Part shown: piece by piece, positions 1-64,000 of the stretch | Layout: the number at the start of each line of letters is the position of its first letter | Numbering within the stretch: the stretch's first letter is position 1 | Assembly (NCBI GenBank): GCA_964525595.1 | Contig: CAZGHF010000001.1 | Location: forward strand, 29,509-93,508 | Source: an uncultured Candidatus Saccharibacteria bacterium | Lineage (GTDB): Bacteria > Patescibacteriota > Minisyncoccia > UBA6257 > GWB1-50-10 | Direction of reading: 5' to 3' | DNA length: 64,000 nt | Program-made: the position numbers and the translations under genes | The notes under the pieces: model-generated | What the model saw: only the letters and a program-made list of their open reading frames with translations | Database searches by the model: none | What the model was told of the DNA's origin: nothing

Positions 1-418
1 CCTTCACCCCATGCACGGAAGGTATTACGCCTTCCGCGTTCCACGCTCTTTCCCGGCGCGTCGGTGATTTCTAGACCGTCGGAAAAAAGCATGTGGGTCT
101 CGTCGGTGGGCAAGGTCCAGTTGTCGCGAGCCCAGGGGTCGAGGATGATTACTCCGCTCATCTCGACGGGATGCAGTTGCACTACCCACTGTTCGCCCCG
201 GCCGACCCGAAGGGTATCGTTGGGGAACCTGTTCCAGGGGATGACAGCGTACTGCTCACTCCAGATTTCGCAGGAGCGGGCTGGCATCTCGGCGGTCTCC
301 GGTGTTGAGTCGTCCTGTCTCGTCATCCAGAAGACGATAGGTAGGATGGCGAGGACGATGAGAACCGCCCATAGCCAGCTAGGTGCTGGCTCCGCGGTCG
401 TTGTCTGTGTGTTCGCCA
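1..418 (-). CDS. hypothetical protein with N-terminal TM helix, truncated by window edge
   Basis: My own minus-strand translation from ATG (416-418): MANTQTTTAEPAPSWLWAVLIVLAILPIVFW... It stays open to position 1 and is not in the ORF track. The ATG lies 4 nt downstream of the stop of the 423..1607 gene. GC about 60-65%. Confidence 0.45.
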
Positions 419-422
419 TTGC

Positions 423-1607
423 CTACCTCCTTGCGAAAGCAGTGAGAACCCGTTCCACAACATCGCGAGATTCGGGGGCAATGCTCAACTTCTTCTCGTC
501 GATAACCTTCGGCACCTTCCCACGTTCGGTTTGAACGGCCTCGAGGGCTTGTTCGGGAGAGTAGTTGAACGGTTCCCCCATGAATTCCTTGATTCGCGCC
601 CGTACGTGGGCGAGCTCCACCTCTTCAGCGTCTCTTTCCAGCTTCTCTCTAGCTTGCGCATCGGCTGCCTCGGCTGCTCCTCCAAGCAAGTCAATATCGC
701 CGATGTTCAGGCGTTCGATAATCCAGCCGATGTCCTCGACTAGGATTTTGCCGTCGCCTGTACGAAGATCGCGGATTTCCCGCCTCCGTTTCTCGACTTT
801 CTCTTGGAGTTCCAGGAGAGCTTCAGGACCCTCTTCGCTCTTGATTATACTGAGCCTGTCCTTGACGCGTTTCCAGTCATCTTCGGCCCAGTCATTTTCT
901 CTTTCAAGGAATTGGGTTGGCCGCGGCCTCCGGAAGTATCGGAGCCAGATCCAGGTTGGGACATCTTGAGCGTAGGGAGGAACAATGGTTAGCGAGTTCC
1001 CCGCTATGTTCTTGATGAGCACGCTTGTGCCCTCAAGTTGGGACATGTTGAGTTCTCTCCAGGTGAAAGGACCTTCCTCCAACGACATGGACCACTCCCG
1101 GAGCCGTTCCAAGATTTTGGTCCTGAGCTGGATTGTGACGCCTCTTACTCCACCACTGTTGAGATACTGGATGAAGTGGTCAGGGCTCGGTCTACCGGCT
1201 ACGAGGACAGGCACCCTTGAATCCGCGTTGTCGGGGGTTTTTGTTAACTCCGACACGACATCAAAGGGTAGTCTTTCGACTTTTATTAGGATTAATCCGT
1301 ACCAGATGGGGCAGAGAGGAAAGAATCGCCACCCTTCTTCCTTGTACACGCTTACTTCCTTCTCTTCGTCTTCCCCCGTGTGCGGGTTCCGGACGGTGAC
1401 GGTTTTCGTGAACCGTTCCCCAAATATGGTTACCTGGGCCATGTGAGGCGGGTCAGCCGGTACTCGTCGCAATCCTTGGAGGATGAATCCTCCGAAGAGA
1501 ACGAAAAAGATTGAAAGGCCGAACCAGAAGTTCGTGAAGAGCCAAAACCCCGCTCCGATGAGAGCGAAGATGACACCAGCTCCCTGAATAATCCGCTTCA
1601 AATCCAT
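423..1607 (-). CDS. hypothetical membrane-anchored protein with charged coiled-coil C-terminal half (SPFH/band-7-like only weakly suggested)
   Basis: 394-aa ORF with N-terminal hydrophobic segment and E/R/K-rich helical C-terminus. Canonical SD (caGGAGGaacacc) before the ATG on the minus strand. GC-rich relative to the rest of the window. Confidence 0.5.
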   Translation of the reverse strand: MDLKRIIQGAGVIFALIGAGFWLFTNFWFGLSIFFVLFGGFILQGLRRVPADPPHMAQVTIFGERFTKTVTVRNPHTGEDEEKEVSVYKEEGWRFFPLCPIWYGLILIKVERLPFDVVSELTKTPDNADSRVPVLVAGRPSPDHFIQYLNSGGVRGVTIQLRTKILERLREWSMSLEEGPFTWRELNMSQLEGTSVLIKNIAGNSLTIVPPYAQDVPTWIWLRYFRRPRPTQFLERENDWAEDDWKRVKDRLSIIKSEEGPEALLELQEKVEKRRREIRDLRTGDGKILVEDIGWIIERLNIGDIDLLGGAAEAADAQAREKLERDAEEVELAHVRARIKEFMGEPFNYSPEQALEAVQTERGKVPKVIDEKKLSIAPESRDVVERVLTAFARR

Positions 1608-1740
1608 GGTGTTCCTCCTGCGCTCTCCGGCGCAATCGTGAGATATGTTGGTAGTTCTAGTATTCAGTTGTCAGATTTCTACTTTATAAGATATCACATA
1701 TTATAGTATTTGTCAAACTAAGCTTTAATTTATGAAAAGC

Positions 1741-1772
1741 AAACGCCACCAACTGAATTGGTGGCGTTGCGC
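1741..1772. terminator. hairpin (acgccaccaa-ctgaa-ttggtggcgt), probable intrinsic terminator of minus-strand gene 1793..2170
   Basis: 10-bp perfect stem. On the minus strand it is followed by a T-rich tract (ttgcttttcat). Confidence 0.5.
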
Positions 1773-1792
1773 TTGGGAGGTCAGTAGTACGG

Positions 1793-2170
1793 TCAGGAGA
1801 GATTCCATCGTTTCGCAAAGGCACCGGCCTGCCCGTAACGTTTCCACTTCATCAGCAGGTCGTATGTCTTGCTAGTTACTTCTTTACACGCTGTTGCGAG
1901 CGGATCTTCGTTGTGGCTCTTGGAGTATTCAAGATGCCGCTCGATCTCTCGGAAGGCTCCACCACCAATGTTGCCCCATCTGTATTGCCCTCCGTTTCGA
2001 TACAGCGTTCGGAAAGAAGCTTGTAGAGTGAGAAAGCGAGCCTTATCGGATTTTGTTAGACCGGGCGGCTGTTTGATTGTGATCCATGCCTTCTTTCTCC
2101 TCTCCATCAGAAAAGAGAAGGCAAGGAGGGAAATGGCAATTGCCGCAGGAATGATTGCATAGAGATTCAT
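1793..2170 (-). CDS. hypothetical small membrane protein
   Basis: ORF-track ORF 1793..2224. I prefer the internal ATG at 2170 (MNLYAIIPAAIAISLLAF...) because it is preceded by GGAGGTGgaat. One TM helix. Confidence 0.45.
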   Translation of the reverse strand: MNLYAIIPAAIAISLLAFSFLMERRKKAWITIKQPPGLTKSDKARFLTLQASFRTLYRNGGQYRWGNIGGGAFREIERHLEYSKSHNEDPLATACKEVTSKTYDLLMKWKRYGQAGAFAKRWNLS

Positions 2171-2234
2171 ATTCCACCTCCGGGGGTTCGCATTTGTAGA
2201 ACAGCTATAAATAATTTGCAACAAAATTGAGTAT

Positions 2235-2263
2235 TTGTCAAATTGAGGTCTTCCTTATATAAT
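2235..2263 (+). promoter_or_regulatory. sigma70-like promoter TTGTCA-N17-TATAAT driving tRNA-Leu
   Basis: TTGTCA at 2235-2240, 17-nt spacer, TATAAT at 2258-2263. The tRNA starts about 15 nt downstream. Confidence 0.55.
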
Positions 2264-2277
2264 CTATTAACCGATAT

Positions 2278-2361
2278 GCCGAGGTGGTGAAATTGGCAGA
2301 CACGCTAGCTTTAGGAGCTAGTGCTCGCAAGGGCTTGTGGGTTCGAGTCCCACCCTCGGCA
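2278..2361 (+). tRNA. tRNA-Leu(TAG), long variable arm
   Basis: Hand-folded: acceptor GCCGAGG/CCTCGGC, anticodon stem CTAGC/GCTAG with loop TTTAGGA, variable-arm hairpin, T-arm GTGGG-TTCGAGT-CCCAC. Confidence 0.8.
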
Positions 2362-2363
2362 CA

Positions 2364-2657
2364 ATGTTGTTCACTCTTTATATACTTTATAGTTTAAAGA
2401 CGCCCCGGACTTACGTAGGTTATACCGCTGACTTGAAAGAGAGATTGAGATATCACAATAGCGGTAGAGTAAGAGCAACAAAACCCTATGTGCCGTGGAA
2501 AATTATTTATACGGAAGATAGTTTAACTAAAGAAGAAGCTAAGAAAAGAGAAATTTATTGGAAAAGTGGCGCTGGCAGACGCAATATCAATAGAATCTTA
2601 AGTGGGTTCCCGCCCCAATTGAAATCGGGGCGAGGCTCGCTCAAGACCGAGTCTTGA
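2364..2657 (+). CDS. GIY-YIG nuclease superfamily protein (short YhbQ/UPF0213-like)
   Basis: Translation ...TYVGYTADLKERLRYHNSGRV...KPYVPWKIIYTE...KEEAKKREIYWKSGAGRRNI matches the GIY-YIG motif pattern (GY-YxG, R, HN, E, K-N). Start taken at the ATG at 2364, just after the tRNA. The C-terminal tail runs into hairpin-rich sequence, so the true stop may be earlier. Confidence 0.65.
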   Translation: MLFTLYILYSLKTPRTYVGYTADLKERLRYHNSGRVRATKPYVPWKIIYTEDSLTKEEAKKREIYWKSGAGRRNINRILSGFPPQLKSGRGSLKTES

Positions 2658-2661
2658 GCGG

Positions 2662-2681
2662 CGAGTCCCACCCTCGGCACA
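2662..2681 (+). repeat. 20-bp direct repeat of the tRNA-Leu 3' end (cgagtcccaccctcggcaca)
   Basis: Identical to 2344..2363 (last T-loop nucleotides, T-stem 3' half, acceptor 3' half, discriminator). It is a partial tRNA 3' fragment and not a functional tRNA. Confidence 0.8.
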
Positions 2682-2727
2682 TTCAGTAAAATTGACAAAA
2701 GATTTAATGGGGAATAGTTTGTAAGGT

Positions 2728-3210
2728 ATGGAATTGCTTTTTAATAGTTCTTTTGGTTTAAAACTTGACGTGGCTCAGGTGGTGGCGGAGGTTTTGCGTT
2801 TCATGAAAAGCGACCCGAAGCGGCAATACAAAATCATTATCGGGACCGACTCCGAAGCGCTCCGGAGCAAGAACGCCGACTTTGTAACGGCGGTGGTGGT
2901 TCACCGAATCGGCAACGGCGGCCGTTATTTCTGGCGCCGACTCCAAGCCGGCAAGTTCCACACTATTCGCGACCGGATAATAAAAGAAGTGATGCTTTCG
3001 CTTGAAGCCGCTCACCTCTTTTTGGGAGAACTTAAAAAAGATTCTTCATCTAAAAACTGGAGTTTTGAGATTCACGCCGATATCGGCGAGAACGGGCAAA
3101 CAAAGGTGCTTATTCAGGAAGTGGTTGGAATGATTCGGGCCAATAATTTTGAGGTAAAAACGAAGCCGGAGAGTTACGCCGCGACCAAGGTAGCCGATAG
3201 GCATGTCTAA
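2728..3210 (+). CDS. DUF458 / YkuK-like RNase H-fold protein
   Basis: KIIIGTDSE...ADFVTAVVVHRIGNGGRYF...FEIHADIGENG resembles the YkuK/DUF458 family, recalled from memory. Confidence 0.5.
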   Translation: MELLFNSSFGLKLDVAQVVAEVLRFMKSDPKRQYKIIIGTDSEALRSKNADFVTAVVVHRIGNGGRYFWRRLQAGKFHTIRDRIIKEVMLSLEAAHLFLGELKKDSSSKNWSFEIHADIGENGQTKVLIQEVVGMIRANNFEVKTKPESYAATKVADRHV

Positions 3211-3781
3211 AAAAATCGTTTTTGACATTGAAACCAAAAACACCTTCGCCGACGTCGGCGGAGACCAGAATATTGATAAGCTTGAAGTTTCGGTGGTCGG
3301 GGTTTATTCGTACGACAAGGACGAATACATCTGTTTTGACGAGAACGAACTTGATGAGCTGGGTAGGTTTCTGAAGAGTGCCAGCCCCCTCATCGGTTTT
3401 AGCAGTAAGAGGTTTGATGTGCCGGTCTTGGAAAAATATTTTGATTTTAAATTATCCGCCGTTCCCCATTACGACATCCTGGAAGAGATTACGAAAGCTT
3501 TCGGTCGGCGAATTGGCTTGGGCGTGCTTGCCGAGGCCAATCTCGGCATCGGCAAAACCAGCCACGGCCTTGAGGCAATCGGGATGTACGCTCGCGGCGA
3601 GATGGAGAAGTTAAAAAATTACTGCCTTCAGGATGTAAAGATAACCAAAGAGATATTCGACCTTATTCGCAACCAGGGTTATCTTTGGATTCCCCAGCGG
3701 GACGTGCCGGACATGATTAAACTCCCTCTGACTTATAAAGAGGAAGATTCGCCGCAAGCTGGATTATTTGGTAATATTTAA
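3203..3781 (+). CDS. DEDDy-type 3'-5' exonuclease domain protein (DnaQ/PolB-exo-like)
   Basis: Exo I VFDIET, Exo II GFSSKRFDVPVL, Exo III YCLQDV. Overlaps the upstream gene by 8 nt. Confidence 0.6.
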   Translation: MSKKIVFDIETKNTFADVGGDQNIDKLEVSVVGVYSYDKDEYICFDENELDELGRFLKSASPLIGFSSKRFDVPVLEKYFDFKLSAVPHYDILEEITKAFGRRIGLGVLAEANLGIGKTSHGLEAIGMYARGEMEKLKNYCLQDVKITKEIFDLIRNQGYLWIPQRDVPDMIKLPLTYKEEDSPQAGLFGNI

Positions 3782-3787
3782 AGAGAT

Positions 3788-4111
3788 ATGAGTCCGAAGA
3801 AAAATAAAACTTTGGTTACAGTTGTGGTGCTTTTCTTGGCTTTTGGCTTGGTAATCGCTTATGTGCCGCTTCTTTTTGCTCCTTCATCTGATGAACCGAG
3901 CCAGGTTTATTTTAAGGAACAGCAGCAAGAGATTCCGGTTGATGTACCGGCTGAATTACCGGTAACAGCCCAACTCACATTACCGGTTACCGAGCCGGAA
4001 ACGGAAGTTGCTACCACGACTCCAATTGAAGAAGAAATAAGCCTACCCGATAGTTTCAGCGGTCTTGAAGAAGAAAGTGAATCTTTAGAAGACTTGTTCG
4101 ACGGCTTTTAA
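3788..4111 (+). CDS. hypothetical small membrane-anchored protein with acidic C-terminus
   Basis: 107-aa ORF with N-terminal TM segment (LVTVVVLFLAFGLVIAYVPLLF) and E/D-rich tail. Confidence 0.4.
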   Translation: MSPKKNKTLVTVVVLFLAFGLVIAYVPLLFAPSSDEPSQVYFKEQQQEIPVDVPAELPVTAQLTLPVTEPETEVATTTPIEEEISLPDSFSGLEEESESLEDLFDGF

Positions 4112-4228
4112 TACGTCACCGAAACGTTCGGTAATTTCCCTTTTTGCTTCGCCGATTGGGGTAGAAGTGATAAGATTTATTTAGTTCATCTCAAGAAGAC
4201 TTAAAACCCCCAGGGGAGGGATTTAGAT

Positions 4229-4975
4229 ATGGGAATGGTTCTGAAAGTTCTGGAGAGAGCGGGGCCTCGGCCGGAGGATTTCGAGAAGGGAGCGGTTCAC
4301 GAGCTTGAGGAAGCTTACCGGTTAAGGAAAACCGCAGTTCGGGCGTCCAAGGCCGGTATCCGAGCCGCGAAGAAGAGAGACGCCCGCGGTGTCAGTCACG
4401 AAAAGGCAAAAATCCAACAGTGTATGCAGAAGATTCAGGCTTTAGACTTGGTGCCCGCCTGGAGACGTGCTGAGTTCATTGACCAAGTGGCGGCTGAACT
4501 CGTGGAACTCGTCTGCTTCGAGTGGCTCTATCCGTACGTCTTCTTCGGGGACGAAATCGGTTCGCCGGAGTTCCTCTCGGCAAAACGGTTGGAAGTGTCA
4601 CCTCAGGCGTGGTATCACGGCATTGCCGACGTTCCCGGGGAGCTGGGAAAGGCAGTTACGAGGTATCGCCGGGGTCGGCTTCCACTGAAGGAGAAAGTTG
4701 TTCTTCGTGAGCGGCTGCTAGTGGTCATTCAGGACATCATCTCCTACCTTACGGATGCGACTGATGAGAGCGTTCTCGAGATAACCGGTCATGAGAAAGA
4801 TTTCCGTCGCCGGTTTGAGGGTAAGGTTGCCCGGATTGGCGCGCTCATCAACAGATTGAACGAGGAGATGATTGAATTGCTAGACCGGATTCAACTCCTG
4901 AAGGAAATCCGTCAGGCGGTGAGCGGAACTCCTCGAGAAGAAAAAGAAGCTGGCGGTGAGGACGACTCTTCCTGA
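4229..4975 (+). CDS. hypothetical protein on a GC-rich island
   Basis: 248-aa ORF preceded by GGGGAGGG 8 nt upstream of the ATG. About 60-65% GC against a ~43% background. No family recognised. Confidence 0.55.
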   Translation: MGMVLKVLERAGPRPEDFEKGAVHELEEAYRLRKTAVRASKAGIRAAKKRDARGVSHEKAKIQQCMQKIQALDLVPAWRRAEFIDQVAAELVELVCFEWLYPYVFFGDEIGSPEFLSAKRLEVSPQAWYHGIADVPGELGKAVTRYRRGRLPLKEKVVLRERLLVVIQDIISYLTDATDESVLEITGHEKDFRRRFEGKVARIGALINRLNEEMIELLDRIQLLKEIRQAVSGTPREEKEAGGEDDSS

Positions 4976-5003
4976 AGTAATCCTGTCCCTGTAAGCACTG
5001 GTC

Positions 5004-5044
5004 CCGGCACGAGTATGACAATCGTGCCGGGGCTTCAGTTTTTT
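5004..5044 (+). terminator. intrinsic terminator (cccggcacga...tcgtgccggg then T-run)
   Basis: 10-bp GC-rich stem followed by gcttcagtttttt, directly after the 4229..4975 gene. Confidence 0.7.
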
Positions 5045-5070
5045 AATGAATTTAGTTATATTAAGAGGAC

Positions 5071-6918
5071 TTGAAAATGAAGATTTTTGGTAAAAATTTA
5101 TTCTGGGTGATTGCCACTTTCATCGCCGTGACAATTGTTTTTTCTCTGCTTTTAAATTTAGGAGTAGAGAAACCGCCGGTTTTAAGCATTAGCCAGGTAA
5201 CGGAAAAAATAAACGCCGGCGAAGTAAAAAGTATCGCGGTAAAAGGCAACAACCTTGAACTGGTTTTAAAAGATGAAAGTAAAGCGGTCTCGAGAAAAGA
5301 GGAAGAAGCCGGTTTTTCGGAAACCTTAAGGAATTACGGCGTGGAAACGGAGGCGCTCCGCGGCGTTGAACTCAAGGTGGAGGAAGAGAGCGGTCTCCGT
5401 TTCTGGTCGGGCGTTATCATTCCCACCGTTCTTCCTATAATAATAATCGTCTTTATTTTTTGGTGGATTTTCCGCCAGGCTCGCACCGGCGTTAACCAGG
5501 CTTTTACTTTCGGTAAAGCTAACATTCGTGTGTTTTCAGCTTCCCGGAAGAAAGTAACCTTTAATGATGTTGCCGGCTTGAAAGAATCAAAAGAGGAGCT
5601 TGAAGAAATCGTTGACTTTTTGAAAAACCCGAAAAAGTTTCTATCAATCGGTGCCCGGATTCCGCGCGGCGTGCTTCTTTTGGGTCAGCCTGGGACAGGG
5701 AAAACTTTACTCGCGAGGGCAGTGGCCGGTGAAGCAAGCGTCCCTTTCTTTCACCTCTCCGCTTCCGAATTTGTTGAAATGTTCGTCGGAGTGGGTGCCT
5801 CTCGGGTAAGAGATCTTTTTAACACCGCCAAAAAAGTCGCCCCTTCCATTGTTTTTATTGACGAGATTGACGCTGTCGGTCGCGAGCGGGGCGCCGGCTT
5901 GGGCGGGGGGCACGATGAGCGGGAGCAAACCTTGAATCAAATCTTGGTTGAAATGGATGGTTTTGAGCGGGATACGAACGTGATTGTGATAGCGGCGACC
6001 AACCGGCCTGATATTTTGGATTCGGCTCTTCTCCGACCCGGTCGTTTTGACCGGCGAGTGGTGCTTGATATGCCCGGTATTACCGACCGCGAGGCAATAT
6101 TAAAAATCCACGTCCGGGAGGTACCGCTTGAGAAAAAGGTAGATTTGAAAGTAGTAGCTATTCGGACGCCGGGATTCTCGGGCGCCGACCTTGCCAACCT
6201 CGTAAATGAAGCGGCGATTCTTACTGCCCGCACCGGTCGCAAAGTCGTTTCTCAGAAAGATTTTTTTGACTCGATTGAGAAAGTAATGCTCGGCCCTGAA
6301 CGTAAAAGCCGGGTGATTTCCAAAAATGAAAAAGAAATAACCGCTTATCACGAAGCCGGCCACGCCTTGGTTGCGGCAAGCCTGAAAGAGGCCGACCCGG
6401 TTCACAAGATATCGATAGTCTCCCGCGGAGTTGCTAGTGGCTACACCTTAAAATTGCCAACCGAGGATCGGCGCTTGGCAACCAGGGCCCAGTTTTTGGC
6501 GGACTTAGCCGTTGCTTTCGGTGGCTACGTTGCCGAGATGATAAAATTCGGTGACCTGTCAACCGGTTCTTCCAATGACATCAAACAAGCCACAGCCCTT
6601 GCCCACCAGATGGTTACCCAGTTCGGGATGAGCGATAAATTGGGTCCCCGGACTTTCGGCAAAAATCAGGAACTCATTTTTCTCGGTCGGGAAATCTCAT
6701 CTGAGAAAGATTATTCGGAAACGGTTGCTTCAATCATTGATGAGGAAGTGAACAACTTCATTAATAAAGCGCTCCAAGCAGCGAAAAGGATAGTTTCCAC
6801 CAGAAAAAAAGCTCTTGAGAAAATTGCAAAGACGTTGATAGAAAAGGAAACTCTCGAGCAGGAAGAATTTTACAAAATAATAAAAAGCTTTAAACTAAAA
6901 CCGGTGACTATAAGGTAA
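5071..6918 (+). CDS. ftsH: ATP-dependent zinc metalloprotease FtsH
   Basis: N-terminal TM helices, AAA Walker [19 protein letters not shown], second region of homology, zinc site HEAGHAL. Confidence 0.95.
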
Positions 6919-6920
6919 TT

Positions 6921-6993
6921 GGGTCAGTAGCTTAGCGGCTAAAGCACCAAGCTTATACCTTGGCGATCGAAGGTTCGAGTCCTTCCTGACCCA
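6921..6993 (+). tRNA. tRNA with anticodon TAT (Ile, reads AUA)
   Basis: Hand-folded: acceptor GGGTCAG/CTGACCC, D-stem GCTT/AAGC, anticodon stem CCAAG/CTTGG with loop CTTATAC (U33, anticodon UAU, A37), T-arm GAAGG-TTCGAGT-CCTTC. Confidence 0.7.
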
Positions 6994-7001
6994 CCGACTC
7001 C

Positions 7002-7073
7002 GCGCGCTTAGCTCAGTGGTAGAGCGACTCGTTTACACCGAGTAGGTCCGGGGTTCGATCCCCTGAGCGCGCA
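7002..7073 (+). tRNA. tRNA-Val(TAC)
   Basis: Acceptor GCGCGCT/AGCGCGC, D-arm TAGCTCAGTGGTAGAGC, anticodon stem ACTCG/CGAGT with loop TTTACAC, T-loop TTCGATC. Confidence 0.8.
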
Positions 7074-7118
7074 CAAGATCAGCCTCGTTCAAAAAAGCCT
7101 TAATGCATTTTTTTCTTT

Positions 7119-7148
7119 CTACCCAATATGCGATCGCATATTGGGTAG
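7119..7148. repeat. 30-bp perfect palindrome ctacccaatatgcgatcgcatattgggtag
   Basis: Self-complementary over its full length. Sits between tRNA-Val and the convergent stop of the tyrosine recombinase gene. Could be a bidirectional terminator or a protein-binding site. Confidence 0.6.
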
Positions 7149-7155
7149 AAGAGTA

Positions 7156-8040
7156 TTATTTTCTCCTTCTTCCGTGAAAAACTTCGTGGATTTCGCGGAG
7201 TTCTTTGTTTGTGAGGTGAGTGTAGATTTGAGTGGAGGAGATGTTGGCGTGACCCAGGAGTTCCTGAACCGAACGCAAGTCGGCGCCGTTTATTAATAGG
7301 TCCGTCGCAAATGAGTGTCGGATTTGGTGGGGGTGGACTTTCTTTGAGATGCCGGCTTCGCGAGCTCGAGCATCAATCAAGCGCTGAACGGCCCGGGCGC
7401 TGATCCGGCCAATTACCTTTCCACCTTTGGACAAACTGGTAAACAGGGCGTCTTCTGTGTCATCACGCTTTCCGAGATAATCCTTCAGCGCTTTTTTTGC
7501 TCCGTCCGATAAAAACACAACCCTTAATTTGCCGCCTTTGCCCCGGATAGAAATTTCGCCCCGTTTCAAGTCGATCGTTCGCAGCAGGCTGCAGAGCTCC
7601 GAGAGTCGGAGACCAGTTGAGAAAAATGTTTCCAATATTGCCCGGTCGCGGAGAGCGCGCAGACTATTATCCCTCGGTGCCCTCAGGAGTCGCTCGAGTT
7701 CGGCATAGTCCAAAGTCTCGATTTCGCGGCGGGACACTTTCGGTAATTCGATTGTTTCGGGGGAGAGAACGGGCAGCTCCCGCCTTACCAGGTATTTGAG
7801 AAAATTCCTGATGGCGATTACGTAATAGCTCTGAGTGATTTTTTTCAAGTTCTCCCGGGCGAGAGCGACCCGGAATTCCCTTATTTTTTCCCTCGTGATG
7901 TCGGATATTTTGCTCACATCGGTTTTTTTTATGAAGGTCTTGAGGTAGCGCTCGTAATTCTCCCGTGTCTTCGGCGAGCGGTTTTTTTCAATTTCCAGAT
8001 AGTCAAGATATTCTTTTAGAAGTTTTTCTATTTCGGTCAT
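7156..8040 (-). CDS. tyrosine site-specific recombinase XerC/XerD family
   Basis: C-terminal catalytic region HPHQIRHSFATDLLINGADLRSVQELLGHANISSTQIYTHL and upstream R...GLRLSEL box. Confidence 0.85.
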   Translation of the reverse strand: MTEIEKLLKEYLDYLEIEKNRSPKTRENYERYLKTFIKKTDVSKISDITREKIREFRVALARENLKKITQSYYVIAIRNFLKYLVRRELPVLSPETIELPKVSRREIETLDYAELERLLRAPRDNSLRALRDRAILETFFSTGLRLSELCSLLRTIDLKRGEISIRGKGGKLRVVFLSDGAKKALKDYLGKRDDTEDALFTSLSKGGKVIGRISARAVQRLIDARAREAGISKKVHPHQIRHSFATDLLINGADLRSVQELLGHANISSTQIYTHLTNKELREIHEVFHGRRRK

Positions 8041-8203
8041 TAAATAACATTATACCTCAACTGTCGTAAAATGGAGATTGTTGCATCAAAGAGTTTTTGA
8101 CACAAAATCTCGCGAAGATTTTACAACGCTCCTCGAAAACGTCGTAAAATCTTCACCTTTGACATTCCTTATAACCTATGGTAACCTCTATAAATCTACG
8201 AAA

Positions 8204-8464
8204 ATGCTTTCAAAAAGAAAGAAACAGACGGTTGTTAAGGAGCATCAGAAACACGAAACCGACACCGGTTCAGCTGAAGTTCAAATTGGCCTTCTAACAA
8301 GAAGAATAGAGGAGCTTGCCGGTCACTTGAAGAAACACTCCAAAGACCATCATTCCAGGCGAGGACTTTTGATGATGGTTGGTAAACGCCGCCGTTTTCT
8401 TCAGTATCTTAGCCGGGAAGACGAGAAAGCCCATAACAAAATTACGAAGAAACTAAAACTTTAG
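8204..8464 (+). CDS. rpsO: 30S ribosomal protein S15
   Basis: 87-aa product MLSKRKKQTVVKEHQKHETDTGSAEVQIGLLTRRIEELAGHLKKHSKDHHSRRGLLMMVGKRRRFLQYL. The ORF-track ORF starts upstream at 8078, but the S15 homology begins at the ATG at 8204. Confidence 0.85.
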   Translation: MLSKRKKQTVVKEHQKHETDTGSAEVQIGLLTRRIEELAGHLKKHSKDHHSRRGLLMMVGKRRRFLQYLSREDEKAHNKITKKLKL

Positions 8465-8466
8465 AT

Positions 8467-9033
8467 ATGGCAATTGACGCTAACGAAAAAGCTCATCCCT
8501 CTCAGAGAGTGGGAGTTTTTGTTGATGTCCAGAACATTTATCACTCAGCCAAGAACCTTTTAAATTCTCGGGTAAACTTCAAGGAACTTTTAAAGAATAT
8601 CGTCGGCGACCGGCATCTTATAAGAGCGATGGCCTACGTCGTCACGAGTGAGACGGCTTTGGGTGAAGAATCTTTTTTTGAAGCTCTCCGGAAAACCGGC
8701 TTTGAACTTCGAAATAAGGATCTCCTTATTTATCCGGGCGGTGTCAAGAAAGCCGACTGGGACGTAGGACTTGCAGTTGACGCCATCAGAATGGCGACTT
8801 CTCTCGATGTAATAATCCTCGTGACCGGCGACGGCGATTTCGTTCCTCTGGTTGAATACTTGAAATGGGGTTTAGGCAAACAGGTTGAAGTAGCGGCTTT
8901 TAGCCGGACCACCTCTTCTCGGCTGAAGGAGTCGGCTGACAATTTTGTTGAATTGGAAAACATTCCCCGCATTCTTCTTAGAATCAGGAAAAAAGCAGTC
9001 GCCAACAATATGAATAAAGGCAAACGGCGTTAA
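8467..9033 (+). CDS. NYN domain (LabA-like PIN-fold) protein
   Basis: VFVDVQNIYHSAK...KADWDVGLAVDAI...DVIILVTGDGDFVPLVEYL is the LabA/NYN pattern. Confidence 0.7.
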   Translation: MAIDANEKAHPSQRVGVFVDVQNIYHSAKNLLNSRVNFKELLKNIVGDRHLIRAMAYVVTSETALGEESFFEALRKTGFELRNKDLLIYPGGVKKADWDVGLAVDAIRMATSLDVIILVTGDGDFVPLVEYLKWGLGKQVEVAAFSRTTSSRLKESADNFVELENIPRILLRIRKKAVANNMNKGKRR

Positions 9034-9077
9034 CCTGCATTATTGAAAAACAGATTGACATTGTTCGTGAAAAATCT

Positions 9078-11120
9078 ATGGATTTAAACAGAAAAATTTA
9101 CAAAACCAAAGTCGGCGGCGAGGAATTAACCCTTGAGATTTCCAAATTGGCTCAGAAAGCCGACGGTGCGGTTTTGGCGCGGTACGGTGCAACTGCAGTG
9201 CTTGCAACCGTAGTGATGTCGGAAAAAAACGGGACGAGTGACTTTTTCCCGCTTACCGTTGATTATGAAGAGAAATTTTACGCGGCGGGTAAAATCCTCG
9301 GCTCGAGATTTATAAGGCGCGAGGGTCGGCCGTCCGACGAGGCCACTCTTTCCGCTCGGCTTATTGACCGAACCATCCGCCCGCTTTTTGACGAGCGCTT
9401 AAGAAGAGAAATTCAGGTGACGGCAACCATTCTTGCTTACGACGAGAAACACGACCCGGATGTGCCGGCTCTCATCGCCGTTTCAACTGCTCTAGGAATC
9501 TCCGATATTCCCTGGGATGGACCGGTAGCGGGAGTGCGAATAATGAAGAACGGAGAAGAAAAAATTTTGTATAATGCATTTTTCGCCGGGCCCAAAGGAC
9601 GGGTAAATATGATTGAATTTGAAGGCCAGGAAACAAAGGAGGAAGAACTTATCCGGGTTTTCAATGAAAGCACTAAAGAAATCGATAAACTCATCGATTT
9701 TCAGGAAAATATCATAGAAGAAATTGGCAAACCGAAGACCAAAGTCGAATTAATTGAGGTTGACCCGAGAATTCAGAAGCAAGTCAGAGATTTCATAAGC
9801 AAAGACCTTGAGAAAGCAATCAAAGAAAAAACTTTAGGGGAGTTAAAGCGTAACCTGATGAGTCACCTTGAGGAGTCGGATGAATCGGCCGAGTCTTTGA
9901 GCATGGCCAGCATCGTCTTCGAGGACGAAATCGGCAATTCCTTAAAGAAAGAAATCCTGGAGAAAGAGAGCCGTTCCGACGGCAGGAAGCTGGACGAAGT
10001 TCGACCCCTTTATGGCGAAGTCGGAATTTTTGAGAGAATCCACGGCTCCGGTCTTTTTATCCGTGGTGAAACTCAGGTTCTTGCAATTACAACCCTTGCA
10101 CCGTTATCAGCCGGTCAGCTCGTCGAAACGATGAAATTTACCGGTAAAAAGAAATTCATGCTTCACTACAACTTTCCGAAATTTTCGGTTGGTGAAGCCG
10201 GCCGCTCCCGCGGTCCTGGCCGCCGGGAAATTGGTCACGGTACCCTTGCTGCAAAATCGGTACAAGCGGTCTTGCCAACTGAAGAGGAATTTCCCTACAC
10301 CATAAGAGTGGTAACCGAAACGCTTTCTTCAAACGGCTCGACATCAATGGCTTCCGCTTGTGCCACTTCACTTTCTTTAATGGATGCGGGTGTGCCCTTA
10401 AAGAAACACGTTGCCGGTATTTCAGTCGGTATAGTTTTGGATAAAGAGAAAGATGGTTTCAAGCTTTTGACTGACATCCAGGGCCCCGAGGACCATCATG
10501 GCGGCATGGACCTCAAGGTGGCTGGCACCGATGACGGCGTAACCGCGGTTCAGATGGACGTGAAAATCAGAGGAATAACCCCCGAGATTTTTGAGAAGGC
10601 TCTTGGTCAAGCCAAGGACGCAAGAGAAAAAATTTTAAAATTAATGAAGGATACAATCCCCGCGCCGCGGCCGGAAATATCTTCCTTTGCGCCGACCATC
10701 CTTACTTTGAATATCAAACCGGAGTCAATAGGAGAGGTAATTGGTCCTGGAGGACGGACTATAAACGGCATTATCGATTCGGTCGGTAATGATACCACGA
10801 TTGACATTGAAGAGGATGGTCGGGTTTTTATTGCGAGCTCGAGTCGGGAGTCCGCCGAGAAAGCACTTCTGCGTGTAAAGGCGATAGTAAGAGAGTACAA
10901 ACCGGGCGAAATCGTTGAAGGACCGGTTGTTCGTGCCCTTGATTTTGGCGCGATTGTTGATTTGGGCGGTGGCCGGGACGGCATGATTCACGTCTCCGAA
11001 CTAAAAGACGGCTTCGTCAAGAAGGTTGAAGATGTGGTGAAAATTGGTGATGTCGTGAAAGCAAAAGTGTTGAGGGTGGAGAACGGCCGTATTGCTCTCT
11101 CATTAAAGAACGTGAAATAA
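9078..11120 (+). CDS. pnp: polynucleotide phosphorylase
   Basis: Two RNase PH domains, then KH (IGEVIGPGGRTINGI) and S1 (GEIVEGPVVRALDFGAIVDLGGGRDGMIHVSEL) domains. 680 aa. Confidence 0.95.
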   Translation: MDLNRKIYKTKVGGEELTLEISKLAQKADGAVLARYGATAVLATVVMSEKNGTSDFFPLTVDYEEKFYAAGKILGSRFIRREGRPSDEATLSARLIDRTIRPLFDERLRREIQVTATILAYDEKHDPDVPALIAVSTALGISDIPWDGPVAGVRIMKNGEEKILYNAFFAGPKGRVNMIEFEGQETKEEELIRVFNESTKEIDKLIDFQENIIEEIGKPKTKVELIEVDPRIQKQVRDFISKDLEKAIKEKTLGELKRNLMSHLEESDESAESLSMASIVFEDEIGNSLKKEILEKESRSDGRKLDEVRPLYGEVGIFERIHGSGLFIRGETQVLAITTLAPLSAGQLVETMKFTGKKKFMLHYNFPKFSVGEAGRSRGPGRREIGHGTLAAKSVQAVLPTEEEFPYTIRVVTETLSSNGSTSMASACATSLSLMDAGVPLKKHVAGISVGIVLDKEKDGFKLLTDIQGPEDHHGGMDLKVAGTDDGVTAVQMDVKIRGITPEIFEKALGQAKDAREKILKLMKDTIPAPRPEISSFAPTILTLNIKPESIGEVIGPGGRTINGIIDSVGNDTTIDIEEDGRVFIASSSRESAEKALLRVKAIVREYKPGEIVEGPVVRALDFGAIVDLGGGRDGMIHVSELKDGFVKKVEDVVKIGDVVKAKVLRVENGRIALSLKNVK

Positions 11121-11166
11121 TATTTATCCACAGGAGGATAAAATCTAATAATTTATAATTAAAGAA

Positions 11167-12354
11167 ATGGCTGAAGATAAATTTAATCAAGATAGTCGGC
11201 CTGAAGGCGGAGAAAAAAAGCCGACTCAGCCGAATGTTGACGTAAGGACCTTTGGTTCCGATGTAAAGTCGGTAGCAGATTCAGGCGGTGGGTCGCCAAA
11301 ATCTTACACCCCGGCTACTCCTCCGCCGTCCCCTAAACTCCCAGAAACCCAAGCGCCGGATCGACCTGAAAGAACTCCTTTAGAGGTCGAAAAGAAACCC
11401 GAGATGAAACAATCTTTTGGTGAAGTTTTCCCATCTGTTTCTAAAGAAAAAACCCCAACCCCTGCTCCTGCTCCGATGAGTTTTGAAGCCGGCGGTTTAG
11501 GGGCCGAAGGAGTGAAAACAAAAAAATCTCCAAAAGGGCTTTTTATTGGAATTCTTGTCTTAATAATAATCGTTGGCCTCTTCGCTGTTGGTTACTTCTT
11601 CGTTTATCCCTTTTTCTTCGGCGGTGAAACGGAAGAAGCTGCTGAGGTTCCTCCTCCTGTATCCGCGCCTGAATCTTCTGCGGAGGTGCCGGCCGTGCCG
11701 GAGATTCCGGAAGTCCCAGTGGTGACTGAAAGTGGAACAACAACACCGGCTGAAGGAGAAGAAACGGCAACCGAGCCGGAAGCACCGGCAGAGACTACTC
11801 TTACCGAGCACGCTTCTTTGTTCGTCAGTGCGGCTGATGCGAGTTCAGATGCTACTCTTTCCGAGCTTAATGTTTCCGCTTACAAGGGTTCGTTGGAGTT
11901 TACAACTGCCGAGGTTTCCGTTCTCAATGAACAGGTCTTCAAAGACAGCGAAGGCGTTCTTATAAACTTCACCAATTTAGCGGGAGCTCTCTTGCCGGGT
12001 ATCTTTACGGAGAATCTGAGCCAGTCATTTGAATCGGATTTCACTTTCTTTACTTACACCGACAGCAAAGGAACCTGGCCGGGATTTATCGCAAAACTCG
12101 GTAGTGACGCGGTTTTGGCCGACGTTCAAACCCAGGTGGCGGGCTTAGAAACAAGCGAGAATTTGGCAAACCTTTATTTGACCGACCCCGGGAGCCAAAC
12201 TTCCTGGAAGAGTGGTACCGTCGAGGGCGTGTCCAACCGCTACCTGTCTTTCAGCCTTGACGGCGCGAGTTTGAACTACGGCTGGCAGGACAACCTCTTG
12301 GTTGTCAGTACCTCATTCTCCGGTTTTCAGGAGACCCTGAAGCGACTGAAGTAA
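11167..12354 (+). CDS. hypothetical membrane protein with Pro/Glu-rich low-complexity regions
   Basis: 395-aa ORF with P-rich N-terminus, one TM helix (LFIGILVLIIIVGLFAVGYFFVYPFFF), an E/P/T-rich linker and a C-terminal globular part. Confidence 0.5.
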   Translation: MAEDKFNQDSRPEGGEKKPTQPNVDVRTFGSDVKSVADSGGGSPKSYTPATPPPSPKLPETQAPDRPERTPLEVEKKPEMKQSFGEVFPSVSKEKTPTPAPAPMSFEAGGLGAEGVKTKKSPKGLFIGILVLIIIVGLFAVGYFFVYPFFFGGETEEAAEVPPPVSAPESSAEVPAVPEIPEVPVVTESGTTTPAEGEETATEPEAPAETTLTEHASLFVSAADASSDATLSELNVSAYKGSLEFTTAEVSVLNEQVFKDSEGVLINFTNLAGALLPGIFTENLSQSFESDFTFFTYTDSKGTWPGFIAKLGSDAVLADVQTQVAGLETSENLANLYLTDPGSQTSWKSGTVEGVSNRYLSFSLDGASLNYGWQDNLLVVSTSFSGFQETLKRLK

Positions 12355-12358
12355 GGGC

Positions 12359-12387
12359 TTGATTTTTAGTAGAAATTTATCTACACT
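12359..12387 (+). promoter_or_regulatory. sigma70-like promoter TTGATT-N17-TACACT inside a repeated ~50-bp element
   Basis: TTGATT at 12359-12364 and TACACT at 12382-12387, about 30 nt upstream of the 12417 start. Confidence 0.5.
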
Positions 12388-12416
12388 AGTTTACTATTAA
12401 CCTTAAAATCAATAAT

Positions 12417-13724
12417 ATGCGTTATTTATTGTCAATATTAATAATTTCATTGGTTTTTGGTGGCTTTACTTTTTCCCCTGCCTTAGCCCAAGAAACCACA
12501 TCTGCTGATACAGCAGAAACAGAATTAGGGCTTACTCCAGACAGTCCTTTTTATTTTTTAGATGGCCTTTGGAAGTCAGTCCGTTTAACCTTTACTTTTA
12601 ATAAGGTAAAGAAAACTGAGCTGCGGCTTAAATTTGCCGAAGAAAAATTAGCTGAAGCCGAAAAAATGCAGGCTGAAAATAAGATAACAGCAATGGAAAA
12701 GGCTCTTAAGCGCTACCAACTGCAAGTGGAGCGGGCTGGAGAACAAGCTGAGCGCCGGGAAGAAGTGGCTGAAAAGGTAGCTGAAGCAACCGCTAAACAC
12801 CTGGGATTTCTGGAAAGGATTCGCGAAAAAGCACCGGAAAAAGCCCAAGAAGCATTATTAAAAGCCAAAGAGGTTTCAGAAATAGGCCATTTTAAGGCTA
12901 TTGAGGTATTGCGCAAAATAAAACCAGAACAAGCCAAGAAAATAGAAATATCAAACTTTGTCCAAGTAAAAGTCCGGATTGAAAAGCAAGTCCAAGAACG
13001 CAAAGAAAGACAAGAAAAAGTTCAAACCGGAACTCAAAACAAGGTTCAAATCCAGACCGAAGGAGATATTAAAGAAACAAAGTCATTATGGGAACGGCTT
13101 AAAATCCGCCTGCGAACACAAGACTATATAGCAGTTGATTGTATGGATGAAAAAGGGAATTTTGTCCCTTGTGAAAAAGACGATAAACTAATCAAACCAA
13201 CAACTGATTGTATGGATGAAAAAGGGAATTTTATCCCTTGTGAAAAAGACGATAAACTAATCAAACCAACAACTGATTGTATGGATGAAAAAGGGAATTT
13301 TATCCCTTGTGAAAAAGACGATGAACTAATCAAACCAACAACGATTAATTCTTCGGACTTCCAGCCCCGAAATCTAACCTATGAAATTCAAGAAAAAGGC
13401 GTTCTGATTAAATGGGACTCTCCCTTGGAAACAAGCGACATCGTAAAGTATCAAATCTCAACTAAAGGATGGGGGGTTCGTTGGGTTGAAGTAACCAGAA
13501 CTGATCAAACAAATTATTATCTAAGAAGAAATATGGATGAGAATATCTGTGACCTGGATGTCAGAATTACTCCGGTAAGCACTGAAGGGAAAGAATTGTC
13601 TTATTCAGCTGCTTTTCTACACAACATAAAGCATGTGGCTGATAAAGATACTTGGAATAAAGATTGCGGTCCAATAAATACCACCACTAACGTTAATGAC
13701 ACTACTACAACTCAATCTCAATAA
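12417..13724 (+). CDS. secreted protein with signal peptide, coiled-coil region, three 23-aa tandem repeats and an FN3-like domain
   Basis: Signal peptide MRYLLSILIISLVFGGFTFSPALAQE, K/E-rich helical segment, 3x DCMDEKGNF(I/V)PCEKDD(K/E)LIKPTT, then a WDSP...Y motif reminiscent of a fibronectin type III fold. Confidence 0.6.
   Translation: MRYLLSILIISLVFGGFTFSPALAQETTSADTAETELGLTPDSPFYFLDGLWKSVRLTFTFNKVKKTELRLKFAEEKLAEAEKMQAENKITAMEKALKRYQLQVERAGEQAERREEVAEKVAEATAKHLGFLERIREKAPEKAQEALLKAKEVSEIGHFKAIEVLRKIKPEQAKKIEISNFVQVKVRIEKQVQERKERQEKVQTGTQNKVQIQTEGDIKETKSLWERLKIRLRTQDYIAVDCMDEKGNFVPCEKDDKLIKPTTDCMDEKGNFIPCEKDDKLIKPTTDCMDEKGNFIPCEKDDELIKPTTINSSDFQPRNLTYEIQEKGVLIKWDSPLETSDIVKYQISTKGWGVRWVEVTRTDQTNYYLRRNMDENICDLDVRITPVSTEGKELSYSAAFLHNIKHVADKDTWNKDCGPINTTTNVNDTTTTQSQ
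13137..13343 (+). repeat. 3 x 69-bp near-identical in-frame tandem repeat
   Basis: Units at 13137-13205, 13206-13274 and 13275-13343 differ at only 1-3 positions. Confidence 0.85.
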
Positions 13725-13856
13725 AAATGGCTAGTAATCAAACAAGCTATTGCACAAACTGCGAGGTTGAAAGTGTTTGGCGGACACACGCCAGAAGAGT
13801 AGTAGCGAAGCTTAAAAACAGAGAAGAATTGTCCGCATAGCGACTGAAGCAAGGGC

Positions 13857-13884
13857 TTGATTTTTAGTAGAAATTATCTATACT
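13857..13884 (+). promoter_or_regulatory. second copy of the promoter element TTGATT-N16-TATACT upstream of nusA
   Basis: 13841..13888 (agcgactgaagcaagggcttgatttttagtagaaattatctatactggttt) is about 90% identical to 12341..12390. Confidence 0.5.
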
Positions 13885-13933
13885 GGTTTTAGTGTCCGCT
13901 CTTCCCATGAGCGGATGTTTAGTAAATAACGTT

Positions 13934-15244
13934 ATGGATTTAAAGAATTTATCATCTGCGGTGAACCAAATTGCCGAAGAGAAAGGGATAAAGCCCGAGG
14001 CAGTGTTCAACGCCATTGAATCGGCGATAGCCACCGCCTATAAAAAGGAATATCGGAAAAGGAGCGAATTCATCAGGGCTAAATTTGACTCGAAAACCGG
14101 TGACGTCAAATTTCATCAAGTGAAATTTGTCGTGGAACCGGAAGAGGTAAGAATGATTGAGGAAGAACCGGCCGTTCCTGAAAGAGGCAAGCCTCTCACC
14201 TCGTCTGATGCGAATCGGAGTGGGCGACCCGAAGAATCTTCGGGAAGGGAGGAGGAAGAAGCTCTCCCTCGTTATAATGCAGACCGGCACATTTTTATAG
14301 AAGAAGCAAAGAAAATTAAGAAGGACGCAAAATCAGGAGATGAGATAGAGTTTCCTCTTGAAGTTCACGAAGATTTTGGGAGAATCGCCGCCCAAGCCGC
14401 AAAGCAGGTAATTTTACAGGGGTTACGGGAAGCTGAGCGAGCTTCAATCCGCGAAGAGTTTGCCGACAAGGAAGGTGAAATTGTAAGCGGATTGGTGGAG
14501 AGATTTGAACGGGGCAATGTTTATGTGAACTTAGGTCGGGCGGTGGGCGTCATGTTTTATAACGAGAGTGTGCCGGGCGAGCACTACCGCGTGGGAGCGC
14601 GCCTTCGTTTTTATGTTTTGGCGGTTCAGGAAGACCCGAAGCGTCCAAGTATAGTTCTCTCTCGTTCTCACCCGAAGTTTGTTACCAAGCTTTTCGAACT
14701 TGAAGTGCCGGAGATGACCGACGGCATCGTGGAAATAAAAGATATTGCCCGGGAGGCCGGCAGTCGTACTAAAGTTGCAGTTGTTTCTAATGAAGAAGGC
14801 ATTGATCCGGTTGGTTCCGCAGTCGGTCAGCGGGGAACTAGAGTTATGGCCGTGACCAATGAATTGGGCAACGAGAAAATCGATGTCATTGAGTGGTCAG
14901 CGGAATCCGAAAAATACATCGCTAATTCCCTCTCGCCGGCCAAGGTTAAGCTTGTTGAGGCTCTTCCCCGTCGAGAAGCAAAAGTCCTTGTTGCTGAAGA
15001 CCAGTTGAGTCTCGCGATCGGAAAAGGGGGTCAGAACGTTCGGCTGGCGGCAAAATTAACCGGTTGGAAAATAGACGTGAGGAGTCAGTCCCGACCCGAG
15101 GAGGTTCAAGCCGGCGGTGTTGCCGCCGCTCAGGAAGAGATTGACCTCGTTTCTGCAGAGGGAGCGGAGCCCGGCGACGAAGGTGATATAATTGAAAACA
15201 CTGAAAACAATCAGGAACAGGAACAGGAAGAAAAAGAGGAATAA
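13934..15244 (+). CDS. nusA: transcription termination/antitermination factor NusA
   Basis: NusA N-terminal domain, S1 and two KH domains, acidic C-terminal tail. Start taken at the internal ATG at 13934 (MDLKNLSSAVNQIAEEKGI), which is the typical NusA N-terminus. Confidence 0.85.
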   Translation: MDLKNLSSAVNQIAEEKGIKPEAVFNAIESAIATAYKKEYRKRSEFIRAKFDSKTGDVKFHQVKFVVEPEEVRMIEEEPAVPERGKPLTSSDANRSGRPEESSGREEEEALPRYNADRHIFIEEAKKIKKDAKSGDEIEFPLEVHEDFGRIAAQAAKQVILQGLREAERASIREEFADKEGEIVSGLVERFERGNVYVNLGRAVGVMFYNESVPGEHYRVGARLRFYVLAVQEDPKRPSIVLSRSHPKFVTKLFELEVPEMTDGIVEIKDIAREAGSRTKVAVVSNEEGIDPVGSAVGQRGTRVMAVTNELGNEKIDVIEWSAESEKYIANSLSPAKVKLVEALPRREAKVLVAEDQLSLAIGKGGQNVRLAAKLTGWKIDVRSQSRPEEVQAGGVAAAQEEIDLVSAEGAEPGDEGDIIENTENNQEQEQEEKEE

Positions 15245-17212
15245 ATGCTTTATCTAATATTTGTCCCAATAATAATTGCGATTGTCTACACTGCTTATCT
15301 AATTTTTTGGCTGAAGAGGAAGCCTTCAGGCAGTAAAGCGATGATTGAGATATCTAAAGCAATTCAGAGCGGCTCCTCAGTATATCTCAACCGACAGTAC
15401 AAAACCGTTTCGGTCGTAGCCTTAACCATTTTTCTTATAATCGGTTTTGTGCTCGGCTGGCTTACCGCTCTCGGGTTTCTGATTGGCGCCTTTGCTTCAG
15501 CTCTCGCCGGTTATATCGGAATGATGATAGCCGTGCGCGCTAATACCAAAACGGCCGAGGCCGCCAAAACTAGTCTCGGTCTCTCTCTTTCTATTGCCTT
15601 TAAGGCGGGGTCTGTTACCGGTTTTCTGGTTGTTGCTCTTGGACTTCTATCCGTTTCCGTTTTCTATCTTTTGACTGAAAACGTTACATCCCTTATCGGG
15701 TTGGGGTTTGGTGCCAGTTTAATTTCGGTTTTTGCCCGGCTTGGCGGAGGAATTTTCACCAAAGCGGCCGATGTCGGCACGGACTTGGTCGGTAAGGTTG
15801 AAGCCGGTATTCCCGAAGACGATCCGCGAAATCCGGGAGTGATTGCCGATAACGTCGGCGACAACGTCGGTGACTGCGCCGGTATGGCAGCCGACCTTTT
15901 TGAAACTTATGCCGTAACGCTTATCGCGGCCATCCTTGTCGGCTCGGCTCTTGCTCTTACCGGCTCCGAACTTATTTTCCCGCTTATCCTCGGAGGCTTG
16001 GCGATAGTTGCCTCGGTTATTGGGAGCTTATTTGTGCGTTTGGGGAAAAAGGGCGGGATTATGGGTGCTCTCTACAAAGGTCTTGCTGTTTCAATCGTGG
16101 TTTCGGGAATCCTTTTCTATTTTGCCGCCCGGGAATTTTTCGGCCCTGAATATCTCAAGATTTTTGGCGCCTCCGTCATCGGTTTAATAGTTACCATTTT
16201 GATGGTTGTTATAACCGATTACTACACTGCAAAGAAATACCGACCGGTGAAAAGCATCGCCGAAGCATCGAATTTCGGGCACGGCACGAACATCATTATC
16301 GGGCTCTCAGTTGGAATGGAATCAACGCTCCTGCCAATTATCGTAATCGTGCTCGGAATTTTGGGTTCATTTTTTCTCTTTGGTCTCTACGGCATTGCCA
16401 TTGCTGCGGTTTCGATGCTCTCCGTTGCCGGGATTATTGTCGCCATAGATTCTTTTGGACCGATAACCGACAACGCCGGCGGGATTGCCGAGATGACTTC
16501 ACTTCCCGAGGAGGTTCGCAAGCGTACTGATGCTCTCGATGCGGTTGGGAACACGACCAAAGCCGTGACCAAAGGTTACGCTATTGCCTCAGCGGGCCTG
16601 GCCGCTCTCGTTCTTTTCGGCAGCTATGTCGAGGAGTTAACCAGATTTACGGACGACGTTCTTTTTAGACTTGAAGACCCCTATGTTCTTGTTGGACTCA
16701 TTCTAGGAGCAGCCGTGCCTTACTTCTTCGGTGCGCTTGCGATGCGTTCGGTCGGTCGGGCAGCCGGCTCAATTGTGGAAGAGATAAGACGGCAATTCCG
16801 GGAAATAAAAGGACTTATGGAAGGCAAAGCCAAGCCGGAATACGACCGGGCCGTTGATATCGTAACGAGGGCCGCTCTTCGCGAGATGGTTGTGCCGGCT
16901 CTTCTTCCGATTGTCTCCGTCCTTCTTGTCGGGTTTATATTGGGAGCTGAAGCTTTGGGCGGGTTTCTTATCGGTTCGGTTATCTCCGGTCTTTTTATCG
17001 CGATTTCCATGACTTCGGGCGGGGCAGCCTGGGACAACGCCAAAAAATATATTGAAGACGGTGCTTTCGGCGGCAAAGGTTCCGAGGCTCACAAAGCGGC
17101 TATCACCGGGGACACCGTCGGTGACCCTTACAAAGACACCGCCGGTCCGGCAATTAATCCGCTCATCAAAGTAATAAACATTGTTGCTCTCCTTATTGTT
17201 CCATTCCTTTAA
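15245..17212 (+). CDS. hppA: membrane-bound H+/Na+-translocating pyrophosphatase
   Basis: 655-aa polytopic protein with motifs GGG(I)FTKAADVG(T/A)[26 protein letters not shown](T/S)Y and C-terminal [14 protein letters not shown]. Start overlaps the nusA stop. Confidence 0.9.
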
Positions 17213-18567
17213 TGGATTTTAAGAACAAAAAAGTTCTCGTAATGGGTTTAGGTCTTCTGGGCGGCGGCGTTGCCACAACAAAATGGCTCACGCGTCACGG
17301 CGCCAGGGTTACAGTTACGGACTTAAAAACAAGGAAAGAACTCTCATCATCTGTAAAAGCGCTTGGCCCGGCAGCAAAAAAAATTCGCTTCGTTTTAGGA
17401 AAGCATCGCGTGGAAGATTTTAAGAGAAATGAAATTATAGTCGTGAATCCCGGTGTGCCGAGAACGAGTAAATTTCTGAAAATCGCAAAAAAGGCAGACG
17501 CGAAGCTTGAAAACGAGGCCAGCATCTTTTTTAGAATTTGTCAGAACCCGATAATTGGTGTGACCGGCACGAGAGGTAAAACCACGACTGTAAACTGGCT
17601 CCATCACATTTTAAAGAAGAGATATCGAAAAGCGGCATTAACCGGCAACTCTTCCGATAACCCCATGCTTAAGGTTCTTGATAAATTGGATGGGATAAGT
17701 CCGGTGGTGGTTGAACTTTCTTCCTGGCATCTTGAGTTTTTGCCAAAATCAAAAAAATCACCGCACATTGCGGTTATCACCAACATTTATCCCGATCACT
17801 TGAATCGTTACCCAAGTATGAGATCGTACGTTCTGGCCAAAGCAAACATTTTTAAAAATCAGTCCGCGGATGACTTCCTTCTTTTAAACAAAGACAATCT
17901 CTGGACTAAATTTTTTATTAAACTTAAACCTAAATCCGAAATTGTTTATTTTCCTGTTCCCACTGGTATCAATTTAGAAAAGTTTAAGCGTCTCGGTCTT
18001 CATAATTTTTATAATTTAAACATCGCGATTCTAATAGCGCGTCACCTCGGCGTTAAGATTTCCGAAATAAAAGCCGCTCTCCGTGCCCTGCCGCAAGTCA
18101 GGTTTCGGCAGGAAGTGATTATTGACAGGAAAAACCTCAAAATTGTTAATGATACAACCGCCACCACCCCGGAAGCGAGTGAAGCAGTAATTAAGAGGTT
18201 TGCCGGCCAGGGAAATATTATTCTTATAAGCGGCGGTACTGATAAAAAGCTGGAATTTTCCAACTGGGCGAGGACTGTGGAGACTTCGGTTCGACCGGAG
18301 AACCTTTATTTATTGGAGGGCAGTGCTACCAAAAAGATGGCTAAATCTTTGGGAAAAATTGGCTATTTCAAGAAAACCGAGCCCCAGATTTTTGAAAACC
18401 TCTCTTTCCTAATAAAAGAAGTCAAAAAAAATATTAAATCCGGAACCGACGGAGGAAAAACCGTCTTATTTTCGCCGGCCGCGACGAGTTTCGAAAAATT
18501 CAAAAACGAGTTTGACAGAGGAAAGCAGTTCAACCGTCTTGCGCGAAGAGGTTTTAATCAATTTTAA
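17212..18567 (+). CDS. murD: UDP-N-acetylmuramoylalanine--D-glutamate ligase
   Basis: N-terminal Rossmann segment KVLVMGLGLLGGGVATTKWLTRHGARVTVTD, Mur ligase P-loop GVTGTRGKTTT, C-terminal Mur ligase domain. Confidence 0.75.
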   Translation: MDFKNKKVLVMGLGLLGGGVATTKWLTRHGARVTVTDLKTRKELSSSVKALGPAAKKIRFVLGKHRVEDFKRNEIIVVNPGVPRTSKFLKIAKKADAKLENEASIFFRICQNPIIGVTGTRGKTTTVNWLHHILKKRYRKAALTGNSSDNPMLKVLDKLDGISPVVVELSSWHLEFLPKSKKSPHIAVITNIYPDHLNRYPSMRSYVLAKANIFKNQSADDFLLLNKDNLWTKFFIKLKPKSEIVYFPVPTGINLEKFKRLGLHNFYNLNIAILIARHLGVKISEIKAALRALPQVRFRQEVIIDRKNLKIVNDTTATTPEASEAVIKRFAGQGNIILISGGTDKKLEFSNWARTVETSVRPENLYLLEGSATKKMAKSLGKIGYFKKTEPQIFENLSFLIKEVKKNIKSGTDGGKTVLFSPAATSFEKFKNEFDRGKQFNRLARRGFNQF

Positions 18568-18994
18568 TTTTCAACCTCTTCGCTTTCTTACGGTTCAGCT
18601 TCGGCATTTTTATCGTAAGGACGCCGTTTTTCAGAACAGCCGTTGATTTTTCCGGATCAACTTCTTCCGGGAGGATAATCGAGCGGGAGAACCGCCCCCA
18701 GAAACATTCCTGGTAAAAGTAGTCTTTGTCCTCAATTTTTTCTATTTTTCCCCTCTTTCCTTTTACGGTAACCGACTCATTGGTAATGTTTATTTCTAAA
18801 TCTTCCGGGTTCACGCCGGCAACCGTTGATTGGACAACGATACTGTCTTTATTATGATAAACATCGACGGTTAGCTGACCTTCGCTTTCCTCATCAATTT
18901 CAAAAACTTCGTCTTCGGTTTCAATTTGGAGCGGCTTGGGTTCAGCCTTTACTTTGGCTAATTCTACAAAGATATCGTCTTTATCTTGTTCCAT
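18554..18994 (-). CDS. Hsp20/alpha-crystallin family small heat-shock protein
   Basis: Alpha-crystallin domain pattern (LTVDVYHNKDSIVVQSTVAGVNPEDLEINITNESVTVKGKR...GVLTIKMPK). Convergent 14-nt overlap with the murD 3' end. Confidence 0.8.
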   Translation of the reverse strand: MEQDKDDIFVELAKVKAEPKPLQIETEDEVFEIDEESEGQLTVDVYHNKDSIVVQSTVAGVNPEDLEINITNESVTVKGKRGKIEKIEDKDYFYQECFWGRFSRSIILPEEVDPEKSTAVLKNGVLTIKMPKLNRKKAKRLKIKID

Positions 18995-19034
18995 GCCCGC
19001 ATTATATCAGAACTTGTTGCTTGTGTATAGAAAT

Positions 19035-19694
19035 TTAGGAGGTTTTCAGTTTTTCAAAGTCCTGAAATACGAAAAAAGAGACAAAAATAATAAAGATACC
19101 GGCATAAAGCAAACTGTTGTCGGGAAAGACAAGAATCAGGTAATTGAATATCGAGTGAACAAGTGTTGCGACAACTAAACCCAGGCCGACCCGCCTTTTC
19201 GCCCAATAGAACCCAAGAAATGCCGATGAGACAACATGAAGAAGAGTCGCGCCCACAAACCTCAGAATCAAAACGTTAAGTGTGGAAGAGAGAGATGCTA
19301 GGGAAATGTTATCAAGAACGCTACCAATAATGAAAAGATTCTCAACCATTGCAAAACCGAGTGCCGCCGCAATCATGTAAACCATCGCGTCAACGGGCTC
19401 GTCGAAAGAAGGGTTACGTCTTATTCCCAACCAGACAGCCAGAAATTTAAAAAGCTCCTCGCTAAAAGCCAGGAGAATCACAATCGGCAGATTCACGATA
19501 AGGACGTTCAGGACTTCCTGGATACCAATTTGAAGGAGGAGGGCGGGAACGGTTGAAAGAGCGCCGAGACTCAGAGCATAAAGGATAAGTTTTTTTGGTT
19601 CAGGATGAACGTCTTCCCTTAAGAAGAAAATAAGCCAGGCAAAACTTGGCAGAATTGCCCCGATTGTAATGAGAATCCCCGTAAGGAAGAACAT
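19035..19694 (-). CDS. PrsW-like intramembrane metalloprotease family membrane protein
   Basis: Polytopic protein with EExxK (AFSEELFKF), later conserved His (LLHVVSSAF) and HxxxN (HSIFNY) motifs in the PrsW/CPBP arrangement. Confidence 0.5.
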   Translation of the reverse strand: MFFLTGILITIGAILPSFAWLIFFLREDVHPEPKKLILYALSLGALSTVPALLLQIGIQEVLNVLIVNLPIVILLAFSEELFKFLAVWLGIRRNPSFDEPVDAMVYMIAAALGFAMVENLFIIGSVLDNISLASLSSTLNVLILRFVGATLLHVVSSAFLGFYWAKRRVGLGLVVATLVHSIFNYLILVFPDNSLLYAGIFIIFVSFFVFQDFEKLKTS

Positions 19695-19703
19695 TTCTTT
19701 ATG

Positions 19704-22241
19704 CTACCATTCTTCAACAAGAAGAAGCTTACTGTTTTGAGCGAAAACCTCCTGATAAATTTGTTCCGTAACGAAAGGCATAAACGGGTGAAGCATCTTA
19801 AGGGATTCCTTATAAATTGTCTCAAGAAGACAATAAGCACCCAGTTTATCTTCTTCACCGCCGTTTTTTAATCGTTCTTTTCTTTCTTCCAGAATATTAT
19901 TGGCAAACGTGTTCCAGAGGAAGTGATAAATCTTTTCGCAGGCGAGGTGGAGCTCAAAGTTTTCATAGTGTTTTGTAATTTCTTTTTTAATTTTCTCTAA
20001 TTCTTTTAACCTTTTTTTATCATCAGGTTTTAAAAATTTCTCACCATCCCCCTGCTTATAGTCGTTGGGTTTATTCATAAGCAAAAATCTTCCAACATTC
20101 CAGACTTTGTTGGCAAAGTGCTTATAAGCTTTTACTCTCTCTATCTGGAAAACCGGATCGTTGCCTATAGCTACCCCAGAGACAAGAGCCATTCTAAGAG
20201 CGTCGGCTCCATAGAGTTCAATCACTTCTCGTGGGTCACCGCCAATACCCGAAGACTTGCTGAACTTTCTTCCTTTTTCGTCTCGAACAATACCGTGCAT
20301 AAGCGCCGTTTTAAAAGGAATTTCGCCGAGAAGAAAACCGCTTAGGAAGATCATTCTTGAGATCCAAAGGTAGAGTATCTCATATCCTGGGCTCATTAGA
20401 TTGGTTGGGTGATAGGTTTTCAGGTCGTCCGTTTCCTCCGGCCAGCCTAGAGTTGAGAAGGTCCAGAGTCCACTGGAAAACCAAGTATCAAGCGTGTCAG
20501 GGTCCTGTGTGAGATTTTCGTTCCTGCCGCAGCTGAGGCATGCGGTGGGTTTGTCTTTTGAAACGACCAAATTACCACAGCCGTTTTTAGGCATCGTGGA
20601 GTCGAAGGTGTACGTATAGAGCCAAGCGGGGGTATTTTCCGTTATCTCTTTTTCCGGATAATGTCGCTTGAAAGCCACGATTAGTTCACCGCGGTTTTCG
20701 TACGTTTTCCAGTGCCGCTTGTCTTTGAGGTCTATCTCACCGACGGTCATTTTCAGAACCTCCGTTATCGTGCCGTATCCGAAAACGGTTCGTTTTGCGC
20801 TGTCCTCGAACGCGACTTTGTCACCCACTGCTAAACCATAGTCGCGCAGGCGGTAGGTAAGGGTTTTCTCGTTGAACACCTGTGGGACGACGTCGCCCGC
20901 AAAACCCATCCGCTTCATCGTTTGAGCCTTTTTACCGCAGTACCAAACGGGTATTCTGTGACCAAACCAAATTTGACGCGAGATACACCAATCACGGAGG
21001 TTATCGATCCAATGAAAGTAACGTTTCTCAAATTGCTCGGGTGTAATCTTTATCTGGCCACTTGAGATGGTTTTGCGCATTATCTCTTTTAGAGTTGTCT
21101 CGTTTTCTGCTCGGATTCCTTTGAGTTTGGAATTTTTAAGCTTAAATTTTTTATTTACATTCACAAACCACTGTTTCATAATCTGGGGCTCAATGACACC
21201 GTTGCCGCGAGAGTTCGTGGCAATGCGGTGGGTATAGTTTTCTTCAGTACGAACGAGAAGGCTTTTTTGTTTGAGTTTGGCAACAATACGCGACCGGGCC
21301 TCGGTAATGGATAATCCTTTAAATTCTTCGGCAATAGGAAGCAGTTTTCCTTCCAAGTCTATAATTTGTTCTTTCTCTAAGTTGTGCCTTTCCGCGATTT
21401 CAAAATCGGTATTATCGTGCCAGGGGGTGATGGTCATGACTCCAGTGCCGAATTCCATATCTATCACCTCATCTTTAATAATCGTGGCCGTAATTGGTCC
21501 GTTAATCCATTCAAGCTCAATTTTTTGGCCATGTTCATATTTTTCGTAACGTTTGTCTTTAGGATGCATTACTACGTACTTGTCACCAAATTTTGTCTCG
21601 GGCCGAGCTGTGCCGATTTCAAAAGGACCGTACTTTAAGTAATAAAAAGCTGTTTGTTCTTCAACCCACTCAATCTCGTCATCGGAAACAGTTGTTTGGC
21701 CTTTAGGGTCCCAGTTCACGATGCGGTGTCCTCGGTAGATAAGTCCGGCATCGTACATTTTTTTAAAAGCGGCATAAACCGCTTTAGCCCGCTTTTCGTC
21801 TAGTGTGAAAGCAAGTCGGCTCCAATCAAGTGAGACGCCCATTTTGCGGAGCTGTGTAAGAATCATATTTTGGCTTTCCAGGGCGAATTCCATAACACGC
21901 CGCAAAAGTTCTTCCCTGCCCAAATCGTGACGCGATTTTCCTTCTTCTTCATATATTTTTTTTTCCACTTTGGCTTGAGTAGCAATGGCGGCATGATCGG
22001 TTCCGGGTACCCAGAGAGTTTTTTTCCCGCGCATTCTTTCAAATCGTACGAGAATGTCTTGAAGAGTGGTTTCGTAAGCTTGCCCAATGTGGAGAGTGCC
22101 GGTTACGTTCGGAGGAGGCAGAGCTATAGAAAAAGTTTCTTTTCTCTCTCCCGGCAGTTTGTCGGGTGCGAAATAACCCGATTTCTCCCACATCCGGTAA
22201 ATTTTATCTTCTAATTCAAGATGATTGAAATTTTTGTCCAT
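19704..22241 (-). CDS. valS: valine--tRNA ligase
   Basis: Class I HIGH region PPPNVTGTLHIGQAY, KMSKS-like KFSKSSG, 845 aa. Confidence 0.9.
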   Translation of the reverse strand: MDKNFNHLELEDKIYRMWEKSGYFAPDKLPGERKETFSIALPPPNVTGTLHIGQAYETTLQDILVRFERMRGKKTLWVPGTDHAAIATQAKVEKKIYEEEGKSRHDLGREELLRRVMEFALESQNMILTQLRKMGVSLDWSRLAFTLDEKRAKAVYAAFKKMYDAGLIYRGHRIVNWDPKGQTTVSDDEIEWVEEQTAFYYLKYGPFEIGTARPETKFGDKYVVMHPKDKRYEKYEHGQKIELEWINGPITATIIKDEVIDMEFGTGVMTITPWHDNTDFEIAERHNLEKEQIIDLEGKLLPIAEEFKGLSITEARSRIVAKLKQKSLLVRTEENYTHRIATNSRGNGVIEPQIMKQWFVNVNKKFKLKNSKLKGIRAENETTLKEIMRKTISSGQIKITPEQFEKRYFHWIDNLRDWCISRQIWFGHRIPVWYCGKKAQTMKRMGFAGDVVPQVFNEKTLTYRLRDYGLAVGDKVAFEDSAKRTVFGYGTITEVLKMTVGEIDLKDKRHWKTYENRGELIVAFKRHYPEKEITENTPAWLYTYTFDSTMPKNGCGNLVVSKDKPTACLSCGRNENLTQDPDTLDTWFSSGLWTFSTLGWPEETDDLKTYHPTNLMSPGYEILYLWISRMIFLSGFLLGEIPFKTALMHGIVRDEKGRKFSKSSGIGGDPREVIELYGADALRMALVSGVAIGNDPVFQIERVKAYKHFANKVWNVGRFLLMNKPNDYKQGDGEKFLKPDDKKRLKELEKIKKEITKHYENFELHLACEKIYHFLWNTFANNILEERKERLKNGGEEDKLGAYCLLETIYKESLKMLHPFMPFVTEQIYQEVFAQNSKLLLVEEW

Positions 22242-22255
22242 GACCCCTTTGGATA

Positions 22256-23296
22256 TTATAGATTCAAATTTGCCTGGGCGCGAATGAAGCGTTTCTTTTT
22301 TTTCAGATACTGGATATAACCGGCAACGGCGATGATTGTGGCGTTGTCGGTGTTGAACTTTTTGGGCGATACGAGAAATTTAACGTTTAACTTCTTACAT
22401 TTAACCCTTAACTCCCGGCGTAATGCGTTGTTTGAGGCTACGCCGCCGGAGAGCATAACTGATTTCACACCGAATTCTTCAGCGGCTCGCATTGTTTTAG
22501 AAACAAGAGTCTCAATAGCCGCTCTTTGGAACGCGGCGGCAACGTTAGCCTTTTTAATTCTTTTGTGGTCGCGGAGATAGTAGAGAACGGAAGTCTTCAG
22601 TCCCGAGAAACTAAAGTCATAATTTTTGGAGTTTATCATTGGTCTTGGAAAGTCTATTGAAGTTGGGTTTCCATGACCGGAAAGTTTCTCAAGCTCCGGT
22701 CCGCCGGGATAAGGGAGACCGAGCATCCGGGCAACTTTATCAAAAGCCTCGCCGGCAGCATCATCCCGGGTTTCGCCAAGTTTTTCCCAATCAGTCATTG
22801 ATTTCATTAAAACCAAAATTGTGTGTCCGCCTGAAACCAGAAGGTGGATTGCCGGAAAAACGTTTAAAGCTTGGCCTTTGATACTTGACCCGCGGGCAAG
22901 AAGAAAACTGTATAAGTGACCCTCCAAGTGATTAACGCCTATCAACTCGGCGGTCGATTGTTTGTTTTTGATTGTCAATTGTTGGTGTGTTTCTTTGGCA
23001 AAGTTGACGCCGGCCCAAAGCGCCGGCTCAAGCCCCGGCCCTACTGTTACGGTGATTAAGTCAGGATTTAGAGCAGAAGACTTGGGACTTAGTTTTTTTA
23101 AAAGGACTGGCAAATTTTTTAGGTGTTCGCGTTTGGCGAGGTTTGGCACTACACCGCCAAAAGGGGCGTGAACTTTAATTTGTGACGAGACCAGGTTTTT
23201 GATGATTTTAAATTTGGGCGTTCTCAATCCGCCGCTTGCCTCCAAGAGCGTTATTCCTGTTTCATCGCAGGAAGTTTCAATTGCCAATATTCTCAT
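22256..23296 (-). CDS. tsaD: tRNA N6-adenosine threonylcarbamoyltransferase TsaD (Kae1/YgjD family)
   Basis: MRILAIETSCDETGI..., HLEGH metal-binding motifs, 346 aa. Confidence 0.9.
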   Translation of the reverse strand: MRILAIETSCDETGITLLEASGGLRTPKFKIIKNLVSSQIKVHAPFGGVVPNLAKREHLKNLPVLLKKLSPKSSALNPDLITVTVGPGLEPALWAGVNFAKETHQQLTIKNKQSTAELIGVNHLEGHLYSFLLARGSSIKGQALNVFPAIHLLVSGGHTILVLMKSMTDWEKLGETRDDAAGEAFDKVARMLGLPYPGGPELEKLSGHGNPTSIDFPRPMINSKNYDFSFSGLKTSVLYYLRDHKRIKKANVAAAFQRAAIETLVSKTMRAAEEFGVKSVMLSGGVASNNALRRELRVKCKKLNVKFLVSPKKFNTDNATIIAVAGYIQYLKKKKRFIRAQANLNL

Positions 23297-23375
23297 GATT
23301 GTTATAATATAATTGAAATTTCGTTAATTTCAAAAGTCGTTTTTCGCATATTCTAAGTTACTAGTTACTTAAGTC

Positions 23376-23786
23376 ATGATTCAGCCGTTTTTAGTTTTCA
23401 GCAGTTTCAGCATCCTGGTTTTAAGGGTAGTTTTGGGAATTATCATGGTCGTTCATGGTCTTCCTAAGATTAAGAACTTGAAGGGAGCGGCCGCCGGTTT
23501 CGAGAAAATGGGTTTCAAGCCCGGTAATTTTTGGGCGGTAATCGCCATTTTTGTGGAGCTTGTGGGGGGCTTAGGATTAATCCTCGGTTTTCTTACCCAG
23601 TTTTTTGCTCTTCTTATAGCTCTTCAGTTTGCTGTGATTCTTATAAAGTTTAAGTTAAGACCTGGTTCTTGTCTTGCCGACGGTTATGAATTTGACCTTT
23701 TGATTTTTGCCGCTGCCCTTGCTCTTGCAACTTTGGGGAGCGGCGCTCTTAGCCTTGATAGTTATCTTGGGTTAATAATTTATTGA
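23376..23786 (+). CDS. DoxX family membrane protein
   Basis: 136-aa protein with four TM helices and DoxX-like N-terminus (LRVVLGIIMVVHGLPKI). Confidence 0.6.
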   Translation: MIQPFLVFSSFSILVLRVVLGIIMVVHGLPKIKNLKGAAAGFEKMGFKPGNFWAVIAIFVELVGGLGLILGFLTQFFALLIALQFAVILIKFKLRPGSCLADGYEFDLLIFAAALALATLGSGALSLDSYLGLIIY

Positions 23787-24304
23787 TGCGTGAACATTTT
23801 ACCGAAGCTGTCGTTTTGGGGACCACCCCCCTCGGTCTCTCTGATCGGGTTGTTAATTTATATACCAGAGATTTTGGCCGGTTGGAGGCTAAAGTCGTGG
23901 CAGCAAGAAAAATAACTTCAAAACTTTCTCCTCACCTTGAAGAGGGAAATCTCATAGAAACGCGTCTTGTCGAAAAAAAACGTTTTATTGTAACCGACGC
24001 CGTTTTAAAAAAAAGGTTCACGAAAAACATCCAGGTTTTTGAAGTTTTGTTTTTACTTAAATCTCTCCTGCCGGAACTTGTTCCCGATTTGAGATTATGG
24101 CACGGTCTTATTCAAAGCCTTCAGAAAGAGAGCATGGACAAAAAAATTTTTCTTAAACTTCTTGGTTATAATGCTGTTTTTGCAAGCTGTGAAAGTTGTG
24201 GGAGTCGCCAAATAAACTATTTTTCGATTCTGGACCAGGTCTTTTTGTGTCATCGATGTTTCAGGAACATGTCGTCCCTTAAATTTAAGGTAATTTCTAT
24301 ATAA
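23783..24304 (+). CDS. recO: DNA repair protein RecO (short form)
   Basis: N-terminal OB-fold (EAVVLGTTPLGLSDRVVNLYTRDFGRLEAKV) and C-terminal Cys4 cluster CESCGS...CHRC. Start overlaps the upstream stop. Confidence 0.6.
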   Translation: MMREHFTEAVVLGTTPLGLSDRVVNLYTRDFGRLEAKVVAARKITSKLSPHLEEGNLIETRLVEKKRFIVTDAVLKKRFTKNIQVFEVLFLLKSLLPELVPDLRLWHGLIQSLQKESMDKKIFLKLLGYNAVFASCESCGSRQINYFSILDQVFLCHRCFRNMSSLKFKVISI

Positions 24305-24311
24305 TTTAGTT

Positions 24312-26117
24312 ATGACTAAAACCCGAGAAAAATCTAAAACAAAAACGAAGAAAACAAAGTCAAAGCCGAAAATAAGAGAAGCTCAAAAGATTAACGTGCC
24401 AGTTTGGTTCGGGAAGCTCGTCTTTGCAGCTTCGGTGGCCATTGTTCTTATTATTCTCGCCGCTACCGTGTTCTTCGTAAATTTTTTCAGGAGCGGAGGC
24501 AACGTCGTGGTTGAATTGGAGGGACCGGATGAAGTTTTAAGAGGCGTTCCTTTTGAGGTGGACGTAAGCATAAGCAATGAGACAGATTCGCTTGTGACCG
24601 GCGCCGAGCTTATAGTTTCTCCCGGTGAAGGAATCAGGAACTTGGGGAATCTGGACGGAAACGGGGCTTTTAATGACCAGATCGGCGATTTGGGAGAAGG
24701 CAGTCTTGCAAAAAGAACTTACCGATTTTTGGCAATTTCTTCTGACGGCGAAGGAGAAATTGCTTTTAATCTTTCTTATTTTTCGTCCCACAATAAAAAT
24801 TTCGAAACAAAAGCAATTCGGAAAATAAAAATAGGCGGTTCAGCCGTTGAAGTTGAGGTTCAGAAACCTGAACAAATTTTGCCCGGTTCGGTCTTTGAAA
24901 TTAATATTCAATACGAGAATAATTCCGACTTCGATTTGCCGGAGGCGATTCTGGAAGTAGAGTACCCATCTTCTTTCAGGTTTAGAGACGCGAGTCTGAG
25001 GCCTGACTCTCTGAATAATTATTGGCGGCTTGGCGAATTAAGGAGCAAGTCGAGCGGCAGTCTGAAAATCAGAGGAGTGCTTGATAGCGGCGGCAGCAGC
25101 TCTTTTGTCATGCCTGTCATTCTTAGCGCGGGATTTTTGGGCGAAATTTTTCCCGTTACAGAAGAACTGGTGGAGCTTACTGTTTCGCCTTCGCCGGTGG
25201 GCTTGGAAATATTCGTTAACCGCAGGGAGAACTACGTTGCAAGAATTGGTGACCGCTTAACCTATACAATTCGATATGAGAATTCAAGCGGCATAGCTCT
25301 TACTGATGTCGTGATAAAAGCGGAATTAACCGGCGAACTTTACGATTTTTCCGGTCTTTCTTCGAATGGGAATGTTAATCTTGGCGCCCGAACCGTTACT
25401 TGGGACGTTTCTAACCTTCCGGTTTTAAGGTTAGTTGATGCCGGAGTCTTGGGTGAAGTTAATTTCGAGGTAAAAATAGAAGACCAATTCCCGATAAGTC
25501 GTCTGAACGACAAAAACTTCTCTCTCAATTTGCGGGCTGAAATCACTTCGCCCTCAGTGCCTTATTATCTTTCCGCCTCCGAAACGAGAGCTGAGGCGGT
25601 TTTGGAAACTAAAGTAGCCGGTTTGGTTCGGGTTGATGCACAGGCTTTTTATCGCGACACCTTATCAAAAGTGGTAAATGACGGTCCGGTACCGCCCAAA
25701 GTGGGAGAGCCTACGGAATACACTATTCACTGGTTCATTAGGAATTACGGAACGGATGTAAGCAACACCTCTGTAAAGGCATACCTTCCCCAAAACGTGA
25801 GATGGACCGGGATTGTAAAAAGTAATACCGAGACCGTTCCGCTTTACAACGAAGAGACCCGGGAAGTTGTCTGGAACATTGGCAAAATTCGGGCAACCAA
25901 AGGGGTTTTGGACGCGCCGCTCGCTGCTGTTTTCCAGATTGAAGGAACTCCCGCTCAGTCCGATTTGGGTAATTTCCAAAATCTTATCTCGGCAACAATT
26001 CTCTTGGCGACGGACGACTTTACCGGCTTGAAACTCACCGGCTCCGACGTTGCTTTAAACACTTCTTTGCCTGATGATGTAACTGTAGGCGAGAGCGGCG
26101 GCAGAGTTTTTCCTTAA
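24312..26117 (+). CDS. large membrane-anchored extracellular protein of unknown function
   Basis: Lys-rich cytoplasmic N-terminus, one TM helix (VFAASVAIVLIILAATVFFV), about 540 aa of beta-rich extracellular sequence. No family recognised. Confidence 0.5.
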   Translation: MTKTREKSKTKTKKTKSKPKIREAQKINVPVWFGKLVFAASVAIVLIILAATVFFVNFFRSGGNVVVELEGPDEVLRGVPFEVDVSISNETDSLVTGAELIVSPGEGIRNLGNLDGNGAFNDQIGDLGEGSLAKRTYRFLAISSDGEGEIAFNLSYFSSHNKNFETKAIRKIKIGGSAVEVEVQKPEQILPGSVFEINIQYENNSDFDLPEAILEVEYPSSFRFRDASLRPDSLNNYWRLGELRSKSSGSLKIRGVLDSGGSSSFVMPVILSAGFLGEIFPVTEELVELTVSPSPVGLEIFVNRRENYVARIGDRLTYTIRYENSSGIALTDVVIKAELTGELYDFSGLSSNGNVNLGARTVTWDVSNLPVLRLVDAGVLGEVNFEVKIEDQFPISRLNDKNFSLNLRAEITSPSVPYYLSASETRAEAVLETKVAGLVRVDAQAFYRDTLSKVVNDGPVPPKVGEPTEYTIHWFIRNYGTDVSNTSVKAYLPQNVRWTGIVKSNTETVPLYNEETREVVWNIGKIRATKGVLDAPLAAVFQIEGTPAQSDLGNFQNLISATILLATDDFTGLKLTGSDVALNTSLPDDVTVGESGGRVFP

Positions 26118-26123
26118 AATATT

Positions 26124-27383
26124 ATGGTAACACTTGAGAAAATAGTTTCGCTGGCTAAAAGGCGGGGATTCGTTTATCCCGGCTCGGAGATTTATGGTGG
26201 GCTTGCCGGAGTGTGGGACTTGGGACCATTGGGAGTCGAACTTACCCACAATATTAAGGATCTTTGGTGGGAACATTTTGTAAGGAATCATGATGAAATG
26301 TACGGACTTCAATCAAGTGTTCTGATGCCCGAGCCGGTTTGGAAAGCTTCAGGGCACGTAGAAGGATTCACCGATCCTCTGGTGGAATGTAAGAAATGCA
26401 GAAAGAGATTTAAAGAAGACGATTTCACCGGCAAGAAATGTCCGGAGTGCGGCGGGGAGTTATCCAAACCGAAGCAATTTAATATGATGTTTAAAACTGA
26501 AGATGCTTATTTAAGACCGGAGATTGCTCAGGGAATGTTTGTTAATTTTAAAAACGTTTTGGATACCATGCATCCTGCATTTCCTTTCGGTATCGCTCAA
26601 ATCGGACGTGCCTTCAGAAACGAGATTTCCCCTCGGGAATTTATTTTTCGTGTCCGGGAATTCGATCTTATGGAATTTGAATATTTTGTTAGGGAACCGG
26701 AATGGAAGAAACATTTTGAGAAATGGAGGAAAGAAATTTGGAGTTGGATAGAAAACGTTGGCATTGATAAGAAAAAAGTTCACGAATTCGAAGTCCCCAA
26801 AAAAGAACGAGCCCATTATTCGGAACGCACCGTCGATTTTGAATTCGATTATCCCTTCGGCCGCAAGGAATTGTACGGCCTTGCCTATCGCGGCGATTAC
26901 GACCTGAAACGTCACATAGAGCACTCCGGCGTTGACCTTCGCTACACCGATCCGGTCTCCGGCGAGAAATTTATTCCCCACGTGGTAGAGCCGACGTTTG
27001 GTCTCGGGCGAACCCTGCTCGCGGTTCTTTTATCCGTCTATCGGGAGGATGGCGACCGGGTTTTTCTCTCGCTCCCTTCCAAAATTTCCCCCTACAAAGC
27101 CGCCGTTTTTCCGCTTTTAGCCAATAAACCCGAACTGGTGAAACTGGCGAGGTCAATTTATGACGATTTGAAAAAAGATTTCGTCGTCGCTTGGGATAAC
27201 CGCGGCAATATCGGCAAGCGCTATTACAGCCAGGATGAAATTGGTACACCTTACTGCATCACTGTTGATTTTGAAAGCTTGGAAGACAAAAGCGTTACCG
27301 TCCGCGACCGCGATTCGGCGAAACAGACAAGGGTAAAAATCGGCGAACTCTCAAAGTACCTCGAAGAAAAACTCAAATCTTAA
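26124..27383 (+). CDS. glyQS: glycine--tRNA ligase (dimeric alpha2 type)
   Basis: N-terminus MVTLEKIVSLAKRRGFVYPGSEIYGGLAGVWDLGPLGVEL and class II motifs. 419 aa. Confidence 0.9.
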   Translation: MVTLEKIVSLAKRRGFVYPGSEIYGGLAGVWDLGPLGVELTHNIKDLWWEHFVRNHDEMYGLQSSVLMPEPVWKASGHVEGFTDPLVECKKCRKRFKEDDFTGKKCPECGGELSKPKQFNMMFKTEDAYLRPEIAQGMFVNFKNVLDTMHPAFPFGIAQIGRAFRNEISPREFIFRVREFDLMEFEYFVREPEWKKHFEKWRKEIWSWIENVGIDKKKVHEFEVPKKERAHYSERTVDFEFDYPFGRKELYGLAYRGDYDLKRHIEHSGVDLRYTDPVSGEKFIPHVVEPTFGLGRTLLAVLLSVYREDGDRVFLSLPSKISPYKAAVFPLLANKPELVKLARSIYDDLKKDFVVAWDNRGNIGKRYYSQDEIGTPYCITVDFESLEDKSVTVRDRDSAKQTRVKIGELSKYLEEKLKS

Positions 27384-27400
27384 GAGTGAAGGAAAAATAG

Positions 27401-27440
27401 TTGCCCTATATTTTAATACGTATTAAAATATAGGGCAACT
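27401..27440. repeat. 40-bp perfect palindrome gttgccctatattttaatac|gtattaaaatatagggcaac (hairpin terminator candidate)
   Basis: Perfectly self-complementary, 15 nt after the glyQS stop. Shares the GTTGCCC...GGGCAAC ends with the palindrome at 30995. Coordinates may be off by 1. Confidence 0.7.
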
Positions 27441-27456
27441 AAGCTGTAATAATTTT

Positions 27457-27633
27457 ATGGGTAGACGGAGAACTTCTGAAGAAAATATCAGAAAAATACA
27501 AAAAGTGAGCCGGAGTTATTACGTTACGATTCCGATTTCATTCATCCGCGAGTTTGGCTGGCGGGAAGGACAAAAACTTGTGGTTGAGAAAAATAAAAAA
27601 GGCGAAATCATTATTAAGGACTGGAAGCCATAA
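27457..27633 (+). CDS. AbrB/MazE/SpoVT-type swapped-hairpin domain protein, 58 aa (not in ORF track)
   Basis: My own translation: MGRRRTSEENIRKIQKVSRSYYVTIPISFIREFGWREGQKLVVEKNKKGEIIIKDWKP. The stop overlaps the ATG of the downstream M16 peptidase gene (TAATG). Confidence 0.55.
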   Translation: MGRRRTSEENIRKIQKVSRSYYVTIPISFIREFGWREGQKLVVEKNKKGEIIIKDWKP

Positions 27634-28904
27634 TGAACATCCCTTTTAAAAGAATCGTTCTCCCGAACGGCATGCGGCTTGTGCTGGTGTCTAAGCCCGA
27701 CAGTTTGGCGACGACAATCACCGTTTCCGTTGAGGCTGGTTCCAAATACGAAACTAAGGACAAAAACGGCCTTTCTCATTTTCTGGAGCACATGTGTTTC
27801 AAGGGCACGAAAAAGAGACCGAGAGCGATTGATATTTCCTCCGAGCTCGACGGGATGGGAGCAAATTTCAATGCCTTCACTTCTCAGGAGATGACTTCTT
27901 ATTACATAAAAGCCAGAAACGAGTCACTGGACAAAGTGATGGATGTTATTGCCGACATGTACCTGAATCCGGTTTTTAATGAGAATGAAATTGAAAAAGA
28001 GCGGGGCGTGATTATTGAAGAGATAAACATGTATGAAGATACGCCTCGGCGAAGAGTCCAGGAGCTTTTTATGACTCTCGTCTACGGTGACCAGCCGGCT
28101 GGATGGGACATTGCCGGCCGGAAGGAAGTGATTCGGAAGCTGAATCGCGACGACTTCATTAAATACCGGGAGGCTCATTATGTTGGTCAGGCAACGGCAG
28201 TTGTAATCGCCGGCGGTTTTGAAGAAGAGAATATTGACAGAAAAATCGGGGATTATTTTGCCGGGCTTTTGCAGGGAGAGAAATCGTCGAAGATAGCGGT
28301 CAAAGAAGAGCAAACAGAACCTGCCGAACTTGTGAAACATAAGGACTCCGACCAGACTCACCTTGTTTTGGGTTTGCGGGCATTTGGTATTTTTGACGAA
28401 CGCCGCTATATCCTTGAGGTTCTCTCTGACATCTTGGGCGGCGGGATGTCATCGCGACTTTTTCAAAAAATTCGAGAGGAGCTTGGGGCGGCTTACTACG
28501 TCCAAGCCGGGACAGATCTTTATTCCGACCACGGACTTGTCTCAATGATGGCCGGCGTTGACCACAAAAAAATAGAGATGGTGATTAGCGCTGCCATAGA
28601 AGAGTTTAACCGTTTCAGGAGTGAGGAGGTTGACAAAGGAGAACTGGAACGGGCCAAGGAACATTTGGTCGGTAATCTCTTTTTGTCGCTTGAGACCTCT
28701 GATGAACTGGCTTTCTATTACGCTTTTCAGGAAATTCAGAAACTCCCGCTTATAACCCCCGAGGAATTAGCTCGTAAGATAAAAGCAGTAACCTCTGAGG
28801 AAATCAAAGCGGTGGCAGAAGACTTGTTTAAAAACGAGAGTTTAAACCTGGCGGTTATCGGTCCTTTCAAAGAAAAATCCTTTAGTGATATACTAAAGAT
28901 GTAA
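27633..28904 (+). CDS. M16 family zinc peptidase (insulinase/pitrilysin-like)
   Basis: Inverted zinc-binding motif HFLEHMCFKGT plus downstream E. 423 aa. Confidence 0.85.
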   Translation: MNIPFKRIVLPNGMRLVLVSKPDSLATTITVSVEAGSKYETKDKNGLSHFLEHMCFKGTKKRPRAIDISSELDGMGANFNAFTSQEMTSYYIKARNESLDKVMDVIADMYLNPVFNENEIEKERGVIIEEINMYEDTPRRRVQELFMTLVYGDQPAGWDIAGRKEVIRKLNRDDFIKYREAHYVGQATAVVIAGGFEEENIDRKIGDYFAGLLQGEKSSKIAVKEEQTEPAELVKHKDSDQTHLVLGLRAFGIFDERRYILEVLSDILGGGMSSRLFQKIREELGAAYYVQAGTDLYSDHGLVSMMAGVDHKKIEMVISAAIEEFNRFRSEEVDKGELERAKEHLVGNLFLSLETSDELAFYYAFQEIQKLPLITPEELARKIKAVTSEEIKAVAEDLFKNESLNLAVIGPFKEKSFSDILKM

Positions 28905-29926
28905 TGGAAAAAACCACTCGTTTTGAGATAAGTTGGAAAATGTTCTGGCAGATATTTGCCTTTATTATAGTTCTTCTTGTTCTTTACTTTGCAAAACAAG
29001 CTTTCGGCGTGCTCCTTGTTGCTATTGTGATTTCTTTGGGTCTTGACCCGATTATAAATTTTCTGGAGAAAAGGAGGATTAATCGTCTCTTGGGAACCAT
29101 TTTTGTTTTTATTGCCGGTCTTTTAATTTTAAGCACCGTCTTGTATTTTATCGTTCCCGTCCTTGCTTTTGAAGTCGGAAGATTCTTGAACGACATTAAC
29201 CGAGTTATTACCGATCTTATCGGTTTCGGTTTGCCTCAGAAAGTTATTCAGGATTTCTCACTCTCTTTTGACAAGGCTCTCGGGGTCTTAACAGCCGCTC
29301 AGGCTTCAATTACTGGAGCAATCGGCGTCATTTTCAACCGCATTATTCTTATTCTTACGACCGTGGTTCTCGCTTTTTACCTTACCGTTCAGAAAGAGGG
29401 CACCAGCCGGTTTCTTCAAGTTCTTTTACCCGACGTTTATGAAAAACCGGTTCTTAAGATTTTTAACAATTTCAAAATAAAAATAAGGCGTTGGTTTGCC
29501 GCTCAACTGGGTTTGAGCTTAATCGTTGGCGCCGTTATGACTCTAGGCCTTTGGATTCTAGGCGTTCGTTACGCTCTTATTTTAGGAATTATTGCCGCCA
29601 TTTTGGAACTTGTCCCGCTTATTGGTCCGGTCATAGCCGGCGCGGTGGCTCTTCTTGTGGCTCTCTCTGATTCTTTTACGCTGGGCTTGTACGTTATCGG
29701 TTTCGCCTTCATCGTTCAGCAGCTTGAGAATCATGTTTTGATTCCGGTTTTGATGGGCAAAACAATGAATGTCCATCCGGTGATTGTAATTGTTGCAATT
29801 TTGGCTGGCGCTCAAATTGCCGGTTTTGTGGGAATAGTGCTCGCGGTACCCATTGCCGTTGCCGCTCAGGAAACCTTTTCTTATCTTGCTGAGAAAAAAA
29901 ATCACCGTTCGCCTCTCGGTATTTAA
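28904..29926 (+). CDS. AI-2E family transporter (PerM/YhhT, UPF0118)
   Basis: 340 aa, 7-8 TM helices, family-typical length and topology. Confidence 0.65.
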   Translation: MEKTTRFEISWKMFWQIFAFIIVLLVLYFAKQAFGVLLVAIVISLGLDPIINFLEKRRINRLLGTIFVFIAGLLILSTVLYFIVPVLAFEVGRFLNDINRVITDLIGFGLPQKVIQDFSLSFDKALGVLTAAQASITGAIGVIFNRIILILTTVVLAFYLTVQKEGTSRFLQVLLPDVYEKPVLKIFNNFKIKIRRWFAAQLGLSLIVGAVMTLGLWILGVRYALILGIIAAILELVPLIGPVIAGAVALLVALSDSFTLGLYVIGFAFIVQQLENHVLIPVLMGKTMNVHPVIVIVAILAGAQIAGFVGIVLAVPIAVAAQETFSYLAEKKNHRSPLGI

Positions 29927-30801
29927 TGATAAGGTACTTTGACGCTCACACTCACGTCCAGTTCAAGGCGTTTGATTCTGATTACAAAGAGGTTGTAAAA
30001 CGAGCCGGGGACGCCGGCGTGGGAATGGTAAACGTTGGCACTCAAAAAGATACCTCCCACCGGGCACTGGAGCTTGCCCGGGAATATGACAATCTCTATG
30101 CCGCTGTCGGTCTCCACCCGATTCATACCTCGGAATCTTATCACGACACAGAGGAACTGGGAGACAGTCCCGAAGCAAAGGGATTTACCAGCCGGGGCGA
30201 GGATTTTGATTACGAATACTACAAAAAACTGGCTCTCGACGAACGGGTGGTAGCAATCGGTGAGTGTGGGTTGGACTATTTTAGAGTTGAGGATGGAGAA
30301 TCGGAAACTAAGGAACGACAAAGACGAGCCTTTGCAGAGCAAGTTAAGCTTGCTCGTGATGTAGGGAAACCGCTCATGATTCACGCCCGGTCGTCAGCCG
30401 GGACTGACGATGCTTATGAAGATTTACTCTCTATTTTGAAGGAGGCTGGTTTTCCCGGGAAAGTGATTTTTCATTTTTATGCCGGTTCTCTTCCGATGGC
30501 GGAAAAGCTTCTTGGTGCCCCTTACGGTGGGGAAACTTATTTCACTTTCGGCGGCGTGGTAACATTTGTCCGGGACTATGACAAAATTATAAAAATGATT
30601 CCCCCGGATAAGATTTTGTCGGAAACCGATGCTCCCTACGTAGCGCCCGTTCCGTATCGCGGCAAACGCAATGAACCAGTCTATGTGATTGAAGTCGTTA
30701 AAAAACTCACTGAAATAAAAAACATCCTCGAGGAGGAAATGCGGATGCAGATTTTGAAAAACGTCGAAGCGGTTTTTGGTATTAACCTTTCCAGTCCTTA
30801 A
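29926..30801 (+). CDS. tatD: TatD family metal-dependent hydrolase/DNase
   Basis: N-terminal FDAHTHV motif and GLHP, ECGLD, HAR signatures. Confidence 0.8.
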   Translation: MIRYFDAHTHVQFKAFDSDYKEVVKRAGDAGVGMVNVGTQKDTSHRALELAREYDNLYAAVGLHPIHTSESYHDTEELGDSPEAKGFTSRGEDFDYEYYKKLALDERVVAIGECGLDYFRVEDGESETKERQRRAFAEQVKLARDVGKPLMIHARSSAGTDDAYEDLLSILKEAGFPGKVIFHFYAGSLPMAEKLLGAPYGGETYFTFGGVVTFVRDYDKIIKMIPPDKILSETDAPYVAPVPYRGKRNEPVYVIEVVKKLTEIKNILEEEMRMQILKNVEAVFGINLSSP

Positions 30802-30994
30802 TGACTATCTCTTTGCCGCGGTTTTCCACCGTTACATTTTGCCCTTCCTGCCACCTAAGACGTCTTACGATATTGACCGGCAAACTTACGTAATAACTCC
30901 GGCGCATTTTTTGAATTTTCCTAACGTTCTCTTCCCCAACTTTTCTCCTAGTCATATCTTTTAATTATATTCTTGCGCTTTAATTATACCACAG

Positions 30995-31034
30995 GTTGCC
31001 CCATGTTATTACATATGTAATAACATGGGGCAAC
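30995..31034. repeat. 40-bp perfect palindrome gttgccccatgttattacat|atgtaataacatggggcaac
   Basis: Second member of the GTTGCCC...GGGCAAC palindrome family. Lies downstream of tatD and upstream of the GC-rich island. Confidence 0.7.
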
Positions 31035-31068
31035 TGTTATCAAGCCTCTTTGAGGGGGGATTTAAGAC

Positions 31069-31098
31069 TTGACTAGATTGGGTATATATTGTTACACT
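31069..31098 (+). promoter_or_regulatory. candidate promoter TTGACT-N18-TACACT
   Basis: Resembles the TTGATT-N17-TACACT promoters at 12359 and 13857. About 80 nt upstream of the 31182 ATG. Confidence 0.4.
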
Positions 31099-31181
31099 TG
31101 CCAAAGTACCGACTGGCTTGCTCTTGGTTATCGCATGAGGCGACGCTGACAGCGGGTCAATAATTGAAAAGGAGGCTGACC

Positions 31182-31821
31182 ATGTCACACGACTTGCTCA
31201 GTCAAGTGGTGAAGATAGTTGTGGACCTCCCGGACGAAGTTCTCCGGCTGCTCTGCGACTTCTTCGAGAGAGCTGTCCTCGGACGTTGAAGGGGAGTGGT
31301 TTAGGGCTTTCAAGCGGTTTCTCCGTAAGGAGAATTCGTGGGAAGGTCTCGAGTTCCTCGAAAAGTTCCAGATTGTAATGGACTCCCTTGACAGGGACTT
31401 GCATTCCGGTGATGGGAACTTTATGGGACTTCCTCTCGACAAGAATTTCCGGAAATGGCTTCTCCCGGATATTTCTGAAGTGATTCCGAGTTCTCTGGGA
31501 ACGCTGACGGTCTGTAAAAAGCGACTCAAAAGATCGATGTCTGACTGGGAGGTACTTGCCGAGATTGAAGACCCGGAGTCGCTTTTCTCGCCTACTGAGT
31601 TTGCGATCGTCCTCGCCGATTTAATTACGGCGCAGGCGAACGGTGGGAGCGGCACGCCCTCTTCCGATGCCCATGCCAACATCTTCTTCGTGTGGTCGGA
31701 CGCCCGCGTAGTCATGGTGCGCGTGTATTGGCGCGCCGGGAGTCGTGACTGGCACCTGTTTACGGACTCGCCTGGCGGCGTCAGGTGGAACGTCGACGAC
31801 TACGTGTTCTCCTGCATCTGA
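31182..31821 (+). pseudogene. GC-rich hypothetical gene with an apparent +1/-1 frameshift near 31285
   Basis: AAAGGAGGctgaccATG opens a 35-codon frame (MSHDLLSQVVKIVVDLPDEVLRLLCDFFERAVLGR*). The protein-like sequence continues in another frame to 31821 (...EGEWFRAFKRFLRKENSWEGLEFLEKFQIV...). GC 55-65%. Confidence 0.45.
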
Positions 31822-31898
31822 TCCGCCAAAGGCGGACAGGCTTCTTGGGCCTTTGGTCCATTGGTCTCGTCTGCCTGACAGGCAGACGAAGCGATTTT

Positions 31899-31944
31899 GC
31901 CCCGCCCTTCGGTCTTTACGACCTGGGCGGGGCTTTTCATTTCG
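31899..31944 (+). terminator. intrinsic terminator (GCCCCGCCC ... GGGCGGGGC then TTTTCATTTC)
   Basis: 9-bp GC stem followed by a T-run. Two smaller hairpins lie just upstream (tccgccaaaggcgga, tctgcctgacaggcaga). It closes the GC-rich island before leuS. Confidence 0.65.
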
Positions 31945-31976
31945 CGCGTTTGAGAAAAAATGGTTTTCAAACTAAA

Positions 31977-34424
31977 ATGTCTTTATTGATGTCTAAATAT
32001 GATTTTCAGAAAATAGAACGCAAGTGGCAGGATTATTGGCGGAAGAACAGGACTTACGAGCCCGATTTGGAACGCGCCAAAAAACCTTTCTACAACCTGA
32101 TGATGTTTCCCTATCCTTCGGCCGAGGGACTGCATGTCGGGAACATGTACGCTTTTACCGGTGCCGATATCTACGGCCGAATGAAGCGGATGGAGGGCTA
32201 TGATGTTTTCCAGCCAATCGGCCTTGATGGTTTCGGGATTCATTCAGAAAACTATGCTTTGAAAATCGGTGCCCACCCAATGAAACAGGCGGAGGTCTCG
32301 GAGAAGCGTTTTTATAAACAACTTGAGGAAATCGGCAACGGTTTTGCCTGGGATGAAAAACTGGAAACTTATGACCTGGATTATTACCAATGGACCCAGT
32401 GGATTTTTATCCAGCTTTTTAAAAAGGGTCTGGCCTATCGTAAAAAGGCACCGGTTAACTGGTGCCCGAGCTGTAAAACTGTTTTAGCTGACGAACAGGT
32501 TATTACGGGCAGGTGTGAACGGTGCTCACACTTAGTGATTAAAAAAGAACTTGAGCAGTGGTTTTTTCGGATTACCAAATATGCGGAGAAGCTCTTGGAG
32601 AATCTTGAAAGAATCGACTGGTCGAAGCGGGTAAAAATTGCGCAGAAGAACTGGATTGGCAAAAGTGAAGGAGCACTTATAAAATTCCAAATCCCAAATT
32701 CTGAATTTCAAATTAAAGTCTTTACAACGCGGCCGGACACTTTATTTGGTGCAACCTACATGGTTCTGGCACCGGAACACCCGCTTATTCGGGATTTAGA
32801 ATCTAGCATTCAGAATTTGGCAGAGGTTAAAAAATACATTGAGCGGACGAAGAAAAAGACAGAAGAAGAACGTATCGCTGAAGGCGGTAAAAAAACCGGC
32901 GTGGAATTAAAAGGTGTAAGAGTGGTAAATCCTGCAACCGAAGAAGAAATTTCGGTGTGGGTAGCCGATTATGTTTTGGGGGGAGTCGGCACCGGTGCCA
33001 TTATGGCTGTGCCGGCCCACGACGAAAGGGACTTTGAATTTGCGAAGAAATACAAACTCCCAATTAGAAAAGTTATTCAACCGCCTCGTATTGTTCCAGA
33101 GCCGGTACCCGGTCAGGCAGTTCCGGATACAAAAATTATTTCTGAATGCTGGGAAGGAGAGGGAAAGTTAATCAGTTCAGGGAAATTTGACGGTATGAAA
33201 TCGGAAAAAGCACGGTGGGAGATTACAAAGTTTGTGAACGGAAAGAAAGAAGCCCGGTACCGCTTGCGCGACTGGCTTATATCCCGCCAGCGCTATTGGG
33301 GACCGCCCATTCCGATGATTCATTGTGCGAAATGTGACTGGCAGCCGGTGCCTGAGGAAGATTTGCCGGTAGAACTTCCATTCATAAAAGATTTCCAGCC
33401 GAAAGGAAAAGATGAATCACCGCTTGCCTCCGTGAAGTCTTTTTATGAGACGAAATGCCCGAAATGCGACGGCAAAGCCCGACGGGAAACGGATGTTTCC
33501 GACACTTTTCTTGATTCGGCTTGGTATTATCTCCGTTATCCCAATGTGACGGAGAAAAAGACTTCTTGGAACAAAGAAATTACCAAAAAATGGCTGCCGG
33601 TTAGTTTATACACCGGCGGTGCCGAACACTCGGTACTTCACCTCCTCTACGTTCGTTTCCTGGCGCTTGCGCTTCACAGCGAAAAACTTCTTGAGTTTGG
33701 CGCATCACCTGCGCCGAAAGGCGAGCCTTTCCCAAAATTCCGCGCCCACGGTCTTCTGATTAGTGAAGGCGCGAAAATGTCCAAGTCTAAAGGTAACGTT
33801 GTAAATCCTGATGAATACATTAAAAAATTCGGTGCCGATACTCTGCGAATGTATTTAATGTTCCTTGCGCCTTTTGAACAGGGCGGTGACTTCCGCGATG
33901 CGGCAATTTTAGGTATTAGCCGGTTTTTGGAAAGGGTTTGGAAATTTGAGCTAAAGGGAAAGAGCGTAAACAAGAAAGCTCTTCACCAAACGATAAAAAA
34001 AGTAACGGAAGACATTGAGATTTTCCACTACAATACGGCAATTAGTGCTCTAATGATTCTCTTGAACTCTTTTGAAGAGCAGGGGGCGAGCAAAGAAGAA
34101 TACGAGATTTTCTTGAAACTCCTTGCTCCGTTCGCACCGCATATTACTGAAGAATTATGGCAAGGTGTTCTTGGCCGCAAAAAATCAATCCATCTTGAGC
34201 CGTGGCCGACATATAACTCAAAATTTATAGAGGAAGAAACATTTGAGTTGGTAATTCAGGTAAACGGCCGGGTTCGCGCTACAATTTCAGCTGATAAGGG
34301 CTTGAGCCAAAGGGAAGCCGAGGAGCTGGTTTTGGGCATAGAGAAGATAAACGAAATTCTCAAAGGCAAGAAGCCAAAAAAGGTTGTTTTTGTATCCGAC
34401 CGGCTTATCAATTTCGTAATTTAG
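31977..34424 (+). CDS. leuS: leucine--tRNA ligase
   Basis: HIGH region PYPSAEGLHVGNMYAF, CP1 editing domain, KMSKS as KMSKSKGN. The ORF-track ORF begins at 31785 inside the terminator. I take the first ATG after the terminator (MSLLMSKYDFQKIERKWQDYW). Confidence 0.9.
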   Translation: MSLLMSKYDFQKIERKWQDYWRKNRTYEPDLERAKKPFYNLMMFPYPSAEGLHVGNMYAFTGADIYGRMKRMEGYDVFQPIGLDGFGIHSENYALKIGAHPMKQAEVSEKRFYKQLEEIGNGFAWDEKLETYDLDYYQWTQWIFIQLFKKGLAYRKKAPVNWCPSCKTVLADEQVITGRCERCSHLVIKKELEQWFFRITKYAEKLLENLERIDWSKRVKIAQKNWIGKSEGALIKFQIPNSEFQIKVFTTRPDTLFGATYMVLAPEHPLIRDLESSIQNLAEVKKYIERTKKKTEEERIAEGGKKTGVELKGVRVVNPATEEEISVWVADYVLGGVGTGAIMAVPAHDERDFEFAKKYKLPIRKVIQPPRIVPEPVPGQAVPDTKIISECWEGEGKLISSGKFDGMKSEKARWEITKFVNGKKEARYRLRDWLISRQRYWGPPIPMIHCAKCDWQPVPEEDLPVELPFIKDFQPKGKDESPLASVKSFYETKCPKCDGKARRETDVSDTFLDSAWYYLRYPNVTEKKTSWNKEITKKWLPVSLYTGGAEHSVLHLLYVRFLALALHSEKLLEFGASPAPKGEPFPKFRAHGLLISEGAKMSKSKGNVVNPDEYIKKFGADTLRMYLMFLAPFEQGGDFRDAAILGISRFLERVWKFELKGKSVNKKALHQTIKKVTEDIEIFHYNTAISALMILLNSFEEQGASKEEYEIFLKLLAPFAPHITEELWQGVLGRKKSIHLEPWPTYNSKFIEEETFELVIQVNGRVRATISADKGLSQREAEELVLGIEKINEILKGKKPKKVVFVSDRLINFVI

Positions 34425-34441
34425 TATAAGATTATAATCAA

Positions 34442-35353
34442 ATGCGTGTCTTAGGCCTGATTTTAATAGTTATAATCATACTCGGAGCCGTTTATTCGGT
34501 AATTCGCTGGGCGGTTGGTGAGATGGATTTTTCAGGAACTTTTTCGAGATATGGTACTCCGGAGCGGTCGGAGGAGGAAAAATCTTCGGTTCGGGGACCG
34601 AGTGCTGAAGTGAGAAAAGAAGAGGATGGGAAGGTGGTAGTTGGATTTGAAAAACCTTCAATATTAGAGGAGGATGTCCCGGCTGGATTTACAGTTTCCG
34701 ACCTTTCGCCGGATTTCGGCAAGATTGAAATCACTTCCCTAAGGCGGCCGTCAAGCGTGGGAGCGGGTGGCAGGTTTACACTCCGGGCTGATTTTACCCA
34801 AGGCGAACCTGTGAATGTAACCAACTGGAAGATAAGAGCGAACAACGACAAAGAAATTGTTGTAAGGGGTGGTATTTCTTCCGTGCCGCCGGTTAATTTA
34901 ACGAGGATGGTTCTCCGTCCCCGGACTTCGGCTGTCTTTTACGCCGATGTCAGTTCCTTCGTTAAAAACGTTGAGCTTAACAAATGCACCGGATATTTGA
35001 ACAAAACATATAATTTTGACCCGAGACTGCCGAATAATTGTCCCCGTCCGGATAGGAGCGAGACCATTACTTTTTCCGGCAAGTGTCAATCGTTTATTCG
35101 GTCGCTCAGCTCCTGTGAACAGCCGACTGGGACAGAGCTTAATCGTTTTGCGGGGATTGACAACATTGCTTGTCACGAATTCTTGGAGGATTTAAATTAC
35201 GGAAATTGTGTGAAGGAACATTCCAACGATTCCGATTTTTACTTCTATGGGTGGCGAGTTTGGATGAGCGACCGGCTGCCATTTGACCCGAAACATGACC
35301 GGCTTCTCTTGTTCGACGAAAATAACCTCCTTGTTGACGAGTACGTCTACTAG
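34442..35353 (+). CDS. hypothetical membrane-anchored, Cys-containing extracellular protein
   Basis: N-terminal TM helix (VLGLILIVIIILGAVYSVIRW), C-terminal domain with 8 Cys. Confidence 0.45.
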   Translation: MRVLGLILIVIIILGAVYSVIRWAVGEMDFSGTFSRYGTPERSEEEKSSVRGPSAEVRKEEDGKVVVGFEKPSILEEDVPAGFTVSDLSPDFGKIEITSLRRPSSVGAGGRFTLRADFTQGEPVNVTNWKIRANNDKEIVVRGGISSVPPVNLTRMVLRPRTSAVFYADVSSFVKNVELNKCTGYLNKTYNFDPRLPNNCPRPDRSETITFSGKCQSFIRSLSSCEQPTGTELNRFAGIDNIACHEFLEDLNYGNCVKEHSNDSDFYFYGWRVWMSDRLPFDPKHDRLLLFDENNLLVDEYVY

Positions 35354-35386
35354 ATTTATTTTCTAATTTCTAGATTCTCGTGAGTG

Positions 35387-36433
35387 CTACTTCCTCTCAG
35401 TTAGGGTCATTTTCACGATAATTTCTTTTTTCCCTCTTAAAACCTTTAGTTTTATCTTGTCGCCGACTTCAGAGTTTTCAAGGTAATCCTGAACGTTTTT
35501 ATCAACTGTGATTTTTTCACCGTTCCACTCAAGAATAATGTCATTTTCTTTTAAGCCGGCAGTGTCTGCTGGACTTCCCTCGATAATGGCCTGGTCAAGA
35601 AGGTGTTCCTTGGCAATGAGAGCTCCGTAAGAAACAGAAAGCTTTAATTTTTCACTAAGGTTTTCATTTAACGTGAGATAACGGAGGCCTAAGAAAGGAC
35701 GCCGGATTTTTCCGTGACGTTTCAGGTCGAGAAGATCGCGTTCAGCCGCCTTTATGGGGATGGTAAAGCCGATGTTCTGAGCACCGAAGACCACGGCGGC
35801 GTTAATGCCGATTGCCTTACCGAAAATGTCAGTTAGCGGTCCGCCAGAGTTCCCTGGATTTATTGCTGCATCCGTTTGAATCAATCCCCGCATTTCCTGA
35901 ACCGGTGCCATCGGATCGGGCTGGGCGCTTATTGAACGGGAAAGTCCGGAGATGATACCAGTTGAAACTGTGTTTCTGAATATACCCAGCGCATTTCCGA
36001 AGGCGAGTACTGTCTGACCAAGCTCCAGATTATCCGAATTACCGAGCTCCAAGGTTGGTAAATTGTCTTTCTTCGTGTCAATTTTTAGAATGGCAATGTC
36101 GTCTAGAGGATCGCGGGCGAGGACCTGTACCGCGAATTTTTGACCATTACTTAAGATAGCCGAGTATTCCGCGTGAGGTTCGGTAATGACGTGTTTGTTT
36201 GTAAGGACCACCCCGTTTTTGTCGACAATAAAACCTGAACCGCCGCCTACTTGGACCATACCGTGAGCGTCAATTTTGTCAGGTGGAATCTGGAAGTCAG
36301 ATTTGCCGAGAGTTGATTCGAGCTCCGGCATTTCCTTTTTTAGTTCAGATATTTTTTTAGAAATTATAATCGAGACCACTGCCGGCATCACCTTCTTTAT
36401 AGTCCGGATTATTTGCGATTTTTCCTTCGCCAC
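35387..36433 (-). CDS. htrA: HtrA/DegP family serine endoprotease with PDZ domain
   Basis: Catalytic His (LTNKHV), Asp and Ser in GNSGGPL; C-terminal PDZ; N-terminal membrane anchor. Confidence 0.9.
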   Translation of the reverse strand: MAKEKSQIIRTIKKVMPAVVSIIISKKISELKKEMPELESTLGKSDFQIPPDKIDAHGMVQVGGGSGFIVDKNGVVLTNKHVITEPHAEYSAILSNGQKFAVQVLARDPLDDIAILKIDTKKDNLPTLELGNSDNLELGQTVLAFGNALGIFRNTVSTGIISGLSRSISAQPDPMAPVQEMRGLIQTDAAINPGNSGGPLTDIFGKAIGINAAVVFGAQNIGFTIPIKAAERDLLDLKRHGKIRRPFLGLRYLTLNENLSEKLKLSVSYGALIAKEHLLDQAIIEGSPADTAGLKENDIILEWNGEKITVDKNVQDYLENSEVGDKIKLKVLRGKKEIIVKMTLTERK

Positions 36434-36455
36434 CTTTTTATATTAACATAAGAGG

Positions 36456-37934
36456 ATGAGCTTTATAAAACGTTTATTTGAAATCATACCCGGTACTCTT
36501 ACGTGGCTTACTTTCATTGCTATTTTCTGGCTGTCTTTCAGGGCTCCAGTTTTCGTTTCGATCTTTTTTATTCTCTATTCTCTTTTTTGGCTTATCCGCA
36601 TAGTTTATCTTCATTTCCATTTGCGTGTTTCGTTCGTGAAGACTAGAGAAAACATGAAAGTCAACTGGCTGGAAAAAACGGAGAAGATTGAAGGTTGGCG
36701 GAATATTTATCATCTGGTAGTTTTACCGATGTATAAAGAGCCTCTTTCCGTTGTGAGAGAGACATTCAACACTTTTAGGAATTCTAATTACCCTAAGGAT
36801 AGAATTATTCTGGTTTTGGGAATTGAAGAGCGGGCTGGCAAGAAAGCAATGAAGACTGCTGAGAAAATAGAACAGGAATTCGGTAAAGATTTTTTCCGAT
36901 TTCTTATAACTCGTCATCCGGCGGACCTCCCTGGCGAGGTGCCAGGCAAGGGCTCAAATGAAACCTGGGCTGCCCGTCGTGCCAAAAAAGAAATAATCGA
37001 CCCGCTTGGCCTCAGATACGAAGACGTTGTTGTTTCGGTTCTCGATGTTGATACTCAAGTATCGGCGGATTACTTCAGCCGACTCGCTTATGTGTTTTTG
37101 ACCTGTGATAAGCCCCAGCGTTCCAGTTTTCAGCCTGTTCCGCTTTTCACTAATAACATCTATACGGCGCCGCCTTTCTCAAAAGTAATGTCTTTTTTTC
37201 CGACTTTTTGGCAGATGATGCAGCAGTCTCGGAAAGAACAGTTGTCCACTTTTTCTTCTCAGGCTATGCCTTTAAAAGCTCTGGTTGAGATTGATTTTTG
37301 GGACACGGAATACGTCTCTGAGGACTCGCTTATTTTCTGGAAGTTCTATCTTCATTATGACGGTGATTGGCGGACCGAACCGATTCACATTCCTGTTTCA
37401 ATGGATGTTACCCATGCCTCAACTTTTTGGGGAACAGCTAAAAATCTCTATCGCCAACAGAGACGTTGGGCCTGGGGGACGGAAAACATTCCCTATATGA
37501 TCTGCGGCTTTATTAAAAATAAAAAAATTCCCACAAATAAAAAAGTTTTTTGGACTTTCATATTTATGGAGGGGTTTTATTCTTGGGCAACCGCGCCTTT
37601 TATCCTTTTTGCTCTCGGTTGGCTGCCGCTTTTTTTGGGAAATTACGAATTTGGGCTGACGCTAATCTCTTATAATATGAGGACGATTGTTAGTTTAATT
37701 TTAAACCTTTCCGTTTTGGGGCTTGTTGCCTCAGCTGTACTGAGTGTCATCCTTTTACCGCCCAAGCCAGGTTGGTTCCGGAAAAGGCACTACATTTTCT
37801 ATTTTCTCTACTGGGCGATTGCACCGATTCTTATAATTCTTTTTAGTGCCGTCCCAGCGGTTGAAGCCCAAACTCGGCTGATGCTGGGTGGCAGGTTCCG
37901 TCTTGGATTCTGGCCGACGCCGAAGAGTAGATAA
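36456..37934 (+). CDS. membrane family-2 glycosyltransferase with QxxRW motif (processive, cellulose/chitin-synthase-like)
   Basis: GT-A region (LVVLPMYKEPL..., DxD-like VLDVDT), QRRWAWG motif, multiple TM helices at both ends. Confidence 0.7.
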   Translation: MSFIKRLFEIIPGTLTWLTFIAIFWLSFRAPVFVSIFFILYSLFWLIRIVYLHFHLRVSFVKTRENMKVNWLEKTEKIEGWRNIYHLVVLPMYKEPLSVVRETFNTFRNSNYPKDRIILVLGIEERAGKKAMKTAEKIEQEFGKDFFRFLITRHPADLPGEVPGKGSNETWAARRAKKEIIDPLGLRYEDVVVSVLDVDTQVSADYFSRLAYVFLTCDKPQRSSFQPVPLFTNNIYTAPPFSKVMSFFPTFWQMMQQSRKEQLSTFSSQAMPLKALVEIDFWDTEYVSEDSLIFWKFYLHYDGDWRTEPIHIPVSMDVTHASTFWGTAKNLYRQQRRWAWGTENIPYMICGFIKNKKIPTNKKVFWTFIFMEGFYSWATAPFILFALGWLPLFLGNYEFGLTLISYNMRTIVSLILNLSVLGLVASAVLSVILLPPKPGWFRKRHYIFYFLYWAIAPILIILFSAVPAVEAQTRLMLGGRFRLGFWPTPKSR

Positions 37935-37963
37935 GCTGCGGAGGAAGTGGTCCCGCAGTAGCG

Positions 37964-37993
37964 GGATTGCGATTTGTAACCAATCGCTTCGCT
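37964..37993 (-). repeat. copy A of a 30-34-bp repeat (plus strand ggattgcgatttgtaaccaatcgcttcgct; reverse complement matches copies at 39712-39810)
   Basis: Reverse complement gcgaagcgattggttacaaatcgcaatcc differs at one position from 39781-39809. Confidence 0.65.
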
Positions 37994-38045
37994 TTTGGAC
38001 AAATCGGGAAGATTCGAACAAGTTCTCACCCACTGACAGGATACA

Positions 38046-38075
38046 CAAAAAGGATACCACGAGGGTATCCTTTTT
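38046..38075. terminator. bidirectional intrinsic terminator aaaaa-ggatacc-acgag-ggtatcc-ttttt
   Basis: 7-bp stem flanked by an A-run and a T-run. Downstream of the minus-strand tRNA-Arg/tRNA-Ser pair. Confidence 0.7.
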
Positions 38076-38084
38076 GTGTATTTG

Positions 38085-38171
38085 CGGAGGGTAGAGGATT
38101 CGAACCTCTGAGGGGATTTCTCCCCAACCGCATTTCGAGTGCGGCGCATTAGACCACTCTGCCAACCCTCC
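38085..38171 (-). tRNA. tRNA-Ser(CGA)
   Basis: Minus strand GGAGGGT-TG-GCAGAGTGGTCTAATGC-G-CCGCA-CTCGAAA-TGCGG-long variable arm-AGAGG-TTCGAAT-CCTCT-ACCCTCC-G. Confidence 0.8.
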
Positions 38172-38172
38172 G

Positions 38173-38244
38173 TCTCCCCGGCAGGAATCGAACCCACATT
38201 TAGGGTTTAGGAAACCCTCGTTCTATCCGTTGAACTACGGGGAG
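38173..38244 (-). tRNA. tRNA-Arg(CCT)
   Basis: Minus strand CTCCCCG-TA-GTTCAACGGATAGAAC-G-AGGGT-TTCCTAA-ACCCT-AAAT-GTGGG-TTCGATT-CCTGC-CGGGGAG-A. Resembles E. coli argW apart from two G-U pairs in the T-stem and a C1-G72 pair. Confidence 0.7.
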
Positions 38245-38343
38245 GTTGATTTTAACACTTTATATAAATTTGCCGTTCGAGTAAATCCCCCCCTGTGTAA
38301 TACTTGTCTAGAGAGCGAAGATTTGTTATTTTTTTGATATACT

Positions 38344-38415
38344 GCGCCCTTAGCTCAGTGGTAGAGTGCTTGCATGACACGCAAGAGGTCGGAAGTTCGA
38401 TCCTTCCAGGGCGCA
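38344..38415 (+). tRNA. tRNA-Val(GAC)
   Basis: Acceptor GCGCCCT/AGGGCGC, anticodon stem CTTGC/GCAAG with loop ATGACAC, CCA encoded. Confidence 0.8.
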
Positions 38416-38420
38416 CCAAG

Positions 38421-38493
38421 GGGCCGTTAGCTCAGTTGGTAGAGCGCTTCGATGGCATCGAAGAGGTCGTCGGTTCGAATCCGATACGGTCCA
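38421..38493 (+). tRNA. tRNA-Ala(GGC)
   Basis: Acceptor GGGCCGT/ACGGTCC with the G3:U70 alanine identity pair, anticodon stem CTTCG/CGAAG with loop ATGGCAT. Confidence 0.8.
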
Positions 38494-38512
38494 CAAATTC
38501 CAAAATCAAAAA

Positions 38513-39205
38513 ATGTCATTACCGAATCATATAGTAATTGTTCCCGATGGTAATCGCCGGTGGGCAAGAAAGCGGGGGAAGTCGGTCCGGTTTGGTCACA
38601 CCGAAGGCGCAAAAAACACTGAGAAAATTTTGAAAGCGGCGCTAGATATGGGTATTCCAAGCTTCACTTTTTGGGGGTGTTCGGTTTCAAATATCACGGA
38701 GCGTTCGCGGGTGGAGATAAAATTCATCCTCTTTATCTTTGAGCAGTACTTTAAGAAACTTCTGAAAAGAAAAGAGCTTGATGAGTACGGTATTCGCGTT
38801 CGCGTTCTCGGTCGCTGGACGGAAATTTTCCCCAAAAAAACACAGAAACCGATTCAGGAAGTTATTGAAAAAACAAAGAGAAATAAAAACAGGAACATGA
38901 CTTTTCTTCTCGCCTATGACGGCCGGGACGAAATGACAGAAGCAATAAAGAGCATTAGAAGGAAAAAGGGCAAGAAGATAGACAGGGATTTGGTTAAAGA
39001 AAATCTCTGGACGAGGGACCTTCCCCCGGTTGATTTGGTTATTCGCACCGGCGGTGAACCGCACTGGTCGGCCGGGCTCATGATGTGGGACGTGGCCGAA
39101 GCGCGGCTCCATTTTACGGAAACTCTCTGGCCGGCCTTTACTCCCGGGGAATTTGAGAAAATTGTAAAAGTGACCGGTAAAGTTGAGCGCCGTTACGGCA
39201 GATAA
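38513..39205 (+). CDS. uppS: undecaprenyl diphosphate synthase (isoprenyl transferase)
   Basis: HIVIVPDGNRRWARKRG N-terminal motif, 230 aa. Confidence 0.9.
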   Translation: MSLPNHIVIVPDGNRRWARKRGKSVRFGHTEGAKNTEKILKAALDMGIPSFTFWGCSVSNITERSRVEIKFILFIFEQYFKKLLKRKELDEYGIRVRVLGRWTEIFPKKTQKPIQEVIEKTKRNKNRNMTFLLAYDGRDEMTEAIKSIRRKKGKKIDRDLVKENLWTRDLPPVDLVIRTGGEPHWSAGLMMWDVAEARLHFTETLWPAFTPGEFEKIVKVTGKVERRYGR

Positions 39206-39243
39206 TTGAAGTGTTATCTTTTTTGTGTTAATTTCTGTTTGAC

Positions 39244-39316
39244 GGGCCCATAGCTCATCTGGTAGAGCGCCACATTTGCAATGTGGAGGTAACCGGTTCG
39301 AGTCCGGTTGGGTCCA
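39244..39316 (+). tRNA. tRNA-Ala(TGC)
   Basis: Acceptor GGGCCCA/TGGGTCC with G3:U70, anticodon stem CCACA/TGTGG with loop TTTGCAA, CCA encoded. Confidence 0.8.
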
Positions 39317-39382
39317 CCAACAGCGAAGAAAGTTCTTACGTGCTATAAGTAGAACTTGTAATGGTTTGTTATAATTTAATTA

Positions 39383-39643
39383 GTGAAAATAAGAAATAAA
39401 ACACTTCGTTTTATAGAATTTTTTCTGGTTGGGGTGGTTATGGGAATAATAGAGGACGTTCTCGCGGTTTGGCTTTCAACGGGGGAACAGATAACTTTCA
39501 GGGTGATTTGGATAGTTTTTCTTGTCGCCTTGCCGTTTGCGATAATAAGCGAGTACATTGTTGACCATCCGAAATTTTGGAAAACAATCTTTCGCATTAA
39601 GGACAATGGGAGCAGGGTTGAAAAGAAAAAGAATCCGCGTTAG
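39383..39643 (+). CDS. hypothetical small membrane protein
   Basis: 86-aa ORF with two hydrophobic helices. Confidence 0.35.
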   Translation: MKIRNKTLRFIEFFLVGVVMGIIEDVLAVWLSTGEQITFRVIWIVFLVALPFAIISEYIVDHPKFWKTIFRIKDNGSRVEKKKNPR

Positions 39644-39658
39644 CTTATAATATGCTTT

Positions 39659-39689
39659 AGGAGGCGTGGCAGAGTGGTTTAACGCGCTA
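39659..39689 (+). pseudogene. tRNA-Ser-like 5' fragment (acceptor 5' half plus D-arm only)
   Basis: GGAGGCGTGGCAGAGTGGTTTAACGCGC aligns with the 5' 28 nt of tRNA-Ser(CGA) (GGAGGGTTGGCAGAGTGGTCTAATGCGC). No matching 3' half (CGCCTCC) is found downstream. Confidence 0.5.
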
Positions 39690-39711
39690 GTATTGCTCCC
39701 TGTTTGTCCAA

Positions 39712-39810
39712 GAGCAAAGCGATTGGTAACAAACAACAGTCCGCCGGAATATAATGGAGGCGGAAAACTGACTAACTGAGCGAAGCGATTGGTTATAAAT
39801 CGCAATCCGC
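39712..39810 (+). repeat. two direct copies of the 34-bp repeat (GAGCAAAGCGATTGGTAACAAACAACAGTCCGCC / GAGCGAAGCGATTGGTTATAAATCGCAATCCGCC) separated by 31 bp
   Basis: Copies are about 70% identical to each other. The second copy is 97% identical to the reverse complement of 37964..37993. Each copy is followed by GGAGGCGG-like or tRNA sequence. Confidence 0.65.
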
Positions 39811-39818
39811 CATAGCGC

Positions 39819-39907
39819 GGTGGGGTGGCTGAGTCTGGTTGAAGGCGCCGCACTTGAAATGCGGTATATCTGAAAAGGTATCGTGGGTTCGAATCCCACC
39901 CCCACCG
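39819..39907 (+). tRNA. tRNA-Ser(TGA)
   Basis: Acceptor GGTGGGG/CCCCACC, anticodon stem CCGCA/TGCGG with loop CTTGAAA, variable-arm hairpin ATATC-TGAAAA-GGTAT, T-arm GTGGG-TTCGAAT-CCCAC. Confidence 0.75.
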
Positions 39908-39927
39908 CGCTGCGGCGGAAAAATTGT

Positions 39928-41127
39928 ATGCATTTATTCTGGCACTACCATTCGCATCGTATTGACAGGGACTTTAGTCCCGATTTTTGGTTATATGAAC
40001 TTGCCGTTTGGCTCCATGTTTTGGGGAGGTCGCTGATTGCGGTCTTTATACCGATTTTATTGCTGCAAATCGGTTATGAGCTGGGTGAGGTTATCTTTTT
40101 CTATCTAATTTACAACTTGATTGATGTTCCTCTTAGCTTTTTGGTTCGTCACCTGGTATGCAAAATAGGCGCCCGCTGGGTCGTTATTTTGGGGAAAATC
40201 TGGAGTATTGGTTTTTTTGTTCTCCTGGCGCTTATTACGTCAAATAGCTGGCCGCTTCTTATGTTGCTCGCTCTCTTCGGAGCCTTCTACGACACTTTCT
40301 ATTGGATTGGACACCGATTTCTCTTTATGAAAAGTACCGGCGAGGCGAGTGATGTGGGAACAAAGACGGGCGTTTTGTACGCCGTTCAGCGGTTTGCGGG
40401 TCTTATCGGTCCGGCTGCTGGCGCCGGGATTCTAGTATTTTTCAATCAGCAGGCGCTTATATACGTGAGCATCGCTATTTTGGTAATGTCTGTGTTTCCT
40501 CTGCTTAAAGTAAATGATTTTCCGGATAAGCCGGCAAAGAAACCCCTTCCGCTCAAAGTGTTTTTTGCCAAGTGGCGTGAGCGAAAGAATTTCCTTTCAG
40601 CCGGTTTTTTCTCGATTCATGGTTCGGCGGAAGGGGTTTTGTGGCCGCTTTTCATTTTTGTAGTTTTTAAAACCATTGAATCCGTGGCAATCGTGCCTGT
40701 TATTATTTCCATTACCGCCATTGCTTTCTCTTATTTTGCCGGTTATTTTCAGAGAACCGCTCGAGACAGAGCCATTGTATTTGGGGCGGCGCTTATCGCG
40801 CTGGTTTGGATTGCCCGAATGGTTGTGGATGCGGAATTGTTTCTTTTCGTGAGCGTGTTTCTAGTGAGTACATTTTCGATACTCGTTACCATACCTTTGA
40901 GCAGTGATATTTTCTCGCGCGGAAAGAAAATTGACCCGCTAAACACATCCACTTTTATGAATGTCGCTAACATGCTTGCTAAAGCCATCCTCTATGGAAT
41001 CCTTGCTCTTTTTGTTAATGTATTCGGCGTTGGTTTTGTTGTTGCCGTCGTGAGTTTAACGGCTATAATTGCCGTCCACTATATTTATCTTTTAATGAAG
41101 GGGCACCAAATGGAGCCGGCGAAATAG
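39928..41127 (+). CDS. polytopic membrane protein, probable MFS-type transporter
   Basis: About 400 aa with 10-12 predicted TM helices. Start taken at the ATG at 39928 because the ORF-track start at 39883 overlaps tRNA-Ser. Confidence 0.45.
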   Translation: MHLFWHYHSHRIDRDFSPDFWLYELAVWLHVLGRSLIAVFIPILLLQIGYELGEVIFFYLIYNLIDVPLSFLVRHLVCKIGARWVVILGKIWSIGFFVLLALITSNSWPLLMLLALFGAFYDTFYWIGHRFLFMKSTGEASDVGTKTGVLYAVQRFAGLIGPAAGAGILVFFNQQALIYVSIAILVMSVFPLLKVNDFPDKPAKKPLPLKVFFAKWRERKNFLSAGFFSIHGSAEGVLWPLFIFVVFKTIESVAIVPVIISITAIAFSYFAGYFQRTARDRAIVFGAALIALVWIARMVVDAELFLFVSVFLVSTFSILVTIPLSSDIFSRGKKIDPLNTSTFMNVANMLAKAILYGILALFVNVFGVGFVVAVVSLTAIIAVHYIYLLMKGHQMEPAK

Positions 41128-41196
41128 TTTACCCGGGAGAGTCGTTTTCTTGTTACAATTGCTTTGATGTGGCAGAATGCCTATGATTTGACATAA

Positions 41197-41718
41197 ATGA
41201 CTAAAGAAGAAAGGAAAAATCATCGTCTTAATCTTTTAATATCGGTTCTTATTACGATAATTGTTCTGGTTGGGCTGCAGTTTCAGGTTTTTGTTTCATG
41301 GGGGATTTTGGATTTTAATCACCAAAAACCTGTAGTAGAACTTGACGCCTTGGCTAATTTGGGCGTGGATACAGACGTTCTTGAAAGCGACATTACTCAT
41401 CTTGTCGCCACCATGAGCAGTGCTCAACAGGGAAGCCACTTTATTTTCGGGATGATTTCCGGGCTTGTTTTTTCACAGCCAGTCGCCGGCCTTACTGTCG
41501 GTGTTATTAAAGAATCAGTTGATTTTGTTAACAATTATCGAGAAGGCCTTATAGGCCGGGATTATTTTATTGATGCAGTTGTCGATACCTCTTTCTGGGC
41601 CTTAGGCGGCTTTGTCGGATTCTATCTTTTATCGGCAATTTACGGAATCTTTCGTGAGAACAAAATTAACAGCCTCAGAGATTTAGTTGTATTCTTGGGA
41701 AGGAAGTTTCGACGCTAA
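41197..41718 (+). CDS. hypothetical membrane protein
   Basis: 173 aa with three hydrophobic segments. Confidence 0.4.
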   Translation: MTKEERKNHRLNLLISVLITIIVLVGLQFQVFVSWGILDFNHQKPVVELDALANLGVDTDVLESDITHLVATMSSAQQGSHFIFGMISGLVFSQPVAGLTVGVIKESVDFVNNYREGLIGRDYFIDAVVDTSFWALGGFVGFYLLSAIYGIFRENKINSLRDLVVFLGRKFRR

Positions 41719-41736
41719 GAAATGGGAGCTTTAGGA

Positions 41737-42126
41737 CTAAAAAACAAATATAAGTATGGAAAGAATTCCCACAACGGATATAAAAAGATGCCAATAGCTG
41801 TGGCGAATCTCATTTTTACTTTTACCGCCTGTAATAAAAAAGTAAGCTGCCAGAGCCGTAAAAGCCAGTAAGGCATAGAAGAGAAGTTTTGGCTCAAAAC
41901 CCCCTCGGTAAATGAGCCATACCCCCCAAATTAAAAGGATAATAGAGACAGCGTGATCTGCGAAGTAAAATTTTCTTTCGTTATAGTAGTGGTAAAGAGA
42001 TGAGGTTGCTATTCCAATAACACCTGCAATACCCAGGTATGTCAGTTCGTAGTAAAAAGCCGCGATAATCGGGGCGATAAATACTATATTGCTCCAGGTG
42101 GCCGGGTGCTGAGTTAAACTTTTCAT
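41737..42126 (-). CDS. hypothetical membrane protein (4 TM)
   Basis: 129 aa, four hydrophobic helices. The ATG at 42126 directly abuts tRNA-Leu. Confidence 0.4.
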   Translation of the reverse strand: MKSLTQHPATWSNIVFIAPIIAAFYYELTYLGIAGVIGIATSSLYHYYNERKFYFADHAVSIILLIWGVWLIYRGGFEPKLLFYALLAFTALAAYFFITGGKSKNEIRHSYWHLFISVVGILSILIFVF

Positions 42127-42131
42127 TTATG

Positions 42132-42216
42132 TGCCCGGGGTGGGATTTGAACCCACAACCCCTTTTACGGGGCGAGGATTTTAAGTCCTCTGCGTAAACC
42201 GTTCCGCCACCCGGGC
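42132..42216 (-). tRNA. tRNA-Leu(TAA)
   Basis: Minus strand GCCCGGG-TG-GCGGAACGGTTTACGC-A-GAGGA-CTTAAAA-TCCTC-long variable arm-GTGGG-TTCAAAT-CCCAC-CCCGGGC-A. Confidence 0.8.
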
Positions 42217-42221
42217 AGTGG

Positions 42222-42293
42222 AGGCCGCGGCGGGAATTGCACCCGCGTATATCGGTTTTGCAGACCGATGCCTTACTACTTGGCTACGCGGCC
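42222..42293 (-). tRNA. tRNA-Cys(GCA)
   Basis: Minus strand GGCCGCG-TA-GCCAAGTAGTAAGGC-A-TCGGT-CTGCAAA-ACCGA-TATAC-GCGGG-TGCAATT-CCCGC-CGCGGCC-T-CCA. The T-loop has G at position 55. Confidence 0.65.
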
Positions 42294-42294
42294 A

Positions 42295-42582
42295 TTAGTG
42301 ATTTTCAATTTCAAAGACAAGCCTCGGTATACTCCTTAACCTTGTCCTTTTCAATAACTTGTACTGTAATTCTTTCTTTTTACTCTCCAGCGCCCGCAGT
42401 ACTTTCAGGCCGTTCTCTTCGGGAATAATAGCAATCTTCACTTTAGCTTGCAACATATTGGAGGAAACTTCAATCGAAGTTATGGTTACGAACGTATTGC
42501 CGAATTCAAAGTCGCGGAGAAGAAGATTGTTCAATTCATGCTTTAAAACACTTGTGATTCTTGATTCACGAAACAAACCCAT
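42295..42582 (-). CDS. rbfA: ribosome-binding factor A
   Basis: 95-aa RbfA-like sequence (RITSVLKHELNNLL...VTITSIEVSSNMLQAKVKIAI...). Confidence 0.75.
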   Translation of the reverse strand: MGLFRESRITSVLKHELNNLLLRDFEFGNTFVTITSIEVSSNMLQAKVKIAIIPEENGLKVLRALESKKKELQYKLLKRTRLRSIPRLVFEIENH

Positions 42583-44016
42583 TTATTTAAAAACGAGTCG
42601 TTGACCGGCTTTTATTTTCACTCCGGTTTCGGTCAAAAGTCCGACTTCAACTCCTTCCTCGGCGTTTTGAATGTCTTTTTTGCCTGATTGGAGATTAAGG
42701 ATTTTTCCTTCGCCGATTAAAATATCCTCCTGGAAGACCTCAAATTTCTCAAGATTTTTTACGGGACCGGCGGCAACTTTGCCGCCCACTACCTGCTTTC
42801 CATTTTTCAGCTCGCTAAAAACCGCAAGCACTTCGATTATTCTTTCTTCATCTCCTGCCTTTTCCTTTAAATATTCTTTAAGGTTTTTTTCAAGGTCGTA
42901 AATTATGTCCGAAGTCATTATGACAACGTCCCGCCTTCTTACGGTGTTTTCCGCCGCTTTGTCGGTTTTCACTCGGAAGCCCACAATTATCGCTCCGGTC
43001 GACGCAGCAAGCTTTACGTCGCTCTCATGAATGTTGCCCGGACTTTTATTAATAACATTGACATTCTCCGCTCCAGCCACTTTCTCAATTATGTGGGAGA
43101 GTGCTTCTAAGGAACCAACTTCGCTTGTCTTTATGATTACTTTTAACTCATTTTCTTTTGAGCCTTCTTTTATTTCTTTCTTTTTCTCCATTTCTTTCTT
43201 TTTACTGATAGTTCGGGAATCGGAAGAGAATTCCTCTCCAACTTCGGGTGCGTTCTGGAATCCTAAAATCATTGCTGGGGAAGAGGGAGCCAGTTCCGAG
43301 ACTTTATTTCCTCGGAAATCTTCCAGTATTTTAATTTTTCCCGATGTGCTCGGTGTGTGTGCTTCATCACCCCTCCTTAAAATTCCGTCAACCACAATAA
43401 TGCCGACGGTAAGACCTCTCCTTGGGTCAGGGTGAGCAGTAAGAACCACGCCTTTTGCCGGATTTTCTGGATTATAACTGAGACTTTCAAGTTCTGCCGC
43501 GAGAAGAATAAGGTCGAGAAATTCCGGTACCCCCTCGCCGGTTTTGGCTGACACGAGCTGAGCGGAGATATTACCACCCATTCCCTCAAGAAGAACGTTA
43601 GCTTCACCCAATTCCCTTTTTACTCTCTCAATATCGGCATTACGCTTGTCTATCTTGTTTATGGCAACGAGATATGGCATTTCTTCTTTGCGGATGTATT
43701 TTAGAGCATCCTCGGTTTGCGGTTTCACACCTTCGTCGGCGGCAACAACGAGAATGGCAATATCGGCGATTTTTGCGCCATGTTCACGCATTTTAGAAAA
43801 AGCTTCATGTCCGGGCGTATCAATAAAAGTAATCTTCTTATCGCTGTAGTTTATTTCGTAGGCGCCGATTGACTGGGTAATACCGCCGGCTTCTTTCTCG
43901 ACGACATTCGTCTTTCTGATATAGTCAAGAAGCTGAGTCTTGCCGTGGTCAACGTGACCCATTACAACTACAATCGGCGGCCGGTTTTTAATTTTTTCTT
44001 TGTTTTTAGGAGTCAT
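42583..44016 (-). CDS. infB: translation initiation factor IF-2 (short N-terminus)
   Basis: G domain PPIVVVMGHVDHGKTQLLD, DTPGHEAF, NKID. The ORF-track ORF extends to 44058, but an internal Met (MTPKNKEK) is the more likely start. Confidence 0.85.
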   Translation of the reverse strand: MTPKNKEKIKNRPPIVVVMGHVDHGKTQLLDYIRKTNVVEKEAGGITQSIGAYEINYSDKKITFIDTPGHEAFSKMREHGAKIADIAILVVAADEGVKPQTEDALKYIRKEEMPYLVAINKIDKRNADIERVKRELGEANVLLEGMGGNISAQLVSAKTGEGVPEFLDLILLAAELESLSYNPENPAKGVVLTAHPDPRRGLTVGIIVVDGILRRGDEAHTPSTSGKIKILEDFRGNKVSELAPSSPAMILGFQNAPEVGEEFSSDSRTISKKKEMEKKKEIKEGSKENELKVIIKTSEVGSLEALSHIIEKVAGAENVNVINKSPGNIHESDVKLAASTGAIIVGFRVKTDKAAENTVRRRDVVIMTSDIIYDLEKNLKEYLKEKAGDEERIIEVLAVFSELKNGKQVVGGKVAAGPVKNLEKFEVFQEDILIGEGKILNLQSGKKDIQNAEEGVEVGLLTETGVKIKAGQRLVFK

Positions 44017-44071
44017 AGGAGTATTTGTAAAACTAACAAAAAAGTGGTATAAACACAAGGAATTTCGTTTG

Positions 44072-44160
44072 GGAGAGGTGGCTGAGTGGTTGAAAGCAGC
44101 GCACTGCTAATGCGTTAATCGGTTAACACCGGTTCGAGGGTTCGAATCCCTCCCTCTCCG
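44072..44160 (+). tRNA. tRNA-Ser(GCT)
   Basis: Acceptor GGAGAGG/CCTCTCC, D-arm GCTGAGTGGTTGAAAGC, anticodon stem GCGCA/TGCGT with loop CTGCTAA, long variable arm, T-arm GAGGG-TTCGAAT-CCCTC. Confidence 0.8.
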
Positions 44161-44259
44161 CAATTTTTCTCGACAATGTCTTTATGGCATCGTCGGGAAA
44201 AATCTACGAGGTGGGCGAGAACTTGTTCTCCCGCTATTGTGGGACCTCCCCCCCCCGTA

Positions 44260-44331
44260 GCTCTCATCGTCTAACGGTTAGGACGTCAGCTTTTCAAGCT
44301 GAAAACCGGGGTTCGATTCCCCGTGAGAGCG
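44260..44331 (+). tRNA. tRNA-Glu(TTC)
   Basis: Acceptor GCTCTCA/TGAGAGC, anticodon stem TCAGC/GCTGA with loop TTTTCAA, T-arm CGGGG-TTCGATT-CCCCG. Preceded by a run of 9 C. Confidence 0.75.
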
Positions 44332-44340
44332 CAAAAGGAT

Positions 44341-45066
44341 ATGATTGTCCGGCCAATTAAGACTCGTGTTTTTCGGGAAGGCGAAGATTTATTCGCTTTC
44401 ATAACAGGTTATTTCAAGAAATTGCCGGAGAAGTCAGTGGTTGTTATCACTTCAAAGATTGTCTCTCTTGCTGAAAAAAGAACGGCTGCTTTTGAGAGTG
44501 TTGAATTTAAAAGGAAGCTAATTCGCAAAGAAGGCGACTTTGTTATGCCTAGTAAATATGGATGGCTTACTGTCAGGGATGGTGTGGTTATGACTTCCGC
44601 CGGCATTGATGAGTCAAACGCAGACGGCAAACTTGTTCTTTTACCGAAAGACGGTTTCAAAACGGCTCACATTTTGCGCAATAAATTGCGGAAGAAATAT
44701 GGCGTTAAAAATCTTGGAGTTCTCATTACTGACAGTCGTAGAATGCCGTTTCGAGCCGGAGCAGTCGGTGTCGCAATCGGCTACGCCGGTTTCTGCGGCA
44801 TAAGGGAATATCGCGGCAAGCCTGATATCTTTGGGAGGAAATTCAAGTTTTCTCAGATGAACGTTGCCGACAGTCTCGCTGGAGCTGCGGTTTTAGTAAT
44901 GGGGGAAGGAGATGAACGGCAACCTTTGGCAATTCTCAAAAAGACGCCGGTTGAATTTTGTGATAAAATCCACCCAAAGGAGCTACAAATCGATATTAAG
45001 GACGATATGTTTTGTCCCCTCTTTTTGAAACTGCCTTATGCCAAAAAAGACAAAAAAAGAAAATAA
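44341..45066 (+). CDS. CofE-like (F420-0:gamma-glutamyl ligase family) protein
   Basis: MIVRPIKTRVF...VVVITSKIVSLAEKR...GVVMTSAGIDESNA...LGVLITDSRRMPFRAGAVGVAIGYAGF matches the CofE/PF01996 pattern. Start taken after tRNA-Glu. Confidence 0.6.
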   Translation: MIVRPIKTRVFREGEDLFAFITGYFKKLPEKSVVVITSKIVSLAEKRTAAFESVEFKRKLIRKEGDFVMPSKYGWLTVRDGVVMTSAGIDESNADGKLVLLPKDGFKTAHILRNKLRKKYGVKNLGVLITDSRRMPFRAGAVGVAIGYAGFCGIREYRGKPDIFGRKFKFSQMNVADSLAGAAVLVMGEGDERQPLAILKKTPVEFCDKIHPKELQIDIKDDMFCPLFLKLPYAKKDKKRK

Positions 45067-45538
45067 GAAGAATTCAGGGCGGGAAATCAGCTGGCGGGCG
45101 GCCGAGTATCAATATGTTCAAAAGGGCGTTATTTGGTATTTCATTGTTTGCTTGGTCGCTCTTCTTTTGATTGTTATCGCTCTTTTTAGCGGTAACTTTT
45201 TCTTTGCCGTTTTTGTTATTATTGCGGCAGTTACCGTAATTTTTTTCGCAAAGCGGCGACCCCAAGTTTTTGATTTCAAAATAGCCGACCAGGGAGTTGC
45301 GATAGGCGAGAACATTTTCTATGATTATGAGCGCCTTGACGGTTTTGCTATTCGGGAGCGTCCGGAGAAGCTGGATGAAATAGTCCTTAAAAAGAAGGCT
45401 ACGCTTAATCCTTACGTCAGGATTCCGATTGACTCTACTCTTGCCGAGGAAGCGAAGAATATGCTGGGAGAAAAAATTCCTGAGATTGAGTATCAGGAAT
45501 CGTTCGTTGAGGTTATTTCCGAGTGGTTTGGGTTTTGA
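45038..45538 (+). CDS. hypothetical membrane protein (2 TM)
   Basis: 166 aa, K-rich N-terminus, two adjacent TM helices. Confidence 0.4.
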   Translation: MPKKTKKENKKNSGREISWRAAEYQYVQKGVIWYFIVCLVALLLIVIALFSGNFFFAVFVIIAAVTVIFFAKRRPQVFDFKIADQGVAIGENIFYDYERLDGFAIRERPEKLDEIVLKKKATLNPYVRIPIDSTLAEEAKNMLGEKIPEIEYQESFVEVISEWFGF

Positions 45539-45596
45539 AATCAACGGACCCCGCACCAGAACAAGTTCGGTGCGGGGCAAGTAGGACGCGAGGGAT

Positions 45597-45669
45597 GTCC
45601 CCGTAGCTCAGCGGATAGAGCGCAAGTTTGCGGAACTTGAGGCCACAGGTTCAAATCCTGTCGGGGACG
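45597..45669 (+). tRNA. tRNA-Arg, anticodon read as GCG
   Basis: Acceptor GTCCCCG/CGGGGAC, D-stem GCTC/GAGC, anticodon stem CAAGT/ACTTG with loop TTGCGGA, T-arm ACAGG-TTCAAAT-CCTGT. Confidence 0.7.
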
Positions 45670-45686
45670 CAAAGGTTCGATTTTTA

Positions 45687-45717
45687 CCCCGTAATTTTCG
45701 AAGAAAATTTTACGGGG
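45687..45717 (+). terminator. hairpin ccccgtaattttcgaagaaaattttacgggg after tRNA-Arg
   Basis: 8-bp GC-containing stem plus extended A/T pairing, preceded by a T-run. Confidence 0.45.
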
Positions 45718-45773
45718 CCTCTCGAGGGCACAAAAGGCTAGACAATTAGTAATATCTCCCTAAAATAAGGTTA

Positions 45774-45971
45774 ATGACGACAAAGAGATTGGTTGCTCAT
45801 CTTCTAATAATCCTTCTTATTGTTATCCTGTTCCTTGTTATTTTAGGGCTTATTTCACCAAAAGAAGCTATGGCACCGACTGATTCCTCAACTTTTCAGG
45901 GGCCGCCATCCGGTGAATTTAGCGGATTTAAAGGACCGACCAGTTCACCGCCCTACGGCGGAACAGAATAA
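45774..45971 (+). CDS. hypothetical small membrane protein
   Basis: 65 aa with one TM helix and a Gly/Pro/Ser-rich tail. Weak evidence. Confidence 0.25.
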   Translation: MTTKRLVAHLLIILLIVILFLVILGLISPKEAMAPTDSSTFQGPPSGEFSGFKGPTSSPPYGGTE

Positions 45972-45973
45972 AA

Positions 45974-46044
45974 GCGGGTATAAGTTAGTGGCAGACTATC
46001 TCGTTGCCAACGAGAAAACGCGAGTTCGATTCTCGCTACCCGCA
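45974..46044 (+). tRNA. tRNA-Gly(GCC)
   Basis: Acceptor GCGGGTA/TACCCGC, anticodon stem TCTCG/CGAGA with loop TTGCCAA, T-arm GCGAG-TTCGATT-CTCGC. Confidence 0.7.
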
Positions 46045-46075
46045 CAAAAACCTCTTATTGCTATAATGATTTAAA

Positions 46076-46672
46076 GTGGAAGTTGCAGTCAAATTAATCA
46101 TTACCGTTATTTTTATTGCCCTTATAGCAGTCGGGGTTGTTTTTTTGGGAGTTTTTGGTCTCCTACCGGCTAAGAAGACGACAACTGTTCTGGAAGTGGA
46201 AGAGAAAATAATTGTGAGAGAAACAGTCGTAGATTCACCTTCTGCCGAACCGGTGGTGCCGGGCACGAGTCCAGTTACGTCTGATAATCAAGTCGTGACG
46301 CCTGAAGAAGTGCCGGTTAAGCTCGATGTCCTGCCCGGTACGCCTGAGGCGCCTCAGCAATCCAATCCGATAAGCTCCGAAGACGTTCCCGAAAAAGCCA
46401 TAAAAATTGAGATTTCGGTGGAGGGCATCAACCCCAATAATTTTACGGTAGAAGCTGGCTCAGTCGTCGTTTTATCGGTTTCCTCCGTTGGTGACCAAAC
46501 TCATGTTTTCAAATTTAAAAACCCCGCTCTGAAAGCAGTGGCAATCGGTGTCGGTCCGGGCGAGACAAGAGCTATTACTTTTAACGCTCCGGAAGCCGGG
46601 GATTACGATTTCTTCTGCGACGTTCCCGGTCACGAGGGGAGAGGTGAAGTAGGAACTATGACTGTCAGGTAG
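46076..46672 (+). CDS. membrane-anchored cupredoxin (plastocyanin/azurin-like type 1 copper protein)
   Basis: GTG start. N-terminal TM helix. C-terminal copper-site pattern H(VF)...FFCDVPGHEGRGEVGTM (Cys-x2-P-G-His-x6-Met). Confidence 0.65.
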   Translation: MEVAVKLIITVIFIALIAVGVVFLGVFGLLPAKKTTTVLEVEEKIIVRETVVDSPSAEPVVPGTSPVTSDNQVVTPEEVPVKLDVLPGTPEAPQQSNPISSEDVPEKAIKIEISVEGINPNNFTVEAGSVVVLSVSSVGDQTHVFKFKNPALKAVAIGVGPGETRAITFNAPEAGDYDFFCDVPGHEGRGEVGTMTVR

Positions 46673-47852
46673 AAATTTTGAAGAAACGGTGCTTGCCGAT
46701 TTTTAGAACTTCGCCACCGCGGAAAGTTATTGTCTCTTTTGGATTCTTTTTCGTTTCCTCGTTTATTTTTACGCCGCTCTGGAGAACGAGTCGTCGCGCT
46801 TCGTTTCTTGATTGCACTCCGGCTTTAATCAGTAATTCCAAAATTCCCGATTTTTTGTTCTTTATCTTCAAAAGAGGTATTTTTTTCGGCAACTCCTTTT
46901 TTGAGAAAACTCTAATAAATTCTTCTTTTGCTTTCTCCGCCTCCTTTTCGCTATAGCAGAGCCTAACCACCCAAAAGGCGACTTTCAGTTTAGCGTTTCT
47001 TGGCTTCATGTTTTTGAGTTTTTTTACTTCACTCAAAGGCATTTCAGTTGAGAGTTCAGCAACCGGAATTGTGGCTTCGTCCGGTAGAGCCATTGTTTTT
47101 CCAAACAAATCTTTGGGTTTATCGTCCAAATTAATTAAACCGCCCTCGCTTTTTGTCATAAGTTTTTTGCCGGTTTTCGGATTTTCCAAGAGCTTAGTGG
47201 TAAGCACCAACTTTTCCTTGTTTTTTAATGTTTTCATCAAGTCGCGGCCGACAAGCATATTGAATGTTTGGTCCCGGCCGCCGATTTCCATATCTACGTC
47301 CATTGCCACGGAGTCGTAACCCTGCATCAGAGGATACAGGAATTCATGAAGGCCGATTACTTTGTTTTCTTTGAGGCGTTTTTGGAACATATCTCTTTTA
47401 ATCAACTGCCCGACGGTTAAGAGCTGAGCTAATTTTATAAGATCTTCAAATTTCATTTTGGAGTGCCAGCTGGAATTAAATTTTAAAACCGCTTTATTGG
47501 GGCCGGTAAAATTTATAATCTTTGATGCCTGACTCTTGAAAGTTTTCAGGTTTTTCCTGATTTCTTTTTCAGTTAGCGGAATTCTTGCTGCTGTCCGGTC
47601 GGAGGGGTCGCCGATTCGGCCGGTAAAGTCCCCAATCAGGAAAATTATCTGATGGCCAAGTTTTTGAAGTCGTTTCAGGATTAGGAGGCTTACGGCGTGT
47701 CCTAAATGGAGATGGGGTCCGGTTGGATCAACGCCAAGGTAGATTTTGATTTTTCGGCTGCCCGAGAGGACTTTCTCAAGCGCTTGTTTGGAGGGGTAAA
47801 TTTTATCTACTGCCCTTTCCAGAACTTCCCTTATTAATTCTTTCTTGTTCAT
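46665..47852 (-). CDS. tyrS: tyrosine--tRNA ligase
   Basis: YLGVDPTGPHLHLGHAV (HIGH), KMSKS-like KLMTKSEG, C-terminal S4-like domain. Confidence 0.85.
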   Translation of the reverse strand: MNKKELIREVLERAVDKIYPSKQALEKVLSGSRKIKIYLGVDPTGPHLHLGHAVSLLILKRLQKLGHQIIFLIGDFTGRIGDPSDRTAARIPLTEKEIRKNLKTFKSQASKIINFTGPNKAVLKFNSSWHSKMKFEDLIKLAQLLTVGQLIKRDMFQKRLKENKVIGLHEFLYPLMQGYDSVAMDVDMEIGGRDQTFNMLVGRDLMKTLKNKEKLVLTTKLLENPKTGKKLMTKSEGGLINLDDKPKDLFGKTMALPDEATIPVAELSTEMPLSEVKKLKNMKPRNAKLKVAFWVVRLCYSEKEAEKAKEEFIRVFSKKELPKKIPLLKIKNKKSGILELLIKAGVQSRNEARRLVLQSGVKINEETKKNPKETITFRGGEVLKIGKHRFFKIST

Positions 47853-47873
47853 TATTCTTAATATAATACCACG

Positions 47874-47896
47874 AAACCCCGGCGGTGCCGGGGTTT
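47874..47896. terminator. hairpin aaaccccggcggtgccggggttt between clpP and tyrS
   Basis: 7-8-bp GC stem flanked by A- and T-runs. Placed as the terminator of clpP on the minus strand. Confidence 0.55.
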
Positions 47897-47924
47897 ATAA
47901 GTTATAAAGGTTTCTTTTTATTTT

Positions 47925-48542
47925 TTAGTTTTTTTTGACAATCTCGTCGATTATCCCGTAGCTTTTTGCTTCTTTAGGGTCAAGCCAAAAGTCGCGGTCA
48001 ACGTCCTTTTCAATGCGGGATAGCGGCTGACCGGTGTGCTTGGCGAGGATGTGATTTAATCTATCCTTGATTTTAATGATGTGTTTGGCGGTTATCTCAA
48101 TCTCCGAAGCCTGACCTTCGGCTCCGCCCATTACCTGGTGAAGAAGAATTTCGGAGTTCGGCAGGGCGAACCTTTTCCCTTTTTTGCCGGCGGCAAGGAG
48201 GACAGCGCCCATTGAGGCGGCAAGCCCAACGCAGATTGTTGAAACCGGGGACTTGACGTGCTGTATTGTATCATAAACTGCCATGCCGGCCGTTACCGAA
48301 CCGCCAGGCGTGTTGATGTAAAGTTTGATGTCTTTTTTGGAATCCTGGTTGTCCAAAAACAGAAACTGAGCGATTACCGTGTTTGCTACGGCGTCGTGTA
48401 TCGGGCCGCCCAAAAAAATAATCCGCTCTTTTAAAAGGCGGGAATAAATATCGTAAGCCCGCTCGCCGTAGCTTGATTTTTCAATAACTGTTGGGATTAG
48501 GTTCATCGCTTCCATATTAGTCCATAGTCTTGGTTGCGTCAA
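47925..48542 (-). CDS. clpP: ATP-dependent Clp protease proteolytic subunit
   Basis: [10 protein letters not shown]...[17 protein letters not shown]... with catalytic Ser/His/Asp. 205 aa. Confidence 0.9.
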
Positions 48543-48552
48543 ACCCCGTATT

Positions 48553-49068
48553 TCAGGTTTTTACCATGACAAAACCGATTATTTTTCTTGCTCCAGATTT
48601 TTTTAAGACCCTCACAGCCTCTTTCATCGTCGCGCCGGAAGTGAAGACGTCGTCAACGAGAATTATATTTCTTCCGGCAATAAGCGCCGGATTTTTTATT
48701 CCAAAACAACCTGCCACGTTTTTTTCTCTCTCTTTATAGTTCTTGGTTTTTATCTGCGGATTTGTTTTCTTTGTTCTTATAAGATTGTCTTCGTGGATTT
48801 TAATTTTTAGCTCATCGCTTACGATTCTTGCGATTAGCGCTGCCTGATTGAAACCGCGCTCCCTCTCTTTTTTGGCGTGGAGAGGGACGGGGATGATAAT
48901 AAAAATAGAATTTTGAATTTCTTTTGTTTTGATTACCTTTTTAAGGTAACTTTTCACGATTTTGGAGAGCGGTTCGAGAGCCGTTCTGATTCTCTGGTAT
49001 TTTAAGGCGTGAACCAGTTCTTTTACCACCGGGATTCTGCAGAAAGAAGAGGCGGGAAGAAAAAACAT
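48553..49068 (-). CDS. comF: ComF family protein (phosphoribosyltransferase domain, competence-associated)
   Basis: C-terminal PRTase motif [15 protein letters not shown]. 171 aa, short form. Confidence 0.65.
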
Positions 49069-49300
49069 GATAGCTTAATCGCAGTTATACGCGATTTTAG
49101 TATGGAGACAGCTCTATGGAGGACAGACAAAACCGCTTCTTATTTCGATTAAAGCTTCGCAACTGCTGCAAAGTGCACCACTCGCGATTCGCCTTCGGCA
49201 ACCGACGCAGAGTGGCGGGAAGAGAACCAAAAACAATTGTTTTAGAAAAGAATGATAGTTCATTATCTTATTCTATTCCTCGTGCTAGAATATAGAAACA

Positions 49301-50395
49301 ATGAACTTGGATTTCTTTGGTTTTTTTAAAGATATCGCCAATTTTTTGAAGGCAGGTTCGGTTTTAGGGGTTGATATCGGCACTACCTCCATAAAGATGG
49401 CGGAAGTGTCGAGAAAAGGCGCCAATTTCAAGCTTGTAAATTACGGGGTACTGGAGACGAAAAAATATATCGAGCATCCGAATCAGGCCATCCAGACCGG
49501 CTCTTTGGAAATAGTTGAAAAAGAAGCAGTAAACCTCCTCAACGTTCTTTTGAATGAAGTAAAGCCGAAGAGTAAAACCGTCCTCGTTTCAATTCCGGTC
49601 TTTTCGTCCTTTATCGTTCCTCTTGACATGCCGCTTCTTTCAGCTCAGGAAACCGAAAAATCTGTGAGTTTTCAAGCTAAGAAATACATTCCCTTGCCAC
49701 AGAGCGCCGTTTCCCACGACTGGATTAAGGTTGATGAATTTGAAAATAACAAGGGGGTGAAATTCCAGAGACTGCTATTAATAGGTATTCCTTCAAGTGT
49801 AATTAAGAAATACAAAGGAATCTTCAAAACTGTTGGCTTGCGTCTCGTTACTCTTGAACTTGAAACGCTTGCTCTTGCCCGCGCTCTCGGAAATTTCAGC
49901 GAACCAACTCTTGTTGTTGATATCGGAGGCGAATCTACGAGCATCAATGTCATTGAGGGGAGTCTTGTCAAGCATTCATCTGTGAGCGATTATGGCGGTA
50001 TTCATCTTACGCAGGCCTTGTCGCGAGGTTTAGGCTTAAGCGTCTTAAGGGCTGAAGAACTGAAACGCCGAAGAGGTCTTATGGGGAAAGAAGGAGAAAG
50101 CGAGTTATCAACATTAATTCTGCCGTTTTTAGATGTTATAATACAAGAAACGAGATATGCACGGGATTCTTACGAGCGCCGTTACGGTAAGAAGGTGGAA
50201 AAATTAATGCTTGTTGGCGGCGGTGCAAACCTTTTAGGTATTAACAAATATTTTGGCAGTCAGATGAATTTACCAACTATTGAACCGGCGACTTTGAATG
50301 GTTTTGAATATAATCCTGATTTGGAGCTTGTCACCAGATACCTTAAAAATGAATTACCGGTCGCAATAGGTCTCGCCAAAAGATATTTTATTTAG
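49301..50395 (+). CDS. pilM: type IV pilus assembly protein PilM (actin-like ATPase fold)
   Basis: VLGVDIGTTSIKMAEV N-terminus and VVDIGGESTSI second ATPase motif. 364 aa. Confidence 0.8.
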   Translation: MNLDFFGFFKDIANFLKAGSVLGVDIGTTSIKMAEVSRKGANFKLVNYGVLETKKYIEHPNQAIQTGSLEIVEKEAVNLLNVLLNEVKPKSKTVLVSIPVFSSFIVPLDMPLLSAQETEKSVSFQAKKYIPLPQSAVSHDWIKVDEFENNKGVKFQRLLLIGIPSSVIKKYKGIFKTVGLRLVTLELETLALARALGNFSEPTLVVDIGGESTSINVIEGSLVKHSSVSDYGGIHLTQALSRGLGLSVLRAEELKRRRGLMGKEGESELSTLILPFLDVIIQETRYARDSYERRYGKKVEKLMLVGGGANLLGINKYFGSQMNLPTIEPATLNGFEYNPDLELVTRYLKNELPVAIGLAKRYFI

Positions 50396-50398
50396 AAG

Positions 50399-50962
50399 AT
50401 GCCCGACATACATTCCCAGCCAAATTTAAGCAACCAATTTGCCTCTGATACAATCCAGATAGGTTTTCCATGGCGGCTTTTCATTTTTTCCTCCGCTCTT
50501 TTCCTCTTTTCCCTTTTTGTTTTCTTTGGTCTCAGGTTTGGCTACATCGCCTACATTGATGGGAGGGCCGAGGATCTCGACCGAAAAATCGAAGACTTAG
50601 CCCAGCAGGTAACCCGGGAAGACCAGCAAAGCTTTATTGGTTTTTATTCTCAACTTGTGAATCTTGAGAAAGTTTTAGGTCGTCATGGATTTTCGGCAAA
50701 CGTCTTCACTTTCATCGAACGAAACACACTTGGCGAGGTTTATTATAAAGAAGCTGAGTTTTCTGCCCCGGACAAAAGTATTGATCTGAGCGGCGTCACC
50801 ACTTCAAATGGAACGCTGGTTAACCAACTTTCTTTACTCGATAATCGGGAAGAAGTAAACCGCGTGATTCTTAACCGGATGAATGCTGAAGAAGCCGGCG
50901 GTGTTGCTTTTAACATCACCATCTTTTTTGAAGGAGATTTTTTTCAAAAACCCACACTATAA
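50399..50962 (+). CDS. pilN: PilN-like pilus assembly protein
   Basis: Single TM helix then coiled coil. Position after pilM. Confidence 0.55.
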   Translation: MPDIHSQPNLSNQFASDTIQIGFPWRLFIFSSALFLFSLFVFFGLRFGYIAYIDGRAEDLDRKIEDLAQQVTREDQQSFIGFYSQLVNLEKVLGRHGFSANVFTFIERNTLGEVYYKEAEFSAPDKSIDLSGVTTSNGTLVNQLSLLDNREEVNRVILNRMNAEEAGGVAFNITIFFEGDFFQKPTL

Positions 50963-50978
50963 GACCATAAGATAAGAC

Positions 50979-51539
50979 ATGAAAACCTCAACTAAGAGAA
51001 TTTTAAGCATAGCCTTAGCCGCCCTCCTTTTTGTGGGTATTCTCGTTGTTTATGCAAGTCTTATAAAACCAGAGCTTGCTAAAATAGACGAGAAAAGAGC
51101 GCTTGTGGTTTCCAAGGAAAGTCTTTTTGCAAGCGAGAGCAGTGCTGTGAACCAAGTACAGGATTTAATCGGTCAGTTCCAAAGCATTGTTGCTCTTCAG
51201 GAAACGGTTTCTCTCGCTCTGCCGCAGGAGGAAAACGTGACTGGCATCTTGAATCAGATTCAATCGATTGCCAGTTTATCAAACGTTTCGCTCAATTCTT
51301 TTTCAGTAAGACCGCTTGCTTTTAAGCCGACGAAACAACCGCTGGTAAGGCGTCTTGGTTCTCTTGAAATTGTCTTTGCGGTGACAGGGGGTTACGAAAA
51401 CCTAAAACAGTTTTTAAAATCTCTTGAAACCAATGTCAGGATTTCCAATATAACGAGTTTCCGGTTTTTCCCGATGGTCAACCCTTTAATTAGTGGCTAT
51501 AGCCTTAACTTAACGGTCGAAACATTTTATCAGGAATAA
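50979..51539 (+). CDS. pilO: PilO-like pilus assembly protein
   Basis: Single N-terminal TM helix, 186 aa. Position after pilN. Confidence 0.5.
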   Translation: MKTSTKRILSIALAALLFVGILVVYASLIKPELAKIDEKRALVVSKESLFASESSAVNQVQDLIGQFQSIVALQETVSLALPQEENVTGILNQIQSIASLSNVSLNSFSVRPLAFKPTKQPLVRRLGSLEIVFAVTGGYENLKQFLKSLETNVRISNITSFRFFPMVNPLISGYSLNLTVETFYQE

Positions 51540-51541
51540 CC

Positions 51542-51832
51542 ATGGCAATAGTAGTTGAAGAACAAAAAAAATCGGTTAATTGGGTAACAATTCTTACAAT
51601 GCTAGTTGTCATCGCCGTTGTTTTTGCCGGCGCTTACTTGCTTTTTTTCAAAAAACCGGAACTTATAGAGATTGTTACGCCGGGAGGGCTGGAAGGCGTA
51701 AGCGAGATTTCCAAAATTTCTTTTGATCCAGAAAGCGTTTTGAGTGCACCAACCTTCAAGCTTCTGCGCCAGTATGGGACGGCTCCCACGCCGTCTACCC
51801 CGGGACGGGACAATCCTTTTGAGCCATTTTAA
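51542..51832 (+). CDS. hypothetical small membrane protein in pilus operon
   Basis: 96 aa with one TM helix. Translationally coupled to pilO. Confidence 0.4.
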   Translation: MAIVVEEQKKSVNWVTILTMLVVIAVVFAGAYLLFFKKPELIEIVTPGGLEGVSEISKISFDPESVLSAPTFKLLRQYGTAPTPSTPGRDNPFEPF

Positions 51833-51862
51833 GGGCTTTGTATAGATTTCTTTAAAACCTTG

Positions 51863-51892
51863 ACCAAGCACTCAATGTTTTGAGTGCTTGGT
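51863..51892 (+). terminator. hairpin accaagcactcaa-tgtt-ttgagtgcttggt between pilMNO and pilB
   Basis: 13-bp perfect stem. Possible attenuator/terminator. Confidence 0.5.
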
Positions 51893-51915
51893 GCTCAAAT
51901 TTATGGTAAAATCTA

Positions 51916-51954
51916 GGTTAGGATAGGAATTTAAGAATTTTAATAAATTTAAAC
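51916..51954 (+). promoter_or_regulatory. conserved upstream element ggttagg-ataggaatttaagaattttaataaatttaaac preceding pilB (second copy at 54775..54811 preceding pilC)
   Basis: The two copies share GGTTAGG, a 3-5-nt divergent stretch, then ATTTAAGAATTTTAATAAA, and each ends 0-1 nt before the ATG. Confidence 0.55.
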
Positions 51955-53685
51955 ATGACTGACCAAGAGCTATTTAAAGAACTCGTTAAAAGAAATATTT
52001 TAGAAGCGGCTCTGGCCGAGAAAACTCTGAAAGACGCGGGTTTTACAAATCGGTCAGCTGAAGAGCTTCTCTACGAGCGCCGTTTAGCCGACGAGACGGC
52101 TGTCGCAAAAGTCAAAAGCGAACTCTTGAAGGTGCCTTATAAGAAAATTGACCCCGTCTCTATAAGTGAAGAAATTTTGAAGATTATTCCTTACGAAACT
52201 TCGAAAACTTACCGGGTTGTGCCGCTTGAAAAACAGAAGGACATGCTTGTTGTCGGAATGCTCCGACCGGAACCCCAAGTTGAAGAAGCTCTCCGTTTCA
52301 TTGCCAAGCGCGAACATCTGTCCTTAGGCGTTTTTATAATCACCCCCTCGGATCTTGCCGCCGTTTGGCGCCGCTACACTCCTTACCGCAGTGAGATTGA
52401 ATCTGCCGTAAGGGAATTAGGTGGAGGAAAAGAAGACAAGGACAATAAGCTGATTTCTCTTGAAGAGGGGGCGAGAACTGTGGAGGAAGGGCCAATTATA
52501 AAAATCGTGGCTTCAACTCTAAGAAGAGCGGTTGAAGTCGGCGCTTCCGATGTTCACTTTGAGCCTCAACGCTCCCGGTTTCGGGTGAGGTTCAGGATTG
52601 ACGGAAAACTTGAAGAAGTTGCCTCATTGCCGACATCTTTGAGTCAACCCATTATATCAAGAGTAAAAGTTCTCTCGCGTTTACGGTTGGATGAAACACG
52701 GATTCCTCAAGACGGTCGTTTTAGAACGGTCGTTTCCGGCCGCGATATTGACTATCGTGTTTCAACTTTCCCGACACCCTCCGGCGAAAAGGCGGCCATT
52801 CGTATTCTTGACCCGAGTACCGGTCTTCGCGGCTTGAAAGAAATCGGTCTTTCCGACTACAATTTCAGGATTTTGGACGAGACAACAAGTGGTCCTTTCG
52901 GTATGATTTTGATTTCCGGCCCCACCGGTTCAGGAAAGACCACCACGCTTTACGCGATGATGCAGAAAATAAATTCCAGCGATGTGAATGTTATGAGTCT
53001 GGAAGATCCGGTAGAGTATTTTATGGACGGGATAAACCAATCGCAGGTAAAGCCTGAGATTGGTTACACTTTTGCTTCGGGTTTGAGGCAGATTCTTCGG
53101 CAGGACCCTGACATAATTATGGTTGGCGAGATTCGTGACTCAGAAACCGCTGGTCTTGCCATAAACTCTGCTCTCACCGGTCACATGGTTCTTTCAACTC
53201 TTCACACCAATAGTGCTGTTGGTGTTATTCCCCGACTGGTTGATTTGGGTGTGCCGGGATTTCTTCTTTCTTCCGCTCTGCGGTTGATGATAGCCCAACG
53301 GCTTGTCTCCCGTCTTTGTCCAAAATGTAAAGAAAAAACAGAGGCGTCTAAGGAAGCGGCGGACATAATTACGGAGAACTTGAATAACCTCCCGCCTAAT
53401 TTTAAGAGAGATCCAAAATTTAAACCGCCCTACCAAGTTTATCACCCCGGTTCTAAAGGTGCCTGTGAGGCTTGCAAAGGAAAAGGTTTTTCAGGTCGGG
53501 TGGCAATTTTTGAAATTTTCAGAATGACCCGGGAGCTTGGAAATCTCATTAGTTCGGGGTTTACCGAAGGAAGACTTCAAGATGAAGCGAAGCGTCAGGG
53601 AATGGTAACATTAAGGCAGGACGGGATAATAAAAGCTTTGGAAGGTAAAGTTTTATTGGAGGAGGTATTGCGTGAAACCGAGTAA
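51955..53685 (+). CDS. pilB: type IV pilus assembly ATPase PilB (GspE family)
   Basis: N-terminal GSPII domain, Walker A GPTGSGKTTT, Asp box, His box, C-terminal CxxC zinc motifs. Confidence 0.9.
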   Translation: MTDQELFKELVKRNILEAALAEKTLKDAGFTNRSAEELLYERRLADETAVAKVKSELLKVPYKKIDPVSISEEILKIIPYETSKTYRVVPLEKQKDMLVVGMLRPEPQVEEALRFIAKREHLSLGVFIITPSDLAAVWRRYTPYRSEIESAVRELGGGKEDKDNKLISLEEGARTVEEGPIIKIVASTLRRAVEVGASDVHFEPQRSRFRVRFRIDGKLEEVASLPTSLSQPIISRVKVLSRLRLDETRIPQDGRFRTVVSGRDIDYRVSTFPTPSGEKAAIRILDPSTGLRGLKEIGLSDYNFRILDETTSGPFGMILISGPTGSGKTTTLYAMMQKINSSDVNVMSLEDPVEYFMDGINQSQVKPEIGYTFASGLRQILRQDPDIIMVGEIRDSETAGLAINSALTGHMVLSTLHTNSAVGVIPRLVDLGVPGFLLSSALRLMIAQRLVSRLCPKCKEKTEASKEAADIITENLNNLPPNFKRDPKFKPPYQVYHPGSKGACEACKGKGFSGRVAIFEIFRMTRELGNLISSGFTEGRLQDEAKRQGMVTLRQDGIIKALEGKVLLEEVLRETE

Positions 53686-53702
53686 ACCTTAAAATACAAT
53701 AT

Positions 53703-54773
53703 ATGGATTACAAACAAAAATTAAATGAACTGCTTCTTATAACAGCTAAGCAGAATGCTTCTGATCTTCATGTTGCAGTGGGTAGGCGACCGACTATTCG
53801 AGTTGACAGCGTTTTAATTCCTATTACTAAGGAGTCGATTCTCACAAAAGCTGATGCCGAGGGGCTTGTTCTTGCACTCCTTACCGATGAACAGAAGAAA
53901 GAATTTTTTGTAAAGAAACAACTCGACTTTTCTTACAGCTTGGAAGACAAAGCGAGGTTCAGAGTAAATGTTTATCTCCAGCGAGGTTTTATGGCTGCGG
54001 CCATGCGGCTTATTCCCGCAGGAATCAGAACCTTGGAAGAGTTGGGTTTACCGCCTCTCCTTCACGATTTTACCAAACTCAACCAAGGCTTCATTCTTAT
54101 TGTGGGACCGGCTGGTCATGGCAAGTCAACGACACTTGCTGCTCTTCTTGACGAGATAAACCACAAACGGACTGACCATATCATTACAATTGAAGACCCA
54201 ATTGAATATTTGTTCTCGCAAGACAGATGTATTATTTCCCAAAGAGAAGTCGGCATGGATACTCTTTCTTTTCACGACGCTCTTCGATCAATTCTTCGGC
54301 AGGACCCGGACGTTATTATGATTGGTGAAGTCCGAGATCCGGAAACAATGGCTACCGCAATGACAGCTGCTGAAACAGGTCACTTAGTTTTCTCAACCAT
54401 GCATACAAATTCAGCATCGCAAACCATTGACCGAATAATTGATTCTTTCCCGCCGAGTCAGCAGGGTCAGGTTATTTCTCAGCTTGCCTCGACGCTTGTT
54501 GCGGTAATCTCCGAACGTTTGATTCCGAGGCTTGGCGGCAGCCGGATTCCCGCAATGGAAATAATGATTGCCAACCCGGCTATCAGAAACCTCATTCGTG
54601 AGAAGAAAATTTATCAGATTGATTTAGTGATTGAAACAAGCGTTCAGGAGGGCATGATGTCTCTTAACCGTTCGTTGGTTAATCTGGTGAAAAAGAAAGA
54701 AATCTCCCTTGAACAAGCCAGAGCTTATTCTTTGAATCCAGGAGAGTTAACGATACTCCTTGAGAGGTCATAA
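53703..54773 (+). CDS. pilT: type IV pilus retraction ATPase PilT
   Basis: Walker A GPAGHGKSTT, PilT-length (356 aa), AIRNLIRE motif. Confidence 0.85.
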   Translation: MDYKQKLNELLLITAKQNASDLHVAVGRRPTIRVDSVLIPITKESILTKADAEGLVLALLTDEQKKEFFVKKQLDFSYSLEDKARFRVNVYLQRGFMAAAMRLIPAGIRTLEELGLPPLLHDFTKLNQGFILIVGPAGHGKSTTLAALLDEINHKRTDHIITIEDPIEYLFSQDRCIISQREVGMDTLSFHDALRSILRQDPDVIMIGEVRDPETMATAMTAAETGHLVFSTMHTNSASQTIDRIIDSFPPSQQGQVISQLASTLVAVISERLIPRLGGSRIPAMEIMIANPAIRNLIREKKIYQIDLVIETSVQEGMMSLNRSLVNLVKKKEISLEQARAYSLNPGELTILLERS

Positions 54774-54811
54774 GGGTTAGGTAGAGATTTAAGAATTTTA
54801 ATAAACTTGGC

Positions 54812-56017
54812 ATGAAATTTTCGTACAAAGCAAGAACTAAAGAAGGTGAATTTCAGGTTGGCAACGTTGAAGCCGGCAGCCGGGAGGCGGCGGCAAACGT
54901 TCTTTTAGGGCATGGCCTTTTCGTGCTTACGCTTGAGTCGGTTAGGGAATCGCGTTGGTACAATCGGATTCTCGAATTCTTTAAGAGGGCGAAAACTACC
55001 GACATCATGATTTTCACTCGGCAGTTTGCGACAATGCTTGCTTCTCAAGTGCCTTTATCCGACAGTTTGGCAAACCTTTATCGTCAGACAACGCATCCGG
55101 TTCTTAAAGAAGCAATAACAGAGGTAGCGGGCGACGTTGATGCCGGCTTTTCTCTTTCCCAGGCTCTTGAGCGGCACTCCGGCATTTTTTCGGAATTCTA
55201 CGTTAACATGGTAAAGTCTGCAGAGGTGACCGGTCGCCTCTCCGAAGTATTGGGTTTTCTTGCCGACTATCTTGAAAAGCAGGCTACTTTGGTGGCTAAG
55301 GTAAAAAATGCTCTTATTTATCCAGCTCTTGTAATCGCTCTCTTTTTTGTGGTCGTGATTATAATGGTTTCTTTCGTTTTACCCCAGATTGCGCCGATTT
55401 TCGAGGAAGCGGACATCGAGTTGCCGGTATTTACCCAAGTGCTCTTATCCGGCGGTGAGTTCTTTTCCCAATGGTGGTGGATAATTGGAATACTTTTCAT
55501 TCTATTTGTTCTTGTAATTATAGATTATTTTCAAACCAAAGAGGGCAAGGTTGTTCTTGACGAAATTTCTCTTCGCCTTCCCGTGGTTGGTCCGCTTTTT
55601 CAAAAGCTCTACATCGCCCGCTTTGCGGAATCGACTCGAGTGCTCATTAAGGGCGGCCTTACCATACCCCAATCAATTGAAATATCTTCCCACACTATCG
55701 GTAACGCCGTTTATCGTGACCGGCTTCACGAAGCTTCAACGCGGATAAGAAAAGGGGAACTTCTCTCGAAAGCATTAGAGGCAATGCCTGAATTCCCACC
55801 GCTTGTTTCCCAACTTATCGCAGTCGGTGAGCAAACTGGCCGATTAGAGCAACTTTTGGAAAAAATCACCGATTTTTATACCCGGGAAGTTGATGATATC
55901 GTAAACAATTTGGTTACTTTGATTCAGCCCTCCTTGATGGTTGTAATAGGTATTATGGTGGCAATTCTTTTTGCTTCAATTCTTCTTCCGATTTACAGTT
56001 TAAGCCAGGTATTTTAA
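54812..56017 (+). CDS. pilC: type IV pilus platform protein PilC (GspF family)
   Basis: Two GspF repeats, 3 TM helices, 401 aa. Confidence 0.85.
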   Translation: MKFSYKARTKEGEFQVGNVEAGSREAAANVLLGHGLFVLTLESVRESRWYNRILEFFKRAKTTDIMIFTRQFATMLASQVPLSDSLANLYRQTTHPVLKEAITEVAGDVDAGFSLSQALERHSGIFSEFYVNMVKSAEVTGRLSEVLGFLADYLEKQATLVAKVKNALIYPALVIALFFVVVIIMVSFVLPQIAPIFEEADIELPVFTQVLLSGGEFFSQWWWIIGILFILFVLVIIDYFQTKEGKVVLDEISLRLPVVGPLFQKLYIARFAESTRVLIKGGLTIPQSIEISSHTIGNAVYRDRLHEASTRIRKGELLSKALEAMPEFPPLVSQLIAVGEQTGRLEQLLEKITDFYTREVDDIVNNLVTLIQPSLMVVIGIMVAILFASILLPIYSLSQVF

Positions 56018-56077
56018 TGTGATATACTTTTATTGAAGGTTAAAAAAGGTCGAAGGAAATAGCTTAAAAATTAAAAG

Positions 56078-56485
56078 TTGAAAAATAAAATCGTTAAAGA
56101 AGAGGGTTTCACGTTAGTTGAAATGCTCGTTGTGATAGCGATAGTTGGAATCTTGTCGGCGGCAGTGCTTGCTTCTTTGGGACCGGCCAGAAACAGGGCA
56201 AAGGATACAAGAATTATCTCGGGGCTTAATCAGCTGCGTGTCCTTGCCGAAGTTCTCTACGACGGTGACTATACCGCCGTAGTAGTAGGTCAGACAGACA
56301 TCGCTAAAGTTGTAACTGACGTTGCAAATAATCAGGGTACGCTGACTATTTCTCTCTCGACAGGTGATCTAACCTACGCAGCTGAATCACCGCTCGCAAG
56401 CAGTGGTTTTTACTGCGTTGACAGTGCCGGTACGGCCGATACTTATGCTTCCAACCCGGATACTTCAGCTGGTTTGTGTCCGTAG
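56078..56485 (+). CDS. type IV major pilin (prepilin with class III signal)
   Basis: TTG start. Leader MKNKIVKEEG followed by FTLVEMLVVIAIVGILSAAVLASL (G/FTLxE prepilin peptidase site). Confidence 0.8.
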   Translation: MKNKIVKEEGFTLVEMLVVIAIVGILSAAVLASLGPARNRAKDTRIISGLNQLRVLAEVLYDGDYTAVVVGQTDIAKVVTDVANNQGTLTISLSTGDLTYAAESPLASSGFYCVDSAGTADTYASNPDTSAGLCP

Positions 56486-56530
56486 GGGTTTTATTAATAA
56501 GGGAAAAAAATAGTGTGACCTGATAACTGT

Positions 56531-57439
56531 ATGTCTGTTGTAGAAATTTTGGTTTATTTCGCGCTTTTTGTTGTTGGTCTTGCCGTTGGCAGTTTTTTTA
56601 ATGTTCTCGCGTTTCGTTATAACCCCTCGCGGAGCGTTTTTTATCATAAAAATTTAAGCGGTCACTCGAAGTGTCTTTCCTGCAACAAGCGCCTTCGCTG
56701 GTTTGAGCTTATTCCCTTGGTGTCTTTTGTAATTCAAAAAGGAAAATGCCGGGGTTGCGGCGGGCGTTTTTCGTTTCAATACCCGATAGTGGAGTTTTTA
56801 GGCGGCTTTATTTTGGTCGGTATTCCTCTTTACTTTAACAAGTTCTATGGAATTACTGATTTATTCTCTTTTTCGGCACCTCTTCGTTCTTATTACGGTT
56901 TTCTGATACTGTGGGTTCTGGTTTTTTTAACATGGCTTTTAATAAGCGCAATTGACTATCGTCATTACCTCGTTCCTGACGGCTTGAATGTGGCGCTTGG
57001 GGTATTAGGAATCGTTATTATTGCCGTGAAATCATTGCCGTCGAGCTGGTTTCTCGCTTTTCACAATTCTTTTTTGAGACATTATGAACTCATATTTTCG
57101 CCCACTCAAACCGTGTGGCTCAATCATCTTCTCGGAGCCTTGATAGCCGGTCTCTTTTTTGTCTTACTTGTATTTTTGAGTCGCGGCAAAGGCATGGGTA
57201 TGGGCGACGTAAAGCTTGCAATTGCTTCCGGTTTGGTATTGGGTTGGCCCGATATGGGTCTTGCTATAATTATTGGTTTTATTGTGGGTGGCGCCTGGGC
57301 GGCAGTCCTTCTTGTTGCGAACAAAAAAACGCTTCACGATGAAATTCCATTTGCGCCATTCTTTATATTAGGGATGGTTCTTACGGTGTTTTTGGGTTTT
57401 GAAATGGTAGAGAGTTACCTTAATTTGTTCAATATCTAA
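56531..57439 (+). CDS. pilD: prepilin peptidase (A24 family) PilD
   Basis: N-terminal Cys4 (CLSCNKRL...CRGCGG), catalytic Asp region GMGDVKL, 8 TM helices. Confidence 0.85.
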   Translation: MSVVEILVYFALFVVGLAVGSFFNVLAFRYNPSRSVFYHKNLSGHSKCLSCNKRLRWFELIPLVSFVIQKGKCRGCGGRFSFQYPIVEFLGGFILVGIPLYFNKFYGITDLFSFSAPLRSYYGFLILWVLVFLTWLLISAIDYRHYLVPDGLNVALGVLGIVIIAVKSLPSSWFLAFHNSFLRHYELIFSPTQTVWLNHLLGALIAGLFFVLLVFLSRGKGMGMGDVKLAIASGLVLGWPDMGLAIIIGFIVGGAWAAVLLVANKKTLHDEIPFAPFFILGMVLTVFLGFEMVESYLNLFNI

Positions 57440-57525
57440 CACAAAGGTGGATTTTTCCCGCTCCTCCGAAGACGAGGCAAGCATGAATCAACGTGGATTC
57501 CTTTTTGCGGTATAATAATTAAATA

Positions 57526-58059
57526 ATGAAAGGAGGCTACACTTTAATAGAAACGCTTGTTGTGATATCCATTACTCTGGTTCTTTCGGCTATTGCGATT
57601 GTTTATACTCATTCGAGTGAGAAGCAAATCCTTATTTACAAAGACCGAGCGACCGTCGTGGGATTTTTAAATCGGGCAAGGTCTTTAGCTGCTCAGAAGT
57701 ATCGTGATCCCTCCGTTCCCGACTATCTCACCTGTGCTTTTGGTATTCATTTTGAACCCGATTCCAGGGATTTTGTCCTGTTTCAGGATTTAGGCGAAGG
57801 GGATTGCAGTCTGGGGAGCACGAATTACCGTTATGACCAAGAAGCTGACCCCTCCGAGGCGATTCAAATTGTTTCTTTGGATTCCCGCCTTCAATTTGCG
57901 GGTATCCCCGCCGGTGGTTTGGATATTTTCTTCATTCCGCCTGAGATAACGGCAAGTTCAAGCACCGAATTACCCGTTTCGTTTATTATTAAGACGACGG
58001 ATAATCAGTTTCAAACAGTAACGACCGTTGCTGTCGGTGGTCAAATTATCACTGAATAA
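57526..58059 (+). CDS. minor pilin / pseudopilin with prepilin N-terminal domain
   Basis: MKGG/YTLIETLVVISITLVLSAIAIV. Confidence 0.65.
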   Translation: MKGGYTLIETLVVISITLVLSAIAIVYTHSSEKQILIYKDRATVVGFLNRARSLAAQKYRDPSVPDYLTCAFGIHFEPDSRDFVLFQDLGEGDCSLGSTNYRYDQEADPSEAIQIVSLDSRLQFAGIPAGGLDIFFIPPEITASSSTELPVSFIIKTTDNQFQTVTTVAVGGQIITE

Positions 58060-58075
58060 TTTTGAATCATGAACT

Positions 58076-58591
58076 ATGAATAATAAATTAAGAATAAAGG
58101 ATAGAAAGGGGAATTTGCTTATTGAATCAATTGTAGCCATAAGTGTTATAATCATCAGTTTTTTGGGGATTTTGAGTCTTCTGTCGCGTTCGCTCGGTCT
58201 TAATAAAGATGTGAGTCATAAATTCGTTGCTACCTATCTTGCGGTCGAGGGGGTTGAAATAGTCAAAAGCTTGATTGATAAAAATTTTACCGACGGGCTT
58301 GCCTGGAATGATTGCTGTTCGGACGGCAGTTGGGAAGTGGTTTATGACAGCACCATTCTTATTCCGGCTTCAGTGCCTCCGAACCCTCTTCTTTTTGACA
58401 AAACTGATGGAAGCTACAATTACGTGACAGGCAATCCATCATCCTTTACGAGAGTTGTCGAAATTTCAGAGCTTGACCGGAATGGCGATGATCGAACTGA
58501 TGAAATAAAAGTTAATTCCAAGGTTAGCTGGTCAAGGCGTGGCAGTGTCCAGGAAATTAACTTAGAGGACCATTTTTTTGACTGGAAATGA
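58076..58591 (+). CDS. minor pilin-like protein
   Basis: N-terminus ...RKG/NLLIESIVAISVIIISFLGILSLL has Gly then a hydrophobic helix with Glu at +5. Confidence 0.5.
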   Translation: MNNKLRIKDRKGNLLIESIVAISVIIISFLGILSLLSRSLGLNKDVSHKFVATYLAVEGVEIVKSLIDKNFTDGLAWNDCCSDGSWEVVYDSTILIPASVPPNPLLFDKTDGSYNYVTGNPSSFTRVVEISELDRNGDDRTDEIKVNSKVSWSRRGSVQEINLEDHFFDWK

Positions 58592-59166
58592 TGTTTGGAG
58601 ATTCAATAGGAATTAAAAATTCGAGACAAGGCTTCACGCTTGCTGAGCTTATAGTTGCCATGTCCGTATTTATCGTTGCGATGATAATTGTTGTCGGTTC
58701 TTTTATAAGAGTTATTCGAACTCAGCGGGCAGTAAACAACCTGCTTTCTATGAACTCGAATATGAGTTTGGTAATTGAACTGATAACCCGGGATATAAGA
58801 ACCGGTTATAACTTCAGTTTAAACAGCCTGCCCGGAGGCAGCTGTATCGGCAGTCAGGTTGAAGAGCTTGAATTTACGAATACTCGTTTTAACAGCGTTT
58901 TCTACCATGACGAGGGCGGGGCGGTTGTCCGCCGGGAATGCGCGGGTGAGGACTGTACCGGCAAGGATTTCGAAGCGCTAACTGCCTCAAATGTGAACAT
59001 TGAACGTCTTTGTTTTTTAAACACCGGGAATCTTGAAAACGGGAAGGATCCCTGGCGGATTACACTTTTCTTTAAAGTCGGTTCTGCCGATTTAGTGCTC
59101 TCCAGTCAGGTTATTGATCTCCAAACAACCATTGCCGCTCGAATTACCCCTCAAGAAACCGAATAA
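58588..59166 (+). CDS. minor pilin (PilV/FimT-like)
   Basis: SRQG/FTLAELIVAMSVFIVAMIIVVGSF. Overlaps the previous gene by 4 nt. Confidence 0.6.
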   Translation: MMFGDSIGIKNSRQGFTLAELIVAMSVFIVAMIIVVGSFIRVIRTQRAVNNLLSMNSNMSLVIELITRDIRTGYNFSLNSLPGGSCIGSQVEELEFTNTRFNSVFYHDEGGAVVRRECAGEDCTGKDFEALTASNVNIERLCFLNTGNLENGKDPWRITLFFKVGSADLVLSSQVIDLQTTIAARITPQETE

Positions 59167-59176
59167 TTAACCAATT

Positions 59177-61634
<2,458 letters not shown>

Positions 61635-61643
61635 TCAAAAGCG

Positions 61644-61928
61644 ATGAGTTTAATTGACAGAAAAACGATAAAGAACCTTGCGGAGCTTTCCCGGTTGGAG
61701 CTTTCGGAAAAGGAGGAAAAATCGCTTCTAAAAGATTTGGAGAAAATACTTTCTTATTTCGAAGAGTTAAAGGAGGTTGATACGGAAAGCGTTGCACCAA
61801 TGTCGGGCGGTACTTTTTCCGAGAACGTTTTTCGGAAGAGCGACTCTAGTTTGCCGAAAGAGCGGGCTATTCAGTCTTTCCCTGAAACCGAGAAAGGTTT
61901 TTTAAAAGTACCGCCTGTATTTGAATAG
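61644..61928 (+). CDS. gatC: Asp/Glu-tRNA(Asn/Gln) amidotransferase subunit C
   Basis: 94 aa with typical GatC N-terminus (IDRKTIKNLAELSRLELSEKEEKSL). Confidence 0.75.
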   Translation: MSLIDRKTIKNLAELSRLELSEKEEKSLLKDLEKILSYFEELKEVDTESVAPMSGGTFSENVFRKSDSSLPKERAIQSFPETEKGFLKVPPVFE

Positions 61929-61969
61929 AGCTCCGCGAATATACGAATTGAGCACGAATGTAAAAATTT

Positions 61970-63412
61970 ATGACTTTAGGTAATCTCACGATTAAAAAGT
62001 TTCACGAAGGCCTAATTAGTAAGAAGTTCTCGGCGGTCGAGGTGGCCGAAAAGTTTTTCAGTCAGATTGATAAAGAGAACGGAGAAATCGGTGCCTACCT
62101 TAATTTGTCAAAAGACGAAGCTATCGCGCAGGCTAACGCTGTTGATACTGCTCTTGCCGGCGGAAAGGAGATTCCGATTCTTGCCGGAGTACCATTTGCA
62201 ATAAAAGACAATATTTTGATTGAGGGCGGATCGGCAACAGTTGCTTCAAAGATTCTCGAAAATTATAAAAGCGCCTATGATGCAACCGTTATCCGGAAGC
62301 TTAAGGAGAACCAGGCAGTACTTTTAGGCAAAACTAACCTCGATGAATTTGCGATGGGTTCTTCGACTGAAAACTCCGCTTTCAGGAAAACCAGGAACCC
62401 GCATGACCCGACCCGCGTTCCGGGCGGTTCTTCGGGCGGTTCGGCTGCGGCGGTTGCGGCAAACATGGCTTTGGCCGCTCTTGGAACAGATACTAACGGT
62501 TCAATTAGACAGCCAGCAAGTTTTTGCGGTGTAGTCGGGTTAAAACCCACCTATGGTGTGGTATCCCGGCATGGAATTATTGCTCTCGGCTCAAGCTTGG
62601 ACCAGGTCGGTCCCCTTACCAAAACCGTGGAGGACGCATCGATTATTTTTGAGGCAATAAACGGCCGGGATGAATTTGATTCTACAAGTTTGGATAAGGC
62701 ATTTAGACACGAAAATATTTCTTTGGACGAGATTAGAAATTTAAAAGTCGGTATTCCCAAGGAATATTTTATTGACGGCATCGATAAAGAAGTTGAGAAA
62801 GGTATTGAGGAAACGATAGAAAAACTGAAAAGCCTGAAAATTGAGTTTAAAAAAGTATCCCTGCCCCACACTAAATATGCAATTTCTGTTTACTACGTAA
62901 TTCTTCCGGCTGAAGCAAGTACGAACCTCGCTCGTTACGACGGCGTTCGCTACGCAAGAGTTTCTTCCGTTCCGGACGATTCGAGCTTAAGAGAGATTTA
63001 TCTTAAAGATAAAGGTGCCGGGTTTGGTTCCGAGTCGAAGCGGCGGATACTTTTAGGAACTTTTGTCCTCTCTGCGGGCTATTACGATGCTTATTATACC
63101 AAAGCTCAAAAAGTTCGCAGTTTGATTAAACAGGATTTTGATGAAGTCTTTAAGAAAGTTGACGTGATTATCACCCCTACTACTCCGACTCCGGCTTTCA
63201 AACTGGGTGAAAAAACAGATGATCCTCTTGCGATGTACCTTGCCGATATCTTTACCAGTCCTTCAAGTTTATCAGGGTTTCCGGCGGTATCGATTCCGGT
63301 CAAGAAATACGAGGTTGGGAGCGGGGAATTGCCGGTGGGTTTTCAGCTTATTGGCCGTCACTTCCGCGAAGCCGACATTTTAAATCTCGGTCAGTATTAC
63401 GAAGAAATTTAA
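61970..63412 (+). CDS. gatA: Glu-tRNA(Gln) amidotransferase subunit A
   Basis: Amidase signature GGSSGGSAAAVAA and catalytic Ser-cisSer-Lys context. 480 aa. Confidence 0.9.
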   Translation: MTLGNLTIKKFHEGLISKKFSAVEVAEKFFSQIDKENGEIGAYLNLSKDEAIAQANAVDTALAGGKEIPILAGVPFAIKDNILIEGGSATVASKILENYKSAYDATVIRKLKENQAVLLGKTNLDEFAMGSSTENSAFRKTRNPHDPTRVPGGSSGGSAAAVAANMALAALGTDTNGSIRQPASFCGVVGLKPTYGVVSRHGIIALGSSLDQVGPLTKTVEDASIIFEAINGRDEFDSTSLDKAFRHENISLDEIRNLKVGIPKEYFIDGIDKEVEKGIEETIEKLKSLKIEFKKVSLPHTKYAISVYYVILPAEASTNLARYDGVRYARVSSVPDDSSLREIYLKDKGAGFGSESKRRILLGTFVLSAGYYDAYYTKAQKVRSLIKQDFDEVFKKVDVIITPTTPTPAFKLGEKTDDPLAMYLADIFTSPSSLSGFPAVSIPVKKYEVGSGELPVGFQLIGRHFREADILNLGQYYEEI

Positions 63413-63458
63413 TAAACTAAGATTTTATAAACAATCGTTCGTAAAATCTAGAAATATT

Positions 63459-64000
63459 TTACGACAGAAATTCTTCGGCTTTTTTAAGGTCTTCAATAAC
63501 GCCAACTGGCACGAAAGAGCGAGCTTCCACCGTTTTTATCTTGTGGTCTTTGGACATAGCCAAGACCGACATCGGTAAAAGAAGTTCTCCTTTTACGGCT
63601 TCGCCGGGAGAATAGTTAAAGATTAAAGAGTTAAGCACGAAGCCGCTGACGAGAGCCAGGTTTGACGGCGGATTTTCCGGTTTTTCAATCACGTTCTTAA
63701 TGCTTTTGTCGTCATTTAATTCAACAATGCCGAAGCGTTGGGGGTTTTCAACTCTGGCTGTGATTGCCGCAAGGTCGTGCCCAAACAAATTCTTAAAGGT
63801 TTCTTTATCTATAAGGTCGTCCGAATAAACTACCGCGAAAGGCTCATCGCTCAAGTGCTTTCTGGACAGCCAAAGAGCGTCATAAGTGCCTTTTTTCTCC
63901 GGCTGGTGGACGTAATTTACCTTTCGGCCCAAAAATTCCTTACCGCAATAGTCTATAATTTTGTCGCCGAGGTAGCCGTGAACAATAACAAGCTCGTCAA
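63459..64000 (-). CDS. sugar-phosphate nucleotidyltransferase (RmlA/GalU-like), N-terminus beyond the window
   Basis: The C-terminal 157+ aa match the NTP-transferase fold (LVIVHGYLGDKIIDY...GTYDALW...). The ORF stays open to position 64000. Confidence 0.65.
   Translation of the reverse strand, partial: DELVIVHGYLGDKIIDYCGKEFLGRKVNYVHQPEKKGTYDALWLSRKHLSDEPFAVVYSDDLIDKETFKNLFGHDLAAITARVENPQRFGIVELNDDKSIKNVIEKPENPPSNLALVSGFVLNSLIFNYSPGEAVKGELLLPMSVLAMSKDHKIKTVEARSFVPVGVIEDLKKAEEFLS

Follow-up and report, generated by a model that had tools for sequence, protein, structure and literature searches.

A candidate homing-type GIY-YIG cassette at a tRNA-Leu gene next to a conserved YkuK–exonuclease operon in a CPR bacterium

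A tRNA-Leu gene followed by four small genes is found near the start of a 64,000-nucleotide stretch of DNA from an uncultured Candidatus Saccharibacteria bacterium (GenBank assembly GCA_964525595.1, contig CAZGHF010000001.1), which was analysed as a whole and is referred to here as the window. The features of the locus are:

2235..2263, + strand: promoter-like TTGTCA-17-TATAAT, with 11 of 12 consensus matches, 14 nt 5' of the tRNA-Leu gene
2278..2362, + strand: intact tRNA-Leu(tag) gene without an encoded CCA (ARAGORN; Rfam tRNA, 57.5 bits)
2344..2363, + strand: direct repeat copy 1, CGAGTCCCACCCTCGGCACA, 100% identical to copy 2 at a spacing of 318
2364..2657, + strand: ORF of a 97-aa GIY-YIG nuclease of the UPF0213/Slx1-like branch (Pfam; PDB profile matches)
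2602..2609, + strand: T-stem 5' strand GTGGG plus TTC, the 5' half of a second, interrupted T-arm (repeat search, module alignment)
2611..2632, + strand: module hairpin 1, CGCCCC...GGGGCG (alignment, pair counts)
2633..2637, + strand: linker AGGCT joining hairpins 1 and 2 (invariant alignment columns)
2638..2660, + strand: module hairpin 2, CGCTCAAGA...TCTTGAGCG, with the TGA stop of the GIY-YIG ORF inside it (alignment, pair counts)
2662..2681, + strand: direct repeat copy 2, a displaced tRNA 3' end (repeat search; remnants after other modules)
2692..2720, + strand: promoter-like TTGACA-17-TAGTTT, 7 nt 5' of the DUF458 ATG (sequence; alignment with relatives)
2728..3210, + strand: DUF458/YkuK RNase H-like protein, 160 aa (Pfam; invariant D41, E87, D118, D157)
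3203..3781, + strand: stand-alone DEDDy 3'-5' exonuclease, 192 aa (Pfam, motifs, AF2/Foldseek)
3788..4111, + strand: membrane protein, 107 aa, with one N-terminal helix (KNKTLVTVVVLF..AYVPLLF) and an acidic tail

The segment 2278-2727 is identical across three public assemblies (L169, L170 and L081), which excludes an assembly artefact. All four co-oriented ORFs lie where the initial annotation had placed them, and its assignment of three of the products to the GIY-YIG, DUF458 and DEDDy folds holds in Pfam profile searches. The 107-aa protein, which it had described as membrane-anchored and acidic, indeed has an N-terminal hydrophobic segment and an acidic tail; it has no family match in Pfam, and NCBIfam gave no match for any of the four proteins. 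Overlapping or abutting ends had been ascribed to the whole set, but an overlap is seen only between the DUF458 and exonuclease genes, which share 8 nt (ATG at 3203, TAA at 3208-3210), whereas 6 nt separate the exonuclease gene from the membrane-protein gene and 70 nt separate the GIY-YIG ORF from DUF458. This 70-nt gap contains the copy of the tRNA 3' end and the promoter-like TTGACA-17-TAGTTT, and the GIY-YIG ORF is bracketed by a 20-nt perfect direct repeat that was absent from the earlier description. Of the flanks, the tRNA-Leu(tag) gene and the GC-richness of the downstream 248-aa gene are as described (55% GC in a window of 45% GC, placing it among the top 2% of 750-nt windows), but the label 'foreign' is unsupported, as this gene has syntenic, fast-evolving homologues in relatives. 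A translin/TRAX-like RNase was considered for its product and rejected: the weak matches to NCBIfam PRK14562 (E 4e-4, far below the cut-off) and PDB 3zc1 (E 0.037) were not reproduced with a 4-sequence profile.

To our knowledge, the DUF458 family has no characterised member, and we know of no function assigned to YkuK over 20 years. The DUF458 protein matches PF04308 over profile positions 1-143 of 145 (E=2.1e-48, 164.4 bits, cut-off 25), and its AF2 model (pLDDT 75) gives only weak matches to RNase H-like folds. YkuK has been assigned to the RNase H1 clade, and for its family an RNase H1-like protein carrying a DEDD-type site is predicted (PMC3985635). The neighbouring exonuclease matches PF13482 (E=1.9e-9) and PF01612 (E=4.4e-7), and D8/E10 (Exo I), D72 (Exo II) and Y140/D144 (Exo III) are invariant in 26 sequences, so the motifs are complete, as initially annotated, and identify a DEDDy enzyme. 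The best Foldseek matches of its AF2 model (pLDDT 90) are the proofreading domains of the T7, KOD and RB69 polymerases (E 7e-8 to 1e-4, probability 1.00), and its best phage family is phrog_403, 'DNA polymerase exonuclease subunit'. A PDB sequence search returned nothing meaningful for either protein. The co-occurrence of DUF458 with the DEDDy gene, raised in the initial annotation, is borne out by their adjacency in 76 of the 79 informative related Patescibacteria loci, at identities of 60-92%, in lineages labelled Jorgensen-, Lipton-, Brenner-, Wolfe- and Falkowbacteria and Minisyncoccia; the two protein alignments have mean column identities of 74% (DUF458) and 70% (exonuclease). No account of the two genes as a pair was found in the searchable literature. 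The operon is syntenic with FtsH and tRNA genes in many lineages, and an equivalent membrane-protein ORF lies 3' of the exonuclease gene in about 27 of the 76 loci, forming the third operon gene in the Jorgensenbacteria-like clade. No match to PADLOC-DB 2.0 was obtained for five proteins at E <=0.01, and this, with the strong conservation and the synteny, argues for a core, housekeeping gene set and not a defence or other variable island. The region 2728-4111 is best explained as a predicted translationally coupled, core nucleic-acid-processing module of Paceibacteria-type CPR bacteria, in which, as our best guess, after an endonucleolytic cut, RNA/DNA hybrids or the 3' ends of DNA would be trimmed 3'-5' during replication or repair. 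DUF458 genes are often located shortly 3' of tRNA genes, which could equally hint at a role in RNA processing.

The GIY-YIG ORF starts 1 nt after the end of tRNA-Leu(tag), and its product matches PF01541 (E=5.7e-14, 52.6 bits, cut-off 22.6). Among 38 homologues the catalytic residues Y17, G19, R27, H31 and E63 are invariant and Y6 is nearly so. PDB profile matches are to the UPF0213 structures 1zg2 (8.7e-11) and 1ywl (2.7e-9) and to SLX1 (1.2e-6); the closest solved relatives are structure-specific nucleases and not Seg or I-TevI enzymes. The sequence-specific DNA-binding domain that marks the latter is absent from the 97-aa protein, which consists of the catalytic domain only (residues 4-72) and a tail that is translated hairpin, the double-hairpin module supplying the last ~17 codons. 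PHROGs gave no match for this protein. Compared with the homologous ORFs of two related loci, L003 and L004, dN/dS is 0.07-0.09, indicating purifying selection. The ORF is missing from the public gene calls of the source contig, and such elements may therefore be under-annotated.

Copy 1 of the direct repeat runs from the 3' part of the T-loop through the 3' strands of T-stem and acceptor to the discriminator of the functional tRNA, and copy 2 comprises the T-loop 3' half, the T-stem 3' strand CCCAC, the acceptor 3' strand and the discriminator. The unit bracketed by the two is 318 bp long and has the GIY-YIG ORF as its sole gene. An uninterrupted T-loop motif is retained in the intact tRNA-Leu gene; in the displaced copy the motif is divided by the double hairpin (GGTTC|CRAnTCC). 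The same conserved, covarying double hairpin terminates 33 of 85 homologous GIY-YIG ORFs, and remnants homologous to repeat copy 2 trail 25 distinct modules. Across these 25, 95.3% of cells in the whole module are paired, with compensatory changes in 15 of 24 pairs; none of 500 shuffles reached the observed pairing, and slid controls gave 32-50%. For hairpin 1 the paired fraction is 98.5% (compensatory changes in 6/10 pairs) and for hairpin 2 it is 97.7% (6/9 pairs), and G-U pairs are nearly absent from both (3 of about 375 cells). In addition, the 5 nt before TTC pair with the T-stem strand of the remnant (4.36 vs 3.76 permuted; 0/5000). A null model for the tail repeats was contaminated by the general similarity among tRNA ends and was discarded, and we relied instead on exact repeats with direction controls, the module alignment and the comparison of the L004 flanks.

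Several other identities for the element were tried and rejected. Rfam 15 recognised only tRNA at E <=1 in 2000-5200 and only tRNAs at the gathering score in five related loci. For a dispersed repeat family, the motif GGCGAGGCTCGC occurs once in the window, and a scan of 1.17 Mb with the covariance model R1 yields only 4 full copies. For a phage origin, the two IMG/VR matches to the module pattern are chance matches in GC-rich coding DNA, without hairpins, tRNA or GIY-YIG gene. An ORF set between inverted repeats is seen only in L126 and L137, where the GIY-YIG ORF lies inside a hairpin loop, and flanking inverted repeats over 67 loci did not exceed the permuted control. The start of an archaeal-type bulge-helix-bulge intron and its 3' exon cannot form the central 4-bp helix (judged by eye), and the intact tRNA copy makes splicing needless. 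A group I intron was set aside at a module length of 52 nt.

The distribution of the GIY-YIG gene differs from that of the operon: of 80 genome loci, only 2 have it 5' of DUF458. The site is filled in the window, L003 and L004 and empty in L161, L162/L163, L164, L166, L002 and L006, where tRNA-Leu is followed directly by the DUF458 promoter without an insert; filled and empty sites are compared here between related loci of different lineages. TTGACA-17-TAGTTT lies directly 3' of tRNA-Leu in the empty-site relatives (aligning with L002, L161, L162, L164 and L166), in a leaderless-type arrangement with respect to the DUF458 ATG and with a score below the threshold of the consensus scan. Presence/absence polymorphism at the homologous site is thus seen among close relatives, the empty loci including the window's nearest relatives by DUF458 and exonuclease identity, L161 (92%) and L162 (89%). 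In the same way, the cassette is present in L004 and lacking in L002, the host sister of L004 (91% protein identity). The tRNA of L004 is 93% identical to the window/L162 allele vs 76% to the L002 tRNA, whereas its remnant, CCCTGCCCAC, is continuous with the resident flank, and remnant and flank match the L002/L161-type tRNA end and the L161 flank. This is the pattern expected of co-conversion, a tRNA foreign to the host lineage with the native 3' end and flank kept downstream, and the alleles and flanks indicate that in L004 a foreign allele has taken the place of the resident tRNA, whose former 3' end remains. A mismatch between remnant and adjacent tRNA, such as a displaced resident end would give, is seen at several loci as well. 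Beyond this site, a co-oriented tRNA ends <=200 nt upstream of 51 of the 85 GIY-YIG homologues (~1% expected from tRNA density), the tRNAs being those for Leu, Arg, Lys, Pro, Gly, Asp and Ala, and in 24 of 27 module-bearing cases the tRNA-to-ORF gap is <=10 nt. The window and L004 cassettes share 78% amino acid identity, and cassettes are nearly saturated at synonymous sites (dS >=1; window vs L004 about 1), so that no very recent transfer has been caught.

Taken together, the interval probably holds two independent entities, a homing-type cassette at tRNA-Leu (2344-2681) and a conserved operon (2728-4111). Their proximity is probably incidental; the cassette would target the tRNA, not the operon. 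The region 2344-2681 is best read, by analogy, as a putative homing-type cassette like that of phage T4 SegB, built on a 97-aa Slx1/UPF0213-like nuclease. In this scheme, the nuclease would cut, within the T-arm or close to it, a tRNA gene that lacks the element, and repair would copy the cassette from a filled allele, homology being provided on the left by the tRNA body and on the right by the T-stem/acceptor 3' copy. The cassette would carry or co-convert a working tRNA and thus cause no loss to the host, the old 3' end would stay behind, and the landing place would be between the tRNA and the promoter of the next gene. Points that weigh against this scheme are the lack of a DNA-binding domain, the structure-specific nature of the nearest solved relatives, the uninterrupted T-loop motif kept in the intact tRNA copy and the near-saturated synonymous divergence. 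TTGTCA-17-TATAAT, found in the same arrangement before tRNA-Leu in relatives, is the sole promoter-like site available to the GIY-YIG ORF, which is probably expressed by read-through from this strong tRNA promoter, with tRNA 3' processing likely to make the 5' end of its mRNA.

A rival reading, suggested by the initial annotation, takes all four genes as one tightly coupled, tRNA-adjacent defence or DNA-processing unit, in which the three nucleases would act jointly and be anchored by the membrane protein. The genes are compact and co-oriented, the three nuclease folds are confirmed, and nuclease combinations beside tRNA genes are typical of defence islands. Nevertheless, this explanation is already largely refuted by the neighbourhood data and is extremely improbable: the GIY-YIG gene rarely accompanies the pair, is missing from the closest relatives, is bounded by its own tRNA-end repeats and recurs at many other tRNAs without DUF458 or the exonuclease, a promoter-like site separates it from DUF458, and the DUF458–exonuclease(–membrane protein) unit is conserved, syntenic and core-like, not patchy, and lacks PADLOC matches. 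What stands of the claim to an undescribed arrangement is the DUF458–exonuclease pairing; the four genes are not one system. It is improbable, though less so, that the GIY-YIG gene is an old vertical host gene, repeatedly lost, and that the tRNA-end repeat is the relic of an integrase island or a local duplication. The cassettes have diverged as much as their hosts, recombination between 20-nt repeats would precisely restore the empty site, and tRNA 3'-end repeats, present here at both borders, are the classic footprint of tyrosine-integrase islands; but the 318-bp unit contains neither an integrase gene nor other cargo, the tRNA allele of L004 is foreign to the host lineage, to which remnant and flank are native, the same architecture recurs at >=7 tRNA specificities, and every remnant is cut at one and the same point of the T-loop and carries the conserved module. 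Very improbable, finally, is that the double hairpin and the 20-nt tRNA-end copy act as RNA, either by stabilising the 3' end of the GIY-YIG mRNA or signalling its processing or, in the boldest version, as an omega-RNA-like scaffold with a 20-nt guide that would direct cleavage of matching tRNA genes. Its covariation is strong, it must be co-transcribed with the tRNA, and a structured element overlapping the 3' end of a nuclease ORF and followed by ~20 nt identical to the target resembles the layout of TnpB/IscB. The near-absence of G-U pairs, however, better fits a constraint at the DNA level or on both strands, the T-stem strand of the remnant is not free but paired with the upstream 5 nt, Rfam gave no match, the 97-aa catalytic domain has no known means to hold a guide, and at several loci remnant and neighbouring tRNA differ in the way expected of a displaced resident end.

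For the operon, the main alternative to the trimming of DNA or RNA/DNA hybrids is that the YkuK–exonuclease pair matures stable RNAs, removing 3' trailers of tRNA or rRNA like RNase D/T. PF01612, which the exonuclease matches, is a family that also holds RNase D, the operon lies shortly 3' of co-oriented tRNAs (Leu, or Ile-Val after FtsH) in ~1/4 to 1/3 of loci, and a tRNA-Leu without encoded CCA needs 3' processing. We consider this alternative serious but unlikely, as the best structural matches are DNA polymerase proofreading domains (the 50 best listed do not include RNase D), the top phage family is a DNA polymerase exonuclease subunit, no HRDC or other RNA-binding domain is present, and YkuK groups with RNase H1 (PMC3985635).

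More tentatively, and as somewhat less likely than not, we hypothesize that tRNA, mini-GIY-YIG gene and double hairpin form an undescribed class of cellular homing element in CPR bacteria. Its structure-specific, Slx1/UPF0213-like nuclease, without a DNA-binding domain, would target the hairpin-forming T-arms of tRNA genes and occasionally other hairpin loops and drive the horizontal replacement of tRNA alleles, the perfect DNA hairpins set into the displaced T-loop may be its recognition or immunity structure, and its leaderless mRNA would be cut from the tRNA transcript. Independently of this element, YkuK–DEDDy may constitute an unnamed core nucleic-acid-processing complex of Paceibacteria. 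A 318-bp selfish element appears to overwrite tRNA genes in reduced CPR genomes while keeping the tRNAs functional. The tRNA-Leu alleles here depart from host phylogeny, which is relevant wherever tRNA genes or synteny are used in these lineages. With the interval no longer read as a three-nuclease defence module, a false lead is removed. If the homing reading is true, SegB-type homing into tRNA genes would reach beyond phages into cellular chromosomes, there with a minimal nuclease and conserved DNA hairpins.

SegB of phage T4 is a GIY-YIG homing endonuclease encoded in a tRNA cluster; it requires GGTTCRANTCC and cuts tRNA genes, and its spread takes neighbouring tRNA genes along (PMC2330249). 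As with this free-standing enzyme, the nuclease gene here is lodged among tRNA genes and missing from the homologous loci of relatives, and the SegB recognition motif, that of the TpsiC stem-loop, is the motif divided by the module. Much as SegB takes neighbouring tRNA genes along, a whole tRNA-Leu allele has been replaced in L004. In contrast to SegB, the cassette is cellular (on a CPR chromosome, not found in IMG/VR) and known from sequence alone, its 97-aa nuclease lacks a DNA-binding domain and is nearer to UPF0213/SLX1, the ORF lies directly against the 3' end of the tRNA, and the cassette includes a second copy of that end together with the conserved double hairpin. In fungal mitochondria, mobile GIY-YIG/LAGLIDADG ORFs enter the 3' part of a gene and supply a replacement 3' end (e.g. 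Allomyces atp6), and double-hairpin elements accompany such ORFs in Allomyces mitochondrial DNA. There too the invader brings a functional gene end and the displaced resident end remains downstream as a remnant, but here a bacterial tRNA gene takes the place of the protein-coding target, and the hairpins are fixed inside the displaced T-loop. The GIY-YIG protein has a minimal URI-type catalytic domain in common with UPF0213 (YhbQ/YazA; PDB 1zg2, 1ywl) and SLX1. SLX1 requires SLX4 and has a RING domain, and we know of no UPF0213/SLX1 family member reported to be tRNA-linked or mobile. Perfect, covarying DNA-type hairpins at the end of an element beside a small nuclease gene are also a feature of hairpin-dependent mobile DNA (IS200/IS605 ends, REP/RAYT, integron attC); unlike these, the nuclease is GIY-YIG and not HUH, one copy is present per locus, the window holds no dispersed repeats, and the hairpins lie inside a tRNA T-loop copy. 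For the operon, the DUF458 protein, like its family, is single-domain and matches the profile of the B. subtilis YkuK family (PF04308, COG1978) over its full length, and the exonuclease shares DEDDy motifs and fold with the proofreading domains of family A/B DNA polymerases and with stand-alone PF13482/PF10108 'PolB-like' exonucleases. Unlike the proofreading domains, it is a stand-alone protein of 192 aa without a polymerase domain and is translationally coupled to YkuK, and this near-obligatory pairing with a proofreading-type exonuclease in Paceibacteria provides a concrete partner and a system in which to search for the substrate of YkuK.

The stretch 2278-4111 of the window holds five features, all on the + strand:

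2278-2362, +, tRNA-Leu(tag)
2364-2657, +, GIY-YIG ORF, 97 aa (PF01541, 5.7e-14)
2728-3210, +, DUF458/YkuK protein, 160 aa (PF04308, 2.1e-48)
3203-3781, +, exonuclease, 192 aa (PF13482, 1.9e-9; PF01612, 4.4e-7)
3788-4111, +, protein of 107 aa, single membrane helix at the N-terminus, acidic tail

The window is a Paceibacteria/Jorgensenbacteria-like chromosome segment of the Patescibacteria (CPR); close homologues of its proteins all come from MAGs of this kind, and the stretch is identical to ENA scaffold BAEC19-1_SAMN10404973 scaffold_85 apart from 1 mismatch in 6210 nt. The ORFs and the three nuclease folds described in the initial annotation are confirmed, with Pfam matching all three nucleases. 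Their interpretation as a defence-like cluster holds in part: the linkage of the DUF458 and DEDDy exonuclease genes, with or without the membrane-protein gene, is real and strong, but the pair is a core operon and not a defence module, and the GIY-YIG gene is unrelated to the operon and is probably a selfish cassette aimed at the tRNA.

A DUF458 alignment scanned against one genome per species yielded 80 loci from many Paceibacteria-type lineages. The exonuclease gene directly follows DUF458 in 76 of them, as the proposed co-occurrence had it, with a contig end in one and another gene in three (L052, L065, L077); the GIY-YIG gene lies upstream in only two (L003, L004), which speaks against its membership of the operon. 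DUF458 averages 74% column identity and the exonuclease 70%, unusually high values for CPR, and none of the proteins is matched by PADLOC defence models; this conservation, the fixed adjacency and the lack of a PADLOC match mark a housekeeping module rather than a variable defence island. The two reading frames overlap in the window, the exonuclease starting with an ATG at 3203 before the DUF458 stop at 3208-3210 is reached, which indicates translational coupling. A membrane-protein ORF with a KNK..VVV..AYVPLLF helix follows the exonuclease in ~27 of the 76 loci, all closest relatives included, and the operon often has FtsH nearby, as well as genes for tRNAs (Leu, or Ile-Val). A promoter-like TTGACA-17-TA(C/G)TTT is conserved ~7 nt before the DUF458 ATG in the window (2692-2730) and in the related loci L002, L161, L162, L164 and L166, and no Shine-Dalgarno sequence is visible before the ATG at these sites, which together suggest that the operon may be expressed as a leaderless mRNA. 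No description of the DUF458-DEDDy(-membrane) linkage was found in the literature searched. In L052 (8512-10002) and L077 (8605-10023) a cysteine-desulfurase-like gene takes the place of the exonuclease; within this ORF of L052, R1, a covariance model of the hairpin module of the GIY-YIG cassette, has a partial match at 8964-9020.

The exonuclease is assigned to the DEDDy type because D8/E10, D72 and Y140/D144 are invariant in the alignment. Its AF2 model (pLDDT 90) best matches proofreading domains from the T7, KOD and RB69 polymerases, and among phage families the exonuclease scores best with 'DNA polymerase exonuclease subunit'. For DUF458, sequence searches yield no solved relative, and a model of pLDDT 75 gives RNase H-like fold matches, all weak; four acidic residues (D41, E87, D118, D157) are invariant, and YkuK has been assigned to the RNase H1 clade (PMC3985635). 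The two proteins would work as a coupled endonuclease and 3'-5' exonuclease, with RNA/DNA hybrids or DNA ends as substrates, although the pair may instead serve 3' maturation of tRNA or rRNA. Downstream of the operon, the 248-aa gene at 4229-4975 has a GC content of 55% versus 45%; it is probably native, since fast-evolving homologues hold the same position in L005, L006 and L161. A match of its product to archaeal TRAX/translin-type proteins was weak (E 0.037; NCBIfam far below cut-off), and a profile did not reproduce it.

The GIY-YIG ORF is flanked by a perfect 20-nt direct repeat, CGAGTCCCACCCTCGGCACA, at a spacing of 318 nt: copy 1 (2344-2363) belongs to the functional tRNA, whose 3' end it forms, and copy 2 (2662-2681) lies just 3' of the ORF, followed by TTGACA-17-TAGTTT and, 7 nt on, the DUF458 ATG. 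In the nearest relatives by concatenated DUF458 and exonuclease identity to the window, L161 (92%), L162/163 (89%), L164 (85%) and L166 (84%), as well as in the further relatives L002 and L006, tRNA-Leu(tag) runs directly into this promoter-like sequence and on into DUF458, so that nothing is inserted; all are empty sites. In the close relative L164 (1636-2375; also in L165), a divergent Y1 transposase gene (HUH, IS200/IS605- or RAYT-like) lies just upstream of tRNA-Leu with near-identical palindromes, TTTACGAGGTT(T/A)AACCTCGTAAA, on both sides; this tRNA locus is thereby the site of a further mobile element.

A filled site, L004, indicates that the cassette brings its own tRNA. In a neighbour-joining tree of DUF458 and exonuclease, L004 is sister to the empty L002 (91% identity), yet its functional tRNA-Leu, with acceptor GCCGAGG, is 93% identical to the allele of the window and L162 and 76% to that of L002, whose acceptor is of the GGGCAGG type. 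The displaced tRNA remnant 3' of the L004 GIY-YIG ORF reads ...CAAGTCCCACCCTGCCCAC, then ACTTCGACTACGCTCAGTGTAAACA; its acceptor part is of the L002/L161 type, and its flank is homologous to the L161 sequence after the tRNA. From a foreign tRNA beside a native remnant and flank it follows that the resident tRNA was overwritten by an incoming tRNA-ORF cassette, with only its last ~10 nt and the flank surviving and the right-hand junction falling within the T-stem/acceptor region. Remnants (10-12 nt, 5') of older tRNA-Leu alleles lie upstream of the current tRNA in L003 and L001, and acceptor types of tRNA-Leu are discordant with the host tree among the window's relatives.

A metagenome scan placed a co-oriented tRNA ending <=200 nt upstream of 51 of 85 homologous ORFs, against an expectation of roughly 1% estimated from 75 tRNAs in 1.1 Mb of genome loci; the tRNAs are Leu, Arg, Lys, Pro, Gly, Asp and Ala. 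A C-terminal 'GFPP...RGS' tail is shared by 33 ORFs, and in 24 of the 27 of these having a tRNA the ATG follows it within <=10 nt. Exact repeats of the tRNA tail were confined to sequence downstream of tRNAs; direction controls gave none. Purifying selection acts on the ORF (dN/dS 0.07-0.09), its catalytic residues are kept, and among solved structures its product is closest to UPF0213 proteins and to SLX1, GIY-YIG nucleases of a minimal or structure-specific type. No promoter of its own was detectable, the sole strong promoter-like site being upstream of the tRNA, from which we infer that it would be co-transcribed with the tRNA and released as a near-leaderless mRNA by tRNA 3' processing. 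Public gene calls for L169, the window's source contig (2437-3001), and for L170 leave the tRNA-GIY-YIG stretch empty, and the protein database holds no identical copy of the protein (best match 78%); under-annotation of such small tRNA-abutting ORFs may be systematic. In L007 (7238-7734) and L017 (5755-6723) the tRNA-Ile(tat)/tRNA-Val(tac) pair after FtsH, usually tight, is ~480-500 nt apart, with a GIY-YIG ORF between FtsH and tRNA-Ile in L017; more insertions at tRNA genes are the probable cause.

The 3'-terminal part of the ORF, together with the sequence leading to the remnant, forms a double-hairpin module, present once in the window, whose architecture is fixed. It consists of 5 nt pairing with the remnant T-stem strand, TTC, C, hairpin 1 (CGCC...GGCG), an AGGCT linker, hairpin 2 (CGC...GCG), G, C(G/A)AnT and the 3' strands of T-stem and acceptor, and splits the universal T-loop motif (GGTTC/CRAnTCC, at the slash) of the second tRNA-end copy. 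In the window its parts are:

2602-2609, 5 nt plus TTC
2611-2632, hairpin 1
2633-2637, linker AGGCT
2638-2660, hairpin 2
2662-2681, remnant (T-loop 3' part, T-stem and acceptor 3' strands)

Among 25 distinct modules with 54 hairpins, 37 stems are of 9-12 bp. In a sequence-only MAFFT alignment of 20 modules, 95.3% of cells are paired and 15 of 24 pairs have changed on both sides; 0/500 shuffles reach the observed pairing and slid partners give 32-50%, so that the module is a selected structure. Pairing between the remnant's T-stem strand and the 5 nt ahead of TTC is better than in permuted combinations (4.36 versus 3.76; 0/5000), and the protein's 'peptide tail' is the translated module, its amino acids changing in step with the stems. 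G-U pairs occupy 3 of ~375 cells in the two hairpins, a near-absence that hints at a constraint at the level of DNA or of both strands rather than of RNA; a reading of module and remnant as an omega-RNA-like guide is disfavoured. No Rfam family matches the module, nor was it found in IMG/VR viral contigs. The module also occurs without the ORF and in tandem: L047 (7942-8031) lacks a GIY-YIG ORF but carries the module, interrupted T-arm and remnant, starting 13 nt downstream of an intact tRNA, and in L134 (2780-2990; also L160) two partial tRNA 3' halves stand one after the other between an intact tRNA and the ORF, both with a module in the T-loop.

A nested arrangement is seen in L126 (1221-1745) and L137 and in no other locus. 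An older tRNA-Gly copy has a two-hairpin module in its anticodon loop and a second in its T-loop, after which its displaced 3' end follows; in the second, the hairpin 1 stem (13 bp) encloses a complete tRNA-Gly(ccc) and the hairpin 2 stem (12 bp) the GIY-YIG ORF, suggesting insertion into hairpin loops. ORF-less inserts of ~165-180 nt directly after a tRNA occur in L001 (7724-7920, Leu, at the tRNA-Leu/DUF458 site that the cassette occupies in the window), L022 (5923-6105, Val) and L029 (6886-7065, Met). They begin with a terminator-like hairpin, contain a 'G(G)GAATCGAAC'-type motif antisense to the T-loop/T-stem and terminate in 15-18 nt that repeat the 3' end of the adjoining tRNA exactly; they may represent a second class of tRNA-targeted insert, one that is non-coding.

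We infer that the cassette homes by nuclease cleavage: its nuclease would cut the element-free tRNA gene, on the homing model at or close to GGTTCGAGTCC. The cassette recalls the mobile ORFs of fungal mitochondria, which bring a replacement gene end and displace the resident one. The closest characterised system is T4 SegB, a GIY-YIG homing endonuclease encoded within a tRNA gene cluster, which needs GGTTCRANTCC, cuts many tRNA genes and spreads together with neighbouring tRNA genes (PMC2330249). In outline the CPR cassette resembles it, with presence/absence polymorphism, tRNA co-conversion and a target motif disrupted in the displaced copy. In contrast to the Seg family, its protein has no DNA-binding domain and falls in the UPF0213/Slx1-like branch, and the cassette resides in a cellular chromosome with a duplicated tRNA end and a double hairpin; in the strict sense it stands outside that family. 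Homing into tRNA genes by a GIY-YIG nuclease is thus already known, and the cassette would extend that kind, the chief points of note being its architecture and the replacement of tRNA alleles, alongside an uncharacterised conserved enzyme pair.

What the first reader, a model, noticed from the sequence alone, without database searches (positions are those of the whole stretch)
13137..13343. Three near-identical 69-bp in-frame tandem repeats inside a secreted FN3-like protein
Units (DCMDEKGNF[V/I]PCEKDD[K/E]LIKPTT) differ at only 1-3 nucleotides, indicating very recent expansion. Each unit carries two Cys. Copy number is a likely source of strain-level length variation in a surface or secreted protein.
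Basis: seen in the sequence. Interest (0 to 1): 0.5.

Follow-up and report, generated by a model that had tools for sequence, protein, structure and literature searches.

The report
Triplicated cysteine linker in secreted protein
A recently inserted gene for a secreted protein of a Jorgensenbacteria-like (candidate phyla radiation) bacterium carries three almost identical 23-residue, two-cysteine units between its helical stalk and its fibronectin-III-like head; the repeat is real and independently supported, but it is an ordinary kind of in-frame tandem repeat and no copy-number variation could be shown.

Summary
There are three head-to-tail 69-bp units at 13137-13343, differing at 1-3 bases. 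They lie in frame in a 435-aa ORF (12417-13724, + strand), and this is the only sizeable tandem repeat in the 64 kb window.

The protein has a Sec-type signal peptide, a DUF5667 helical stalk, three copies of DCMDEKGNF[V/I]PCEKDD[K/E]LIKPTT, and a C-terminal domain that models confidently as an FN3 fold.

The array is not an assembly artefact. Independent k=31 Logan contigs from several sequencing runs stop at 13194 and restart at 13293. A de Bruijn simulation predicts those positions only for arrays of three or more units, so three is a lower bound.

None of five relatives sharing the FN3-like domain has the unit. It is a lineage-specific triplication of the linker, and the unit matches no known family.

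The whole gene is itself a lineage-specific insertion. Three syntenic relatives lack it, it has the lowest GC3 in the window, and a ~52-nt direct repeat flanks it and duplicates the nusA promoter.

Strain-level copy-number variation remains untested, because only one full-length sequence exists. I read the array as a spacer of probably cysteine-bridged hairpins. That function is inferred, not shown. Interest is modest.

The parts
12417..13724 (+). ORF of 435 aa: signal peptide, DUF5667 helical stalk, three 23-aa Cys units, FN3-like domain, Thr/Asn-rich tail
   Evidence: ORF list. An identical protein, P0001, is in public collections (NCBI and ENA, longest contig 194 kb). GC3 is 0.305, the lowest of 48 ORFs in the window (z = -2.4).
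12417..12488 (+). Predicted Sec signal peptide (residues 1-24, cleavage after SPALA)
   Evidence: Read from the sequence: MRYLLSILIISLVFGGFTFSPALA|QE. S20-E26 are invariant in the alignment with P0002. This is an inference; no predictor was run.
12528..12839 (+). DUF5667 domain (residues 38-141). It lies within a long helical region, residues 44-235.
   Evidence: Pfam PF18915, E 2.6e-22, 79.5 bits against a cut-off of 27. The AlphaFold2 full-length model shows helices 44-86, 89-138, 141-167 and 170-235; pLDDT is only 55-78.
13137..13205 (+). Repeat unit 1, DCMDEKGNFVPCEKDDKLIKPTT (G at 13164, A at 13185)
   Evidence: The Logan contig L004 runs from upstream unique sequence through this unit's specific G and ends at 13194 = 13164+30.
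13206..13274 (+). Repeat unit 2, DCMDEKGNFIPCEKDDKLIKPTT (A at 13233, A at 13254). This is the middle-type unit.
   Evidence: The k=31 contig breaks require a unit carrying A28 and A49 to exist (simulation).
13275..13343 (+). Repeat unit 3, DCMDEKGNFIPCEKDDELIKPTT (A at 13302, G at 13323, G at 13343)
   Evidence: Logan contigs L006 and L007 start at 13293 = 13323-30 and continue into the FN3-like domain, nusA and the H+-pyrophosphatase gene.
13365..13673 (+). FN3-like domain (about residues 317-419) with two family-invariant Cys (C378, C417) and a terminal CGP motif
   Evidence: AlphaFold2 on alignment A3: pLDDT 80.9, pTM 0.75, seven strands. Foldseek against PDB: the top 15 matches at E<=0.001 are almost all FN3 domains. 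A profile search against PDB sequences gives only weak hits, nearly all to FN3 domains. HMMER hits to multi-FN3 proteins P0047 and P0051. Invariant columns are listed.
13674..13721 (+). Thr/Asn-rich C-terminal tail (INTTTNVNDTTTTQSQ), absent from relatives
   Evidence: Alignments. pLDDT is below 50.
12341..12392 (+). Left copy of the direct repeat flanking the inserted gene: the last 14 nt of the 395-aa gene (stop codon 12352-12354) plus a promoter-like TTGATT-N17-TACACT
   Evidence: the repeat finder family D2, the sequence itself, exactly two copies in the window, alignment with relatives.
13839..13889 (+). Right copy of the direct repeat: a relic of the 395-aa gene's 3' end (TAA changed to CAA) plus the promoter-like TTGATT-N16-TATACT ahead of the nusA leader
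   Evidence: About 48 of 52 positions are identical to the left copy.

Best explanation
The array is a genuine, evolutionarily recent, in-frame triplication of a 23-residue linker segment in a Sec-secreted protein of a Jorgensenbacteria-like Patescibacteria (candidate phyla radiation) bacterium.

Shown:
- The protein is built as signal peptide, DUF5667 helical stalk, three units, FN3-fold head.
- At least three units are present in independent read sets.
- Relatives with the same head domain have an ordinary acidic or proline-rich linker and no such unit.
- The gene itself is a lineage-specific, low-GC insertion between a 395-aa membrane-protein gene and nusA. It is flanked by a ~52-nt duplication that gives both genes a copy of the same promoter.

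Inferred:
- The units arose by slipped-strand mispairing or unequal recombination. Because 69 is a multiple of 3, gain or loss of units changes length without breaking the frame.
- Each unit folds as a short beta-hairpin (turn at EKGN) whose two ends are bridged by the CX9C cysteines, followed by an extended charged, Pro-Thr-ending tail (EKDDKLIKPTT). That tail resembles the ancestral linker.
- The array therefore acts as a semi-rigid, length-adjustable spacer that sets how far the FN3-like head projects from the helical stalk. The head is the likely binding module.
For: Repeat real and in frame.

At least three units in independent data:
- Logan contigs are k=31 de Bruijn contigs; all 31-mers within an accession are distinct by construction (PMC12424806).
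- L004 (SRR8482198; the same contig occurs in 5 samples) ends at 13194. L006 (SRR8482195) and L007 (SRR8482196) start at 13293.
- A k=31 simulation gives exactly these break points for 3, 4 or 5 units and an unbroken path for 1 or 2 units.

Architecture: DUF5667 at E 2.6e-22; FN3 fold (supporting).

Unit is lineage-specific:
- P0002/L002, P0049, P0050, P0066 and P0073 share the head domain but have no Cys unit.
- An exhaustive HMMER search of 1.84 billion representatives found no other protein carrying the unit.
- The P0050 linker 'PKKDDDKKLPT...LPLKPIDNDSFRPQSL' resembles the unit tail and junction 'EKDDKLIKPTT-INSSDFQPRNL'.

Hairpin: the full-length AlphaFold2 model places two short strands on either side of EKGN in each unit (242-243/249-250, 264-266/272-274, 287-289/295-297).

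A possible role for cysteines outside the cell in this family:
- Two Cys in the head domain are invariant in all six sequences.
- Other DUF5667 proteins carry thioredoxin, glutaredoxin or Kazal C-terminal modules.

Insertion:
- The synteny pnp / 386-391-aa gene / nusA / H+-pyrophosphatase gene has no intervening gene in L009, L010 and L011, whose PNPase is 78-79% identical.
- Flanking direct repeat. GC3 outlier.

Taxonomy: the best named PNPase hits are Candidatus Jorgensenbacteria and Patescibacteria.
Against: - The structural reading of the unit is weak. pLDDT in the repeat region is 28-37, and the modelled strand register does not put the two Cys directly opposite each other.
- No evidence was obtained that cysteines are oxidised outside the cell in this organism. 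Its closest PNPase relative comes from a groundwater metagenome (record name of L012), a setting that may be reducing.
- A spacer function is argued from position only. No binding partner of the FN3-like head is known.
- No second allele with another copy number exists in the databases, so 'length-adjustable' is a property of the DNA structure, not an observation.
- Near-identity of the units could reflect gene conversion rather than recency.
Confidence: 0.6

Rival explanations
1. Assembly artefact: the true genome has one unit (or two), and the three-unit array was produced by mis-assembly of strain variants.
For: The source is evidently a metagenome-assembled contig. Only one full-length sequence is on record. 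The array needs k>=90 to be free of repeated k-mers, so short-read assemblers can mishandle it.
Against: In a single-copy locus with strain SNPs, a k=31 graph would form bubbles that isolate the variant base on both sides. Instead, L004 runs uninterrupted from 6 kb of unique upstream sequence through the unit-1-specific G and stops exactly 30 nt later. L006 and L007 begin exactly 30 nt before the unit-3-specific G. Simulation shows this pattern needs a (G,A) unit, an (A,A) unit and an (A,G) unit in tandem; arrays of one or two units give an unbroken path. The same breaks are seen in at least three runs, and the upstream contig in five samples. Any error would more likely be an under-count, because extra middle-type units would collapse.
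Confidence: 0.04
2. The units are functional binding modules rather than a spacer. Either each CX9C pair, with the surrounding Asp/Glu (DCMDE...PCEKDD), binds a metal ion with the Cys reduced, or each hairpin is a small ligand- or adhesion-repeat and triplication raises avidity.
For: Each unit has two Cys and seven acidic residues. One unrelated 417-aa protein (P0069) is built of ~25-residue repeats with the same core and register, 'YDEKGNF[IV]PFKDAKLV' (E 1.4e-4 against the whole library; pairwise 41% over 63 residues). This suggests that a DEKGNF hairpin can be a structural repeat in its own right. An anoxic habitat would favour free thiols (inference).
Against: P0069 has aromatic residues where this unit has Cys, so the Cys are not part of any shared motif. 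The match is short and its score is boosted by repetition. Pfam, NCBIfam, PHROGs and PDB sequence searches give nothing significant for the unit. All relatives of the protein function without the unit. Variation within the units (V/I, K/E) shows no pattern.
Confidence: 0.2
3. Neutral expansion: a replication-slippage accident in a tolerant, disordered linker of a recently acquired accessory gene, with no selected function for the unit or its copy number.
For: Only this lineage has it. The repeat region has the lowest GC3 of the gene (0.232). AlphaFold2 confidence there is very low. Relatives have linkers of quite different length and sequence at this position, so the site tolerates change.
Against: A unit carrying two Cys is unusual for a neutral linker in a protein with only two other Cys. 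The frame and the unit boundaries are perfectly preserved. These are weak arguments, so this rival is hard to separate from the best explanation without population data.
Confidence: 0.16

Closest known systems
Size-variable bacterial surface proteins with near-identical in-frame tandem repeats (e.g. alpha C / Rib proteins of group B Streptococcus; Vlp/Vsa lipoproteins of Mycoplasma). Comparison from my own knowledge, not tested here.
   Same: Near-identical tandem units whose length is a multiple of three, lying in an exported protein between an N-terminal region and a distal module. The DNA structure allows gain or loss of whole units by slippage or recombination without a frameshift.
   Different: There are only three units of 23 residues (the Rib/alpha C repeats, as I recall, are ~79-82 residues in about 9-12 copies). 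No variation between strains was observed here. There is no cell-wall anchor or lipobox. The organism is an uncultured Patescibacteria bacterium. The unit has no sequence relation to those repeats.
DUF5667 (Pfam PF18915) proteins of Patescibacteria and other uncultured bacteria
   Same: The N-terminal half is a clear member (E 2.6e-22). As in other members, a signal peptide or membrane helix and a helical DUF5667 region precede a variable C-terminal module. Modules seen among the hits include Kazal, thioredoxin, glutaredoxin, trypsin-like protease and parvulin.
   Different: The C-terminal module here is a rare FN3-like 'CGP' domain; only five relatives were found in 1.84 billion representatives. 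The Cys-unit array between stalk and head is unique. The family has no known function, and no paper in the searchable library mentions it.
Fibronectin type III domain (Pfam PF00041)
   Same: Seven-strand beta-sandwich model matching solved FN3 domains. It has the N-terminal 'P.NL.YEI..GVLIKW..P' and 'Y.I' signature, and HMMER hits to multi-FN3 proteins.
   Different: It scores below the Pfam gathering threshold (14.5 against 25 bits). It has a family-specific invariant Cys pair and a terminal CGP motif.
Twin-CX9C (CHCH) proteins of the mitochondrial intermembrane space (comparison from my own knowledge)
   Same: The CX9C spacing. Pfam gives a sub-threshold touch on NDUF_B7 (E 0.024).
   Different: CHCH domains have two CX9C motifs on two antiparallel helices, joined by two disulfides. 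Here there is one CX9C per unit, around a Gly-Asn turn that is modelled as strands. It is not a member.
P0069-type 'YDEKGNF[IV]' hairpin repeats (uncharacterised 417-aa protein from the representative library)
   Same: Same core DEKGNF[IV]P, the same following KD.KL[IV]K, and a similar period of ~23-26 residues.
   Different: No cysteines, no DUF5667 or FN3 context, no known family. The similarity may be convergent or due to chance.

Membership tests
DUF5667 (PF18915) | Match to the Pfam model above the gathering score | tested here: met
   79.5 bits against a cut-off of 27, E 2.6e-22, residues 38-141 covering model positions 1-98 of 99. 45 of the 46 database hits to the full protein carry PF18915 alone or with other domains.
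Fibronectin type III (PF00041) | Match to the Pfam model above the gathering score | tested here: not met
   14.5 bits against a cut-off of 25, E 0.041, only model positions 2-53. The relative P0049 also falls below threshold (17 bits).
Fibronectin type III (fold level) | Seven-strand beta-sandwich superposable on solved FN3 domains | tested here: met
   AlphaFold2 pLDDT 80.9, pTM 0.75, seven strands. Foldseek against PDB gives 15 matches at E<=0.001, almost all FN3 domains; titin Fn3-90 and I110 have target-normalised TM 0.73-0.75 and rmsd 2.7-2.9 A.
FN3-like 'CGP' domain subfamily (defined here from P0001, P0002, P0049, P0050, P0066, P0073) | Invariant W, Y, two Cys and the terminal C-G-P | tested here: met
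   Invariant columns P13 G24 L26 W29 P32 Y41 I43 G47 C74 G87 A95 I100 C113 G114 P115 in alignment A3.
Size-variable tandem-repeat surface protein (VNTR-type) | Near-identical in-frame tandem units in an exported protein | tested here: met
   Three 69-bp units at 97-99% identity, in frame. The signal peptide is read from the sequence.
Size-variable tandem-repeat surface protein (VNTR-type) | Different copy numbers in different strains or clones | not testable with these tools
   There is one full-length sequence only (cluster of one member on two contigs). Other read sets give k=31 contigs that break inside the array. Relatives have zero units.
Size-variable tandem-repeat surface protein (VNTR-type) | Attachment to the cell surface (sorting signal, lipobox or membrane anchor) | tested here: not met
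   No Cys in the signal peptide region, no LPXTG-like motif and no C-terminal hydrophobic segment in the translated sequence. After cleavage the protein has no evident anchor. The relatives P0050, P0066 and P0073 do have an N-terminal membrane helix.
Twin-CX9C / CHCH domain | Two CX9C motifs on paired helices within one domain | tested here: not met
   There is one CX9C per 23-residue unit, modelled as strands around a Gly-Asn turn. Pfam NDUF_B7 scores 14.7 bits against a cut-off of 26.

The most novel reading that the evidence does not exclude
The 23-residue CX9C unit is a previously undescribed, autonomously folding cysteine-bridged (or metal-binding) mini-module. It was born within a linker of a freshly acquired surface-exposed protein of an episymbiotic Patescibacteria bacterium. 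Its copy number varies within natural populations and tunes how far the FN3-like head reaches toward a host cell. On this reading the locus is a contingency locus for host attachment in a candidate-phyla-radiation organism.
Probability: 0.08. Interest if true: 0.5.

Novelty: new member of a known kind. Interest (0 to 1): 0.25.

Why it matters
In-frame, near-identical tandem repeats in exported proteins are a well-known route to length variation, so the finding does not change any concept.

Its modest value is local.
- It marks an accessory, recently inserted gene in an otherwise strongly syntenic housekeeping block of a Jorgensenbacteria-like genome.
- It documents a small FN3-like 'CGP' head domain attached to the uncharacterised DUF5667 stalk.
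- It shows a linker segment in the act of expanding.

If population data showed copy-number polymorphism, the locus would be a convenient strain marker and a candidate determinant of cell-cell contact in an uncultured episymbiont.

The k=31 break-point argument is also a reusable way to verify short tandem arrays from public unitig collections without access to reads.

Tried and rejected
1. A search of 5.8 billion proteins with the repeat plus head region (residues 233-435) returned nothing, not even the identical protein P0001. I treat this as a failure of the word-index step on a repetitive query, not as evidence.
2. A genome-contig scan with the head-domain alignment gave 91 pattern matches, none confirmed. 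Neither the source genome nor any orthologue is among the GTDB species representatives.
3. A genome-contig scan with a degenerate DNA pattern for CMDExGNFxPC gave one match, in a Chloroflexia MAG (L003). It has a stop codon just upstream and no similarity outside the pattern, so it is a chance match.
4. A metagenome-contig scan found only L002, a near-identical strain of the P0002 organism, again without the unit.
5. P0048 is a 1488-aa protein with about twenty 23-residue repeats 'TDMVDGNNAVPVECDQESTRPQT' (E 2.7e-23). I rejected it as a relative. It has one Cys per unit, about 33% identity, a score that accumulates over 12 stretches, and an otherwise low-complexity sequence.
6. Exact look-ups of the 435-aa protein in the contig index failed. 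I reached the locus through the neighbouring genes instead.
7. Phage or defence origin of the inserted gene: no PHROGs or NCBIfam match. The flanks of the orthologue P0002 (L001) share nothing with the flanks here, so no common cassette boundary was found.
8. The full-length AlphaFold2 model was poor (pLDDT 52.9), so I did not use it for fold searching.
9. The afdb50 fold library was unavailable.
10. No paralogue of the gene exists elsewhere in the window.
Full report
**1. The observation**

Window 13137-13343 holds three head-to-tail 69-bp units. Tandem Repeats Finder reports period 69, 3.1 copies, 97% matches, no indels and score 401. The repeat finder gives three gap-free copies at 100, 99 and 97% identity.

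The units differ at three positions only:
- unit position 28: G/A/A, giving Val/Ile/Ile;
- unit position 49: A/A/G, giving Lys/Lys/Glu;
- unit position 69: T/T/G, synonymous.

The array begins at codon 241 of the ORF 12417-13724 on the + strand, so it is in frame. It encodes DCMDEKGNF[V/I]PCEKDD[K/E]LIKPTT three times, each with a CX9C cysteine pair. It is the only tandem repeat of any size in the 64 kb window; the other is a 33-nt run of a 7-mer. A degenerate pattern for the unit start occurs three times against none in shuffles.

**2. Is it an assembly artefact?**

The identical 435-aa protein is in public collections on two contigs, the longest 194 kb (P0001). That is probably the same assembly deposited twice.

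Independent evidence came from the neighbours. The PNPase and the 395-aa protein upstream lie on a Logan contig from SRR8482198 (L004; the same contig occurs in five samples). That contig carries the first 259 codons of the gene and ends at window position 13194. The H+-pyrophosphatase downstream lies on Logan contigs from SRR8482195 and SRR8482196 (L006, L007), which begin at window position 13293.

Logan contigs are built from a k=31 de Bruijn graph in which every 31-mer of an accession is distinct (PMC12424806). Position 13194 is exactly 30 nt after the unit-1-specific G at 13164. Position 13293 is exactly 30 nt before the unit-3-specific G at 13323.

I simulated k=31 unitigs for arrays of one to five units. 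Arrays of one or two units give an unbroken path. Arrays of three, four or five units, which all contain a middle (A28, A49) unit, break at exactly 13194 and 13293.

Several read sets therefore contain at least three unit types in the assembled order. The exact number is not fixed by these data. The region is free of repeated k-mers only at k>=90, and additional middle-type units would collapse. Three is a lower bound.

**3. What the protein is**

- *Signal peptide.* The N-terminus, MRYLLSILIISLVFGGFTFSPALA|QE, reads as a Sec signal peptide with an AXA cleavage site. SPALAQE is invariant in the alignment with P0002. This is an inference from the sequence.
- *Stalk.* Residues 38-141 match DUF5667 (PF18915, E 2.6e-22). 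A low-confidence AlphaFold2 model makes residues 44-235 almost continuously helical.
- *Head.* After the repeats comes a ~105-residue domain that Pfam fn3 touches only below threshold (E 0.041).

An exhaustive HMMER search of 1.84 billion representatives with residues 241-435 found five relatives of this domain: P0002, P0049 and P0050, which are all DUF5667 proteins, and the short membrane-anchored P0066 and P0073. It also gave weaker hits to proteins that Pfam shows to be multi-FN3 (P0047 at 1e-60, P0051 at 5.5e-25).

The six-sequence alignment has invariant W, Y, two Cys and a terminal CGP. AlphaFold2 on that alignment gave pLDDT 80.9 and pTM 0.75 with seven strands. Foldseek against the PDB returned almost exclusively FN3 domains; titin Fn3-90 and I110 have target-normalised TM 0.73-0.75 and rmsd 2.7-2.9 A. 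A profile search against PDB sequences likewise listed nearly only FN3 domains, all weakly.

'Secreted FN3-like protein' is therefore supported at the fold level. Membership of Pfam fn3 by score is not met.

**4. Where the unit comes from**

None of the relatives has the unit.
- P0002 (47% identical in the MAFFT alignment A1; BLASTP best local alignment 41%) has the acidic linker 'EGEKTQEDDKKVDENKDDYADASFNYMPNNL' at that place.
- L002, a second strain of the P0002 organism, has the same linker.
- P0049 has a Pro-rich linker.
- P0050 has 'PKKDDDKKLPT...LPLKPIDNDSFRPQSL', which resembles the unit's tail and the junction 'EKDDKLIKPTT-INSSDFQPRNL'.

I therefore read the unit as an expanded piece of the ancestral linker that includes a lineage-specific Cys hairpin.

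The unit matches no family in Pfam, NCBIfam, PHROGs or PDB sequences. Two library hits fall on the repeat region:
- P0048 is a low-complexity protein with 23-residue single-Cys repeats. I regard this as a repetition-driven chance match.
- P0069 has ~25-residue repeats, 'YDEKGNF[IV]PFKDAKLV', that share core and register with the unit but lack the cysteines. This is a weak lead that the DEKGNF segment is a hairpin-forming motif.

**5. Genomic setting**

The best named PNPase relatives are Candidatus Jorgensenbacteria and Patescibacteria, at 62-79% identity. The closest PNPase relative comes from a groundwater metagenome (record name of L012).

Three contigs from relatives with 78-79% identical PNPase (L009, L010, L011) keep the gene order integrase-like gene / rpsO / NYN-domain gene / pnp / 386-391-aa gene / nusA / H+-pyrophosphatase gene. 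They have only ~80-220 nt between the membrane-protein gene and nusA, and no DUF5667 gene.

In the window the extra ~1.45 kb is bracketed by a direct repeat, 12341-12392 and 13839-13889, about 48 of 52 positions identical and present only twice in the window. The repeat consists of the last 14 nt of the 395-aa gene plus a promoter-like TTGATT-N16/17-TA(C/T)ACT. In the right-hand copy the stop codon TAA has become CAA. The relatives have the same promoter once.

The gene's GC3 is 0.305, against 0.475-0.508 for its neighbours. It is the lowest of 48 ORFs (z = -2.4). The orthologue P0002 sits in an unrelated context.

The gene is therefore a lineage-specific, probably horizontally acquired insertion that duplicated its target, so that both it and nusA have a copy of the promoter. 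The units differ by 1.4-4.3% and the flanking duplication by about 8%. The triplication is thus no older than the insertion, unless gene conversion keeps the units alike (inference).

**6. How it most likely works**

*Shown:* a real array of three or more units, in frame, between a helical stalk and an FN3-fold head of an exported protein, absent from all relatives.

*Inferred:*
- The array arose by slipped-strand mispairing or unequal recombination.
- Each unit forms a short hairpin around EKGN. The AlphaFold2 full-length model places paired short strands there in all three units, though at pLDDT 28-37.
- The hairpin is bridged by its two Cys and followed by an extended charged, Pro-Thr-ending tail.
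- The array serves as a semi-rigid spacer that lengthens the reach of the head domain.
- The invariant Cys pair in the head domain, and the thioredoxin, glutaredoxin and Kazal modules on other DUF5667 proteins, are indirect hints that cysteines matter outside the cell in this family.

*Rivals:* metal or ligand binding by the Cys/Asp/Glu-rich units; a neutral slippage product in a tolerant linker; an assembly artefact (largely excluded).

Every database relative has zero units, and the only full-length allele has three.

**7. Comparison with what is known, and verdict**

The closest known kind is the size-variable surface protein with near-identical in-frame repeats, such as alpha C/Rib of group B streptococci and the Vlp/Vsa lipoproteins of mycoplasmas (my own knowledge). 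The DNA anatomy matches. The defining observation, different copy numbers in different strains, could not be tested, and no surface anchor is evident.

The protein is a member of DUF5667 by score and of FN3 by fold only. It is not a twin-CX9C protein. The unit itself is new as a sequence but small and found in a single lineage.

I rate this as a new member of a known kind, of modest interest (0.25). The side observation of a target-duplicating single-gene insertion in a conserved Patescibacteria housekeeping block is at least as interesting as the repeat itself.

Noticed in passing
window 12341-12392 and 13839-13889 (inserted segment about 12393-13838): The whole DUF5667-FN3 gene is a lineage-specific ~1.45-kb insertion between the 395-aa membrane-protein gene and nusA. 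It is flanked by a ~52-nt direct repeat that duplicates the 3' end of the upstream gene and the nusA promoter. Three syntenic relatives (L009, L010, L011) lack the gene, and its GC3 is the lowest in the window. No integrase, transposase or cassette boundary that would explain the insertion was identified.
   Followed up: partly
window 13890-13933; L011 about 5055-5098; L009 about 10365-10400: The nusA leader holds a hairpin, UCCGCUC-UUCCCAU-GAGCGGA (8 pairs, -13.8 kcal/mol, z = -1.9). Together with the following TGTTTAGTAAATAA it is identical base for base in L011, a genome whose PNPase is only 79% identical. The stem CCGCTC/GAGCGG, with a different loop and a following T-run, recurs in L009. 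It may be an autoregulatory attenuator of nusA.
   Followed up: partly
window 13892 versus 13934: The longest nusA ORF starts at GTG 13892, but alignment with relatives places the real start at ATG 13934 (MDLK...), downstream of the conserved leader hairpin. Gene callers on the Logan contigs chose yet another start, giving 445 aa.
   Followed up: partly
window 61384-61416: A 7-nt tandem repeat (AAAGTCA, 4.7 copies) lies inside the 677-aa ORF 59601-61634, where it encodes a short KSKVKSQK-type stretch. The period is not a multiple of three, so slippage here would shift the frame.
   Followed up: no
window 11167-12354: The conserved 395-aa neighbour has a Pro/Glu/Thr-rich N-terminal region, one membrane helix and a C-terminal domain with no Pfam family. 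Its only hit is a low-complexity touch on gliding-motility GltJ, far below the cut-off. It is syntenic with pnp and nusA in all relatives examined.
   Followed up: no
P0003, P0004, P0005 (DUF5667 relatives): Several DUF5667 proteins end in a conserved Cys motif, C.QVIT[PR]A.NP.[ST]..[VC].[DE]F.TPC[DE]VP.GW. Its 'F..PC[DE]' end faintly resembles the unit's 'NF[VI]PCE'. Others carry Kazal, thioredoxin, glutaredoxin, trypsin-like or parvulin modules. DUF5667 looks like a general stalk for extracytoplasmic modules.
   Followed up: no
tool behaviour: The word-indexed protein search with residues 233-435 returned no hit at all, not even the identical database protein P0001. HMMER on the representative library found P0001 at 2.6e-129. 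Repetitive queries may defeat the candidate step of that tool.
   Followed up: no
window 2278-7074 and 38084-46045: The 64 kb window holds fifteen tRNA genes, twelve of them clustered in 38-46 kb. This is dense for the window but was not examined further.
   Followed up: no

Follow-up and report, generated by a model that had tools for sequence, protein, structure and literature searches.

How does a serine tRNA gene come to be reduced to its 5' half, and why do closely similar short repeats lie both next to this fragment and, inverted, on the far side of the same tRNA cluster? These questions are raised by the window analysed here, a stretch of 64,000 nucleotides from an uncultured Candidatus Saccharibacteria bacterium. 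The original prediction had described the fragment together with a family of 30–34-bp repeats bracketing a 1.8-kb block of tRNA genes and uppS, and had suggested either recombination or integration at serine tRNA genes or a regulatory box of tRNA operons. The repeats belong to a larger unit of about 50–70 nt, named element E in the present work, whose anatomy, distribution and possible origin are described below.

Element copies and tRNA pieces in the window

A 29-nt motif is present, as reported, at 37964–37992 (minus strand) and 39780–39808 (plus strand), with 0 matches in 100 shuffles, and a third copy at 39712–39745 is 79% identical to the one at 39778–39811. The repeat pieces are real, but the size given for them was too short, as copies A and B each run on into a second hairpin. 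E is built of a first hairpin (hp1), usually followed by a second one (hp2), and the features of the window are as follows.

37937–37950, minus strand: tRNA-Ser 3' acceptor-like remnant (CCACTTCCTCC-G-CA), immediately 3' of copy A, recognised by sequence
37951–38010, minus strand: copy A of element E
37951–37966, minus strand: hp2 of copy A, TCCCGC-tact-GCGGGA, recognised by sequence
37964–38010, minus strand: hp1 of copy A; match to covariance model R1 of 73.8 bits, pattern match with 0 expected
38011–38040, minus strand: degenerate tRNA-like piece (..CAGTGGG..GTTCGAATC) touching the 5' end of copy A
38041–38081, no strand assigned: perfect 18-bp hairpin in the interval from tRNA-Ser(CGA) to the copy-A block
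38084–38171, minus strand: tRNA-Ser(CGA), intact, upstream partner of the copy-A block
39660–39695, plus strand: 36-nt 5' fragment of an older tRNA-Ser, cut at anticodon position 35/36
39696–39764, plus strand: copy B of element E
39696–39742, plus strand: hp1 of copy B, slightly degenerate (last stem pair C-A); model R1, 75.3 bits
39740–39764, plus strand: hp2 of copy B, TCCGCC-ggaatataatgga-GGCGGA, with a 13-nt loop containing TATAAT
39778–39818, plus strand: copy C of element E, 5'-truncated
39778–39808, plus strand: 3' two-thirds of hp1 of copy C, lacking the 5' strand; weak model match of 16.4 bits
39806–39818, plus strand: 5' strand of hp2 of copy C, which is the leader strand of the tRNA-Ser(TGA) helix
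39819–39908, plus strand: tRNA-Ser(TGA), intact, within hp2 of copy C
39907–39919, plus strand: 3' strand of hp2 of copy C, the trailer strand GCGCTGCGGCGGA

The 5' fragment covers the acceptor strand GGAGGCG, the D arm, the 5' anticodon-stem strand (CTAGT) and ATTG, shares 86% identity over 28 nt with the 5' half of tRNA-Ser(CGA), and has a TATAAT at 39647–39652, just upstream of the older gene. Its lack of a 3' half, noted originally, is borne out, since no CGCCTCC stands beside a T-loop anywhere in the window, and neither ARAGORN nor the Rfam tRNA model calls a tRNA or a complete cloverleaf at 39660–39695. A tmRNA, a permuted tRNA and a split tRNA with its 3' half in the window were rejected on the same grounds. 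The orthologous site in a relative, L134, still carries the complementary 3' end, CGCCTCC-G-CA.

Copies A and B have 46 nt in common (37964–38009 / 39697–39742), and the hp1 part of copy C is 97% identical to copy A, whose hp1 reads TTCCC-GATTTGT-CCAA-AAGCGAAGCGA-TTGG-TT-ACAAATC-GCAATCC. Copy B additionally holds a promoter-like site at 39726–39755 with 10/12 matches. The small ORFs over the repeats had been taken for mere translations of them, and this is what they are. Within the same genome, an ENA scaffold stops about 250 nt ahead of the repeats.

Three features in the surroundings of the copies were absent from the original prediction. The first is the remnant after copy A, which reads CCACTTCCTCCGCA (37950 to 37937) and shares its ..CCTCCGCA ending with tRNA-Ser(CGA); an element followed by an analogous tRNA remnant also occurs in L082, L107, L011, L103 and L134. 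The second is the T-loop-like GTTCGAATC immediately 5' of copy A. Judged by its letters, the piece at 38011–38040 is read as a probable tRNA remnant cut in the T-loop, with about 50% ungapped identity, by eye, to the fragment preceding copy B. Its junction, GTTCGAATC followed directly by TTCCC, recurs in L082/L028, and a long hairpin occupies the position equivalent to 38041–38081 in both L011/L040 and L082/L028. Moreover, a solo hairpin in a T-loop remnant of L134 (TCCCGC-tatt-GCGGGA) is near-identical to hp2 of copy A. The third feature is a 13-bp leader/trailer helix (39806–39818 / 39907–39919) that extends the acceptor stem of tRNA-Ser(TGA), and the outer part of this helix is the same stem as hp2 of copy B.

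Distribution and structure of the element

The repeat is not local, as the wider motif search, made by two pattern scans, returned 131 further loci, namely 17 in CPR metagenome-assembled genomes (MAGs) and 114 in metagenomes. All 17 genome matches (17/17) fall in CPR MAGs of several classes, and viral contigs and the phage and plasmid collections gave zero matches. The covariance-model scan that had been proposed for recognising a small RNA found no Rfam family overlapping E, either at gathering score (window and 20 loci) or at E<=10 over 37700–40000. Known RNA families, including riboswitches, ribozymes, sRNAs and introns, are rejected as identities on these searches. Furthermore, a literature search by sequence string and by topic yielded no description of E and no paper containing its sequence, and the element is apparently undescribed so far.

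The first hairpin is a long, bulged structure of about 47 nt whose tip is of the GCGAAGC type; it contains a tandem G-A internal loop and a T-N bulge of 2 nt, which begins with T in every case. Its apex of about 28 nt is nearly invariant, in part through ascertainment because both scans required it, and its lower stem covaries strongly. The covariance model of E gave 131 matches. In the hp1 alignment, 98.5% of cells are paired, double changes occur at 12/14 pairs and 0/500 shuffles are as good, which shows that the hairpin is selected as a structure. G-U outnumbers A-C in the lower stem (17 vs 3). The second hairpin is variable and G+C-rich, and no T runs follow it. The 5' ends of E read (G)CTCC, TTCC or TAAG. 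A second subfamily forms inverted doublets whose end coincides with the ATG of various genes, rpsM among them. Finally, E is open in 5/6 reading frames, partly on direct reading.

Genomic contexts and signs of mobility

The contexts of E show it to be multi-copy and placed among unrelated genes. For instance, one MAG holds four near-identical copies of about 115 nt at different loci (L004, L009, L014, L017). Between co-directional genes E lies in sense orientation 31 times and antisense 8 times, mostly just 3' of genes and at a median of 59 nt past the upstream gene. Some copies are antisense to rRNA in 23S–5S spacers, and others lie inside duplicated 5S and tRNA genes. E is also found in frame within the genes for SMC, RluA, PheT, Mfd and RNase HII. 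None of these ORF copies contains a stop or shifts the frame, which is what translation would predict, the screen being able to detect such cases only. This spread over protein genes, rRNA spacers and many unrelated neighbours speaks against the suggested regulatory box of tRNA operons.

Alignment to homologues shows E to behave as a clean insertion. In PheT of L098, the 18 aa (54 nt) of E are missing exactly in 11/11 homologues, which are about 50% identical. Likewise, L029, L042 and L116 carry a clean insertion of 69–70 nt at one site of a duplicated 5S gene, with a boundary ambiguity of 0–1 nt. At 48/65 copies there is no flanking repeat of at least 6 nt, and hence no target duplication. 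An apparent repeat around the SMC insertion (CGGCGTATG) does not adjoin the junction and was therefore not counted as one. The tRNA and 5S sites have long duplications of 18–59 nt, for which no single known transposition chemistry accounts. When ORFs within 4 kb of 133 copies were clustered, no recurrent neighbour gene emerged; the clusters held housekeeping genes (ABC transporter, EF-G, RF2, FtsW, S13, IleRS) and one LAGLIDADG family, linked to rRNA introns. Nor did any transposase or recombinase turn up: tblastn with two IS200/IS608 TnpA queries, a weak test, gave no match in 936 kb of loci.

Several further identities were considered and rejected. Small self-cleaving ribozymes (hammerhead, twister, HDV-like, pistol, hatchet) have no Rfam matches and, by eye, only the hairpin apex, not the junction sequences, is conserved between subfamilies. 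Group II domain V shares the 2-nt bulge, but E lacks a correctly placed AGC triad (by eye). The R/L boxes of an integron attC are absent and the conserved part of E is its apex, not its base (by eye), and mismatches are not adenine-specific (by eye), as a template/variable repeat of a DGR would require. A MITE is contradicted by missing terminal inverted repeats and by the lack of a fixed-length target duplication, given the 48/65 copies mentioned above. An IS91-like CTTG/GTTC target preference is suggested by junctions after CTTG, but junctions after ..AATG, ..TAGG and ..GCTG, which also occur, do not fit. A role of hp1 as an internal guide that pairs with the target (CAAGA to UCUUG) fits tRNA-Ser only.

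Linkage to tRNA genes and nested loci

E lies close to tRNA genes far more often than by chance: 21/116 copies have a tRNA no more than 150 nt away, where 3.2% would be expected (p~1e-10), and tRNA-Ser is the leading type with 9 of the tRNA-adjacent copies. The proposal of past insertion or rearrangement at serine tRNA genes stands in this respect, as the cut after YTTG of the anticodon loop (35/36), with the element directly next, is shared by the window, L007 and, at two places, L134. At the orthologous site of L134, split halves of tRNA-Ser surround E, and hp2 of E surrounds the next tRNA in the manner of a Russian doll. In the nested halves of L134 and L103, the acceptor strands of each layer pair with one another and are unlike those of the other layers. 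Additionally, leader/trailer helices of 9–15 bp occur in 5/9 E-linked tRNAs and in L134 vs 0/72 other tRNAs. The DNA from fragment to intact tRNA measures about 80–250 nt at every locus. Wherever a tRNA or 5S copy is interrupted, an intact one stands alongside, and the interrupted copy is truncated or further damaged.

Proposed explanation and its alternatives

E is probably a non-autonomous interspersed hairpin repeat found throughout the CPR/Patescibacteria and analogous to REP and RPE, with the tRNA fragment of the window as an insertion scar. Such a repeat would spread as DNA, its folded single strand perhaps being recognised by an enzyme encoded elsewhere in the REP or IS200-type manner. 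An insertion in a loop of a structured-RNA gene (the anticodon, D or T loop of a tRNA, or 5S rRNA) would kill that copy, so that survival would be expected only with an intact copy beside it or inside hp2. In the window, an older tRNA-Ser with the acceptor GGAGGCG would have been cut at anticodon position 35/36 by an incoming unit, an E carrying the present tRNA-Ser(TGA) in hp2. All that is left of the old gene would be its 5' half, with copy B and then the truncated copy C on its 3' side. Copy A would represent an independent event; its site would be the T-loop of a decayed copy of tRNA-Ser that lies 3' of the intact tRNA-Ser(CGA).

An extension of this explanation is rather doubtful. E with a tRNA in hp2 may act as a self-propagating tRNA-replacement cassette, which enters a resident tRNA-Ser site-specifically in the anticodon loop (35/36), destroys the gene and supplies its own copy. 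Repeated insertions of this kind would build the nested loci L134, L007 and L103, and the different acceptor stems of the three layers of L134 argue for imported rather than locally duplicated tRNAs. If true, it would be a new kind of selfish element, spreading by becoming the sole source of an essential tRNA.

There is some chance, although a limited one, that E is mainly a structured RNA signal serving the host, with its dispersal being secondary. It would then, for example, stabilise or terminate 3' ends, serve as a processing site of the RNase III type, or form a module for pre-tRNA processing in which the leader/trailer helix of hp2 presents the tRNA for excision; its conservation would reflect binding of the hp1 apex by a CPR protein that is itself conserved. 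The sense bias of 31:8 and the median distance of 59 nt are in line with such a role, as are the excess of G-U over A-C in the stems, an apex that hardly varies between distant CPR lineages and classes, and the positions just past genes or just ahead of start codons, including the doublets of subfamily 2 that terminate exactly at an ATG. The leader/trailer helices, moreover, covary between loci and are specific to E-linked tRNAs. However, such a signal is hardly expected in frame in five different protein genes or antisense to rRNA; the E-interrupted 5S and tRNA copies look dead, and hp2 has no T runs after it. A host role is also compatible with mobility, the two being combined in REP and Correia elements.

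It is quite improbable that the tRNA/uppS block was turned round by homologous recombination of copy A with its inverted counterpart B. The inverted copies are 80–97% identical, and the B-type 5' half and A-type 3' half, which lie on opposite strands in the window, share a strand in L103 and L134. Yet L134, the only usable syntenic relative (L135 is not syntenic), has uppS, tRNA-Ala(TGC), a small ORF and tRNA-Ser(TGA) in the same order and orientation as the window. The copy-A arrangement, furthermore, recurs on its own 3' of an intact tRNA-Ser in unrelated lineages (L011, L082, L107), and the acceptor remnant after copy A pairs with GGAGGCG at only 5/7 positions. The idea of an inverted or mobile 1.8-kb block is accordingly not supported. 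In view of the strand layout of L103 and L134, a larger inversion with breakpoints other than A and B may have occurred.

An origin of the repeats as attachment-site remnants of larger phage- or ICE-like elements, in which a tyrosine integrase targeted tRNA-Ser and the element brought a tRNA 5' part, is very improbable. tRNA genes are classic integration sites, and a 5' fragment, foreign DNA and an intact tRNA in this order are what an element-borne 5' part would leave, the fragment being the displaced chromosomal half. Against this stand the short distance from fragment to intact tRNA at all loci, housekeeping neighbours with no integrase nearby, the empty searches of viral, phage and plasmid collections, and the presence of the same element in ORFs, 5S genes and spacers.

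Lastly, a new and very small intron or intervening sequence, removed from RNA so that the interrupted tRNA, 5S and protein genes remain functional, would suit the insertion in hairpin loops, anticodon position 35/36 included, and the tolerance of E in essential genes, but is very unlikely. No E copy matches RF00028, in a search that did pick up a genuine group I intron in L085. The last base of the 5' exon is G (..YTTG) instead of U, E measures only 54–70 nt, the ORF copies found by the screen are open and in frame, and the interrupted RNA genes are damaged next to an intact copy.

Significance

CPR/Patescibacteria genomes are tiny and streamlined, and an abundant repeat shared across the phylum is therefore unexpected. 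For annotation, E is a source of spurious ORFs and of pseudo-tRNA and pseudo-5S genes, and probably of breaks in assemblies. Essential proteins (SMC, PheT, Mfd, RluA) tolerate an insert of 18–23 residues. The invariant hairpin apex points to a likely conserved binding partner, either an enzyme moving E or an RNA-binding factor. Moreover, the nested tRNA-in-hairpin-in-tRNA loci suggest a route for horizontal replacement of tRNA genes, which bears on how minimal genomes retain a complete tRNA set, and the 9–15-bp helices of E-linked tRNAs raise the question of pre-tRNA processing in CPR/Patescibacteria.

Comparison with known systems

Among known repeats, the Rickettsia palindromic elements (RPE) share with E the nature of short, non-autonomous palindromic repeats without a known transposase, which occur in frame in protein genes where they are translated, lie also in or near RNA genes, and are open in most frames. 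E thus behaves as an RPE-like in-frame selfish repeat, by functional analogy and not by homology. The sequences are unrelated, the host group is different and E is shorter (54–70 nt vs about 100–150). Unlike RPE, E has a 28-nt apex conserved superphylum-wide and is tied to duplicated or nested tRNA and 5S genes, with tRNAs inside its second hairpin.

REP/REPIN/BIME repeats, moved by RAYT (Y1 HUH) transposases, are likewise imperfect palindromes of a few tens of nucleotides with covarying stems, mostly extragenic, just past genes and without target duplication. Both occur as singlets, inverted doublets (subfamily 2 of E) and mosaics with other small modules (L017). However, E shows no conserved GTAG/CGTC tag at its ends, no RAYT was seen in its loci within the weak tblastn survey described above, some copies lie inside genes, and E extends over a whole phylum where any one REP family is confined to a species or genus. 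Bacterial MITEs such as Correia/NEMIS and ERIC, like E, are small, dispersed and non-autonomous and can bear promoter-like sequences, as copy B does, and form RNA hairpins in transcripts. Neither the terminal inverted repeats of MITEs nor their short target duplication of fixed length is present in E.

Patescibacteria tRNA genes carry group I introns at position 35/36 (Nakagawa et al. 2026, PMC13011429), the same unusual anticodon-loop position in the same host phylum. In contrast to these introns, E has no group I core (Rfam), is 3–5 times shorter and is preceded by G, not U; it comes with an intact tRNA copy, whereas group I introns restore the interrupted one. Finally, in tRNA-targeting integrative elements and in archaeal split or nested tRNA genes, partial tRNA copies flank foreign DNA as they do here, and the leader/trailer helices of E recall the complementary flanks of Nanoarchaeum split tRNAs. 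E differs from them in its inserts of about 100–250 nt, without integrase or evident bulge-helix-bulge, and in its bacterial hosts.

Repeat copies and tRNA remnants in the window

The repeat element E consists of a first hairpin (hp1) and a second, variable, G+C-rich hairpin (hp2). Direct reading of the window agrees with the original prediction of a repeat family accompanied by a 5' fragment of a serine tRNA gene, and the small ORFs lying over the repeats are mechanical translations, as it had claimed. The features concerned are as follows.

37951-38010, minus strand: copy A of E
38041-38081: inverted repeat (18 bp without mismatch, loop of 5 nt) directly 3' of tRNA-Ser(CGA)
39383-39643: 86-aa ORF with no Pfam match
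39647-39652: TATAAT, ending 7 nt before the first base of the 5' tRNA-Ser fragment
39696-39764, plus strand: copy B of E
39726-39755: promoter-like site (GTAACA, 18 nt, TATAAT; 10/12 matches), directed at tRNA-Ser(TGA)
39778-39818, plus strand: copy C of E, 5'-truncated
62351-62402, minus strand: weak covariance-model match to E (10 bits, E-value about 3)

A 29-nt motif (GCGAAGCGATTGGTTAYAAATCGCAATCC) occurs at 37964-37992 (minus) and 39780-39808 (plus), with 0 occurrences expected in shuffles. The repeat finder adds a third copy of greater divergence (39712-39745), a stretch of 46 nt common to copies A and B (37964-38009 and 39697-39742), and 86% identity between 39660-39687 and the 5' half of tRNA-Ser(CGA), a piece for which neither ARAGORN nor Rfam calls a tRNA. 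In each of the three copies the small G+C-rich hairpin hp2 follows. In copy C, hp2 is a 13-bp helix that pairs the leader of tRNA-Ser(TGA) with its trailer, and the outer stem of this helix, TCCGCC/GGCGGA, matches the closed hp2 stem of copy B exactly. Immediately before copy A lies the T-loop-like GTTCGAATC; the sequence after the copy, CCACTTCCTCCGCA, is similar to a tRNA-Ser 3' end. The promoter-like site is built from the hp1 3' strand and hp2 loop of copy B. The 18-bp inverted repeat resembles a bidirectional terminator, though one lacking a T run, and hairpins as long occupy the same position after tRNA-Ser in L011/L040 and L082/L028 (L numbers denote loci elsewhere that carry E or were compared with the window). 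Across the 64-kb window the covariance model recovers only A, B and, weakly, C as copies, the match at 62351-62402 being probably due to chance.

Structure of the element

The window subfamily has the consensus g-CTCC-CTGTTTGT-CCAA-GA-GC-GAA-GC-GA-TTGG-TW-ACAAACAG-CA-GTCC, followed by hp2. A covariance model built from 15 E copies detects 131 copies across 92 sources. With the alignment itself fitted to the model, 98.5% of cells are paired and 12 of 14 pairs carry compensatory double changes; neither shuffles nor slid registers approach this pairing score. Counted independently, the variable positions of the lower stem include all four Watson-Crick types; the count also has 17 G-U against 3 A-C, and a first bulge base that is always T. 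The apex TTGTCCAAGAGCGAAGCGATTGGTWACAA is the only nearly invariant part, a conservation that is partly ascertainment because both scans required the apex; copies detected by the model alone either keep it or show compensatory change (CCGA/TCGG in L015). The tip GCGAAGC is known from the literature as a DNA mini-hairpin of unusual stability, and may point to E having a single-stranded DNA form.

The remaining subfamilies diverge in the lower stem and flanks, some of them being closed by an outer helix. In subfamily 2, hp1 and a diverged hp1 of opposite strand enclose a G+C hairpin, forming an inverted doublet whose right end, ..ATTATCGC, runs directly into the ATG of a variety of genes, among them rpsM (L058). 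These doublets span about 150 nt (L058 8037-8225; L066 4800-4945; L039, L051, L078, L043 and others), with no Shine-Dalgarno sequence between right end and ATG; some contain TGCTGATAAT, an extended -10-like motif. In an Azambacteria MAG (JACQDT01; L017 3560-3650), a 42-nt module, CTCCGCTCTCTGGGTTTGCGGGTTGCCGTCATACGACGACTG, stands in tandem directly upstream of E and shares its initial CTCC, which by analogy suggests a BIME-like mosaic of small hairpin modules.

Distribution and insertion sites

A degenerate 25-mer run against one genome per species yields 17 loci, all in Candidate Phyla Radiation (CPR) MAGs labelled Azambacteria, Liptonbacteria, Nomurabacteria, Niyogibacteria, Paceibacterota and Saccharibacteria, with 5 of the 17 in one Azambacteria MAG. 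A metagenome scan querying a different part of the motif adds 114 loci. The window belongs to a genome of Parcubacteria type, and its uppS is similar to proteins of Liptonbacteria and Azambacteria. E is absent from the viral contigs, phage records and plasmids searched, and matches no Rfam family in the window or in 20 loci. Literature searches turned up no paper with the sequence or with an account of such a repeat in CPR bacteria.

Four near-identical units of about 115 nt at separate loci of one MAG represent recent copying, and a different copy lies inside the SMC gene of the same MAG. E interrupts protein genes in frame and without stops, in SMC (L001), an RluA-type pseudouridine synthase (L008/L067), PheT (L098/L108), Mfd (L124) and RNase HII (L023), on the coding strand in all five; five of six reading frames of E are open. 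In PheT, exactly 18 residues (54 nt, the length of that subfamily) are missing from 11/11 homologues, and a 9-nt direct repeat, GGGTTCCCG, marks the junctions. A flanking direct repeat is absent from 48 of 65 copies. Between co-directional genes E is sense in 31 cases versus antisense in 8, at a median of 59 nt from the upstream gene. Additionally, E generates pseudo-5S genes in the 23S-5S regions of several CPR genomes: a 69-70-nt antisense copy occupies one identical site, CCGTTCTC/ATTCCGAAC (slash, junction), in partly duplicated 5S genes (L029 2363-2680; L042 280-580; L116 1540-1800), the interrupted 5S copy being truncated or degenerate and an intact gene lying alongside. A group I intron in a 23S rRNA gene (L085 1219-1471) and a LAGLIDADG homing-endonuclease ORF close to rRNA (L027 199-999) are ordinary in CPR genomes and unrelated to E.

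Association with tRNA genes

For 21 of 116 distinct copies a tRNA is no more than 150 nt away, compared with 3.2% of positions in the same loci (p about 1e-10), and nine of these 21 are near a same-strand tRNA-Ser. The junctions are exact and recur. In tRNA-Ser the cut follows the anticodon-loop YTTG (35/36) in the window, in L007 and twice in L134, a syntenic relative; the junctions read ..CTAGTATTG/CTCCC in the window and ..CTGGTCTTG/TTCCC in L007. In L013, L119, L106 and L075 a tRNA-Gln is cut between 23 and 24, after ..GGTAGG. In L119 the fragment preceding E is exactly positions 1-23 of the intact downstream tRNA-Gln, and a second fragment after that gene exactly copies its positions 55-72. 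The acceptor stem is prolonged by a leader/trailer helix of 9-15 bp in 5/9 tRNAs with E upstream, as well as in L134, and in 0/72 other tRNAs of the data set; thus a tRNA inside hp2 is a specific, recurrent composite.

Copy A is a case separate from B and C, belonging to a recurrent layout of intact tRNA-Ser, long hairpin, decayed tRNA-like piece ending in GTTCGAATC, E and 3' acceptor remnant, found again in L011/L040, L082/L028 and L107. The junction GTTCGAATC/TTCCC is shared by copy A and L082/L028.

The window locus and its relative

L134 is about 77-83% identical to the window in uppS, tRNA-Ala(TGC) and the small ORF, and holds the orthologous site in fuller form.

Layers of the nested locus in L134, in order
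1: 5' half 1
2: E1 and 5' strand of E1 hp2
3: 5' half 2, GGAAGGT..CCGCACTTG
4: E2 and 5' strand of E2 hp2
5: intact tRNA-Ser(TGA)
6: E2 hp2, 3' strand
7: 3' half 2, ..ACCTTCC-G, pairing with GGAAGGT
8: E1 hp2, 3' strand
9: 3' half 1, end CGCCTCC-G-CA, pairing with GGAGGCG of the window 5' fragment

Such nesting also occurs in L103 and L007. Since acceptor stems differ among the three layers, the inner genes did not arise by local duplication. Because of their additional hairpin insertions and deletions, the outer halves are read as dead. Solo G+C hairpins of hp2 type lie without hp1 in the D-loop and T-loop of dead tRNA-Ser halves (L134 3640-3675, TCCCGCC-aga-GGCGGG; 3895-3925, TCCCGC-tatt-GCGGGA), through either hp1 loss between flanking TCC(C) repeats or independent insertion of hp2-like hairpins.

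In the window, an older tRNA-Ser gene (acceptor GGAGGCG, with its own TATAAT at 39647-39652) would have been interrupted between 35 and 36. Its presumed 5' half (39660-39695) is followed by copy B, with slightly degenerate hp1 and closed hp2, a 13-nt spacer, and copy C, from which the hp1 5' strand is missing and whose hp2 encloses the functional tRNA-Ser(TGA); the 3' half would have been lost here and survive in L134.

Compared with the window, about 1.8 kb is inserted between tRNA-Ala(GGC) and uppS in L134 (99-1871), and a NUDIX gene separates tRNA-Ala(TGC) from the small ORF there (2627-3244), so the neighbourhood is fluid even without E. The 86-aa ORF keeps its position and 83% nucleotide identity in L134 (3232-3457) and is thus probably a real gene. 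An independent assembly of the same genome (L133, ENA BAEC19-1_SAMN10404973 scaffold_85; window 35711-39409) is identical to the window and stops at 39409, about 250 nt short of the repeat cluster, and a Logan contig ends at 39289; E repeats may break assemblies.

Mechanism and comparison with known systems

E is a structure-selected, strand-biased, multi-copy hairpin that forms clean insertions with no cis-encoded enzyme and mostly no target duplication, favouring loops of structured-RNA genes. The preferred reading is that E is probably a non-autonomous mobile DNA element, its chemistry being less sure. By analogy with REP/RAYT or IS200-type systems, a trans-acting enzyme would recognise E as a folded single strand, and an insertion that hit an essential single-copy RNA gene would last only if an intact copy lay next to it or inside hp2. 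The chief alternative, compatible with mobility, is that E is retained for its use as an RNA signal, in 3'-end stabilisation or in processing, which the sense-strand bias, the conserved apex and the covarying tRNA leader/trailer helices all fit. A small intron is less likely: group I introns at position 35/36 of Patescibacteria tRNAs are a notable parallel (PMC13011429), but E has no group I core, and it failed the defining test for such introns. Remnants of large integrative elements are also less likely; no ORF family recurs within 4 kb of E copies, where housekeeping proteins are commonest. Inversion of the segment that A and B enclose, which the original prediction had raised, is less likely and not supported, as the uppS block and tRNA-Ser(TGA) are oriented to each other in L134 just as they are in the window; a larger inversion with other breakpoints is possible, given B-type and A-type remnants on one strand in L103 and L134. 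That E is a self-propagating tRNA-replacement cassette, homing into the anticodon loop of tRNA-Ser genes, is doubtful.

E fits no Rfam family and, having no TIR or TSD, fails the defining test of a MITE. Functionally it resembles Correia-type MITEs. The GTAG/CGTC tag of REP is absent, and RAYT was not seen in E loci with approximate query sequences. E is filed among the interspersed palindromic repeats; its functional likeness is to REP/REPIN/BIME elements in hairpins, doublets, mosaics and a position after genes, and to Rickettsia palindromic elements in in-frame insertion in proteins. Its unusual traits are phylum-wide conservation, tRNAs held in hp2 and nested split-tRNA loci.
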